Made by a program: the position numbers and the translations under genes. The notes beneath the pieces are model-generated. The model did no database searches, was not told where the DNA came from, and worked only from the letters and a program-made list of their open reading frames with translations. A stretch of 64,000 nucleotides of DNA from Eledone cirrhosa (lineage: Eukaryota), in assembly GCA_964016885.1 (NCBI GenBank), contig OZ024742.1:140616001-140680000 (forward strand), in the 5' to 3' direction. This document shows positions 1 to 64,000 of the stretch, piece after piece; positions within the stretch are counted from its first letter, which is position 1; every line of letters starts with the position of its first letter.

Positions 1-220
1 AACCCCAGCTTAATAATGAGTAAATTAGTTACATTAGCAATACATCCAAAGTCTTGATTTATATTCAAAATTATTTGAAAATCATAGGATTATGGTAATG
101 AAAGGATTAATCTGTGGTCCAGTTTAAAGCCATCAGTTTTTTGTTAATTCCAGATTGTTGAGATGAGGAAGGGAGCGCTTTTTAACATTAATTTTGGAAG
201 AGTGGCCTCATTATTTTCAT

Positions 221-398
221 GGCAGTATCGGTAGAGGGTCGGACGCCATGCTTTGATGCATAGTTGCGGCCCTTGCCATTCTGAGTTCAAATCCCGCCGA
301 GGTTAACTTTAACTTTCATCCTTACAGGGCCGATAAAATAAAGTACCAGTAATGCACTGGGTAATTGTTGGCCTTGTGCCAAAAGTAGAAACAATTAT
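221..398 (+). mobile_element. tRNA-derived SINE with Meta/MESC-like central domain (many copies)
   Basis: B box GAGTTCAAATCCC and 'ctttcatcct...gataaaataaagtaccag'. Other copies near 52139-52318, 5450-5650, 28050-28200, 40560-40720, 44897-45005 and 55640-56070. Confidence 0.75.
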
Positions 399-671
399 TT
401 TCACACAATATAGCATAGGTAAATTGGCATTCATTGTCAGATAGAATACCTTCTGCTAATTGTTCTAGCTCTCACCAAGCTCAACATTACCTTTCATCTG
501 TTCAGGACCAGAGTTGATAAAATAAAGTACTAGTCCATGGCAGTGTCTTGGCAGAATTGTAAGGGCAGCAGATGAAATGCCTTGTGGTATCTGGTCTGGC
601 ACTGAGATCAGATTAATAAGTGGGGGCAATTGTTTGAGACCCGAGAGTATGTTAAATTCCTTTTATTCCAG

Positions 672-796
672 ATTTTAATGATAATGAAAGCATTTCTGAA
701 AGTGACCTTTATGATGTTCTGGATCGACTGACAACTGGTTTTCAAAGGAACACAGAGAGATTGCTAGAAAATGATAAAAAGAAAATTATTGCAGAA
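672..796 (+). CDS. CIB-like coding exon (EF-hand)
   Basis: ttccag acceptor, GAA|gtaagt donor; encodes DFNDNESISESDLYDVLDRLTTGFQRNTERLLENDKKKIIAE. Confidence 0.87.
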
Positions 797-3408
797 GTAA
801 GTTAACTCTTTACCAGGCCGTATCTGGCCAGAATTCTCTCACCTCTTTCTGTTCAAACTGGCTGTAACCAGCTGCTCATACTGATGTTAATGTATTGTTC
901 TCAAAATAAATAATATAAAAATTTCATAGATTCAATATTATGTGAAGTAAAGCCTTTACCATGAAAATATAATAGTAAATATAGAGTAATGTAAATGCTA
1001 AAGGGTTAATATAATTTATTTAACCCTTTCCTTATCACATAGTTTTGACTAAACTGTTTATATTTATCTATGTTAATAATATCACTTTGGTTATCTAGAA
1101 TTTTAACATTCTTACTTGGAAGACCAGGAAGAAGGGACAGTGCCCATGACCTTCGGATAGCGAAGAGATTGATATTAATGATCTGCTTAAACTGTTGCAT
1201 ATCTACTCCTTTTGGAAAGGCATGAGCAAGGAGGGAGTTTCAGAAAACTGATGATTTGAGCATAGTGTATGTCCTAGTGCTTTATTGAATGTGGCATGAG
1301 ACTAGCAAGCTCCGTGAACTGCAAATTTGTAATAACAGTTTCTAATTTAGGTATAAGACCATAACAATTTCAGAGAAGTTGATTAAATTGACTCTGATAC
1401 TTAACTGATACTTTATTTTATTGACCCCAGAAGGATGGAAGGCAAAGTTCACATTGGCAGGATTTGAACTCAGAACATAAAGAGTGAGAACAAATACACA
1501 AAACATTTTGTTTGATTCTTTAATGGCTTTGCCAATTTACTGCCCAAATATATAATAATTAAAAATTACTGCAAAATATACATCAAAATTAAACAACAAT
1601 GCTTCTTCATATTATTATATATTTGTTAAACAGATCATGAAAGTTGGTGATCTTGATTGTGATAATGAACTTAGCTTCTCTGAATTCTGCCACATCATCG
1701 ATAAATCTCCAGATTTTATAAGGTAAGTGATTATTTATAGCATATATTTCATTTGAGTGCATCCCAGTTTTTAGAATAGGTACACCATATACCTGTATGT
1801 TGTATGAAGCAACTAAAAGGGTTCATGTTGGGGAGGGTGTCCAGCTGTAAAACATTGACTCAAAAAGGACCCCATGAGGTGTATGAAGCCTGTCAAGGAA
1901 CATTCAAAACCAACTCCTGTTTTAGCATGGAAAATAGCCTTAAGAGGCTTATTGTTGCATGTATCCCAGTTTTTAGAATAGGTATACCATATTTCTGCAT
2001 ATGAGTAAGTGTAAGAGATAAATAAAAGGTTTAACACTGCCTCGAAAAGTTCCTTCCAGCCCATGCAAACATGTAAAATTGATGATGTTATGTGAGAAAC
2101 TTTCTTCTCAACCAAAATGTCCCGCTTCACTAGCTGTAATGAAGTCCCATGTAATTTTGGGGTTATTTTCATTTGATCTTAAACAAGTGATGCAATATAT
2201 GTTATAATTTTTAAGTGCCTTAAGGACACAACCCTTTTCTGAGTCTTCCAAGACTGGTGGTATCCTCAAACTGGAAACTTAGCCCAAATGCTTGTAACAG
2301 AGTGGTGTTAAATCAAGCAATGGATTAAGCTCCTCCAGTGTAGGCTTTGAATTCATAAAACAAAGAGCCAGAATAAATATTGCAAGGCATCCTAGCCAAC
2401 ACTAACAATTCCACTAGATCACCATCCTAGGCTTGTACTTAATTTATTGACCTTATGAGAATGAAAAACAAAGTTGAGATTAGTGGAATTTGAATTCACA
2501 ACACAAGGAGTCAATAAATACTGCAAGATATTTTGTTTGATGCCATAACAACTCTGCCAATTTGTCACCTAAAATTTCACAATCTTTCAACCCTTTAATG
2601 ACATACACTGTATTTAAATGAATCAATGAAGAATTTGGAAGGAATTACTAAAATTATTAATTATTTCATTAAGATAGTATTTGTAACAAATGGTTCTTAT
2701 ATAAAATTATGTTGGAAGATTATTATTTAAATAGAAGCCCTTTGAAATGGGTTGTTTTGTAACTAAAGCTACTTTTCAAAAGGATTGTTTAAAAGTTAAT
2801 CTCAATTACTAAATAGTGTATTTAGTTCTTGCTAGTTATTCATACAAGTTATCTTTTAAACCATGCACAGAAATTCATTTTTAGCACCCTATTTGTGCTC
2901 CAGAACGAAACATTATGCTTTCTATATTCTTAGTGCCCAACCAATCATTTATCTAACCATGCGCCTTTCTAATGCTAGTACCATAATTAAATATACTGAG
3001 TACACTCAGTAAAATGCCTGGTGATCTAGCCAAAACAATATAGGGTCAAATTCACCTAATGGTTGGTATTAGAAAGAGCACCTGGCATTGTATGTATGTA
3101 TGTAAGCAAGACATGGCACCTATTAAGTACTAATCCATCCAACCTATGCCAACATCGAAAAATGGATGTAAAACGATGATGCATGTTTGTTTGTTGTTTT
3201 TTTTTCAAGCTAATAATTATAAAGAACATCTCTATTATGTAATGTATTAATTCTTCAACAAATGTTCACCATCATCAATATTGTAATGTCAAATTACATT
3301 AATGTGACTTGGACTGTAAATTTAAATGCTATTTGGATCTTAACTATTCTGAGACATTACTAATATATTTTTTTGTTTTGTTTCAGTTCGTTTGCATTTC
3401 ATCTTTAA
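672..3408 (+). CDS. CIB1: Calcium- and integrin-binding (CIB1-like) EF-hand protein, 3' part of gene (5' exons lie outside the window)
   Basis: Exons 672-796, 1634-1722 and 3387-3408 splice in frame via GT-AG to (D)FNDNESISESDLYDVLDRLT...KIIAE|IMKVGDLDCDNELSFSEFCHIIDKSPDFIS|SFAFHL*. This gives two EF-hand loops and the CIB-type C-terminal 'SPDFxSSF' motif. Paralog assignment (CIB1 vs CIB2/3) is tentative. Confidence 0.85.
802..1009. mobile_element. piggyBac-like MITE copy
   Basis: ttaactcttt...aaagggttaa; homologous to 48922-49138. Confidence 0.78.
1634..1722 (+). CDS. CIB-like coding exon (last EF-hand)
   Basis: aaacag acceptor, AG|gtaagt donor; encodes IMKVGDLDCDNELSFSEFCHIIDKSPDFI. Confidence 0.88.
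3387..3408 (+). CDS. CIB-like terminal coding exon
   Basis: Long polypyrimidine tract ending tttcag; phase 2 completes S, then SFAFHL-TAA. Confidence 0.8.
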
Positions 3409-6400
3409 TACTGAAGTAATGAAGAATACATTTTTAAAAACAATTATTTTTCTTGTGTCTAGATATTTTTGGTGATTATTTGTAAATATGAAATGTTAAC
3501 ATTTGTGCAAGGCCACAAGTTTTGGAGGAGGGTATAGTGGATTAAATTGATCCCAGTATTTGACTGGTACTTTATTAACTCTGGAAGGCTGAAAGGCAAA
3601 GTTGACGTCAGCAGAATTTGAACTTACAACACAGGCCTGAAACCCGTAACTATATATCTGAGGGAGGCATTCTATTTGATGTTCAACCATTCTGTCAATG
3701 GACCACAGACTGAGACAAACTGTTATGACATACCATGTGGAGTGATTGGGTGACCAAGTAGGATTGGTATAGTCTACAATAGATCTAATGTAATGCTTGT
3801 ACACCATTGTTTATTTTTGTTGGCCAAATGTGGTACCTTTGACTGCAAATAAAATTCTATTTTATTACTTTTTACCAGATGTTCAGTTTTTGTTGTTACA
3901 ATCACACCTTTATCAATTTTTACCTGTTCCAGTTAACCATCTGAGACCATGCTGTGTAAATTTAGCTGGCCTTGTTGGTTCCTCATGTTTTAATGATTGG
4001 AATCAACCTCCAGTTGGTATTCATTTTTTTTTCACTAGTTGTCATATGAAATGACTCTTGTTCAAGAATACAACACTGCCATGTTTGTCTATGTCAAACA
4101 CCCTAACTACCAGACAATGTGCCCTCACAGATATTGTCAATTCTAGAATAGTCAATGTTTGCAAAAACCTGTCATATTCACAGCTGATTATTTACCAAAT
4201 TTAATAGTTTGATTTTATACAGGTATGGTAATACAATGAACCAACAAGAGAGTTGCTACACAGTTTCTTGATATGTTGGAAATAGCAACCTAAATAAAGA
4301 AAAACATATTTGACAATAGACTTGAATGGTTATGACTGGACTGTTGGAACACACAGCAACCTCAATATGTAAAGATTGATAAAATACTAAAATTTGAAAA
4401 AAAAAAAAAATAGTGGTCAATATTATCAACTGAATCCGATGAAGGCAAATGTTCCAGCATGACCAGTGAAAGAAACATGTTTATTCAGTGCCATTATTGA
4501 GAGTGGTTATGATATACAGATGTTAGGTGATTGAAACATTTTCCTCTAGGACATAACCCATGGCAGGATCTGAAATTTAACAATTAATACTATCTTCAAT
4601 TACTATAGCGAGTTTAAATCCAAGAAAAAATACTCAATCATTTTCTTCTTTGCTCACTTATTCCTGGGAAGGTAGTCCTCAAACACGCCTTCCAGCAGCT
4701 TATGTCAAATAATACAAGCCTTGATGGAGCAAGAAACTGTTCTCTGGTGTGCAAAATACTAAACGCAAGACGTTTTGTGGTCAGAAAGGAGAAAGCATTG
4801 CCCTGGAGGATAGTGAGGGAGACACTGAAATAGTCATTCCAGCAGGTACCTAATTATGCTTTGATAGCAGTAAGGAGATGGTATGGCAACTAAGTTCCCA
4901 CTGCTACAGATTTAATGACAAACCTATTGGAAAGCAGCTGATACTTTAATAACTTGCCAGACAATGCATCTCATGGGAAAATCATGAATGCCATCCCCTT
5001 GCTACAACCTCACCACTAAGCTTAATGATCTCATTGAAAGCAGCATAGGAGGCAAACTGCACTATGACAGCATGACTAGTAGATGAAGACCAAGAGTGTC
5101 CACTGTGGATCCTCACCTGTATCTGTGTTGCTTGCAGAGCTTGAAGGGAACAGGCAATTAAATAGTGTTCTTGCTGTTTTCAATAGAAAATTGCTCCACT
5201 TTATAAATATATTGTATTTTGCTATACTGAACTATGCCACATCAATTGCAATGTTACAATACAATAGACTGGAACTACTAGCTGGTTTGCTTGTGAATAT
5301 TCCTATAGACTTGTAATGATAAATTCTAAAATTTGGTAAACTTAATCCTTTTGTAACCATACTTGTAATGAAAGTCAGTCAATTCTTTTCAAATAATTTT
5401 AAAAAGAAACAATAATCTGGAAGGACTTAGTAATATTGTTATACTATTAGTGCGGTGAATTGGTAGTATGAGCAAAGCATCAGACATGCATTGCGGCATA
5501 TAATTATGTCCCTTTACATTCTGAGTTCAAATAGCACCAAGGTTATTTCATCCTTACGAGGTCAATAAAATAAAGTACCAGCAATACATTAGGGTCAATT
5601 TAATTGACTTTCCCCTTCCCCAAACTTGGAGGCCTTGTGCCTAAATCAGTATTTGCAACTCAAATGATATGACATAAGGTTCTTACATTAAATTATGATC
5701 AAAGGTTTTTAGGTAAATATAAATACTTTAAAACAGTTTTATATTGTAGAACTAAATTTCAGGCAGTATGTAATCAAAAGGGTTAATCTGTCAATCAGTT
5801 TAACCGGACAGTAACAGGGTCTAAACTTTTGTTGTAAGCATTCAAACCAGGTATTTGGATAACTCCCCAACATTATTGCTCTTCCACCTCTGCACACCCC
5901 CATGGATCTAGCCAGTCTCCCAAGAGGTTATTACTTATCGGAGGTTTATTGGGTGTTTTTAATGACAGGACAAATGATCATTACTGTCAACGTTTTTATG
6001 TCCACTTTCCATACTGGTATGGGTTGGACAGGCTGTCAAACCGGACAGGAGCCGATGTCCTGCTCATATATTCCATATTTGACAGATTTTATGGCTGGAT
6101 ACCCTTTTATTACACAAACACTTTACAGGGTGTGTTTAACATCAGCACTAGAAAGGTTGTCATACAATCATTCAAACTGAAGAGCACTCTCAGATTCTAT
6201 ATTAATAAAGTATAGAGAAAAATGATTAAAACAGTTGTTTTCTTTCTAGAGTACAGTACAAGGTATAGTGTTTCCAAAAATGAAATTTATTAACTAAAGC
6301 CCTTGTAAGCAACATTGGTATCCTGGTAACCTGTTGGATGGGCTATACCTGTAAATTAAAGATCCAGCCTTTTCACATGCTGTATCAAACTGAATCTCTC

Positions 6401-8866
6401 TGGAAATTATATAATGGCTAAACGTGTCAATCGAATGCTCCGTCACATGAATAGGCCATTCCATTGAATGAACAACTGGAACATTCATTGTCGAAACTTG
6501 CAGAGGTCCATTAATAAACTGTTTTAATATAAATGCTAAGGTTGACTTTACTGTTACACCATTCTAGGGTTCATGAAATACATACCAGTAATACACTATA
6601 ACAGATTCAATCAACTAAACTCCAGGCTGTTCCATTGATCGAACAAATGGAACATTCACTGTTGAAACTGAAGGTGTATTCCATAAAGTTTTCTTTAGTT
6701 GAGACAAAGTTAAAACACAGTTGAGTGAATCTTTTAATTGTAGGTGCATTAATTTTAACACAATTTTGTGAGAGCTGAATCAATCCACTGAGATATAAAA
6801 TGGAGCTAAACAACAAAAAAAGAATGCAGTTTTGTTGTGCAGTTTGTTTTATAAATTCAAAAGCAGGAAAAAATACTGGTATTGTCCTATTTTTTTAATT
6901 AAATAAAAATTTGAACCCTTTTGTTACCATACTTCTAATGAAAGATACTGTTGTAGGACTTTCAAATCATTTTGAAAATTATCAAGAATTAGGAGATTTA
7001 GTTAAAATAACTCTTTTTTAAATTTTAATTACTGTATTTCTAATGAAATACACTGTATTTGAAATGATTTACTAAAGTTATTTCATTTAAATGATATTTA
7101 TAACTTAGTAAAATTATTGTAAAAGGTTTTAATTTAAATAGAAACCCTTTAAAATGAGTCAATTTGTTTTATTTCATAGAACCAGACAGTTTTGGGCAGG
7201 TTAGTATCATGAAAAAGTTTTTGGAACCTAAAAATAGTCCCTACATAAAACTAGGAGAGATGGTTCTTCTTTTTTTTCTTTAGATAAATATAAAAAGCTT
7301 TAAAACAGCTTTCTATCATAAAACCAGAGGCAGTTTCAGGCAGTTAGGTTTCAAAAGTTATTAAATATGATCAAAATTTTATAACTTAAGCTTTTGAAGC
7401 CAGATTAAAATCAATAACTTATTTAATTAGGACTTTAAATGCTCATCAAATGTCAAATCTGGGCCTAGTTCTTTTCATTATAATTTCTGGTGAATCTTTT
7501 ATTGTTTTCACAATAAAAAAAATTATGAAATGAAATTCAATATCAAAAAGGTGTATTCTGATGAGAAAAAAATGTATGAAATACAAACCAACACGAAAAA
7601 TAGATGATAACTATGGTGATTGAAGAAATAGAAAAATAGGTTAACTCTTAACATCCTATAATGATTTTGCAGAAATATCTAAAAATGGGTTTGTGAAAAT
7701 TTGTAGTATTAAAGACTTCAGTGTTTAATGTAATGCAGTTATAGTACTGTTTTATACTTTTCAAGGATATCTTGCTAATGTAGTTTCATGTGGTGCAAAT
7801 GAAATTTGTAGATATATAATTTTCCAGATTACTAACTAAATCTTCAGGGTATATGTACATAATGAAGTGAAGACTCTTTAGTCTTGTTGAAGACATGACA
7901 ACTTCTCTTTTGCTGGTGCCATGATAACACCCATTTAGTACACTCTGTAAAGTGCTTGGTGTTAAGAAGGGCATTCAGCTGTAGAATAACCATGCCAAAA
8001 TTTGGAACGTCTCATTGTCCTCCAACTTGTCTAGAAAAACAGTAAATCTGAATACGAATTGTGACAGAGTGTGATGATCTAACACAATGATGTTTTTATC
8101 AGCTTCATCTACATTGTCATTAGGTGCCTTCTCATGGATACCCATATTAAGTTTGAAATAGGAATCTCTATTTTTAAATTAAGAGTAATAACAAATCCAG
8201 TCTGTGATAATTATTTACATATCATAAAACACCTGACGATGATCAGAAATTAAATCGATTGAAATGTAGTCTTCTTACCATCATTTTTTGTCCGATTTCT
8301 ATGCTGACATGGATTGGACAGGGCGTTGTGGTCTGAGACAGGACAAGTCAGATAACCACGTCTTGCTAATATGTTCCATATTTTGGGATAGTTTCTAGAG
8401 CCCTTCCTAACATCAAACACTTTACATAGGGTACTGAATGAATTTATCATGGCACCAGCACTTCACAGAATGTAACAGTGTGCATTTTATTCTGACACAA
8501 GCACTACCAATTTATAGAGTGTACTGGATTTATTTTATTGTGGACCCAGCACCAGAGAGGTTGTCATGTATTTGGCAAGGCTGAAGATATTGTAGATAGA
8601 TATACATTCTATATCGGTCTTGAATATTATAATCTAAGATGAAAAACAGTTATAGGAAAAAGTAAGAGACAAATATTTTTTTTATCAATGACTATATTTT
8701 TCTTTTTGGATGTATGTGTGGATGTTTGTGATATTTTGTAAAAAGAATCCAAATACTTCATGAAAACATGTATGAAAGAAAATTATAGGAAACAAAAATA
8801 TCTATATATGTCAGTATTACAATATGAGAAGTTTTAAAACACATAGTTCATATTGATATGCCCTTA

Positions 8867-9218
8867 CTAGTCACTCATGTCCATATCCAGCTGCTGAAGG
8901 TTTGCATCTGAAGCCAACTGTTCCCCTATACTAGAAGCCACGACAGTTTCACGTTCAGGACTGCCTTCTATGATTGTAGGTTCAGCAACTGTGGAAGGAG
9001 CATTGGCAACTGTATACACCTTCTCAGCCTTGCCCTCACCACTTACATAGCCTTTTTCCTCTTCATCATAGTCACGTGTGACACGAGTGCTGTCTGTTTT
9101 TGATGAGGATTTCTCTTCTTTTTCACTACGATGTTCCTTGTGTTTCTTCTTACTCTTGCTCTCCTTTTCACGGCTCCTCTCTCGACTTCTTTCTCTTGGT
9201 TCTTTCTTTTTCTTACTT
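8867..9218 (-). CDS. SRSF11: SRSF11-like terminal coding exon
   Basis: ttacag acceptor; SKKKKEPRERSRE...VTRDYDEEEKGY...QQLDMDMSD-TAG. Confidence 0.92.
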
Positions 9219-12200
9219 CTGTAACATACGAACAATGGATTTAATGAAAATTGATAATTACGGCACATTATTAAAAATTCATTTTCATAAATATATATAT
9301 AAACAATTTGACATATGCTTCCATTGTCATTAGTTTAATAAATGAAAACAATCACACTCCTCTGATATAGTTCATCTTGTTTTATCCATGGTAAATTTCC
9401 AGTCAAATGTTCTACCAACCTCCAACCCATACTTTTCAGTATTGTAAAGATTCACTGACTTTGTGGTATTTCAGATGTGAATACATGTACATAAACACAT
9501 ACATACAAATGTTAGACTTTCAGTTTCCATCTAAGAAGAAATAAATTATATTATTTACTAACAGCAGTACCCAGCGTTGCCTGGGTAGGTAAAATAATAT
9601 CTGCTTTGATGAAAAGGTGTTGATCTTAGCGACTGTGAGTTTCTTGAAAATCGGTCGTAAGGTGTAGCAAATGGCGAAATGTTGAGTGAAATCGTATGGA
9701 ATATGTGGAAGGTGGAAAAAATCGTATTTTGAAGAGTTAAACGGCTGCCACGCCGTCCCTGAACAAAAATTGAAAAGTATAAAGCTACTATAAGATGTGC
9801 AATGATAGGTTCTATCGTAGTATAAAAGTTGAACCAAATAAATTGATTTATGTGTGAGGTGGAGCCGAAGTTTCGAATTTGAACGAAATCGGTTGAAAAA
9901 TGTGGGAGCTAGAGCTGAAAATGCGGTATTTTTGAATATTTAAGCAGCTGCCATGCCGTTCCTGAACAAAAAATCCAAAATGTAAAGCCACTGTAAAGAC
10001 GTGAAATAATCAGATCTAGCGTAGTGTAAAATTTGAACAAATTTGTAGCATAGTGTAAAATTTGAACAAAGTAGATTGATTAATGTTGAATCTAAAAGTT
10101 ATATTTTTGAATATTTAAGCAGCTGCCACGCTGTCCCTGAACAACAAATGCAAAATATAAAGCCATTACAGGATGTGGAATGATAAATTCTATTTTGCTT
10201 TAAAATTTGAATGAAATCGGTGGCAAAATATGGGAGCTAGAGCCCAAAATTTTATTTTTCGATACCTAAAAAAAGGCTATATTAGCGGAAACATGGCCAA
10301 AGTGTCACAGTGGCAGTAAACCCAGAATTAAATGGTTGTGAAGCGAACTCCTTAACCACACAGCCATGTCTGCACCTATGTAATTAAAATTTTCAAATTA
10401 CAATAAACAACTGTCTGAAATACCTTGATGATTTATGTCTGGAACCACTACGAGAACGTGACCGACGATTACGAGGAGGGCTGGTGGACCGGCGCCTGGG
10501 GTTACGAGCAGGTCGGTTGCGACTGGAATAACAACAAATAAGAAGACACACATATATATATATATATGTATATATGTATATATATAAACAATATAAATAA
10601 TATTAAGTAACATATAGTGTGGGGCATGAAAATATAAAACTTCTTAGCATGGGAATAAGGGATTTCAAAAGACAAGTACCTACTACCATTGATAAACATT
10701 TTCAATTAAATTATCAACCATTTTGATACCAGTCCAGCTGCTGGTTGTACGATACAAAACTGCCTTTTTAATTAATAATGATAAATTTAAGTTACTAAAT
10801 CCCTCTAAATTCTCGATTAATTTCAAAATCATAGGCAATAACTTTCATTATTAATACACTAAGTAAATTTAAATATGCTGATATAGGTAATAAGCAACAC
10901 AAGTTCAAATTATTCATAGCTGAACTTGGCTTCTTCCTTAACATTTTACTCCCCTTTTTCTTCAATGCTAGGATTATATTTGTACACTTTTATACCTCTT
11001 CTAACACTAACCACTTAACTATAAAGTAAATATGGTGTCTTTATTTTATCAACTGTATGTATGGACCCATAAATGCCTTGGGCATTTAAAACTTGGTACA
11101 CCCCACCCTTCTCCAGGTATGAACACAGCTGATTTGAGAGAGAATCAATCCCAGTACTGGACTGGCATTTTATCAACTAGGAAAGAAAGAAAGGCTATGT
11201 TGACCATGCCAAGATATGAGAAGTGCAGAGAATTATAACAAGTACCAAACAATTTTGCCAATATGCCACCTAATCATATGAGAACATTAGCACTAAAATT
11301 TGTGGATATCCTTTAGACCTCTACAGTTAAGATACAAAACTAATGCTTTAACTAATCCAGCTTCCTACCCAACTTTAGACTCATAGTAGGCTCTATTTCA
11401 CCCATCCCAGGAACTCAGGTATATGTTTTAAACTTTAGGATTATAACATTGGCATTAAGCTGCAATTTTATGATGATTGAGTGTAGTTGATGAGTCACCC
11501 CAATACAGTAGTAATGCTTTGGTCAATTCTAAGTCATAAGAAAGGAAAGGAGGTGATTGTCAGATCAGACCAAGAAAGCTATGTTTCTATTAGTTTTTCC
11601 ATTGCTGATACTATCTGTCAGTTGCAACTCCTGAGAGAAGCAACATCGCATTTTCAGTGACAGGATGTCCTTCCTGAAACTAAACATTTTATGGAGTGTA
11701 CTGGGTATATTTTACTATTGCAAGTCCAACACTAAGCACTAGGTCACACAAGCAATATCAGTTTTGGCTGCACAAAAAAAAAAAGATATTTAAAATCTTT
11801 CATGATATAACAAATGAAAGAGAGGACTTACTAATAGGAGAGCAGGAAACTGCACATACAAAAGAAAAAAAGAATTGATTCATACATGGTACACAAGTCA
11901 AACCTAGAAACTATTTACAAATAAATAAAAACAAAGTTGAGCAACTCAAAGGGACAGAAGATTTATTTGCTTTATATATATTTATATGTAACAGACTGAC
12001 CTGTGAGACCTTCGAGATTTTTTGCTTGGTGTTCTACTGCGACTCCTCTTTTCGTGAGAACTGTTGACAGACACAAAGAAAAAATGAAAATTTTCAATGA
12101 GATCAATAGGTGACTAAAAAAGTTGGTGCCAGGAATTACATCCAGCAAAAAAAAACAAAAACCCCTCATCGGTATAAAATCAGTCAGGAGGCCTGTAAAG

Positions 12201-15200
12201 TTAACCTCTGCTTTAGAAGTGAAATTTACCTTAAAATGCTTGTTGGTATTAATAGTGTATTGAACAGTAGGTAATTAGTGAAAGTGTAACAAGCAACTTG
12301 TTGGAAGAAACTTAAAATATGTGGTTTCTTAACCTTCCAAATATCAAACTATTTGAAATTTCTCCATGTTCTACGATATAGAGCTTTTTAATACTTTCGT
12401 TATCATATTTCTAAAATGCCTATAATTTTCAATTCATTTTGAAAAGAATTAAGAATTTGAAGAGATTTCATAATATAACTTTCTCATCATTAAACTGGCA
12501 TTTGAAATCATCATCATCATCATCATATTTTACGTCCGCTTTTCCCTGCTTGCAAGGGTTGGATGGGAACTGATTCTGGCTTGATTTCTACAGCTGGATG
12601 CCCTTCCTAACACCAACCTCCTTTACAGCCACTTTGCACTTCTCATTTCTACAGCTGAGTAAACTGGAGCAATGTGAAATAAAGTGTCTTGCTCAAGTAA
12701 ACACCACATCACCGGTCTGAGAATTGAACTCACAACCTTTCGATTGCAAGGCCAATACTCTAACCACTAAGCCATGTGCCTCCTTGAAATATAACTTCAT
12801 AAAAGTTCTTATATAAAATAAAGTTTAATATTATATTATGGCATTTTCAAGTGATTTGGTATGAAAAGGGTTAAAATGTTCCTATTAAAAATTTTAATAA
12901 TTTTATGTAAGAAACTAAGTTATACTTAAATTTAATTATATTACTAAATCCCCCAAAGTCATTTGAAAATCATAGACAGTGTTTTTCACTAGTAATGAAT
13001 ATATACATTTAAAGATATTCAAACAGACTTAGATAACATCTCAATCATATTTGATGTGTTGCTGAAATTTTCAATTCTTTTCTAACTCTGCTCAGCAATC
13101 TAGATGTTTGACAACTATGTTTTTAATGGTTGGCAATGATAGGAAGTTTGTACAATTCAAGCAATACCATCCTTGTGATCCATTGGGAGTACCTCTGGGA
13201 GCCAGAGAGTGGCTTGCTTTATTATAGATGCGTTCTAGGATGCAAGTGTTAGCAATAGTAGAACCCTCCTATGCATTTGTGTATTTGTCCGAGTCAAACC
13301 CACCTAAAATCACCTCTCATCATCATCATCATCATCATCACCGTTTTACGTCCGTTCTTCCACGCTAGCATGGGTTAGACGGGTTGTCCTGTTGTGGGCA
13401 GTGTCTGGTCGGCTGACCATGCCTTGCTCATACAGGAACTGATCTGGCTTGATTTCTACAGCTGGATGCCCTTCCTAACACCAACCTCATTTACAGTGAG
13501 TGCTGGGTGCTTTTTCGTGGCGCCTACACGTCCACTTTACAGTGTGGGCTGGGTGCTTTTTTGCCGTGGCACCTCCACGACCACCTTGCGGTGGGGGTGG
13601 GGGTGGGGGGGGGGATATTGTTTATATGCTTCAGCATGTACCCATGGGAGGTCGGGTACCCTGTATTACTGCGTGACGCCAGAAGTCACGGTCGTGTGTC
13701 ATTGACTTTGAGAGGTGTAGTTGGGTAAGGTCGGCTTTTATCACCTCATCCCAAGTCATCTTGGGTCTCCCCACTCCGCGGTTTCCATCAACTTCTAGTG
13801 CTCTGCACCTTTTTATGCAGCTGTCATCCTTCATACGCATCACATGTCCATACCAGCGTAACCGCCTCTCCTGCACGCAGCATTTGATTCCTCTTATGCT
13901 CAGTCTCTCTCTCAATTCATTTATGCTCTGTCGTTCACGTATATTACTGTTACACATCCATCGGAGCATGCAGGCTTCGTTTCTCTCTAATCTACGTAAG
14001 TCTTCCACCTTCAGCGCCCAGGTCTCACTACCATGCAACATCGCTGTTCGGATACACGCATCATACAGTCTGCCTTTCATTCTGAGGGAGAAGCCTTTTG
14101 CAGCTAGCAGTGGTAGTAGTTCCCTAAACTTCTTCCATCCCGTTCTTACCCTAGTTATTGTACTTTCTGAGCACCCACCTCCGTTGCTAATTCGGTCACC
14201 TAGGTAGCAGAAGCTGTCTACTGTTTCTACAGGGCCCTCCCAGAGATTGGTGGTACTTGCTTCCTGTGGCTGTTTGCTTGCTGTTTCAGCACAGCTGCTG
14301 CATGTGAATCCTACATTCTTAATTAAGCTTCCTGAGATCCCGCTACATCTCTTGTGTACCCATTGTTTGCATTTGGGGCAAAGAATGGAGTTCCTACCTA
14401 CACCTTTCCTACATACTGAGCAAGGCCATTTCCCTGAGGGAAAAATAGTCATTTTAAAGTGTTCAAATTAAAATGTTTTCCACGCTCAGAGTTGCTGAAG
14501 CATGAAACAAACTACTCGCATCTGTTGTTAGCTGTCGGGACAATGCATCTTTCAAAACTTCCATGCTTCCCAAAATTCACCAACACTACACCTGATATTC
14601 CCCACTCCATACACATGCATGCGTGTGTGTGTGTGTGTGTGTGTATCTGTGTGTATATCATGATTCAAACACTGTTCAGTTTCTTAACATTTGTACATTA
14701 TTCTATGTACTTTACATGCATCTTTGATGAGATGTAGGGCACCTGATCACTGAACACAATCATTTTCATTATTATTAAAACTCTCCACCATGATTTTTAT
14801 CTCAGAACCTTTTAAGGTTCAAAACACCAGCTTAATATTGAAACATTTTCTTATTTTACTCAATAACACCAGATTCTTGATTATTTTCAAAATTAACTGA
14901 AATATAAGCATAATTATCATTATCACTTCATGTCTGTTTTCCATGCTTGCATGAGTTGGATGGATTGTTACAACCTTAACACATTTTGCTCATACATTTC
15001 ATTTTAGCAGACTATCCACAGTTGGATGCCCTTCATAATGCCAATCACTTTAGAAAGTAAAGTATACTAGTGTGTTTTATGACAGCATCAGTAGTGTTTT
15101 CATTAGAAATATGGTCTCCAAAGGATTAATGTTTGTTTCCATAGATTACATGAATGTCAGGTTTCCTTCATTACCATAGCAACAGAAGAGAGAAAGAATT

Positions 15201-17571
15201 TTAGAGTCATTGACATCAAGAAATAGGTGACTATCAGCTAAGCTAGATACTTCAGAAATATGTGGAAGAAGAGGTAAGTAAAGAGGACCTACCTTGACTT
15301 CCGTTCTGGGGAGGAATCCTTGTCATCATCCTTCAGTGGAAGGGAACATTCCCTAGTTAGTTTAGGAGGAGATGGACTGATGTATTTCTTTTTCACTGGT
15401 GACTTTTGTCGACTTCGACTACGAGATCGCCGCTTCATAGATCTGAAAGCAGGAGATTTAATAACAGAATAACTTCACAGCCCTGGTCACCCTCTCTATG
15501 CTGTGCTGGACTTACCTATAAGCTATAGCTTAGGGCCACACACCCTTAGAAGCCTCATTTTTTAAAACATTTTTATTTTTTCACACTAAATCATTAAGGA
15601 CTGTGGGAAATTTAAGAATGAAAGGCCTTCAGAAAAATAATAGATTAGAAATGCCTGAAGTAGACTGGCTACTATAAAGGCTTCATGTATACCAGTTAGG
15701 GAACAACACATCACTTGTTTGTTTTTGTTTTAAACCATTTCCGTTTCACATTTGAAAATATGGTAATAGCGCTGAAATATCATGTTGAATGTACTGGGTA
15801 AACATTACTTTGTTTTGTTTTATTTGTTATCCTTTGCCCCTTATATATTTCTACTACATTTTAGTGTCTTTTTGAAACTTTTCAGTTGTTTATTAAATAT
15901 ATATATATATATTATTTATTCTTTATCATTAACAAAATACAAAAATAATCATGTATAATTATTAAAATTTTTTTTAGAGAAGGGCATTAAATTTCATATA
16001 GCTGAGGGCCTCATCAGGTAAATGTCCAGCCTTGTCTCTATACCACCAGCCAACATTCCCGTTACCCCAGAACCACTTCTCATTGACATCCGTCACTTGC
16101 TCTCTAATCAGTAAACATGTAGCTACCATTACTAACCCCCATACTCTGACTCCCTTCTTCCACTACAACCATTCCTCTATTACTCCCTCCAATACAGTCT
16201 CTCTCTCAGTAAGCCCCTCTGCCACCCTGCTACTTCTTGTCAGCCTCCTGTTTATGAGTATAGACTACATTAGACAATCCAAGGCAAACTCACAAGAGCT
16301 GGCCTCATGATAACTTGCACCCCATAATGTGGTGGTGATTGAACAGAATTAAAGTAGGGTCAAGAGCAACCTTTAATTTTGAGGACATGAGAAACTCTCT
16401 AATATTGGTATCACAATAAAATGCACCCAGCACACTATGTGTCTATGTATATATGTGAGTTGATATACATGTGTATATATGACCATGTATAGGTATCCTT
16501 TTCGAAGTGCTTGTGGCTATACCATTTCCATATATTCTGAAATTACATGCAATATAAGTGTACTTTATCTATAAACCTAGCAAATCGACCTCATTTTAAT
16601 AGCAACTAAGTCTCACTAGCTGTTTTTACTTATAAGGTTCCATGTAACGACTTATGTAATACATTATACATTCTATATTTGTTAGTGTAAAGATTTACAT
16701 GGCCATGTTTTAGTTAAAAAATAAAATGATAAAATAATGTTATAGTAAAATAATATAATTATGTTGTTATATTATATATTATCTTGTGTGTGTGTATATA
16801 CACTTCTGAGCACCACTATACTTACGGTAGTCCATAATAATAATCACTATTAATATGCTACAAACACCTTTCAAAACCAACACCACTAATTATACATTGA
16901 TCATTAATTCACTGGATAATATAAGTATAGTTTGACACGCTGTAACTCAGAGCAATTATTCAACTGGCCACATTAAAGAAAAACACAGCTTTAAAGCTTT
17001 TGAGGTTGCCGCATCAAATCGAATTTATAACATATATCAGCCAATTTGGCTCTCTACATACATTGGAACTTCAAACATGATTAATATTAACAATAATTTA
17101 TGTATCTTTCCAATATCTTTTTCTGCTGCTTCTAAACTAATTTTGCTTCACTTCCTCACTTTTTCATGTTCCTGTCTATCTATTTTATCTAACCACCAAC
17201 AAATATTCTTCTAACTATATAAGGGGAAAATAATATTGTTAATGATAATGAGGTAATGCTTTTTACCTCAACCAATCACTTACAACTTAGTACGTTACAA
17301 CCATTTCATGTACGTCTTCCTTAAATGCTTGCTTTACACCCAATATTTGATATGGGATCTATTATTCTTATGTGAATTTGGTCAACTTTGTTCCTTCTTA
17401 TATTTCTTAAAGAAATGCAGTTGTTATATGTATTATGTTTTGTGTAAATAACTGTTAATTAACTATTTTCAATTGACTTAATGTTTACATATACTACTGT
17501 CACCTCTATTGAAACTTACGTAGAAATTAAAGAATCCATTTACGTTGTTGATATTGGTTTTTTTTTCATTC

Positions 17572-17608
<37 letters not shown>

Positions 17609-20600
17609 GATATATTAACAAATGGAAACTATATTTATTTCATTATACATATTTCAAGGACAACCAAGTTAAATTATGGTGTGCTTTCATCAGATAAAAT
17701 ATAATATAGATCAGTTTTATAAATAAATATTGACATGAGCTTCCAACAGAAATGGTCGCATTCTTTAAGGGTATGTCAATATTTATTTATAAAACTGATC
17801 TATATTATATTTTATCTGATGAAAGCACACCATAATTTAACTTGGTGTCCTTGAAATATGTATAATGAAATAAATATGATTTTATAAATATAGTTTCCAT
17901 TTGTTAATATATCGTATTTTTACTCCAATAATTTGTTGAGTGCTTTATATCAGTTATAAAAATATTTGCTTGTTGTATCCCAACAATTTAAATAGAACTT
18001 CTACATATATATATATATATATATCATTTCATCATCATTTTATTTTACGTCCACTTTTCCCTGCTTGCAAGGGTGGGACGGGAACTGATTCTGGCTTGAT
18101 TTCTACAGCTGGATGCCCTTCCTAACACCAACCTCATTTACAGTGAGTGCTGGGTGCTTTTTTGCCGTGGCACCTCCACGACCACTTTGCAGTGGAATGA
18201 TAAGGACCCCAGTCCTATCATCTCATTTCTACAGCTGAGTAAACTGGAGCAATGTGAAATAAAGTGTCTTGCTCAAGGAAACAGCACATCACCCGGTCTG
18301 AGAATTGAACTCACACCCTTTTGATCGCAAGGCCAATGCTCTAACCACTAAGCCATGTGCCTCCATATATATATATATATATAAGAAGCAATCAGAAAAT
18401 CCAGTGATCTAAAAAGTGGAACTTCAGGTAGGTCCACATAAGCATATATATATATATATATATATGTACGTATATATGTAAAAGGCAAATAACAAAGCAA
18501 ACGACACAGTATAATGAAGAAACATTATGAGTTTTACGTTTGATAATAGTAGGAAAAGTGTCAATGTTTTGGATGCTGGTCCTTCATCAGAGAATAGAAT
18601 GAGAAATCTAAGGAGAAATAGAAAGAGTGGGCATGGGCAGAATCGAAAAAACAATATATATATCATTTTGGTTTTGCTTGATTAACAAGTCTGATGAGCA
18701 GATTAGGCTGGAGTCGGGTCTATAACATTAACATGGATCCTGAGCCACCTGTCAGTGAAACCTCGTTTTGTTCTTAATATATATACACTGCCATAGCAGA
18801 GTGGTCATTTTGGTACCTTCCTCAGTAAACCACAAATCTACTGAACCACTATATCATCATCATCATTTAAAGTCTATTTTCCACGCTAGTATGGGTTAGA
18901 GAGGTTGTCCCATTTGAGGCAAGTCATGTCAGGTGACCATGTCTTGCTCATACAGAACTGTTTCTGATTTGGTTTCTACGCCTGGGTCCCCTTCCTAATG
19001 CCAACCACGTTGTAAATGTGGTTGGCATTAGGAAGGGCATCCAGCTGTAGAAACCAAGCCAGAAAGAGTTCTGTATGAGCAAGTCACGGTCACCTGGTCT
19101 AGCTTGTCTCACAATGGGACTTGTCTAAACCATGCTAGCGTGGAAAAATGGATGTTAAACAGTAATGATGATGGTACATGTGTGTATGTGTTTGTCACTT
19201 CACTTTGCATTTAACACCACTTGTACAGGCAGTCACATTCTTTATGTCTTGCATAAACCAAAGTGCTATAGCTCAGCAGTTAGAACTGTTAAGATGAATA
19301 CCTTAAAAAGCAAGCATGGATTGACACAAGTAAGGGCACCTAGCTGCAGAATACAACCTAAAAAAGACCAACTCACTTTAGCATGGAAAAAGGATGTAAA
19401 AACCAAAAATGAGATATAAACACATACCAATGAGTCAGTTGACCAGCTAGAAATAGCAGCCAATCTCCTTCAAACTACATCCTACCATGTTAAAAAAAAA
19501 AGCATATTGGATGTCATCATAGGTACATGATAAGATGGAATGGTCATCATTGGAATGTCATCATAGGCCTGCTTAGTCATAGTTGACTTGGAACTAAACA
19601 GTATTATAAATATATGAAACTGTAAACAGACAATATAGGAGAATGAAGTCTTTGTCGAGTACATGACAACCTATTTTGCATTGGTACCATGATAAAATGC
19701 ACTCAGTACACTCTGTAAAGTAGTTGGCACCAGGAAGTGCATGAAACCAAGCAAAAAATGGAATGCATGAGCAAGATATGGTCCAGCGAACTATCCAGAG
19801 TGGGACTGTGATGAGCCATCTAATCCATATCAGTATGGAAGCCTGATGTAAAATGATGATGAGTGTTAGGAAGGGCATCCAACAGTGAAAACCAAGTTAA
19901 AATTGGAACACATGAGCGTGGCATGGTCCACCAACCAGTTGGAGTGTTAAGTGAGTGGTCTTCGTATTGTATATTAGAATATATTAAAACATAATCAGCC
20001 TTATAATACACATCAACTTTCATGTTAAAACCCTTTGCACTTATTATTTATGTACATGTACAACAGAATGATTGGTAAATATCTGGGATAAAAGAAATGT
20101 TTTAGAATGACTGCGCAGGAAGGAGTGTAATTAAAAAGAAAAGAAAAAAGACATACCGGGGTGGGGTCCGCGAACGTCTTGCACTGTATGCTTTAGGTGG
20201 GGTACGTCTGTTAAAATATAATATATAAAAATTGAAGAATTTTACATTTTAGATTTATTTGTCAAATCTATGAATAAATTGATAAATACTTTGAACAAAT
20301 AAAATACTAAATCATATGAACAGGTCTAGATTATATCTAAAAACTAGTCACAGTTCTATATAGGTATACTGTATCCTTGCATATCAAACCACTAATAAGG
20401 TTGGCATCAGAAAATGCATCTGGCCATAAAACATTGGCTCAAAAAGGAGCCCATGAGGACTACAAAGATTCTGGTAGAAACTATGACATTTAAACACTTG
20501 TTGCTTTGTGTATTATCATCATTGCTTAACATTCATTTTCCCTGCTAGTAAGGAAGGGTTGGCTGGGTCAACACAGACCAAGTCACTACTCAAGTAGAGC

Positions 20601-23600
20601 TACTAACATCACATACAGGGCACCTTGCTTACATATGTTCCCCACATTCCACCAAATGCTCATGCGTGCTGGGGGACCTGCATCTAGCTTACACATGTTC
20701 CTGAAATCTACTGAGTGAATTTTATCCACTAAAGAGGTTGTCATAGCTTTGACACAACTAAAGAGTCTTTTCATCCCTTTGTTTGGCAAGTTTTCTATGA
20801 TTAGATACCCTTTCTATTACTGCCCATTTTACAGAGTGTACTCTGTATATTTATTGTAGGTCACCAATATTACATATCTAAATAGTCCTCCTGGCCTTCT
20901 GTTTGGTAGGCTTTCTGTCACCAACTACTTATATTTACAAAATGTATTGAGTGTGTTTATCATGTAGAATACCAACCCAAAAGTTACCCTTAACACTTTT
21001 TTTTTAGTATATTTATTTAAAACCTTTTACCATAATTTTATGTCAGAACATAGCACATGGCTTAGTGGTTAGAGCATTGGGCTTGCAATCGAAAGGTTGT
21101 GAGTTCAATTCTCAGATGTGTTGTTTCCTTGAACAAGACACTTTATTTCACATTGCTCCAGTTTACTCAGCTGTAGAAATGAGATGATAGGGACTGGGGT
21201 CCCTATCATTCCACTGCAGAGTGGATGTGTAGGTGCCACGGAAAAAAAGCACCCAGCACTCACTGTAATTGAGGTTGGTGTTAGGAAGGGCATCCAGCTG
21301 TAGAAATCAAGCCAGAATCAGTTCCCGTCCCACCCTTGCAAGCAGGGAAAAGTGGACGTAAAATGATGATGATGATTTGTTAAATCATGTATCAAACACC
21401 AGCTAAATAACAAGAAAATTAATTATATTACCACAACCCTCCAAATCCTTGAATATTTTCATTAGAAATGTGATACGGAAAAGGCTAAACTAAAATATAC
21501 TTTTGCTTCAACATACAGATGGCTAAAACATCTATTCTTGAGTGAAATATTATTATTCATAGTAAACTATGCTTTAAGTATTTTAAGGTCATCTTTTCTG
21601 CTTTGGCAGGGGTTAGCCTTTCAGGCCTTATGACAAGCTTCATACTAATCATGGTTCTTTTTGAGGTAGTGTTTTATGCCCACATGCCCTTCTTAGAGCC
21701 AACCATATTAGTCACCTTTTAGACATGTACTTATACAAAGCTCAGATACATACAGGAATAAAGTATATACATAATACATAACTATAAAATTCTTAGACTC
21801 TTGATAAGTTTAGTTAGAGAATATTTAAACAAAAGAAACACCATTCTTCTCAACTTGTAATGTCAATCTAAAATAATTTACATACTTAATATACCTGGTT
21901 CTAGATCTTGATCTTTTACGGTGTGGACTTCTGGATTTTCTTCCTCTAGAGCGAGATCGTGGATGACGTGTTCTATGTAAAAAGGAAAAATAAAATGAAA
22001 AAATTAAATATGCTGGTTAAAGTATAGCAAAAAACCATTCCAACTAGATCCACACACATCAAGGGAACTTTCAACAGACATACTCGCATTGAATGCTGAA
22101 ACCTATTTCTTAAGAAATCTATTAGTCCCACTTATATCACATAAACTATAAAGTTAAATAGAGGTTTCTTACACAGGTATAAGTTCACACATTTGTGGAA
22201 ATGAAACAGTCAATCAGTACTTGTCTGGTACTTTATTAACCTCTCAAAGGTTGAAAGGTAAAGTCAACTTTGGCAGGATTTGAACTGAAGCAGATTAAAT
22301 ATGTAACGAGATGTAGAAATGTTACCACACAGCAGTTAATTATTGAATTTCAGTTTCATGAATGTTTTTGTGTATTTAAAAAAGGATTTGGAAGCCAAGC
22401 AATTAATCCTTTTGATACCAAACCACCTGAAACTGGCCTGGCTTCTATGATATAAAACTGTTTAGTTTCAACTGTTTATATTTATCTAAAAAAAAAAACT
22501 TTCATCGTAATTTATGTAAGAATCGACTTAATAATGAGAAAGTTAGTTACATTACTGACCTCTTCAAATTATAAATTTTCCGAATCATTTGAAAATTGCA
22601 CAAGTGTCTCTCATTACAAATATGGTAATGAAAGGGCTAACATAGTGGACACATAGTTAACAGCTTTCAATCTTATTTTCTAGTGAGATACAGACAGGAT
22701 GTTTCACAGCAAAGCTGCGTGTGTGTGTGCGCGCATGCGTGTACAAAGATCTACATTTGAAGATGCATGAAATTGAATCCCATCGCAACCACAAAAAAAC
22801 AAAAAAAAAAAACACATATACATAAGTATATTAGTTTCATAGCATTTACAAGTGATTCTACTTACTTGCATAACAGATAATGATATAATTCAGATAATTG
22901 CATGATTTTTCAAAACAATGCATAAAATGCAAATTATACCAATTTCAGTTAGCTGCACAAAATACTTTTTCTGCTTTACAGTAAAAATAATTGTGAAATG
23001 TGTAAGATGTTTATAAAATTTGATACAAATAAAGTGATTCTGGAAGATTCTGTTTTCAGAATGAATTAAAATGATAGTAGTCAGTACTTGATGTTGATAT
23101 GAAGTACATTTGAAATCAAAATGCATAAAGCTGGATCGATACCATTGTATATCCACTCCAACACAATCCTCACAACCCACCACACTGGGCTAGTACTTTA
23201 TTTATTAGTCTCCGAAAAGATAAACAGAAAAGTTGACTTCAACAGGATTTGAAATCAGAGTAAAGAGAGTCGGAACAAATATCGCAATGCTTTTAATCCA
23301 ACGCTCTAAAGAATCTGCCAATTCACAGCCTTATAACTGAAAGCAGTATAAGTATTTGAATGACATAAAAATAATTAATAAATGTAATTTTATTTATAAT
23401 ACACATTTGACATACACAGCATACAGATCTTAAGTGATTTATATATGTAAACGCATTCATACAAATATATAAGCAACAACAGATGAATTTAACTCTTTTA
23501 ACACCAAGCTACCAATAACCACCTCTTTAAAAGTGTTCAAATCTAAATTCAAATCATGAAATGAAATACCATTGTTCCATGACAATATTAGATTTCAGTA

Positions 23601-26600
23601 GATAAATATTATTCTTTTGTTATTAAGTTGAAAGTTAGTTATTTCACTAAATCTGAAAATCTCATAATTCTTGATTATTTTGATAATTATAACACAAAGG
23701 TAGAAATATGGACACAAAAGGGTTAAAATGCATGAATCTTTGCACTTCTAGAGAAGCTTGTTTAGGGAGGGTAAAAAACATTATAGGAGCATATGCTTTT
23801 ACCATTTTTATACTAATTTGCTCCAAACCGTCTATGCTTCTTTGGAACAAAACACCACATATTTTAATGAGTTCCTACTTCAATTAAAACTTTATAACAT
23901 AATTTTATATAAGATTTTGTTTTATGTTACAAATACCAATTTAATAATATTGTAATTTTAATAAACTTATTTCAAATTTTCCATTAATTAATTAAAATAC
24001 AATGTATTTCATTAGAAATCTGGTAATGAAAGGGTTCTGCACACCATCTTCCTTTGAATCCATCTTAACTTTTTCTTTTTAATTGTTTTGTGGAGAAGGG
24101 AAGGATAGTGTGTATAATGCTTTTCAGGGCCTCTGAAAAAGGTGAGGAGGAAGGGATACTGAAACTGGAGACTTGGCCCAAAAGCTTGCAACGTTATGAA
24201 CTCCACGAAAATTACCCAAGTAGGCCACAGAAGGATTTGGTTTCAGAATGCGAAAATTTAGAACAAATGCTGCTGTAAGGGATCTCTACTTGACTGGCAC
24301 ATTATTTTATTTTATCAACCCTGAAAAGGATGAAAGGCAATGAGTCTGCCAATCCACCACCTTTACAAAAATAATTTTAAAAAAAATCTGGCATCTACTG
24401 AAAAATCTTTATAATGAATAACGAATAAATTAACAGTGCCACATCAGTATATATACATACACATATATATATTTGATGTGTGTGCCCGAATGCAAATAAC
24501 CATAATAATGGTTTAAAAAATACAGGAACATTAACCTTGGAGATAGAAAATCGTAGACAGATGCCTCTATCCACTGTTCTGTCTACAGGAATACTTGACC
24601 CAATTTTCCCAAATATGGTAATTTGCATTGGGACACATATTTGAAATTTCCCCAATGATTCCTAAGTCAATTACTTTGTTTACAAATATGCTTAAATATG
24701 AATATATATATATTACATAAACATGAGCAAATAAACAGGTTCTATAGATATAGTGGATACTATGAAAAAAACAAAACTTTAAAAAATTTCCCTATATGCA
24801 TCAAAACAAGATGAAGCAAATAAAAAAAAGGACATTATTGAAAAGACATTTAAAATACCTAAAATGTTGCATGTGCCATTCATCATTGTGGTTTCTCATT
24901 TTGGCCTTGACCTCAACAGGTGACCTAGGAAATAATAAATTGTTTTACTAAGCAATGGCATGGCCCACCCCACCTTACAGGCATGACAGTGATAATATAT
25001 GGAAGTAAGTTGTCTCTGGCATCAAGGCATATATGTCATTTTTTTAAGGTTTCAAGAATTTCAAATATTTGTGAATGTTCTTTTATTCTTTATTTCTATT
25101 TATTTAATGATCAATGAAATAAATTACTGACTGTAATTTATCTAATCTAACACCATTAAGTGATTGGTGTTAGGTAGGGCATCCAGCTGCAGAAACCATG
25201 CCAATATATGGAACATATGAACACAGCATGGTATCTGAACTGCCTTGTCTTAGACCAAGATGACCTGTTCAACTTATGCCTGAATGGAACGCGGACATAA
25301 CATGATGAGGACAATCAAACTAACTACCAAGAATGTGTTAAATATTCAAATTGGTATATGTTATTTATTAAAGCGCTTAATAATGATTTTAAATACAATT
25401 TCAGTCATCACTTAAGAGTAAGATTAGTGATTGCTGATGCAACTATAGTCCAGGCACAGGGAACCTTTTTTGAGAAGTAGGCTGCATAGGATGTGGCTCA
25501 TCATAAGGTGGGCTGCACTACTAAAAAAAAATTCAAGGCAATTTTTAAATTAGACGTGCCATTCAGAATGCTAAATGGGCTGCAGTTTGCCCATGACTAT
25601 TATAGTCCAATCAATCTATCTGTTTCTATTCACAGTAAAATCATTTAAACAGACAATTGTTCATGACTGTCCAATTGATCTAATTTATATTAATTAGTTT
25701 AGACATGTAGTGTCATGTTTTTAGAACACTATAGGATCAGATAATTGCCACATAAACTATGACAATGTAACTTTAACCTTTTTCATATCAAACTGCCCTG
25801 GTTCTACAAATACAAAATGGTTTGTTTTATAGTTTTTCATTAATCTAAAACCTTTCATCATAATTCTATGCAAGAAGCTGTACGTTATATTTTAAACACA
25901 GCTTAATAACATATTACTAAATTTCTCCAAATTTTTGATTACTTTGAGTAATCAAAAATTTTTTGATGAGTTGAGAACCATAGGCAGTGTCTTTCATTAG
26001 AAATTTGATATTGAAAGGGTTAAAAATATATTTTATTCCACAAACACTAATAAAATGAATATTATTATTATTATATGAGATTCTGTAAATATACCAAATA
26101 GCCAAACTAATTTCATTGTTACTGTGGCTATCATTTCATCACATTCTATGTCTTTACCAGTATAGCGATGCACAAATTTGCTAATATCGTAATTTTGTCA
26201 GCATGTAATCTGCATTTGTGCAAGGTCAACCCGTTTCCTTGTTTTTGCAGACCTTCTGTATCTAGTACCGATGTCTTACAACTATACAGTGACAAAACTT
26301 TCTACACATTCATAGTCTGCTCTTTGCATGGGAAAAAAAACAAAACATTTTGTTCACAGAAAATTTCTCCCATCATTTATACTTTCAGTGGAACAGATAT
26401 AACACGCAAATAGACTGATTCCAATCTCATTTAGTGATTAGTCAATGGAGTTACCTTTTTGAAACCACCCTTGGTTTTATGATATAAAACTTTTAAAGTG
26501 TTTATTTTCATCTAAAAAACCTAACATCACAATTTTAGGTGGTGAACCTTTAACTTATGCTCCAAACACCAACTTAACGAGAAACTTTTTTTGTATTACA

Positions 26601-29600
26601 AAATCTCTCCAAATTCTTTATTTTCAAAATAATACAGCAATGTCTGTTATTAGAAATATGATAACTGAAGAGTTAATCTACCTATCTCACCATATTAACC
26701 TGGTAAAATAGATACCAGTTCAATTTCATGTTAAAATGATTGGCACATGGTTAAGTAACAACATCTGATTGTAAAATAAAAGGATTTACTCCAAGAAAAT
26801 TCAGTAACATTAAAATTCACACCATTCACTTCTGTTTAACATGGGAGATGAGTAAAAATAAACAAATATATATTGTCCTTGCCAATACAATTACTGCATT
26901 TGTTCTCTCTATGCACATACACAATGTTTTATTGTTACAGCTCACAGCTCTACTGTGTGCAAAAGGTTTAGCATAAGTACACTTTTCTTTCATGTTGTAA
27001 GGAGTGATTAAAATGGTTGGCACCAGAAAGGGCATCTGGCTGTAAAACCTCAAAAAAGGTCCTATGATGTATATGAAGCCTATTATAGTGCCCGCAAGGC
27101 ACTTAAAATGCTTCTAGTAGTTGTATAGTTAGAGCTCATGTTCATGTAGGTTTGGTTTAGCTGGGCTTCTACAAGGTTGCATCTCGATTTATTTAGGGTT
27201 TTGTGAAAAGACTACCTTCTAAGCTGAACACTAGTGTTAGTACTAATTTTTTTTCAGTGAACTGGAGCAGCATGAATGAAGTATCTTGCTCAAGGATAAC
27301 ATGCCACCTGGTCCATGAATCAAACCCATGACCATATGATTGTAAGTTCAACAACCTAACCGCAGATACTAAAGAAAGAACACATATTTTGTTAAAGAAA
27401 AATGTATAAATAAACCATTATACTAATACATTTTAAAACACAGCTTATGCAGGTATTGGTGCAAGAGACAGGATCAGTTATTCCCTGTAAATGTACAGAA
27501 CATTTTACTGAGCTTGAAAAAATAGTGTGAATGTGAGTGCATTAATTATAAATAACAGTGTATAGATTTTCACCTGGATCTAGTTCTGTGGTGACGAGGT
27601 CTGGAATGTGATCTGGACCTACGGGGAGACCTTTTCCTTGATCGTGATCGGCGATTTCGAGAGACAGAACGGCGACGAGAACGTGATCTTGAGTGTCTTT
27701 TGGGACTGGGTCTCGGTCTTGAACGGGACCTTGAGCGGGTTCGTGTGCGGCGCTTAGGTTTAGACTTAGATCGAGAACGAGAGTGACGTCGGCGACTTTT
27801 TGATTTGGACCGAGAACGGCTTCTCTTTTTATCTGTAATTTCTGAAAATAAAATCAAGGAAATGGAAGAGAATTGATTAAGAATTTCTTTCTTTTTTACA
27901 GACAAATATATTTCAGAACAGAAAGATAGACTACTTTTCATGTATTGATACAGCTGACACTTGATAGTTTTAGTCATTGTATGACAAGTCATGAGGGCAT
28001 GTGCCATATGACTTTTCATACACTATATGAAAACATTCGTTTATAAAATAGAACAAATTGTTTCTACTTTATTTTATCGACCCTGTAAGGATGAAAAGCA
28101 AAGTTAACCATGGCGGGATTTGAACTCAGACCGTAATTCTATGCTGCAAAGCATGGCGTCCGACCCTCTATTGATATTGCCAATCCACTGCTATTAACTG
28201 TAGAACAAATTAAAATATAGAATAATTTTGAGAAATTTAGTCAATCATATTGACCCTATATCAATTTTTCACGTCTGCTTCTTATTTCATTGAACCGCTG
28301 AGTTATTGGGCATAAGGAGACACATACACATATGTATATATATGTGTGTGTAAATATATGAAAAATGACCATGGGTTTTGCACCTAAAAAGTACCAATTT
28401 GAGGCACAACTCTGCAATGTGTTTTGTGGAAAACCAGCAGTGGTCCATGCATACTAGTCTCCCCATACCTTGTCACCGATTTTGTCCAAGGAAAAGGCAT
28501 AGGTCGTTACAGCTTGGCACCAGTTGCAACGCATTTCTACAGCTGAATGAACTTGAGCAATGTGAGATAAAGTGTCTTGCTCAAGAACACAACATGCCAC
28601 TCAGAACCTCAAAATTGTGCACCCAACACTAACTATTAAGTCATGTGCCCTCACTAGATATATACATAAACACACATATTTATATAAATAAAGAATAGGT
28701 TTTCTTTGAAAAATCATGACCATGCTCATGTTTGATAATTTTTTAATGGGATTTTCCATATTTTCTTATTAGTTCTTAATGTTTCGAGACCTTCACAACT
28801 CATCTTCAGAATAAGAATAGTAATAATGGTAATAAGTGGCATATTGTTCAGATGTTTTGCAGTGGACTAAGAAGAACATGTAAATACTATTAAAATCATA
28901 GACATCACAGTTTCCACCTACAAAATTTCACTCATAAGGCATTGGTTAACTCAAGGCTATAGTAGAATACCCATGCAGTGGGACTGAAAAAAACCCCCTT
29001 AGCCACACCTATTTAAGTAAAATATCATAGCTTGTTGCATTATTTCTTTTTCTGTAACTCAACTGTCAAATACACCAGTTAATTAATGAACCTTTTTGAC
29101 ACTGATCTGTCTGAAACTGCCTTTTGCTCTCCTCCTATCATAATTTTATGTAAGTACCAACTTAGTAATGAGCAAGATAGTTATAATACTAAATTCTTTA
29201 TTATTTTCAAAATTAACAGAAAATCATTGGCTGCAATTTTCATTATTAACAAGATTAATCAAATACCCCCCCCCCCCCCCCCCAATAATGATGGTATTAT
29301 TTACCTGGCTCTACAGCAGCAAGTATAAGAGACTGGGCCTCTTTCACTTTTTTCATAGCTTCCTCCAGTTCCCTCTGTGCAGTCTCCTGGCTTTTGTTCA
29401 CTGGTTTCACGATAGAACTGTTAGCATGGCTAACTCTGCAAATGTTAGAAATATTTTAGATGTTAATAAATTAAGAGAATTAGTATTGAATTAAGAGAAG
29501 AACTAATTTATTCACAGGAAATTTCACAATTGACTACACATCTTCAGTTAATTGACATATCCTAAAATTGTAAGCTGTGTATTTGGTTTCGAATAAGTAC

Positions 29601-32600
29601 ACTGCATTTCAGCATGTCATAGAAGCAACTAAAAGGGTTAACACCAAAAGATATACCCAACCATAAAACATTACTTCAAAAAAGACTCCATGATGAGCAT
29701 AAAACCTTTCATGGGTCTTGCAAGATTAACCCCTGCCACTAACAGGGAAAATGGCCTTAAAACACTGGCTGCTACATAAAGTTAAAAGTGAGCAAGCTAC
29801 TAGATTATTTGTTTTACTGATAACAATAAAAAGTCTTAATTTATGTGGTATAAATTTTGACTGACCTAGGACTAGATATCCTAGTGTTCAACTGTAGTAA
29901 TGTAATTCATCTATCAAAACTAAGAACTGCTTCAAACATTGTACAATTAACACTCTGAACATGCACTAAATGAAGGACTCATATACTGTATAAAGAGTGA
30001 AAATAATAATTGTTAATAATAATGAAAGTTTACTTCAAATTATACTGAAACTAAATTTTGACTATACATACATAATACAAACCCGCCAACCTCTAAAAAC
30101 CAAAACGGGAAGTACCATGAAAAAAAGTGCCCCAAAACAGGGAGAAATTATATAAAGAAAGCTATACTCATTTTCATAAGAGAAGACATCTCTCACCCAC
30201 TCCACAGTGGGTGGGAGATCTTCCCGTCAGATGGGGACAGTTGACAGGTCTGATAATATATATATATATTCTTCAATATACTTTGACTCATACTTATTTC
30301 ATAGATCTTGGTGGAAATGAACATAACATAATACATTTTATTATAAGTTATTTTTGTTTGATATACCAATTTATCTCAATTAATCAATAAAATAAACAAC
30401 GCTGCTGCTACCACCACCACCATCATCATCATCATTTAACATTCACTTTCCTTGCTAGCAAAAGTTAGGCAGGTTGTCAGACGCAGTATATATATATACA
30501 ATGGGTTCCATCTCTTTTTCTGTCAACTAAATTTCACTCACAGGGCATTAATTAACTCGAGGCTATAGTAAGATACATGGCTAAGATGTCATGCAATAGA
30601 ATCGAACCTGAAACCAAATATCTGTGAAGCTAAAATCTCAACTATACTGCAGCCTAACAATGATGATCAAGTTTCATGGTCATCAAAATCAAATTTAACC
30701 CTGCAATGTTCAAACTGGCCAGAATTCTCTACCTCTTTCTGTTGAAACTGGCTGTAATTGGTCGCTCAAACTGATGTTAAGGTATTGTTCTCAAAATAAA
30801 TACTTTCAAAATCTCATAGATTCGATATTATGTGAGGTAAGGCCTTTACCATGAAAATATAATAGTATATATAAAGAAATGTGAATGCTAAAGGGTTAAT
30901 AGTTACCCATGCTAGTGTGGAAGATGGAGGTTAAACGATGATGAATGTAATTATAGTGTTTTTCTTTACATATAGCAAAATTGAATTAACCCTTTTGATA
31001 TCAAACTACCTCTGTTTTTATGATACAAAACCTTTAATTTTAAAGGTGTTCAAATATAAATTAGAACCTTCTATTATAATTCTAGTGTAAAACTAATTGT
31101 TATGTCAACTTACTTGATTGGTCGTCCACCTAACATTGTGTTGTTATAGGTGAGGACTGTGGCAACTGCTCGTTGGTCAGTGAACTCTACAAAGGCACAA
31201 CGGGTTGGCATGTTCTCCTCGCCAGCCATACGGACATACTTCACTTCGCCCACTTGACTGAAGAAAGCTAAAAGTTGTTCAGCAGTTACCTGAAATCATG
31301 CAACACAAACCAAAAAAAGAAAGATAATAATAATTTTCAGTACACCCTCACCAAAGACGTTCAAGCAACATTTATATGAAGTTATTTAACAGCAACAAGC
31401 ATTTTAAGGTCATTTTCTCCTGACAAGGTAATGCTTAGCCTAGCAGACTCTTGGATAGGCTTCTCCATCACTACTCACTGGCAATAAATTCCTCTTCTAT
31501 TATCTTTAGCTATGAATTCCTTGGTCTTCAAATTCCTATATTTCTCTCCAGATTAATTTCCAACACTTCTCTCACCTAGTCACTCGTCTTCCCTCAACCA
31601 TCTCGTTCCTTTTCTCTTCACAACATTCATTACTGTCTATTTCCCCATAACTTTAACCCTTCTTCAACACATGACCCAATCATCTCATTCCATTTCTCTT
31701 CACAATATTCACCAATGGCTTTATTCATCTCTCCCAGTTACTTTCATCCTTCTTCAACACACGACTCAACCATCTCATTCCATTTCTTTTCACAACATTC
31801 TTCACTGGCTCTGTTACTCTCAACCAGTCACCTTCATCCTTCCACAACGCGACTCAACCATCTCATTCCAGTTTTCTCCACAACATTCATCACAGTCTCT
31901 ATTCCTATTATCCTCTGCAAAAGACCTCAAAAATGAGTATGATTATACAAAATATTTCCCAGATATAAACCACTTAAAGCAATCTTGTGTTCATTGTATT
32001 GCAACAACAGAATTATTGTAAATTTCAAATGTCATTTTGATTCTACATTGATTTAATTTTCTAACATACCTATTATTCCCCACTGATAACAGTTAAGAAA
32101 AGAAAATATTTGCTCACAAAAAAATATAAAATGAATCAAATATATTTAAGCTTTTTAATACCAATAAGCCTAAGACTGTTTCTATTTAAATTAAAATCAC
32201 TAATCATAATTTTATGCATGGAACTTTTTAAAGTGATATAAACACTTTGATACCAAACTGTTTGTTTTAAAGTGCTTATATTTAACTAAAAACATCAATG
32301 TTTTTACATCCATTTTTCCATGCTTGCATGAGTTGGATGGGTCCTTCTCAGCACAGCATCTCGCCATTTGTTGCGTCTCTGTGAGTCTTGTTGATTTGAG
32401 GTCAGCTCTCACCACCTCTGTCCAGGTCTTTCTTGGTCTACCTCTACTGTGGCTTCATTCCACTGGCACTTCTTCACCCATGCGTATCACATGTCCGTAC
32501 CAACGTAGTCTTCTCTTCTGCACACCACCTCGGATTCCTCTTAAACCCATTTTCTCCCTCAGTTCATCGAAGCTCTGCTTTTCTCTCACATTTACAATAC

Positions 32601-35600
32601 ACATTCAATGAAGCAGGGTTGCTTCATTTCTCTTCAGTTTATGCATGTCTGCTGCAGTCACTGCCCATGTTTCATTACCATGCTGCATTGCACACAAACA
32701 TCATACAGTTGTCCTTTTGTACGTAGGGAGAAACTTTTTGTTGTCAACAGCGGGAGCAGCTCTCTAAACTTCTTCCATCCTATCCTAGCTATTATGCTCT
32801 CAGAGTATCCTCCTCCACTGCTAATTATGTCACCTAGATAGCAGAAGCTACCAACAACTTCTATGGGGCCTTCCTGTGACTTGAGGAGGTTTATATCAGA
32901 CACTGTTCCCCTCAATTTCTCCTGTACATCTTCAACATATAAAGCCTTCCCTTCTTGTTAGTCTACCCATTATCCCACTACATCTCTTGTGCCCAAGGTT
33001 TATATTGTGTATACCATATGGAGTTTATGCCTACTCCTTTTCTACATATGGAGCAGGGCCACTTCCTTGAAGGGATCAGGGTCCTATCTTCTTTCCTACT
33101 CACTAGCACTTCCAACATAATTTTATGAAAGAACCTTCATTAAGTTATGTTCAAAACACCAGCTTAATAAGGAGAAATTAATTATATTATTTATCTCGCT
33201 CCAATTTATGATTATTTTCAAAATTATTTTAAAATTTCAGATTTTTTCTATTAGAAATGTAGTGATAAAAGGGTTAATAGAAAAAACAAACAAAAATAAG
33301 TTGCGCATTTCATTGGTGGTCATGAAAGGATTAAATAACTACTTACGGAGCTATCTATATTAAACACATAGACAGTTCGTCTAATCTCCTCTATTTTGCT
33401 GGGGTCTGTGGTTCCTGGCAAAGGTGGATATTGGGCTAAACCCAGAGCAGTCAAACGGGGATCATAAGTGGTGATAACTTGTCCATTTCCTTGACCAGTC
33501 ATCTAGTTTTGTAAAAAAAAAAAAAAAAAGAATATATACTGAACATAAACGGATATTATAAATCACAAAATGTGTATTTGATAGAAGTGTGTCAATGTAG
33601 ATTTTAGCCCTTTTATTACCAAAATGCTTGAAATTGTTCTTGATTCTACTATAGAAAGCTGTTTATTTTAAAGTGCTTTTATATTTATCTTAAAACCTTC
33701 CACCATAATTTTATGTAACAACTTTTGTGAAATAAAGCTCTAAAATGAGAAAGTTATTTTATGAAACTCCTCTAAATTCTTGATTATTTTCAAATGTCTT
33801 TCATTAGAAACATGGTAAGAGTTAAAGAAGAGAAAAATGTATATATAGGAATGTTTGGAGGTATTCATGCTTCACAAAGAAGAAATTTCAGCTCAAGCCA
33901 TACCATTTCAAACAAATCTAAACAAGGCTATAGGTTTGGATTACTGAGGGGTTATTTTTTAAATTAAAAACTTTTTGTTTTATGAAGTTAAGCATATGGT
34001 GATGTGAAAAGAAAGAATATATAATTCTACAATACAATTGAAGTTAGTGATTTAGCAAAGTTATTAGAGCGTAGGATTTGTTCTGGTCATTTGTGCTCTA
34101 AATTCAGATGCTACTGAAGCCAACTTAGCCTTTCACTTTTTCAGAAGTCAATAAATAAATAGCAGTACAGGGTAGTAGATTGGTGGAATTGTTAGAGTAT
34201 TGGTCAAGAACTGGGGCTTCTATTAATGACACCTCATAGGGGGCTGGCACATGTGTGAGTCCTAACAACAAAAACACAACCGAAAAGATGCTAACATACC
34301 TGGCTGACAACATTACTAGGCCATGCTGGCTGGCCTGGAATCATTCCAGCTATAGCTGAAGGAGCAAGCTGCAGAGCAGTAGTTTCATCTGGAATTTTCC
34401 CTAGAGTAATAGAAAAATTATATTGGAAATCATGAAAATAAAACAATTACATCAAGGGAAAATCCATCTATAAAAACACGGTATACTCTTTAAAGTGGAT
34501 GGCATTAGGAAGAACATCCAACCATAGAAACTACGTGAAGATGAAAGTTTATTTTGTATATTTAGTGAGACGTGGTTCCCTAACATATCAAGGAAGACAG
34601 TAGCTCTGATAAATACTGACTTGGTCTGTAACAAACTGTAACCCACGCCAGCATGGAAAAGTGAACATAAAATTATGATGATGAAACAAAAACTGTTATA
34701 TTCACTTTCCATTTACTTGGATGTCAAAATTTCCGCCCTATTCTTTGCAGCCCGACATCATGAAATAAATATATAGTGAAGTTAACAGTTTTTGCATTTA
34801 AAAAAAAAAATGTCTAAAATGACTCTTCCACAATGTAATTATATCAGTTTCAACACAGATTCAAATTAATTTACTTGCCAATCAACTACACATCTGAAAT
34901 AATTATAAAATATTAACTTAATTATTTTATTCAATATATCAGCTTTAACAAAATAAGTTTGAAAACTTATTTATCATGATGGGAATCAATGCATTTGCCC
35001 AACATGCAACCAAGTCTCCCTCAAAATCTGTTAATGTCTTTAAAAAAGACTCATTAGATAACAGAATCCTAGATATATAAAAAGACTGGTTGGATAGAAT
35101 ACTTTTGATTGTGTCCGTTTAGAGTAGTGAGGTCTTACAGAGCTGGTGACACACTAAAATGCACTCCATATACTTAGTAAAGTGATTGGTGACTGAATAG
35201 AGACAGCATAGTGTCAAAAAGATGTTTTAGTTCTTCCAAGGACATAATCTCTAGTGCTAGTGCCATGGTAAAATGCAAGTGGTATATTAAACCTATGCAA
35301 CATAGTTGGCATTAATAAGGGCATCCAACCACAAAAATTATACCAAAAATGGAATGTACGAGCAAGACATTGTCTTCTGACCCATCTATTAAGAACTGCT
35401 TTGGATTTTAACAACCTGTACAACCCATGCCAACATGGAAAGTGGACATAAAATGATGATAAATAAATGAGGAAAAAAGTGCGATAAATCCATTCTATGA
35501 CTGATGAGCTATATGGCAATTAATGTGGATTGTTTTAAGTGTTTACCATCCATTACTGGAACAACGATCAAAGCTCTGTCAATGAACACTGTATTGGTTA

Positions 35601-38600
35601 AATGAAGGGCTACCCCAACACTGCTTGGGTCTTCGAACTTCACGTAACATACTCGAGCTGATACTTGGGAGTCGGATTCACTGAAAGTAGAGAGCAAATA
35701 CTAATAAACAAACCAGTCAAAGATAAAATACATAAGACATAAAATTAAGTGGAAAGATGGACATCAAGTTAGTAGAAAGATGGTTATTTTACTTGGTTGA
35801 CATATTTAGATTAAAATAAGTGGAGATTTCACATACTTAACAGCCAGTAATGATGTAGTTAAAAATATCTAAAAACAAGCTTGTTAATCCAAATATTTGT
35901 AGCATCATTGAGGAAATTGGCAGTAAACTGAAGTAAAGATTTCCATTTTTAATTAATGCTGTTTTGTGCTTTTCAGCCATGTCTTGCTAATATGGTTTTA
36001 TGTGATATGGGGACAAAGAGTTAATACTGAAGTACTAAACACATTTAGTACATAACATAATTATATAATAAACACTATATACTAATACTAAAATAATACA
36101 TATATATAATAAACACTGTACATTATAACTGGTTCTGGAGACGCATGCAGCTCTTAATCATTTATCAATCTCCTGTAGATCTTAGGTGCACCAAATTTTA
36201 TATATATATATATTTCATTAAATCTGCAACCTAAATAACAGCCATAACTTATGACTAGGATTTGAAGCAATTTCAGCTAAAATTCTCAGCTAAAAATCGC
36301 ATTGAGTAAGAAAAAGTTAGGTTCATTTATGTTTTCTTGTATGTAATAAATTATGTTGTATTGGCAGTCTCAATTACATTTTTTAAAGCCAAAAAATGGC
36401 TCTTTAGATTGAAAAGGTTCCCCACCTTTGTACTAATACATACTAAACACTAAAATAGTATATAGCAAGGTTGACCAACGGAGGGCGATTTCAACTGTTG
36501 GGTGAGTGATGAGTAACTGAACAGAATATGATGAGCAATTAGAAATTTTGGTGGGCAATATAGGATTTTGAGTATTAACTTTTAGTATTCACATTACTCT
36601 ATATATACTATTATATTTTCATGGTAAAGGCTTTACCTTGCATAATAATCTCACATAATATCGAATCTATGAGATTTTGAAAACAAAACCTTAACATCAG
36701 TTTGAGCGACCGGTTACTGCCAGTTTCAACAGAAAGAGGTAGAGAATTCTGGCCGGTTTTAACATTAAAAGGTTAAGTAGATATTTCAGCATAAGTTACC
36801 CCCAAAAAATATTCAAAGGAGATATGCAGATATCTTGTACAAAATAATTTTAAAAAATAGGAGGCTAAACAGGAATAACTGTGCATGTTTGATTGTATTG
36901 ATCACCAAGTGATTGCAACGCTCTTGTGTTCTCTTATTTGTGGAAAACAGACTTTGAGTAACAATATAACTAGTTGAATGAAAATGGTAACAGGATGATT
37001 GCGCCGTACAACATTGCGTTACTGGTCACAAAGGCTGGTAAGTCTCCCACTATAGGAGAAACATTACTTAAACTTGTTATTGAAGAAGTTCTCTCGACTG
37101 TAACACATAAAATGTCTGCGGCAATTATCAAGACAATTCCACTTAGTAATAACAATTTCTTCACGTATAAATGAAATGGCGACTGACATCAAACATCAAC
37201 TCATTCAGAATCTCCAGAGTTTTTAATTTCGACACAAATTGATGAATCAACAGTTGAAAGCAGTCACTGCTTGATAATGGTATATATTGTCAAAAGACAA
37301 CTGTGTTGTCTGTTTTTCGAACTGTTTGATACAATAATAAATTTGTTTCAAAACCCTCCACTATCCACTTCTCTGATTGCTTCAAAATGTGATATTTTTT
37401 TCCTTAACAACATATTCACCAAACTAAATGATCTCAGTATGTTATTGCAAGGAAAGCAAAAGACACTTGTCAACTGTAAATCATCCATTGCTGCCTTCAT
37501 TTCTAAATTAAAGCTAAATATGATGAACAGCTATCTACTATTCAACCAACAAGGGAGCATTAATAGGGTCACTTGATTTGTTAGAAACAGCAACCAAATC
37601 TCCATTAAATTATACCCAACTGTCTTTAACATCTGAATGTCCTGTACCACATGAAACCACATTAGCAAGACCTTGAATAGTACAAAATAGCACTATGACT
37701 GCATCACATTAACATTTTTAAAAGTTGTTACTTTAATACTGCAAATTTTTCACATTGACCTGTCCACTAGGAAAGATATGAACATTTAAATTAACAAATC
37801 TGTTTTAAAATATTTTCTGCTAAATCATTACAGAATCTTAAATAAAAAAGAATATATTAGACAAAAGAAGAGCAAGTATGTTATAAATTATCAATAATCA
37901 CGAAAAGTATTAAAATCAATGATTTTGTTTTTACCAACAACTGTCTTGGTATAAGCTTGTGAGACATGGACACTCACAAAGCTTGGAAACCAGCTTGACA
38001 GATTGTATTCCAACATGTTACAAATGGTTCTCAACATCACTTGAAAAAACCACAGTCAATATAGAACTTTAGGATAGTCTGCCAGTATTAACTGAAAAAA
38101 TAGCAATTGGCAGGTCATCCTGAAGAAACAGCATCAAATCTAATGTTATGGCAGTCAACACATGGACAGATTAACCAGAGGGAAATCCACTAACTTCATT
38201 GTCATACTTCAGTAAGACACTAGATTGAAGACTGTATCGGAAATATGAATAATGATGAAAGACAGACATCTGGTATGGGTATGTTTCTTTTGTTTAATTG
38301 GAAGATCAGCTGAGATGAGATATATTAGACTATGTGGTTTCTGACATATAAATGGCTATGACTGGAACACTTATGATGATGGCTTTGTTCAATCAGAGTT
38401 GTTTTGGAGCTAAGCAGCAATAATAACCACATGAAATAGTAGCCAGCCAAGTCCCCCTTTATACAACCCAACACCTTAAAAAAGAAGGTCATATTACTGA
38501 ATGGGTACACTATACCAAGGATAAAAACTGGATGGTCATGGTGAGAATACATTTGAGCATAGGATTGCTTGATTAGGGCTGACCTAAACAGCCACAAACT

Positions 38601-41600
38601 ACTATGACCGTCACTTGCAATCTAGTATGCTTTTCTCAATGAAGTTGCGAGTAAACAAGCGTGCTCTTGACCTCTTACTCGATCCAACAGAACATCCAGG
38701 ATATGACAGCTAGGAGAGATGGCTGCACCAACATTGGGCAAGTCCTTTTTGACCTCAGTAAAATTAGAGCGCAGAGCTGGAACCAATATTCAATGCTCTA
38801 ATATTTCTGCCAAATCGATTGCCTTCAACAACTTATAAAATGTGTAAAAACAAAGGTTTTTTTTTTCACCCACTTATTTCAAGGAGGCTCGTGGGGGATA
38901 GAGTCTTATCAGAAACAACTGGCTCCAAATGATCTGGATGGATCCCCGGGTGAAACCAACCAGGCTATTGGATGTTATCCAACCATCTTGCTCATGGTCT
39001 ACCTCTTTGACTCCTGTTAGTGGTTTTGCTTGTAAAATCTGTTGAGTGATTCTTTCCTTAGTCATTCTAACCACATGTCCATAGAACAGGGGCTGTGATC
39101 TTATGATATGAAGAACTAGCTGCTCTACCTGGAGGGACTCTCTGAGCTATGCACCTTATTGAGCAACATTACTCTGACGACTCTTCAGAGGAACCTCATT
39201 TTGAGCGCTTGTATTCTTTCTGTCATTAACCAAGATTCATGAGTCATGTTAAAAGCTTTAAATAGAGATAGTATGCTCTGGTTGATTAGTGTGTGCTGAG
39301 TAGCCTGGATTTCTAGAAAGACACACAAATGTGGCAATCAGGAGTGGTAAACCCAATATTTTAAAAAAAGGGATGAAAGTGTGCTCTAATTATAGAGGAA
39401 TCTTCTTATTTAGCCTCTCTGCTAAGTGTCTAGCAAAGAAATCTAAAGATATTGTCAAGTAGCTGATGAACAGTATGGTTTTTGCCCCAGATGTATCAGA
39501 GCCAAACAAATATTCGTCCTGTGGCATGTGTTCGAGAAATTGTGGGAGTATTGCCAGGTGTATGCTTGCTTCATGGACTTCAAAAAGGTATACAACTGTG
39601 TTCTACAGGATTTGTGGAAGGTTCTGCACAAGGTACTTTGAAATCTTTATATGAATGTCCTAGTATTTGTTTGAAATGGTGTTAAATCAAAGCCATTCAA
39701 GGTGGGAGTCAGAATCTGCCAAAGGTGTGTACTGTCACCTCTCCTGTTCATAATTTTCATGAACAGGACTGATACACCCAGTCGGGTTGGAAATGGTATC
39801 AAAACCAGCATGTCAGAAACAGTTAGCTGATACTAGCAAATGACATGGTGCTACTTAACTTATCAGAAGGAATAAAAGTCAGTACACACTGAAAGGAAGG
39901 ATGTCCAGCTGTAGAACACATGCCTAAAACTGCCATTAAATACTGGCTTGGTCTGCAACAACCTGTCTAATCAAATGCTAGGAAGGAAAATGGGATTAAA
40001 TGATGCTGATGAAAAGTGAAATTTAGCAAAATCTTTTCTAAACCTAATCTTGTAGAATTGCTGCACTCTTTTTGCCACTAATATCACTAAATGACACCAC
40101 CACACAATATAACCAATGTATTTGCTCAGTCTACCTCCTCCAACTAATACACATACATTTTATGACTACAAAATTTCACTCACAAAGTATGAGCCAACCT
40201 GCAGCTATAGTAGAAGACACTTGCCAAAAGTGCCATACAGTAGTATAACCGAAACCATGTGGTTGCAGAGCAAACTTTTCAACCACATGACCACGCTTCC
40301 TTGCATCTACTAGGTGGTAACAGAAGTTATCTACACTTTACAAACAATATCAATTTTTGTCTTTTTCAAAATCTCATTGAAAGTTGCATCTCCTCTTCTA
40401 GTTACAACTGGTGTCTCCCTTTATTAGGCTCCAAGCTAAACATTTTCTCTAATAATTCCTTTTCCAAAACTTATTTCTAACTACATAGTCAACTATTCAA
40501 ATTAATTTGAATATATTAAAAGCAGTGAGCATAGAATTACAATTTTTTAGTGCTTATATAATTGTTTCTACTTTTGGCACAAGGCCAGCAATAACTCCAG
40601 TGTATTACTGGAACTTTATTTTATCAACCCCTGTAAGGATGAAAGGCAAAGTTAACCCCGGCAGGATTTGAACTCATGATAAAGGGCCGTAACTCTATGC
40701 TACTAACCATGGCGTCCAGACTAAAATCAAAACCATTTAAACTATTTCCTTACATATGGGAGATAACTTCAGAAATGCTTCCATCTTATTAGGCTTCTTC
40801 AGTAAAATACAGGCTTCAATGCACTTGTCAAAGTATTGATGTTCTCTGCATTGAATGTTAACGCTAACTTAACTATTGTTTTGCATGTAATTGAGTAATC
40901 TCTTCCGTGATGTATTCAAATTGAACAGATATATATCACTTCTTCCGATCAGAATAAAGACACTGGCTTTCTTCTTCAAAGTAATAATGTAGAGAGGAAC
41001 AAATACAATTGTAGAAATTTTTTAGAATCGAAACATGATCATCACATCCACATGACAGAAACATTGCATTTTAGGCAATGTTTCTAGACATAAGCTCGAT
41101 CTGGGAGCTGGATGGCGATTGAGGAACACGGACAAACAAATGATCTTTGCATGTCCCTCCGAGACTGGTGAGGTTGGTGCGGTGTACCCGCATCTTGGAC
41201 ATCTGTAAGTAAAATGTGGGCAAGGAGGGAGACACGCGTGTTTGGTATGAATGTTTGCAATAAAACAAATACCGTTATAAACACCAGTGGTTCACCCAGG
41301 CACCTCTTCCGATGCCAAGAAACCGAGAACATGTTGATTTAAAAAAATAAAGTTTGTACAGCGAGTTGAAAATGCAAGGATTATTTCAATGTCAAGAATA
41401 AAAACAACGAATCACATGCATTAAAATAAATGTAAATCTATATTATAACTGTATATAGCCTTGTACCTCAAATGAAAGAAAAATAAAGAGGTGGAGGCAA
41501 GTGTTCTAAAATCCATTCATTCACACCAGGGTGTTGTGTACGTTTTTCACTCTCAATTTATATTGAATAAACCGAATATTATTACTTATTTTGTCCTTAA

Positions 41601-43600
41601 AATAATTACGATAACGTTTTAAACACCTGGGGAATGAGATAAGATTAGAATCACAATATTGATAAGGAGGTTGCGAGTTTTAAAGATCTGCTACTAACAT
41701 GCTCATATCTATCGCTACAAGTCAAACTACTAAATGTACAAGCATACTAATGAAGATATTACTGTTGCCTTAAGCTAATGACTTGGGACTATAGATTTAA
41801 GACTCAACAAGTGTACATAATGTCGTCAACACAAAGTTTTTTGTGAAATGAGAGAAAATATTCAAAAAATATGCAAGAACAAATATTAGGGGGAAAAATT
41901 CGTTTCTCAAAGAGCGGTGGATTGTTGGAATGCTTTGCCAGAAAATGTGGAGCACTCGACCACTGTAAATGTTTTTAGATCTTTTTAAAATATGATAAAT
42001 TGTTAATTTTGCAACAGAAAATATTAAACATGGAGACTAGCTAACAATCAATCAAGCAGCAGTAGGTACATATTTCAGTCTAGTTTACCATACTAGCGAG
42101 ATATTAATAACAACTTGGGATTATAGATTTAAGAGACAGCAAGTATTTCTATACAGGTATCGAATAATTTATCCGAGAAATAAAATTTTATTTATCTGTT
42201 AAATAAAATTTATACATATAGTTTTTACTTTAATTCGTATTATTTTCATCCTATATATTGTGGTATTCTATAGTTACCTTAACAATGATATATCACTTTA
42301 AAGTTCCCACGTTGTTCCGGCCCTAATAGTTTTAACCTAAACTTTGATATGGTTTGGTTCGAAAACTTGACAGCAATCATACAAAAAAGATCAATATAAG
42401 AAGCACTGGAATCCAGAGAGCGAATCGAACACATCGTATTAATAATTTGTATAGACCCTACTTTACAAGTGTATTATTTTGTATTTGTTAAATACAATTT
42501 ATTTATTTCACGATCTTCGGTCCCAAGTTTGCTGGATAAATGCTTCGGTACCTGTATATATTCTACTATCTTTTAGAGAGAAAGACAAAAATATTTAATC
42601 AATTCCTTTTATATTTATACAGTTAAATGATGACAATAAACATTTTATTTTTCCTATGTGTTTTCCAGTTTGCAAGTGAATAAATTGAATACTCACCTGT
42701 TAATAAATTTGATACATTCAAGACTGCAAGCGAAGAAATATCAATTGAGTATATTGAAAACTCTTCACATCTTTTAACATTTTATTTACTTTATTTGATT
42801 CTTTCTTAACTATAAACATTTGAAATTTACTTTATAGTTGGCTAAGTATTAAATTATCTGTTCGCAACATATACCACAACAGGATTAAAGTCTCGAACGT
42901 ATAATTTGAAAAATATTCATTCGATCACGGGAAAACACTTTAAGACACTTAAGAATTTAATATCTAAACTTATAAAGAAGATTTAAAGTAATTTGCAAAA
43001 ATTCATTATATATATATATATAAATATACAAAGGAAGCCGTTTATAATCACAGATAATACTTTCAAGAAGTTATCACGATTATTGAGTCCTAAACACGAC
43101 CAGGATAGTGTTATATCCTCTGCTTAACATTACCAGCCAGTTATCGAAAAGGCTCCGCCGAGTGATCATTATAAGCGGCTTCCACTGTATATGTATATGT
43201 ATGTATGTGTGTATATATATATAATATACACATACATACATATACATTCATATTGGACGATCGTTTGCAAAAAGGGTCTCATGACGAATTTGATGTTAAC
43301 ATTAATACAAATAATCAAAAAGGAAGATACGAATAAAAAGTGCTAAATATATAATACATTTTTTTTGTTAAATCTTAAACAAGTTAGTTATACGAGAAAT
43401 TAAAATCTTAACAAAAGACAAGAATGGCAAACACATGACGTTATATGAACTCACTCTGATGGGTACATACGGACTTCCTCGATCCTTCCAAGAAAGGAAA
43501 ATAAGGTTTTCATTTGTTCTTTAATTGCTCCAGGTGCTACATTTGTAACTTGTATAACTTTTGTATTGAGTTTACAATCAGCAACCGTTGAACCAGCCAT
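8867..43600 (-). CDS. SRSF11: SR splicing factor of the SRSF11/SREK1 (Srp54) family; two RRMs plus RS domain
   Basis: 13 core exons join with matching phases. Motifs: VIQVTNV, RVCYVKF, HLTNTVFIDRALIVVP, KIEEIRRTVYV, QVGEVKYVRMAG, AFVEF, EEAMKKVKEAQSLI, RS repeats, TPPKAYSARRSR, VTRDYDEEEKGY and terminal DMDMSD. Start context caaccATGG. Probably a single pro-ortholog of vertebrate SRSF11 and SREK1. Confidence 0.92.
9558..10265 (-). mobile_element. Non-autonomous Helitron-like element with internal ~190-bp tandem repeats
   Basis: Subterminal hairpin tacccag-cgttgc-ctgggta (9568-9587) just inside a (C/T)TAG|T-like end on the - strand. Three repeats of 'gctgccacgc.gtccctgaacaa..aa..aaa..ataaagc'. 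Confidence 0.6.
10424..10522 (-). CDS. SRSF11: SRSF11-like RS exon (99 nt)
   Basis: attccag acceptor; RNRPARNPRRRSTSPPRNRRSRSRSGSRHKSS; AG|gtattt. Confidence 0.87.
12001..12060 (-). CDS. SRSF11: SRSF11-like RS exon (60 nt)
   Basis: caacag acceptor; SHEKRSRSRTPSKKSRRSH; AG|gtcagt. Confidence 0.85.
12509..12783 (-). mobile_element. CORE-type SINE copy with internal deletion
   Basis: TSD ttgaaat at 12502-12508 and 12784-12790; interrupts an AT-rich MITE. Confidence 0.85.
13318..14452 (-). mobile_element. 5'-truncated RTE-clade LINE (RT C-terminal region, 3' UTR, (GAT)n tail)
   Basis: Uninterrupted 273-aa frame with [34 protein letters not shown] 3' UTR follows, ending in (cat)n on the + strand at about 13318-13340. 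Confidence 0.9.
14470..14778 (+). mobile_element. CR1 LINE 3'-end fragment (same family as 61170-62072) nested in a MITE
   Basis: Close match to about 61805-62070, including the cattttcattattatt tail; flanked by ttaaaa. Confidence 0.8.
15293..15442 (-). CDS. SRSF11: SRSF11-like RS exon (150 nt)
   Basis: ctttcag acceptor; SMKRRSRSRSRQKSPVKKKYISPSPPKLTRECSLPLKDDDKDSSPERKS; AG|gtaggt. Confidence 0.85.
17606..17916. repeat. Long near-perfect inverted repeat
   Basis: Arms 17606-17736 and 17773-17916; 36-nt spacer. Confidence 0.92.
18024..18364 (-). mobile_element. CORE-type SINE copy inserted in a (TA)n tract
   Basis: Near-identical to 60646-60980. Confidence 0.85.
18854..19172. repeat. Palindrome of two head-to-head RTE/SINE 3'-tail fragments
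   Basis: Centre gccaaccac-gttgtaaat-gtggttggc; (cat)n and (gat)n tails at the outer ends. Confidence 0.85.
20157..20207 (-). CDS. SRSF11: SRSF11-like RS exon (51 nt)
   Basis: ttaacag acceptor; RTPPKAYSARRSRTPP; CG|gtatgt. Confidence 0.87.
21053..21376 (+). mobile_element. CORE-type SINE copy (opposite orientation)
   Basis: Reverse complement of the 18024 and 60646 copies; gatgatgat tail. Confidence 0.85.
21895..21972 (-). CDS. SRSF11: SRSF11-like RS exon (78 nt)
   Basis: ttacatag acceptor; TRHPRSRSRGRKSRSPHRKRSRSRT; AG|gtatat. Confidence 0.87.
22402..22640. mobile_element. Second, older and very abundant TTAA-flanked AT-rich MITE family
   Basis: ttaa(c)ccttttgatacc...atggtaatgaaaggg(t)taa. 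Diverged copies near 5342, 6914, 25773, 30986, 33605, 49330, 50890 and 58275. Confidence 0.6.
24859..24924 (-). CDS. Candidate frame-preserving cassette exon of the SRSF11-like gene
   Basis: atttcctag acceptor, AG|gtattt donor, 66 nt, phase 2-2, open: (R)SPVEVKAKMRNHNDEWHMQHF. Confidence 0.55.
25451..25599. mobile_element. hAT (Buster/Charlie-like) MITE
   Basis: CAGGCACAGGGAAC...GTTTGCCCATGACTA termini; 8-bp TSD ctatagtc/ttatagtc with central TA. Confidence 0.6.
27574..27841 (-). CDS. SRSF11: SRSF11-like exon 7 (RS domain start)
   Basis: ttttcag acceptor; ITDKKRSRSRSKSKSRRRHSRSRS...HHRTRS; AG|gtgaaa. Confidence 0.9.
29305..29435 (-). CDS. SRSF11: SRSF11-like exon 6
   Basis: tttgcag acceptor; VSHANSSIVKPVNKSQETAQRELEEAMKKVKEAQSLILAAVEP; G|gtaaat. 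Confidence 0.92.
30695..30899. mobile_element. piggyBac-like MITE copy
   Basis: ttaaccctg...aaagggttaa; homologous to 48922-49138. Confidence 0.78.
31114..31289 (-). CDS. SRSF11: SRSF11-like exon 5 (RRM2)
   Basis: tttcag acceptor; VTAEQLLAFFSQVGEVKYVRMAGEENMPTRCAFVEFTDQRAVATVLTYNNTMLGGRPI; AA|gtaagt. Confidence 0.93.
31590..31900. repeat. ~90-bp minisatellite, about 3.5 copies
   Basis: 'caaccatctcattcc' and 'ttcacaacattca' recur at about 90-bp spacing. Confidence 0.75.
32290..33110 (-). mobile_element. Older degenerate copy of the same RTE LINE family
   Basis: VVGSFCYLGDIISSGGG...[12 protein letters not shown], with a decayed upstream Cys/His finger region. Confidence 0.8.
33347..33502 (-). 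CDS. SRSF11: SRSF11-like exon 4
   Basis: MTGQGNGQVITTYDPRLTALGLAQYPPLPGTTDPSKIEEIRRTVYVFNIDSS; TCC|gtaagt. Confidence 0.92.
34300..34400 (-). CDS. SRSF11: SRSF11-like exon 3
   Basis: ctctag acceptor; KIPDETTALQLAPSAIAGMIPGQPAWPSNVVSQ; CAG|gtatgt. Confidence 0.9.
35547..35680 (-). CDS. SRSF11: SRSF11-like exon 2 (RRM1 C-half)
   Basis: ctttcag acceptor; ESDSQVSARVCYVKFEDPSSVGVALHLTNTVFIDRALIVVPVMD; G|gtaaac. Confidence 0.93.
36575..36776. mobile_element. piggyBac-like MITE copy
   Basis: ttaactttt...aaaggttaa; homologous to 48922-49138. Confidence 0.75.
36974..37540 (+). pseudogene. hAT (Buster/Charlie-type) transposase relic
   Basis: YNIALLVTKAGKSPTIGETL, IKTIPLSNN, MATDIK, and IFTKLNDLSMLLQG..IAAFISKLKL motifs, broken by frameshifts and deletions. 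Confidence 0.8.
39300..39860 (+). mobile_element. Degenerate LINE reverse-transcriptase fragment (RTE-like)
   Basis: PIFKKGD..CSNYRGI, EQYGF, and GV..QRCVLSPLLF-like motifs with frameshifts. Confidence 0.65.
42154..42554. mobile_element. Tc1/mariner-like MITE
   Basis: TA flanks. Imperfect 27-bp TIRs CAGGTATCGAATAATTTATCCGAGAAA and CAGGTACCGAAGCATTTATCCAGCAAA. Confidence 0.65.
42697..42723 (-). CDS. Candidate 27-nt in-frame microexon in SRSF11-like intron 1
   Basis: tttcttcgcttgcag|TCTTGAATGTATCAAATTTATTAACAG|gtgagt; phase 2-2, no stop; inserts LECIKFINS. Confidence 0.5.
43455..43600 (-). CDS. SRSF11: SRSF11-like exon 1 (start, RRM1 N-half)
   Basis: MAGSTVADCKLNTKVIQVTNVAPGAIKEQMKTLFSFLGRIEEVRMYPS; donor GA|gtgagt. 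Confidence 0.92.
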
Positions 43601-43660
43601 GGTTGTGCACAAATTTTTTTTGTGCAAACGGATTACCGGCAAAATGGTGATTGTTTATAG

Positions 43661-43683
43661 GCGGAAGTGACGTCACCGGAAAT
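43661..43683. promoter_or_regulatory. Overlapping ETS-CRE composite element plus second ETS site in the SRSF11-like proximal promoter
   Basis: GCGGAAGTGACGTCAC (43661-43676) followed by CCGGAAAT, about 60-80 bp upstream of the ATG, in a locally CpG-enriched patch. Confidence 0.7.
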
Positions 43684-45999
43684 CGCTGACTCCAGTTTAC
43701 TCTCGATTTCTGCATATTTAAAATAAATATATTCAGAAAAATAAATAATATTCCAACAATCAAGAAACTGTTTAATTTTGTTATTGTACGTTATTTTTTA
43801 TTCTTATAATTAAAACTAATAAAAAGAGGCTTGAAATCTCAAACAACTGGAAATTAATTTATTTCGACACTGCCCCATTATTTTAATTAAAATTTATTTA
43901 TTTTATTATAAATATTTTTAAAATATTTCAAGTGAATAAAAAATAAAGTCAAATATTGAAATCATCGATCTAAAGAAATTTCAGTTATTTAATTGTAAGG
44001 TCAATAATCCAATCATTCCTGCTCTTCATTTATTGATTTCTAACATTGACACGAAATTCTGGCGAAAATAATCGATCAAATTGAACGTGGCTCTTGACTG
44101 CTACTAATTTCTTTGATCCAAATGGTGAAAATCAAAGTTGACTTGGGCGGCGGGAAGTGAATCTGCAAAATAAAAAAATCCTTCAAATTTTAGCTGAGAA
44201 GATAGTCGATTAAATAAATATATTTTTCGACTTAAAGGTTGTCATGATCACGAACTGAACGCACAAAATCCAAAGCACTTTACTGTTGACTCGCGTACTC
44301 CTAGCATCGATTTTTTTTTTTGTGTGTGGATTGATACTAATATATTACTGGAACTTATCAACCCCCGATAGAAAAAAGTGAGCTCCGAAGGGAATTGAGC
44401 ACATATTTATTTTATCTAAGTGCGTTATTTTATCACAGAGGGTGCACAGTGACTCAACAGGTAGTGGGTGCTACGACTTTATGTCTCTGCGAATTAAACA
44501 AGCAGGAAGAATGGACCTTAAATATACCACATCCATTGGCAAGGTGGTGGTGTTAAACTAGGTGACGATTTACCACAAATTACCTCATCAGCCGCCGTTG
44601 AATTAAAGACAACTATTCGCTTTTCCACACAATATATAGCGATTGTTAACGGCACTTGTGGTTGGTATATACACGAAGCGATCGCTTTATGTAGCAACGT
44701 TAAATAGTAGTTGTTTTAGAAAGGCGGTGGAAAATGGTTCCAAACTTTACTGGGAGAATATAAATATAAAATTATTAGAGGGGAACTCTAGTGCCCCTTT
44801 TGGCGTGTGAATGAGTGTGCATGTCTTCTTCTTTTCTTATTTTTTAATATAATCTATACAAACTGTTTATTTGTATGCATTATCAACCATAATAATTGTT
44901 TCTACTTTTGGCACAAGGCCAGCAATTATGACAGTGCATTACTGGTACTTTATTTTATCGAACCGGTAAGGATGAAAGGCAAAGTTAATCTCGGCGGGAT
45001 TTGAACACAATAGACATGGAATTATCAACCATAATAATGCCATGTCTATTTGTATATATGCTTTAAAATTTACACACATCAATGTTACAATAAGTTCGCC
45101 GCCTAATAGTCACAAGGTGCTGGGGGTCATAACTTTACATTTATCCCTGTAAATAGTTGTTTCTCCAAAATTACATATACATTTAATCCCGTTTGTCATT
45201 TGTACCTATATGTTGAAGATTGTGTAATTATATCCTAAAAATAAATCATTACAATATTTTTATCTTTCTAATCAATATAAAGTACAAGATTTCTCTTATG
45301 GAGACATTTAATTTATCAAAACGCAAATTTCCCAATGTATGATCTTAATTCTTCTATGCATATATCAACCCTAGACTCCAACAACTAAATACGTCATTAT
45401 TGATGTCACGGGCCCACTATAATAACAGTCGCTGAATAAAAAAATATGTAGCGCGGAGTATCCACAAACTTATTTACACAAGTCCATATTGTTAGAAAAC
45501 ATGTTTCGTTCGAAATACATGAGTTTCTTTTCATACAATTCTAAATTATGATGTTTAGCACTAGATCAGCCTTCATCCTGAGGAACTGTAATCGAATGTT
45601 TTCCAGCCCAATTTTTTTTCCAGATGTCCTTTCTTATTTAAAACTGAGATTTCTAGCATTCGAAGCGACCACATAGCAGTTTCTTTGTTAAGTGGTATAA
45701 TTTTTTAAATTTTTATTGCATAGTCAGGGCAGGGCAACGTCCGTGCGGCGGAGTTTAACAAAGTAACCCTAGAATAGGAACGGTCCCTAGGACGACGGGC
45801 TTCAAAATAGTTTCTTTCTACAAAATTTTACAAACACCTATGAGATTGAAACAGAAACCATCGCACAGTTTATTTTAAACAAACAACAATAATCATGTAT
45901 ATATTGTCTATGTTTACTATGATAATTAAATGCACCGAGATGAATACACTTTAGTGCGATTCCCTCATTCAAAGAAATTCTCAGTTTAGCTGCTACACA

Positions 46000-46012
46000 C
46001 CACTAGGTGGCG
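46000..46012 (+). promoter_or_regulatory. CTCF-like motif between the divergent genes
   Basis: CCACTAGGTGGCG matches the CCASYAGRKGGCR core. Confidence 0.45.
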
Positions 46013-46169
46013 TTTCACTTATAACTCTGAAAGTAACGATTTACGATATCACGCGTCATAGTTAATTAGCAAATTATTAAAACAAATTTTTAGTTAATAT
46101 CACCCAATCATTATTTTGTTTAACCAGTTGTAAATATAGATTTATTTAAATTCATCTTTAATGTTTCAT

Positions 46170-46258
46170 ATTCGTAGGGAAAAAATTAGCTCAGCGAAGG
46201 TCGTAAAACGAATTGTTGAATTGCTTTGTGGCGCTCTGCTGGCATAGGACTGTAGCTT
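46170..46258 (+). other. Probable non-coding first exon of the SGT gene (5' boundary approximate)
   Basis: GC/CpG-richer patch ending in a gtaagt donor at 46259. The next acceptor (ctag, exon from 47273) lies 15 nt before the ATG. Confidence 0.5.
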
Positions 46259-47149
46259 GTAAGTTGAGTCAATTTTTTATTTATTTTATGGACCTTACTC
46301 ATAACAAGTTTTAAGGGATGTTTATATTTGCTTCATATAATGTTCAAATCGAGTAGTTCTTGAAAAATATTTCATTTAGAAATATATTAACTGCATAACT
46401 TTCTTGTAAGTTTATTGATAGCAGCTGTAGTTTAAAAAATCCTGTTGTTTCATCAGTGTGTGTATGTATATATATATATATGTATATACATGTTACTACT
46501 TTAAAATGTATCCTAAGAGGCTTGAAATTTCTTAACATGTTGCTTACCATATAAGATGTCGATTTCATGTTTATGTACCTATTTTCCTGGTAGATACAGG
46601 GCACCATTTCAAAAATTACCTCGGTTCCCTCATTGTTAACAAAGGTTGTATTTATGTCATGTATATATAATATTTTTATTCTAACTTCCCAATGTTGGCA
46701 ATTATATATATATATATTTTGCCAATATTTACATTACTATTTACATTTTCTCTGTCTTCGATGTTGAGAGCTATCCCATATATCTATATTTACGTTCGAC
46801 AGACGTTTTTAGGAAGTGCAGTGAAGCGATCTAAAGTAACTGATACCCCAACTTCGATGAATACCATCATTACACACACTCATACAGAAAAAAACATTTA
46901 TTTTAGTAGTTAACGATATAACTCGAGAAAACCTTGGCTTCATGCTAAATTATGCCTCCCCAAATACTAAACGCTCTGCCAATAAGTTATTAGGAAACTT
47001 CTGTTCACATATAAAAACAAACTTTTCTCTACTACTACGAAGCTTAAATTTAATTTACTTCTACAGTGTGTTTTTTCATCAATAACTATAATCGAATTCC
47101 TGGAGTGGGTAACAGCTGCATATTAAGTGTTCCCCCGTTCTTATCCACC

Positions 47150-47212
<63 letters not shown>

Positions 47213-47287
47213 GTATATATACGTATATAATTTTCTTAATTTATCCGATTAATTCTATTTTTACACGTCTAGTTACTTTTGAATAAA

Positions 47288-47387
47288 ATGGCTGATGTCT
47301 CAAAGCTTGTATATTCCATTCTGAAATTTCTTGTTGATCAAAAAACCTCAGGAAACCTAAGTGACGATGCTGTGGAAAGTCTGGAAG
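47288..47387 (+). CDS. SGTA: SGT coding exon 1
   Basis: [33 protein letters not shown]; G|gtaagt. Confidence 0.92.
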
Positions 47388-50300
47388 GTAAGTGTATCTG
47401 TTATTAATGTCTATATGTATTTCAAGACAATTAATTAACTGAAGTTTCGCTGACATTTAGTCCGTCTCCTTTTCCAACTATTTTCGAAGATCCAATAATT
47501 TTATGGTGAAATGTGATGTCTTTATCGTATAAAATAACTGATTTATTTAAAAGCGAATTTTTACAACACAACAAGCGTTTTAAGGTCCCCTTTCCCAGGT
47601 AAAGCAGGGGCTAACCTTGCGAGCTTCATGGTAGATATACTCATCATGGAGTCCTTGTTATGGCAATATTTTATGGCCGGGTGCGCTTTCTGGCACACAC
47701 CCTTTTCGTCGCTTCTTAGGACACAAAAGGATATGGTGTCATTCTTCTAAACAATGCATTTAAAGCGAATTTTACTTCAGAGATATTAGATCTGGGATTT
47801 ATTGGTCATTCTTTTTCTACAGGTTCTCAATTTTAGACTGATTTTTATTTTACAATTGTATGAATATTGGTGAATGACAAACGTTTGTACAAATTAATTA
47901 AACTCTAAGCTTAAGTAATTTAGTCCTTCATTATGGATGTTGTATATTTCTCAACGGAGCAAATGTTTACATGTGCATAGTTTATTAGAAGTTCAAGGGG
48001 ACAAATGTTTACTATTATAGCCTCAGGTTGTGACTGAAATTTAGTAGATGGAAACTGTACAGAAGCAAGTCCACACACAATGTTTATGCGTGTGTATCTG
48101 TGTTTATATTTACTAGTGGTTCAGCAACTAGAGATTGATAAAATAAGTAGTTGATATAATAGGACAGATCAAGTGAAAAAGTTAGATAGAAATATTAGTT
48201 TTTCTAAAGACTATAAATAATTATGTTTGCAGCTAAGCAACAAACAGTTCAGGCATAATTATTAATAAACCTGCGAAAGCTAGGATATATTTGATTTGAA
48301 AGTGAAAACTGCTGAATCAGACAAATATATTAGGTAGATGTTAGTGAGGTTATTACAAACAGCATAATAACAGATGTTTCTTATTAAAGAAGCTCCATGC
48401 TTTGTGTACCAGCTGGTACAGTTGACTGTAAACTATCCCTATTTTATCGTCGTCATGTTTTTATGTCAGCTTTTTCATCCTGCCATGGTTTGGGCAAGAC
48501 ATTTTCAGTCAACAATTATTTGGCAAAATCTCCAATCATGAAAGGTTGAGTAAAGTAAATTAACCTCCACCAGTTTCTGTGAGTGTTCCAGTTGTTCAAT
48601 TAATAGGAGGGTCTACTTGTTAAATTTGTGCAAGTGGCTGAGTATCCCTTTATATGTGTACCCTTAACATAATTATGAGATTAGGTGACAAGGCTGGTTC
48701 TTTGCATTACAGCTACTGTATATCCATCATGTTTCCAAACAGTTTCTATTTATCCATTTTGTTCACAAAGCTAAGGTAAAAGACACTTGTTTAAGATGTT
48801 GTGGAGTAGGGTCAAACACAGCACCTTATGATTGTGAAATGGACTTCTTAACCATTCAGCCATGTCTGCACCAAACATAAAAAAGTCAAACAATGCCAGT
48901 GCAAAGGATAAAAAATTGCTATTAACCCTTTAGCATTCACATTATTCTATATATACTATTATATTTTCATGGTAAAGGCTTTACCTTGCATAATCATCTC
49001 ACACAATATCGAATCTATGAGATTTTGAAAGTATTTATTTTGAGAACAATACCATAACATCAGTATGAGTGGCCAGTTACAGCCAGTTCAACAGAAAGAG
49101 GTAGAGAATTTTGGCCAGTTTGAACATTAAAGGGTTAAGCAGTTGACTTGTGATACATGCATCAAGTTAAGTGTATGTGATTTATAAATTTGAATACAAA
49201 AGAGGCTTTGTTAAACAAAGAATAGTACTATATTTATTTGTCATTTTGGTTGTTATATGCTGTTAGCTAAATACATGACATAGTTTTAATTCCCTACATT
49301 AACTATTTCATTTCATTATCTCTATTGTCTTTAACCAAACTGTTCCTGGTTCTGTGATTTAAAGCTATTTATTTTAAAGTGTTTATATTTATCTTGTTAC
49401 ACCTATCATAATTTTATATAAGAACCTTTGTTCAGTTATGATCCAAATACCAACTTAATGAGAATGTTAGTTATTTTACAAAATCCTGTAAATATATTTT
49501 CAAAATTTTTAAAAACCTATAGTCAGTGTATTAGAAATATGGTAATGAAAGGGTTAAGACATGAATATTACTGTCTTAGGTGAATAATTATAAACAATTT
49601 TGTGAGTGTCTTTGATGCCTGTTTTTCCATGTTGACATGGATTGAATGAGATATTTTTGAGACAGAATCCTACTGTTGAATGTCCTTCCTCATGCTAACC
49701 TTTACTTCTATAAGAAGGTATGGATGTGGTTGCGCATGAAAATGCCAAGTAGTGAGGTTTTTCTTTATATAGAACGCAAATAAATGTCACTGCCTGCAAT
49801 GTCAAATGTGAAGATACACATGCATGTATATGATGATCTTTACAGTTTCCATTTCCCAAATTCACTCAAGGCATTGGTCAGTCCAAGGCTGTAGTAGATA
49901 CTTGCTCAAGGTGACATACAGTGGGATGGGATAATAAAAGGCCACATGATTACAAAGAGAACTTCTTAACTACACTGCCATACCCGTGGTTGGCAGTAAC
50001 TCTGAATAACAACTAACATGGACCATTTTAGCTTGGAATGCAGACCTAACATGATACACATACTTATACATTCATGCACACATGCATATACACTTTATTA
50101 AGGCTAGAATTGAACCTGTTTGGTAAGTTTTATGTTTTTATTGACAATGTTACAGTAATAAAATAGTCTAACACGGCAGTAAATTTGGTTATTAAGTACA
50201 TTATTTGTTGAACTGCTAAGTTATGGGGGTGCATGAAAAATCAGTAAACATATAGACATGGACACATGTCATGCATGCACATAGAAAAACAGGCTTCTGC

Positions 50301-53300
50301 ACAGTTTTTGTCTACTAAACATCATTCGCAAGACATTGGTCAATCTGAGGCTATAGTAGAAGATACTTGCCCAATGTGTGACTGAACCTGAAACCACATG
50401 GTTGTGAAGCAAACTCCTTCACCAGACAGCCATACCTGTGCTTATGTTCTGTATGGTTATCGTTTAATACCAAACCACCTGGAATTTCTCCTGGTTCTAT
50501 GGTTTAAGAAGTTTATTTTATATTCATCTAAAAACTTTTCGACACAATGTCACTCTTTATGTTCTGAATAACCACTTAATAGTAAAAAAAGTTATATTAC
50601 TAAACACCTCCAAATAGGGTAATGGAAGGTTAAATCTATGTATTGGTGTTAACTTTTTTGTTTTTGTATTTTTTATGAATTTCATTAAATTCTCCTATTT
50701 TACCATTTTGTCTTGTTAGTGGCCATTCAGTGCCTAGAATCAGCCTATGGAATAAATACCAACGAACCTGAAAGTGCATCCAAATATCATGTGGACAAAA
50801 ATCTTCTAGATATTTTCAATTCTCATACAAGTTCTGAGGTGAGTCACATGAAGAATTGTAAATATTTAATTGTAGATTGTATGTTTATTAACACAACCTG
50901 CCCAAAGCTACCTTTGATTTTATGAAACAGAACCACCTATTTTAAAGGGTTCCTATTTAAATTTTCCAGCATAATTTTGTATTAGAACCGTTTATTATGT
51001 TTCAAATACCATCTTAATAGTGAAATAATTTACATTCCTTCCAAATTCATCATGAATTAATTGAAATACAGTGTATTTCATTAGAAATATGGAAACGAAA
51101 GGGTTAAATCGGAGAGAGTAGTATTGACATAGGCCTAACATAAATAATCTGAATCAGTAATTTTTACATGTATGCATACATACACGTGTGTGTGGGTAAT
51201 AAATTATATTGTGAATCCCTATGCTGCTGCTCTGAGTTTTTCACTTGTTTGTGTTCATTTAGTTGTCTCAATGAACACACGAAAGCAAATATATGTATTG
51301 AGGACACTTTCTCTTGTTGGTCCCCCAAATGTGGGCCATAATTAATTTACTAATTTACTGTTAAGAAATGTGAATAAAATAAAAAAGCTTTGTGATATCA
51401 AACTTTATGATCAAGATCTCTGGCATTATGCTGTACTGCAGAAAACCTGCCTTCCCATGTGTGCAGGATGAAACAAACGTGTAGAAAACACTAGACAGCA
51501 CCCCCCCCCCCCCTCCCCATTTACCCTTCCCAGTCTTAATACCTCTCCCCAACTAAATATCCCACTCACCTTATCCATGTTTTACTTGCATACTCGTTCC
51601 TGCCCAACCCTCACCTTCCTCATCCCTGATACACTTCCTTTGTCCAACCTATAGCACATAAATAGGGAAACTGGACACACTCTACTATCACAATAAAAAA
51701 GCACTAAGTCCACCCTGTATGGTGATCTGGTGCCACAACAAAAAAGAACCCAGTTAAGTAAGGTGGACATGCTAGTGACTTGACAAAAAGTGTTCAGTCC
51801 ATTCTATTAAGTGGTTGTGTTTAGCCAGCTATTTTAGGGATGAATGTGTGTGTGTGTGTGTGTGTGTATACATATCATCATCATAATCATCGTTTAACGT
51901 CTATCTTCCATGCTACCATGGGTTTAGACATATATATATGCATATATATTTATCCTAGTTGAAAACTAATTGTGTAATATCATTTTGTTGCAGAAAACTG
52001 ATACTTTTGCTGCAAATACCTTGCATGAACCAACTCCTGAAGACAGAGTTGAAGCTGAAAAGCTTAAAAATAAAGGTTTGTATATATATATATTTATATA
52101 AAATTGTTAGCTTTGTACCTAAATCAGAAACCATTATTGGCAGTATCGGTAGAGGGTTGGATACCATGCTTTCTAGCATAGTTACGTCCCTTTACGGTCT
52201 GAGTTCAAATCCCGTCGAGGTTGACTTTGCCTTTCATCCTTACGGGGTCGATAAAATAAAGTACCAGTAATGTACTGGGTAATTGCTGGCCTTGTGTCAA
52301 AAGTAGAAACAATTATTATCATTCGTAACGCTTTTGCTCTGGCAGATGTTATACCCACACTAGCCAATGCCCAAAGGTCTTTTGGGTCATTCCTTCTTCA
52401 ACTTTCTAACACCCTCCTTAGCAAGGCTGTTTTCAGCAACAATCCTGTCCTGATGGTAATTCCTGGCTTCTCAAGCCATGCATCCAACCTTTTACTAACT
52501 ACTGCCAGTGTTTAACCATAATTGATACCAGTTCTACATGTCTTATTAGAGAAGAAATTCTAAGGTCTTATAGCCAACTTGACAAAGACTAAGGTTCTAG
52601 TCAGTGGAAGGGAAAACAGAGACCTGATCCCCTCAGGGAAATGGCCTTGCTCAGTATATAGGAAAGGCATAGGTAGAAATTCCATCTTTTGTCCCAAATG
52701 TAAACTATGGGTACACAAGAGATGTAGTGGGATCTCAGGTAGGTTAGCTAAGAATGTAGGTTTTACATGTGGCCATTGCACAGGAGCAGCAAATGCCCAC
52801 AGGAAACAAGTGCTATCAAATTCTTAGAATTCCAAAAAGCAGTAGACAGTTTTTGCTACCTTGGTGACCAAATAAGCAATGGAGGTGGGTGTTCTGAAAG
52901 TATGGTAACCAGAGTGAGAATGGGTTGGAAGAAGTTCAGGGAATTACTACTGCTGCTAGCTACAAAAGATTTTTCCCTTGAAATGTAGGGCAGATTATAT
53001 GATGCGTGTATACGGACAGCAATGTTGCATGGTAGCAAGGCCTGGGCACTGCAGAGGACCTGTAAAGATTGGAAAGAAATGAAGCTTGCATGCTTCAATG
53101 GATGTGTGATAGTAATATACATGAACAGTAAAGTATAAATGAACTGAAAGAGAAACTGGGCATAAGAGGGATCAGTTGCTGCGTGCAGAAGAAGAGTTAT
53201 GGACACATGATGTATATGAAAGATGACGGCTGTATAAAAAGGTGCAGAGTGCTCAAAGTTAATGAAAGCTATGGAGTAGGAAGACTTGGGATGAGGTGAT

Positions 53301-56300
53301 AAAAGCTGACCTTGCACAATTGATGATGACAAGAACCAAGATCTCTGGTGTTATGCAATAATACAGAAGACTTGCCTTCCTATGAGCACAGTTTGAAGGA
53401 TATATCTAGAATACACCACCTTCACCTCCATCCTCTCTTCCATATACCTCCCACGTCCTAACACTCCACCCCTCACACATTCCCCTAGATCTACCTCCTC
53501 AAATTCCACCCAAGTCTCCACCCCACACTGTAATGTGGTCGTGTAGTATCATGGCAAAAAGCACTCGGCCCACACTGTAAAGTGGTTGTGTAGGGGACAT
53601 GTCAAAAAATGCACAGTCCACACTATAAATGTGGTTGGTGTTGGGAAGGGCATCCAGCCATAGAAACCAAGCGAAAATCAGTTTTGTATGAGCAAGACCT
53701 GGCTTGTCTCAATGGGACAACTCATCTAACCCATGGTATTGTGGAAAAAGGGATGTTAAACAGGGATGATGATGATGATATATATGTATATAATCATCAC
53801 TGTTTAATGTCTGTTTTTCATATTTGCAGTGTGTGTGTGTTATCTTAACGTATAACCAATATATGGCCTATTGGTTAGGTTGTTGAGTTCACGATTGTAA
53901 GGTTGTAAGTTTGATTCCCTGAGCGAGCAACAGGATATCTTCTTGAGCAAGGCACTTAATTTCATGTTGTTTCAGCCCACTCTGATGAAAAAATAAGTTA
54001 TTATTGGCAGATTATTTTGTCATTTTGTACTATTACTGAAGATTGTTATATTTCAGATAATATAAATTAACTGTGTTTATACTTCTAGCTATAGGCTTAA
54101 AATCTTTTAAAAGATAGTTAGCATCTGAGGGATATGTGGTTTGATTTTTCACAAGGCATCTCTGTCTCCAAGGATACTTGAGCTGATCTTAACTATTATT
54201 TATAGTGATCAACTATTATTATAGTCATTTGAGATGACTATATTTCAAACCTTAAATTAACTGTTTTGTAGCTTTCTCTGGTTTTATGTCATAAATAAGT
54301 TTATTTTAAAGTATATATATTTACCTAGAAACCTGTCATCAAAATTTTGATGTAAGAACCTTTATTATGCTTCAAACATCAGCTTAATAATAAGAAAGTT
54401 ATATTATTAACTCCCTCCAAATTCTTGATTATCTAAAGAAATTATTTGAAAATCATGACTTTCATTAGAAACATGGTAACAAATGGTTTAAGCATGCTTT
54501 TTCTATCTAAATCAAACCTATCATATAAATGTTCCTTTTATAAATTTTCAGGAAATGACTTCATGAAAGCAGAGAAGTTTTCCGAAGCATTAGAGTGTTA
54601 CACAAAGGCCATTAAGTTGGACAACAAAAATGCTGTTTATTATTGTAACAGGTAATTAAATTGTTTCTTGTATATATTATTGCAACAGGTAACTATATTG
54701 TTCATATGATTCTTTTACTGTTTTCACTCATTAGACTGCCATGCTAGAAAGGATTTAGTTGATCAAATCGGCCCTAATATTTATTTTTTTCAAGTCTGGT
54801 ACTTAACATTATTGATCTTTTTTTTCTTCTTTTTTTGTCAAACCACAGTAAACACAGACATGAATATCCCCCCCCCCCCCTCATATATATATATGTCATC
54901 ATCATCATCACTGTTTTACGTCCATTTTTCCACACTAGCATAAGTTAGGCAAGTTTTCCTGTTATGGGCAGTGTTAGGTCAGGTGACTGTCTTGCACATA
55001 CAGAACTGATTTTGGCTTCGTTTCTACAGCTGGATGCTCTTCCTAATGCCAACCTCATTTAGCGTGAGTACTGCGTGCTTTTTGTCGTGTCACCAACACG
55101 ACTGCTTTACAGCGTGTACAGGGTGCTTTTTGTTGTGACATCTACTGACCACTGTACAGTGCAGGCTGGCTGCTTTTGCTGTACACGACCACTTTACAGT
55201 GTGGACTAGGTGCTTACATATGACAGACATTCACACAGTTTCTGTTTACTAAATTTCTCTCACAAGGCATTGGTCAACTGTTATCTCTGAGCTATGCACT
55301 CTATTGAGTAACGTTACTCCAAAGACCCTTCAGAGGAACCCCATTTTGGCTGCTTATATTCGCGATCGTATTCTTTTGGTCGTATTCCAAGATTCAAGAC
55401 CAGAGGTAAGGGTTAGCACAGATATCAAATTGAAAATAGTGAGTTTAGCTTTTCACACCTACCTTCTTTCTTCTGATTACTGAATACTGAAGCTGGCACA
55501 TTACTGCACCCCTCCTACAATTCTTGTACTTAATTCAGCCACCTGCCTTCCATCACAGCCCCAAGATACTTGAACTTCTCCACTTGCTTCAGTGGAACTC
55601 CATTCACATGTAGAGTGCACTGATTTATTATTTCTATGTATGAGATTAATTCTGAGTTCCAATCCCATCAAGGTTACCAAACTCCTGGTCTTGTGCCTAT
55701 AATAGAAATATTTATTATGTTTATTATTGTTTTCAGAATTGGTAGACCATCAAATAAGATATCTTGTATTTAGCTTTTTTTTTTTTTTAATATTCTCAGT
55801 TTAAATCCTACCATGGTCATCTTTGCCTTTCATCCTACCAGGATTGATAAATAAAAGACCAGTCAACTACTGGACTTGATATAATCCTCTATACTTGACT
55901 CCTACTCTGAATTCAAATCTTGCCAAGGTCAATTTTGCCATTCATCTTTTCTGAGTCGATAAATAAAATACCAGTCTAAGGCAGTGGACTAGTGGAATCA
56001 TTAGAGTGCTGGATAGGATATTGCCCAGTCTTTGTTCTGGCCCTTGGTATCTGAATTCAAATTCTACCATGGCCTACCAGCTACCATGGAAGCAATTGGA
56101 ACCACACCATGTACAAACTTATTGTTTACCATGGATAACCCATGGTATTCAACATGCTGAGAACAGTCAATATCTGCTGATGATACATTAAGAATTCAGA
56201 ACAAAAGATTTTATGTTCTGCAAGTTCTGAATGAGAAAAGAGTTTAAACAAATTTATATAAATTGTTGCACAAATGTCTTTTATTGAAGGGATTGGAGGG

Positions 56301-59300
56301 TACAGCTATAGTTGGGCCTATAAGTTTAGTTATATGACACAAACCTTCATTTTAAAGTGTTTATATTTATCTAAAATCCTTCCATGATAATTTTATGTAA
56401 GAACCTTTGAAGTATCTTCTGAATAACTGCTTAATAATAAGAAAGTTAGTTATATTACTAAATCCCTTCAAATTCTTATCTTCAAAAAATCCTGTCCAAC
56501 CTGACAGGGATAAGCAGGTGTTAAAACCATAATGATTTGTTTCTCAATTAAAGGGAGGGCTCTTCAGTGATATCCAAGACATGATAACCTTTCTGTTGTT
56601 GGTGACCTATATGATAAACACATTAAGTATACTCTGTAAGGTGGTTGGTGATAGAAAGAGTATCCAGCTGCATAAAACCTATTAAACAAAAAGTTGGGAT
56701 AACCCTTTGGCTGTGTCAAAGACATGCCATCCTCCCTAGTGCTAGTGTCACGATAACACACACTTGATAGAGTGCAGAATCATATGTGATTTGTAGGCCC
56801 CAGCCCATCTTAAAGTCACATGTAATAAATCCATTTTTGTTAGTAGGGAAAACAGACATTAAATGATAACTGTTTAACAGTAATCAGTATTTGTTTTTAC
56901 AATATTGTATATTTAATGTTGTTATTTCTGATGTCATAAGCCACACACAAATAATGACAGTTTATTTATTATATGTCTAAACCTTTTTAATGGGTAGATA
57001 GAATTTATAAGGACATTAACTAATAGCAAACATATCTTCCCTACTATAAGAGAACACTGTAAAAGCAATGCCCAGGTTGGAATGTATTTAAAAGAGGACA
57101 GTAGCTCCAACTAAATACTGATTTGGTCTGAAACAACCCATCTGTTCCAACTCAGCATGACAAAAATGGATGTAAAATGGTGATCTAACAAAGTGTATAA
57201 TCTGGACACAGCATGGCTGAATGGTTAAGGAGATTTCTTTATAATCATTAGGTCTCAGGTTCAATCCCACTCTGTAGCATCTTGTGCAGGTGTCATTTAC
57301 CATAGCCTCAGGTTGTGAAACTGGGTCGACAGAAACTGTTTGGAAGCTTGCTGGATTGACTGTACTTATCATATACTGTGTTGTGTTGACTCTCCCTGTG
57401 AATTATATTGAAGGTAGACATGTCTGGGGAATGCTCAGGCATTTAAATGTTAATTTCAGGAGCAAGCTGTTCTGTTGATCAAAGAACTGGAACATCCATT
57501 ATCAAAGAAAAACCAATCTGTTGTTTTTTTTCTTTCAGAGCTGCAGCCTACAGTAAATTAACCAAACACACATCAGCAATCGAAGACTGTAACAGCGCAT
57601 TGGCCATTGATCCTAGCTATAGCAAAGCATATGGTCGGATGGGGTGAGTATTAGCTGCTGATCCTAGCTATAGCAAAGCATATGGTCAGATAGGGTGTGT
57701 AAAGAGTAATTTTCTATTTTTGGTGAACTGTTTTGAACAGGCCTGTTAACTCTTAACATCCCGTAATGATTTAGAAAATATCTAATAAAAAGTGGTTTGC
57801 TAATTCAGATGATTATACTATCTTCATTAGTGGCAGATCATTATGAAAATTTGTAGTATTTGTCAAACTAATTTTTAATTTGATGCAGTCATAGTGCTGT
57901 TTTGTACTTTCCAAGAATATCTTGGTAATGCAGTACAGGATGTTAAGAGTCAGTCAGTCAGTTAGTTAATTATTTATAAAAATTTTGTTGCTTGTATTTT
58001 TATAAAGTTGAAATTATTCTCTAATAATATTTTAATGTTCATTTGTCAGAATGGCTTATCTTGAACTTGAGAACCATGAACAATCTCACGAAGGCTACAG
58101 AAAAGCCTTGGAGTTGGATCCAAACAATCAAAGCTACAAAAATAATCTAGAGATGGTTGAACAGAGACTTCGGGAACAAGCTATGGGGGTGAGTTGTCAA
58201 AAATGCCTCTATTTTCTTTTACCATAGATGTGATATTCTTTTAATATACTTTCTTTTCACTATTCACCATTGTTTTAACCGTTTTGTTACTATATTCTTA
58301 GTGAAAGACAGCTTATTGTTTTCAAATAATTTTTTAAATAGTTAAGAATTTGGAGATTTTGTATAACTTCCTCATTATTTAGCTAGTATTTGGAACATAA
58401 CTTAAAGATTCTCATATAAAATTATGATGGCAGATTTTTAGAGAAATATAAATATATAATAGAATCAGAATCAGTTTTAAGCAGCTTGGTATCAAAAGGA
58501 TTTATGTGCTACATAAATGATCCAAATTTATGCTAATTTCAGGAACTATTTCATAACCTTTTCTTTATTAACTCTTATATATTTTTTGTTGGAGTAAGTG
58601 AGGGTTAGGGTTAACTGAACATATTCTTTTACCACACTTTTGTCTGTTTTTACTCTATTTAAAAATCCAAACATTAATCCTCTTTAGCAAAAATAATTGC
58701 ACACCCATATCTGAATAATAAACATCAAAATGTTTATATGTGCTAAATTTAATTGTTTTGCATATAAAAGTAGACATCTGATGTGAATGCTAGGTTTGCT
58801 TCTTTGATTTTTCTAAATCTCTCGGATGGTTGTCTCATGAGTTAAGGAAGGTTGAAAATGACTGTGAAAGGAGTGATAGAAATGAATGTGGAAGAAAACA
58901 AAGGAAGGGGAGGACCAAGAAAGACATAGTTAAAAATGGAGGAGGAAATGAAAGCCAGCAAACTCGTGAGTTTGGGATGCAGATAATAGGAAAAAGTAGA
59001 GAAGCTTGTCATGGAGTTCGCAGGGCTAATCTGCTTAAATGCTTGTTGCTGTTCTGTCTGCTATATAAATTGGTTTTTCACTTTTTTGTTAAAATAACCC
59101 TTTCAGGCTGGATTAGCTTCTGGTGCTGGTGGCCAAAAAGGCTTTGATTTGTCAAGTATAGTTAATAATCCAGCACTTATGAACATGGTAAGTTGATAAA
59201 AGTAATCCTTATAACATAGTCTAATGACTATATATTATCTTTTTTAAAGTTTATAAAATAAAAATGTATAATCAATCAACTAAATATAATTATACATGTC

Positions 59301-62300
59301 TATATTTCCTTCTGATATTTATACAAAATTATATATATTTAATAAAGGATATATAATCTAAGCATCCAGAGAAACAAGTAATTCAGTTACCACTGGCACA
59401 GTCACTAACACTCACTATATTCATTTCAAACAATATAATATATATATACGTACTAAATATATAATAAATATGAAATAAAAATAATTAACTTTAAATTAAT
59501 GAATAATTCAGTTTATACCAACTAGTCTGTATTAAACAATAATCTATCCTTTTTCTTCTTTCATGAAAACATAAAATACTTTAAATCAATAAGATTGCAG
59601 GAATAACTGAATTGTTATTCTATATTAAGTCCCACAGCTCTTTTCTTACATTATTCAATGTGTCTACTGTCTTTGTTTATTATCATCATTTAACTTTCTT
59701 TCTATTCCATTGCAGGCTGCTAATCTTATGTCAAATCCTCAAATGCAGTCCATGTGAGTTATTCTCTAAATTTATATTGAATTACTTCAAAATAAGTTAA
59801 ATTTGCATAAACATTTGATACCATTTTACCCGAGGATGCCTCTGATTTATAATATAAAATTGCCTGCTGTGTCTAGCTGTTGTCATTCTGCTTTTGTATT
59901 ATGATGGCATCATCATTTTTCGACTGCAATAGCAGTTGGCGATAATCCTCTGTCACCCATTGCAACTATCATAATCAGTTATCCTATGATCAGGTGATTA
60001 GTCATGGCCATTGAGAGTATTTTAATGCCTAGTTTGAATTTAAACTCATAACACGTGATGGAACAAATACCAACTCAGAGCTGAGAGACCCGGAACAAAT
60101 ACCACAAGATATTTTATCTGGCACCTTCATGACTGCCAATACACTGCCTGTGAGAGCATTCATATTTAATGGTTCACATTCTAAAGATGTTTGGGAAATT
60201 AAACTATGTCAAAAAAGGTTTGTGAGGACTCTTTGGTCATATTACTGACATAACCTCTTTAGTGCTGTTCATAGGATGAAATGCATCCTCTGTAAAGTAG
60301 TTGGTGTTAGGAAGGGCATTGAGCTGTAGAAACCATGTCAAAATTGGGATGTAAGCAAGATTTGGATCCCTGTCATGTCTGGGAGGACAGTAGCTCTCAT
60401 TAAGTACTAACTTGGTCTGTAAGATCCTGTGCAACCCATGCCAGCATGGAAGAGTGTGTTTTGCAACTGGTTTTTTTTTTTTTATGTTGGATAACTAGAT
60501 CTTTATTGTATTTATACTGAACAAAAATATTTTTCCTTTCTAGGATGTCCAATCTTATGTCCTCAGCAGCTGGTGAAGGAAGCAATGGAGGCCTTACCTC
60601 TTTATTACAAGCGTGAGTATATTTGTTTCATATTTACTATCAACTCATCATCATCATTTTACGTCCGCTTTTCCCTGCTTGCAAGGGTGGGACGGGAACT
60701 GATTCTGGCTTGATTTCTACAGCTGGATGCCCTTCCTAACGCCAACCTCATTTTACAGTGAGTGCTGGGTGCTTTTTTGCCGTGGCACCTCTACGACCAC
60801 TTTAGAGTGGAATTATAGGGACTCCAGTCCCTATCATCTCATTTCTACAGCTGAGTAAACTGGAGCAATGTGAAATAAAGTGTCTTGCTCAAGGAAACAA
60901 CACATCACCCGGTCTGAGAATTGAACGCACAACCTTTCGATTGCAAGGCCAATGCTCTAACCACTAAGCCATGTGCCTCCAACTCACAAAACTATATTCT
61001 GTATACTGGCATAAAAAAACAAACTAGCTTAACCCTTTAGTGTTCAAATCGCCCCAAACCGGCCGCAATTATTTCCCCTGCATTTGTTCAAATTGCTTGA
61101 AACCGGCCGATAACACCCACACTAAAATATCGTTCTAAAAATAAACAATACCGTCGTCAAAATCTCGTCAATGCGAGATTAGGCCCTTACAATCAGACCT
61201 GGACACAATGCAGCAATGGATCACAGACTGGAAACTGAAGCTGGATGTGGACAAGTGTACCACCATGCATTTTGGGAGGAAAAATCCAGCGTCCACATAC
61301 TCCCTCCACAACACTGATATCAAGAAGTCCTCTTGTGAACGTGACCTGGGCATTAGTCAGCAGCGATTTGCGTTGGACAAAGCATGCCTCTAAGATTGTC
61401 AAGAAGGCCGAGGGTATCTTGGTATCACTCAGCAAGACCTTTGTTAGCCGCTCTCCAGCCGTCTATTTAAAGCTGTATACAGCTATGGTACGACCACACT
61501 TGGAATTCGCATCACCAGTCTGGAACCCCTATCTTGCTCAGAACATTGACCTCCTGAAAACTGTTCAGAGACGTGCAACCAAGCGCATACCCTCCATCAG
61601 ACACCTACCATACTCTGAACACCTTGCTTCCCTGGGCATAGATTCATTGAAGCTCCGACGTCTGGCAATGGACTTGGTAAACACCCACAAAGTTATTGAC
61701 CATCACGCCAACAACCCTGAGCACCTTTTTGATCTCCATGTGTCTAACACACGTGGACATGCCTACAAAGTCAGAAAACAGCACAGCTCCCATGACTTTC
61801 GGAAACATTTTTTCACACTCAGAGTTGCTGAAGCATGGAACAAACTACCTGCATCAGTTGTTGGCTGCCGAGACACTGCATCCTTTAAAACCTCCATGCT
61901 TCCCGAAATTCGCCAAAACTACACCTGATGTACCCCTTCCATACACGTGTATATCATGACTCATGCACTGTTCATTTTCCTGACGTTTGTACATTACCCT
62001 ATGTACTATACATACACTTTTTGATGAGTTGTAGTGCACCTGAGCACTGTACACAATATTTTCATTATTATCAAACTAGGACAATGCGAGTTAGTGGTGG
62101 TGGTTGTAGGATTTAAGACATTTTACATCTGCTTTCCAAGCTGGCTTGGCCAAGTATTTATGGTATGAATCAGTTGTTATTTGTAGTTACTGCACTCCTA
62201 GATGGGTTGGAAGATCATGTCTTGCTCATATGTTACATTTTTGGCACAGTTTCTAAGGCTGGATGCTCTTACTAAGCCCAATCACTTTACTTAGTGTACT

Positions 62301-63578
62301 AGGTGCGTTTTATTGGGCACCAACAACTAAAGAGGTTATATCCTTGTTTGATTGGAACCTATAATTTTTCATTTTTTCCAGAGGGCAACAGCTTGCCACA
62401 CAGATGCAGCAACAGAATCCAGATTTAGTTGCACAGCTCCGCAGACAAGCTAATATTTTGAATGGAGGAGAACAGACTAATTCTGGTAAGTGTCTTAATA
62501 ATTTCAATTCTATTGTAAAGAGATAAAAACAATTTATCAATGCTTTAAATGTTGAGATTAAGAGAAGTGTATTTTATTTATGTTTATAACCAGTTGGAAG
62601 GGACGTAAGCAAATTAAAATATTGTTTGTATTTTAAGAATGTTTAATGTATAGAATTAAACTGGAAACTTGTTCTTTTTTGCCTACTTCTTCCTGGGAGG
62701 GTCATGGGAACAGAGTCCTGTCGCACGCCATCCAGCAGGACCTGTCAGAAACGACTACCTCCAATTCATCTGACTGGATCCCCAAGTGAAATTAAGCCGA
62801 ATTCAAAGATGTTATCCACCCAACTTGCTTGGGATCTACTCCTGGGTCTCCTGTCAGTTGGTTTGGCACGTAAAATCTGTCCAGTAATTCTTTTTTGAGA
62901 CATTCTGATCACACGTCTGTAGTATCGAAGCTGTGATCTCTTAATTGAGACCTGGAGTGACTCTGATCTAACTATGCACTCTATTGAGTAACGTTACTCT
63001 AAAGACCTTTTGGAGGAACCCCATTTCAACCACTTGTATTTGTGATCATATTCTTTCAGTCATTACCCAAGATTCATGACCATAGGTAAGGGTTGGCATG
63101 AATACCAAATTGAAGATAGTGAGTTTGGCTTTTACACCTACTTCTGCTGACTGAATGTTGAGGTGATGTATTATTGCATCAGCTCCTGCAATTCTTGCAT
63201 TTAATTCAGTCTCCTCCCTTTCATCACTTGTGAAAACAGCCCTGAGATACTTGAACTTCTCCATTTGTTTCAGGGGAACTCCACTGTGCAGGCTTCCTTG
63301 AGTTAGTGAATTTTGAATTTAATCTCATTGATTAGCCATCTCTTTATCTCTATAAAAATAATTAAGAATTTTTAGGAATTTAGTAATATAAGATCTTCAT
63401 TATTAAGCTGGTGCTTTGAACATAACTTAATAGTTTTTACATAAAATTATGATGGAAAGATTTTAGAAAAAAAATATTAACAGTTGGTTTAGTATTAATG
63501 GTTAAAATATAAATAAGGATTTAATTGATCTGGATATTGTTTTTATATATTGCAGAAGAAAGTGAAAACAAAGAGTGA
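47288..63578 (+). CDS. SGTA: Small glutamine-rich TPR-containing co-chaperone (SGTA/SGTB family), 319 aa
   Basis: 11 coding exons join in phase (960 nt). N-terminal dimerisation motif ESLEVAIQCLE, three TPRs (AEKLKNKGN...[14 protein letters not shown]...YSKAYGRMG...[18 protein letters not shown]), NNP/NPQ repeats and Q-rich tail [25 protein letters not shown] vs SGTB is not resolvable (pro-ortholog). Confidence 0.93.
48922..49138. mobile_element. piggyBac-like MITE (TTAA-CCCTT...AAGGG-TTAA)
   Basis: TTAA on both sides and CCCTTTA terminal inverted repeats. Same family at 802-1009, 30695-30899 and 36575-36776. Confidence 0.8.
50290..50440 (-). mobile_element. Third tRNA-SINE family (copies near 28905, 30505, 40170, 48740, 49840, 57205)
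   Basis: Recurrent 'cactcacaaggcattggtca..gctatagtagaagacacttgccc..gactgaacc..aaccatgtggttg..aaccacacagccat' block. Confidence 0.7.
50720..50838 (+). CDS. SGTA: SGT coding exon 2
   Basis: ttgttag acceptor; [39 protein letters not shown]; GAG|gtgagt. Confidence 0.92.
51994..52075 (+). CDS. SGTA: SGT coding exon 3
   Basis: ttgcag acceptor; [27 protein letters not shown]; G|gtttgt. Confidence 0.88.
52139..52318 (+). mobile_element. Meta-type SINE copy
   Basis: Close match to 221-398. Confidence 0.8.
52540..53779 (+). mobile_element. Degenerate copy of the same RTE LINE family
   Basis: KTKVLVSG...[41 protein letters not shown], with frameshifts and stops; 3' tail gatgatgat at about 53766. Confidence 0.85.
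54552..54651 (+). CDS. SGTA: SGT coding exon 4 (TPR1)
   Basis: [32 protein letters not shown]; AG|gtaatt. Confidence 0.93.
57539..57643 (+). CDS. SGTA: SGT coding exon 5 (TPR2)
   Basis: [34 protein letters not shown]; GG|gtgagt. Confidence 0.93.
58050..58188 (+). CDS. SGTA: SGT coding exon 6 (TPR3)
   Basis: [46 protein letters not shown]; gtgagt. Confidence 0.92.
59107..59187 (+). CDS. SGTA: SGT coding exon 7
   Basis: [27 protein letters not shown]; gtaagt. Confidence 0.9.
59716..59753 (+). CDS. SGTA: SGT coding exon 8 (38 nt)
   Basis: ttgcag acceptor; [12 protein letters not shown]; AT|gtgagt. Confidence 0.88.
60544..60612 (+). CDS. SGTA: SGT coding exon 9
   Basis: tttctag acceptor; [22 protein letters not shown]; GC|gtgagt. 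Confidence 0.88.
60646..60980 (-). mobile_element. Full-length tRNA-derived CORE-type SINE with RTE-related tail
   Basis: A box TGGCTTAGTGG, B-box-like GTTCAATTC, CORE-like 'ccttgagcaagacactttatttcacattgctccagtttactcagctgtagaaatg', (GAT)n tail, TSD caactca. Confidence 0.85.
61170..62072 (+). mobile_element. 5'-truncated CR1-clade LINE
   Basis: [59 protein letters not shown]. One frameshift near 61350; tail ttttcattattat. Confidence 0.9.
62382..62485 (+). CDS. SGTA: SGT coding exon 10 (Q-rich)
   Basis: ttccag acceptor; [34 protein letters not shown]; G|gtaagt. Confidence 0.9.
62683..63285 (-). mobile_element. RTE-clade LINE fragment, second family (related pieces at about 55281-55620 and 38880-39250)
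   Basis: [13 protein letters not shown]...[16 protein letters not shown]. Shared sequence 'atgcactctattgagtaacgttactc' between copies. Confidence 0.75.
63556..63578 (+). CDS. SGTA: SGT terminal coding exon
   Basis: ttgcag acceptor (NAGNAG cagaag); EESENKE-TGA; AATAAA at 63786-63791. Confidence 0.75.
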
Positions 63579-63679
63579 CATTCCATGTATAAGGATCACT
63601 GATGCTGTAATGGTGTGTAGTCCATGTTTGACTGATGGAAGTACACTGTGCAAATTAGCTACTACAAACCAAACAGAAA

Positions 63680-63726
<47 letters not shown>

Positions 63727-64000
63727 ATAATAATAGAGGGACTCATAATGAATATAAATCTTTATAAATAGGACTACTTATAATGAATAAATCTTTATAA
63801 AGAAGTAATGGCCAAATCTGTACAGAATTTTGTAGCAAGTATTTCCTGTATTTCCATAGGAATGTTATTTCTATGCAATATCTCTATTGGTTGTACCTAA
63901 ACTAAAAATGTACCACTGTCGTGATATCATCAGCAGTACTTGATCATATATTCTAGAAATCCATCAATCAAGAGAATTTATACATAGCTGTGATTAAACA

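What the first reader, a model, noticed from the sequence alone, without database searches (positions are those of the whole stretch)
42697..42723. Candidate 27-nt microexon inserting 9 aa into RRM1 loop 3 of the SRSF11-like factor
Seen: on the - strand, a strong acceptor (tttcttcgcttgcag, with UGC at the 3' splice site) and a consensus donor (CAG|gtgagt) bracket exactly 27 nt. The phase (2-2) matches the host intron and there is no stop. It would change ...RMYPSD-ESDSQVSARVCYVKF to ...RMYPSD-LECIKFINS-ESDSQV..., an insertion between beta2 and RNP1/beta3. Established: neural microexons are 3-27 nt, depend on SRRM4/eMIC-domain proteins and upstream UGC motifs, and mammalian SRSF11 is a cofactor of that programme; the beta2-beta3 loop often shapes RRM RNA binding. 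Inference: a feedback loop in which a microexon regulator's own RNA-binding domain is switched by a microexon, possibly in neurons.
Basis: partly seen in the sequence, partly recalled or inferred. Interest (0 to 1): 0.75.

Follow-up and report, generated by a model that had tools for sequence, protein, structure and literature searches.

The report
Octopus splicing factor's optional nine-residue loop
This 27-base stretch matches an optional mini-exon that public gene models of three other octopuses include in some transcripts and skip in others; it is predicted to add a short helix to the first RNA-binding domain of a splicing factor and likely tunes that factor in some tissues, but nerve specificity and self-regulation are untested.

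Summary
The microexon is real. The gene is the single octopod SRSF11/SREK1 gene with two RRMs. Of 21 full-length octopod database isoforms, 14 carry the identical nine residues and 7 skip them; both forms occur in O. bimaculoides, O. sinensis and O. vulgaris. The one RNA-like run of this organism shows only the skipped junction. AlphaFold keeps the RRM fold and models the insert as a low-confidence helix between beta2 and beta3. The regulatory story is unshown: the genome has an eMIC exon, but the only UGC is the acceptor's own UGCAG, and the upstream UCUC element bound by SRSF11 in mammals is absent. No tissue data were available. A second, 18-nt microexon lies in the RS domain (11849-11832). 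The scan had not noted this exon before, only similar octopod microexons in other genes. Verdict: new member of a known kind, already in gene models, not found in print.

The parts
42697..42723 (-). Microexon 1, 27 nt, phase 2-2; adds LECIKFINS to the beta2-beta3 loop of RRM1
   Evidence: Sequence; identical peptide in 14 of 21 octopod database isoforms; modelled as helix 49-57
42724..42760 (-). Acceptor region: 35-nt AG-free zone, branch-point-like CTCAAT at -26, 7-nt pyrimidine run, UGCAG; no UCUC within 93 nt
   Evidence: branch point is a motif match only
42691..42696 (-). Donor GTGAGT after CAG (near the top of this gene's donors)
43455..43600 (-). Exon 1 CDS (start codon, beta1, alpha1, beta2 of RRM1); transcript reaches at least 43621
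35547..35680 (-). Exon 2 (RNP1/beta3, alpha2, beta4 of RRM1); joined directly to exon 1 in run X1
8867..43600 (-). Whole SRSF11/SREK1-family gene, 14 ordinary exons plus 2 microexons, 670 aa with all included; RRM1, RRM2, RS domain, KE-rich tail
   Evidence: single copy by exon 1 and exon 2 searches
11832..11849 (-). Microexon 2, 18 nt, phase 2-2, in the RS domain (FLLSY plus a split codon); acceptor also UGCAG, donor TTA|GTAAGT
   Evidence: present in 10 of 21 octopod isoforms

Best explanation
The 27 bases match an optional, frame-keeping exon that gene models of three other octopuses include or skip; it is predicted to add a short helix to the beta2-beta3 loop of the first RRM of the single octopod SRSF11/SREK1 protein, and likely tunes that domain's RNA or protein contacts in a tissue-biased, most likely nervous-system-biased, way without unfolding it. 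Shown: splice sites, frame, both isoforms in database models, skipping in one RNA-like run of this organism. Predicted: intact RRM fold with an extra helix. Inferred: inclusion in this species, tissue bias, and any effect on binding. RRM1 keeps only one of the three usual RNA-stacking aromatic residues (IQVTNV, ARVCYVKF; consensus recalled), so its loop 3 likely carries more of the specificity than in a standard RRM.
For: 14 of 21 octopod isoforms carry the same nine residues, 7 skip them, with both forms in each of three Octopus species. The window's species lies outside that trio (18-20 amino acid differences against 0-3 among them) and still encodes 9 of 9 identical residues between intact splice sites. 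Run X1 has a 1538-nt contig joining exon 1 straight to exon 2 (length equals the sum of exons 1-12 without the microexon), while 5 of 6 and 6 of 7 RefSeq isoforms of O. bimaculoides and O. sinensis include it: both forms appear to be abundant somewhere. The loop length is constrained in the family: 130 of 147 distinct spans are within 2 residues of the skipped form. Models: strands 40-46 and 67-73 flank a helix at 49-57 with the exon; no helix without it. Microexons are preferentially included in neurons (PMC10551640, passages), and the genome has an eMIC-type exon.
Against: No junction read for inclusion was seen in this organism (one RNA-like run, contigs only, tissue not on record). No tissue data at all. 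Counts of database isoforms are not inclusion levels, and the O. vulgaris models may not be independent of the RefSeq ones. The protein is 97% conserved overall, so 9 of 9 identity is only what coding constraint would give, and no neutral rate could be measured. The modelled helix has low confidence (block pLDDT 59-68, residues 60-62 under 50), rests on 3 insert-bearing rows of 44, and is no more amphipathic than shuffles (53% score as high). Family members with loops 4-11 residues longer exist, so the site tolerates insertions.
Confidence: 0.5

Rival explanations
1. One reading: the exon is switched on in neurons by the eMIC form of Srrm234, and the longer SRSF11-like protein in turn changes microexon splicing, including its own.
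For: Length 27 nt, frame-keeping, strong donor. eMIC-type exon in the genome, over Pfam's cut-off. Both microexons of the gene end their acceptor in UGCAG against 1 of 13 other acceptors (Fisher p 0.03, small and partly post hoc). RRM1 corresponds to the only RRM of mammalian SRSF11. Mammalian SRSF11 cooperates with SRRM4 (as stated in PMC8797185 and a 2026 preprint, passages). UGC is not strictly required for SRRM4 response (10.1101/2024.09.17.613571, section 10).
Against: No UCUC within 93 nt upstream of either microexon, though the enhancer is described as UCUCUC-N1-50-UGC. AG-free zone (35 nt) and pyrimidine tract are not longer than at ordinary exons (18-115 nt). UGC within 20 nt is also at 4 of 13 ordinary acceptors (p 0.14). 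No short Srsf11, Srek1 or Srp54 exon in the fly and mouse tables of PMC8797185. A cofactor role of the invertebrate two-RRM protein is not shown.
Confidence: 0.12
2. The exon is alternatively spliced in many tissues and is tolerated in a surface loop, with little effect on function.
For: Most database isoforms include it (14 of 21), which fits broad inclusion. The cis-elements are unremarkable. Longer loops occur in other family members, such as all 7 scallop isoforms seen. Octopod models of this gene show several other small splice variants.
Against: Peptide and splice sites are kept across four octopod species. Loop length is otherwise tightly held. Run X1 shows clean skipping.
Confidence: 0.25
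3. Inclusion disables RRM1 (the helix covers the RNA-binding sheet or blocks a partner), giving a dampened or dominant-negative factor that still has RRM2 and the RS domain.
For: The insert sits 8 residues before RNP1 and has four large hydrophobic residues; the Pfam RRM score falls from 74.2 to 67.0 bits with it.
Against: The fold is kept in the model; the included form is the commoner one among gene models.
Confidence: 0.09
4. The exon is used in other octopuses but is silent or only noise in this species.
For: Only the skipped junction was seen in the one RNA-like run.
Against: Intact consensus splice sites and 9 of 9 identical residues; contigs drop minor variants, so absence is not shown.
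Confidence: 0.04

Closest known systems
RefSeq/GenBank isoforms of octopus SRSF11/SREK1 (included: XP_014784123.1, XP_036361435.1, CAI9727260.1; skipped: XP_014784125.1, XP_036361437.1, CAI9727259.1)
   Same: Same gene, same place, identical nine residues, both forms modelled.
   Different: These are unexamined gene models; no tissue, regulation or function attached. The window's species is a more distant octopod.
eMIC (SRRM3/4, Srrm234)-dependent neural microexons of bilaterians (PMC8797185; 10.1101/2024.09.17.613571; passages read)
   Same: Short, frame-keeping, strong donor, a UGC near the acceptor, eMIC-type exon present in the genome.
   Different: No upstream UCUC, no long AG-free zone or distant strong pyrimidine tract; neural inclusion and eMIC dependence untested.
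TIAR-a/b (17 aa within RRM1) and TIA-1a/b (11 aa at the start of RRM2) (PMC4284772, passages)
   Same: A small alternative exon changes an RRM of a splicing regulator; isoform ratios vary by tissue and TIA-1 isoforms differ in splicing activity.
   Different: Unrelated protein family, vertebrate, exons longer than 27 nt; exact loop position in TIAR not checked here.
Microexons within splicing regulators: Drosophila fne microexon under Elav control (PMC10551640); C. elegans rbm-25 22-nt microexon (10.64898/2026.09.14.751627)
   Same: A regulator of neural or microexon splicing carries a microexon itself, so the feedback idea has precedents.
   Different: fne's changes localisation; rbm-25's lies downstream of the RRM and is predicted to cause a premature stop. 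Neither is an in-frame insert inside the RRM.
Mouse Srsf11 and Srek1 alternative exons (table S2 of PMC8797185: Srsf11 64 nt 'Neural' and 117 nt; Srek1 106 and 309 nt)
   Same: The family is itself regulated by alternative splicing, in part neurally.
   Different: None is 27 nt or shorter; no vertebrate sequence seen here has an insert in this loop.

Membership tests
Alternative coding microexon | 3-27 nt between AG and GT, frame-keeping | tested here: met
Alternative coding microexon | Both included and skipped transcripts exist | tested here: met
   14 included, 7 skipped of 21 octopod isoforms; skipped junction in run X1. Inclusion in this very species not seen.
Alternative coding microexon | Conserved in related species, not repeat-derived | tested here: met
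   9 of 9 residues identical in three Octopus species; single genomic match. Decapodiform cephalopods could not be examined.
Neural, eMIC/SRRM4-dependent microexon | Higher inclusion in neural than other tissues | not testable with these tools
   Four runs of one study, none on record as RNA, no tissue label
Neural, eMIC/SRRM4-dependent microexon | eMIC-domain regulator encoded in the genome | tested here: met
   PF15230 match over cut-off at L002 (29.3 and 31.8 bits); one exon only, expression unknown
Neural, eMIC/SRRM4-dependent microexon | UGC between branch point and AG | tested here: inconclusive
   Only UGC is at -5, overlapping the acceptor; 4 of 13 ordinary acceptors have one within 20 nt
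Neural, eMIC/SRRM4-dependent microexon | Upstream CU-repeat element, long AG-free zone, distant strong pyrimidine tract | tested here: not met
   No UCUC in 93 nt; AG-free zone 35 nt; longest pyrimidine run 7 nt. These are enrichments in fly and mammal, not absolute rules.
Neural, eMIC/SRRM4-dependent microexon | Inclusion depends on eMIC protein | not testable with these tools
   Needs a minigene or knockdown
SRSF11/SREK1 (Srp54) family | N-terminal RRM with the family motifs, RS domain, best hits in the family | tested here: met
One-to-one SRSF11 ortholog | Single RRM and grouping with vertebrate SRSF11 apart from SREK1 | tested here: not met
   Two RRMs as in SREK1, one in lemur SRSF11; RRM1 tree of 28 rows leaves molluscs, SRSF11 and SREK1 unresolved; single copy in the genome

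The most novel reading that the evidence does not exclude
Octopods evolved a neuron-specific, eMIC-driven pair of microexons in their only SRSF11/SREK1 gene, one reshaping the RNA-binding loop of the RRM that matches SRSF11's sole RRM and one breaking the RS domain, so that the microexon programme rewires its own cofactor; scallops may have gained a separate insert at the same spot.
Probability: 0.12. Interest if true: 0.7.

Novelty: new member of a known kind. Interest (0 to 1): 0.36.

Why it matters
Cephalopod nervous systems are known for RNA-level diversification, yet no paper found here describes their microexons gene by gene. A conserved optional insert in the RRM loop of a general splicing factor could shift many downstream splicing choices at once, and it is cheap to test with existing octopus tissue RNA-seq. 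If it proves neural and eMIC-dependent it would be a rare in-frame feedback on a microexon cofactor. As it stands it is one more octopod microexon already present in gene models.

Tried and rejected
RNA evidence for inclusion: no RNA holder listed; laying the four runs showed X1 to behave as RNA and X2-X4 as DNA, and X1 had no contig on the microexon. Contigs drop minor forms, so this is not absence. A depth of 7.8 for X1 in the bin holding the microexon did not recur and was paralleled in the DNA runs; a 22-nt repeated word at 42621-42642 is the likely cause, so it was rejected as evidence. Squid, cuttlefish or nautilus orthologs: none named among the 120 listed of 1046 hits, the 97 short hits or the 150 representatives. 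Metagenome scan for intron 1 of relatives: 4 loci, three intronless family members and one unrelated RRM gene, uninformative. Third consensus hit at 40204: in a repeat, in no isoform seen. Amphipathic helix idea: not supported. Solved structures: 33 sequence matches, none to this family's RRM1, best stretches all on RRM2; fold search gave generic tandem-RRM proteins. Spans 17 and 24 residues longer (P0205, P0218) look like intron read-through from DNA contigs and were not counted as inserts; spans 8-10 shorter were not examined. First exon list had four boundaries off by one base, corrected; the donor scores are superseded. Three primary papers (Torres-Mendez 2019, Raj 2014, Irimia 2014) were not held, so their content is cited only through other papers. 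No complex prediction was run, as no binding partner is claimed.
Full report
Observation. On the minus strand, exon 1 runs from the ATG at 43600 to 43455 and ends in GA|GTGAGT; a 27-nt segment at 42723-42697 lies between TTTCTTCGCTTGCAG and GTGAGT; exon 2 starts at 35680. Inclusion gives RMYPSD-LECIKFINS-ESDSQV, skipping gives RMYPSD-ESDSQV. A plain consensus scan over the gene's 34,235 nt found 3 such candidates on the sense strand, 2 on the other strand and 1.4 on average in 60 shuffles, so the pattern alone would not be convincing. The 201 bases around the exon match only themselves in the genome.

The gene. Homolog searches name it as the octopus SRSF11/SREK1 splicing factor. I mapped 14 ordinary exons and 2 microexons between 43600 and 8867, all with AG and GT ends and an open frame in the four include/skip combinations. 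Exon 1 and exon 2 each have one match in the genome. The protein has two RRMs like SREK1, whereas lemur SRSF11 has one, which corresponds to RRM1 here. A tree of 28 RRM1 rows does not resolve molluscs against SRSF11 and SREK1, so it is best called the single ancestor-type gene of both. The window's protein differs from O. bimaculoides, O. sinensis and O. vulgaris at 18-20 positions, from Argonauta at 34, while those three differ from each other at 0-3: the organism is an octopod outside that trio.

The exon is real and optional. Among 21 full-length octopod isoforms held, 14 contain the nine residues, letter for letter, and 7 lack them: O. bimaculoides 5 of 6 RefSeq isoforms include it (a further UniRef entry skips), O. 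sinensis 6 of 7, O. vulgaris 3 of 6, and the single Argonauta model skips (one of 16 members of the largest cluster was not listed). That RefSeq isoforms rest on RNA-seq junctions is recalled knowledge, and the O. vulgaris models may borrow from them. In this organism only four runs of one study hold the gene, none labelled RNA. X1 behaves as RNA: a 1538-nt contig of depth 96 joins exon 1 directly to exon 2, and its length equals exons 1-12 without the microexon. So skipping is shown here, and inclusion is inferred from the intact sites and the identical peptide. Contigs drop minor forms and the tissue is not on record.

Structure. AlphaFold models from alignments of 44 and 41 sequences keep the four-strand, two-helix RRM in both isoforms. 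With the exon, a helix at residues 49-57 appears between strand 40-46 and strand 67-73; without it the loop is a coil. Confidence there is low (block pLDDT 59-68) and the helix is not amphipathic beyond shuffles. The placement in the beta2-beta3 loop is thus supported. RRM1 has Q and V at two of the three positions where RRMs usually have stacking aromatic residues (consensus recalled), and the Q is invariant in the alignment, which suggests, by inference, that loops matter more than usual for its binding. No solved structure of this family's RRM1 was found.

Family context. Of 405 proteins held, 316 span beta2 to beta3, giving 147 distinct spans; 130 are within 2 residues of the skipped form. 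The octopod +9 form is unique in sequence. Scallop (Mizuhopecten) has an unrelated +11 in all 7 isoforms seen, three unnamed proteins have +6 to +8, and a horsehair worm has +4. Whether these are exons is unknown. Read-through fragments of vertebrate SREK1-type genes break at the same place, which suggests the host intron is old. No squid, cuttlefish or nautilus sequence was identified.

Regulation. The genome has an exon matching the eMIC-containing Pfam family over its cut-off. In flies, eMIC targets show long AG-free zones, UGC near the acceptor, longer UCUC-rich tracts and strong branch points (PMC8797185, passages); in mammals the enhancer is UCUCUC-N1-50-UGC, with SRRM3/4 tied to UGC and SRSF11 among the binders (10.1101/2024.09.17.613571, passages and section 10). 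Here the AG-free zone is 35 nt (ordinary exons 18-115), the longest pyrimidine run is 7 nt, there is no UCUC in 93 nt, and the only UGC is the acceptor's UGCAG. Both microexons have UGCAG against 1 of 13 other acceptors (p 0.03), but a UGC within 20 nt occurs at 4 of 13 (p 0.14). The same preprint found UGC in 74-79% of targets and not strictly required, so the code neither proves nor excludes eMIC control. My estimates: neural bias about 0.45, eMIC dependence about 0.3, a true feedback loop about 0.12.

Second microexon. An 18-nt phase 2-2 exon at 11849-11832 adds a hydrophobic hexapeptide in the RS domain; 10 of the 21 isoforms carry it, independently of the first. Its last, split codon gives Tyr here and Phe in the other species.

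Literature. Full-text searches for microexon + octopus (3 listed of 4), cephalopod + microexons + alternative splicing (1), SREK1 + octopus (0), octopus + alternative splicing + SRSF11 (0), microexon + SRSF11 + RRM (10 listed of 11), microexon + RRM + loop 3 (1) and SREK1 + microexon (8) gave no title or abstract start describing this exon (most seen as listings only). The 20-species preprint 10.64898/2026.09.05.749416 includes O. bimaculoides and does not mention SRSF11 or SREK1 in its main text (passages); its supplements were not seen and may list the exon. The tables of PMC8797185 list mouse Srsf11 exons of 64 and 117 nt and Srek1 exons of 106 and 309 nt, and Srp54 only as sample names. 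Precedents for the idea: TIAR and TIA-1 RRM inserts (PMC4284772, passages), the fne microexon (PMC10551640, passages), and the rbm-25 microexon (10.64898/2026.09.14.751627, passages). PMC12825443 (passages) mentions SRSF11 variants lacking parts of the RRM or RS domain but no loop insert in the passages shown. Gonatopoulos-Pournatzis 2018 was not read; it is cited through these papers.

Earlier notes of this scan. Nothing on this exon, nearby or by sequence. Unchecked notes describe similar optional microexons in octopod MICU1 and myosin II, and a 12-nt exon in the same RRM loop of a different splicing factor. They suggest this is a recurring kind of finding; I did not test them.

Verdict. A real, conserved, alternatively spliced microexon in the RRM1 loop of the octopod SRSF11/SREK1 factor: a new member of a known kind, already in gene models and not found described. 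The feedback reading stays possible but has no direct support. Interest 0.36.

Noticed in passing
window 11849-11832 (-): Second microexon of the same gene, 18 nt, in the RS domain, with a UGCAG acceptor and a long U-rich tract; in 10 of 21 octopod isoforms.
   Followed up: partly
P0033-P0035, P0239-P0242 (scallop Mizuhopecten yessoensis): An unrelated 11-residue longer loop at the same place in RRM1 in all 7 isoforms seen; may be a separate 33-nt exon or an exon extension.
   Followed up: partly
L002:1501-1644 (-), G000:C22: Exon matching the eMIC-containing SRRM C-terminal family; the rest of the Srrm234 gene was not mapped.
   Followed up: partly
window 24939-24925 (-): O. sinensis and O. 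vulgaris isoforms extend exon 8 upstream by 15 nt (SLLFP); the window has a matching upstream AG and the same residues.
   Followed up: no
window 15442-15293 and 12060-12001 (-): Exons 11 and 12 of the RS domain are skipped or shortened in some database isoforms, and two O. vulgaris models read on past the exon 12 donor to an early stop; contig X1-1 ends at about the exon 12 boundary by length.
   Followed up: no
window 54437-54652 (+): Open frame ending in a TPR-like segment (resembles SGTA-type co-chaperones, recalled), probably an exon of a gene lying head to head with the splicing factor gene.
   Followed up: no
window 14467-13634 (-), 52563-53350, 61239-61925 (+), 32237-32957: Fragments of LINE-type reverse transcriptase frames and many SINE-like repeats in introns and flanks (very high depth in DNA runs at 36450-36730 and 40470-40750).
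   Followed up: no
L003-L005: Intronless SRSF11/SREK1-family genes on metagenome contigs, spanning both RRMs without a break.
   Followed up: no
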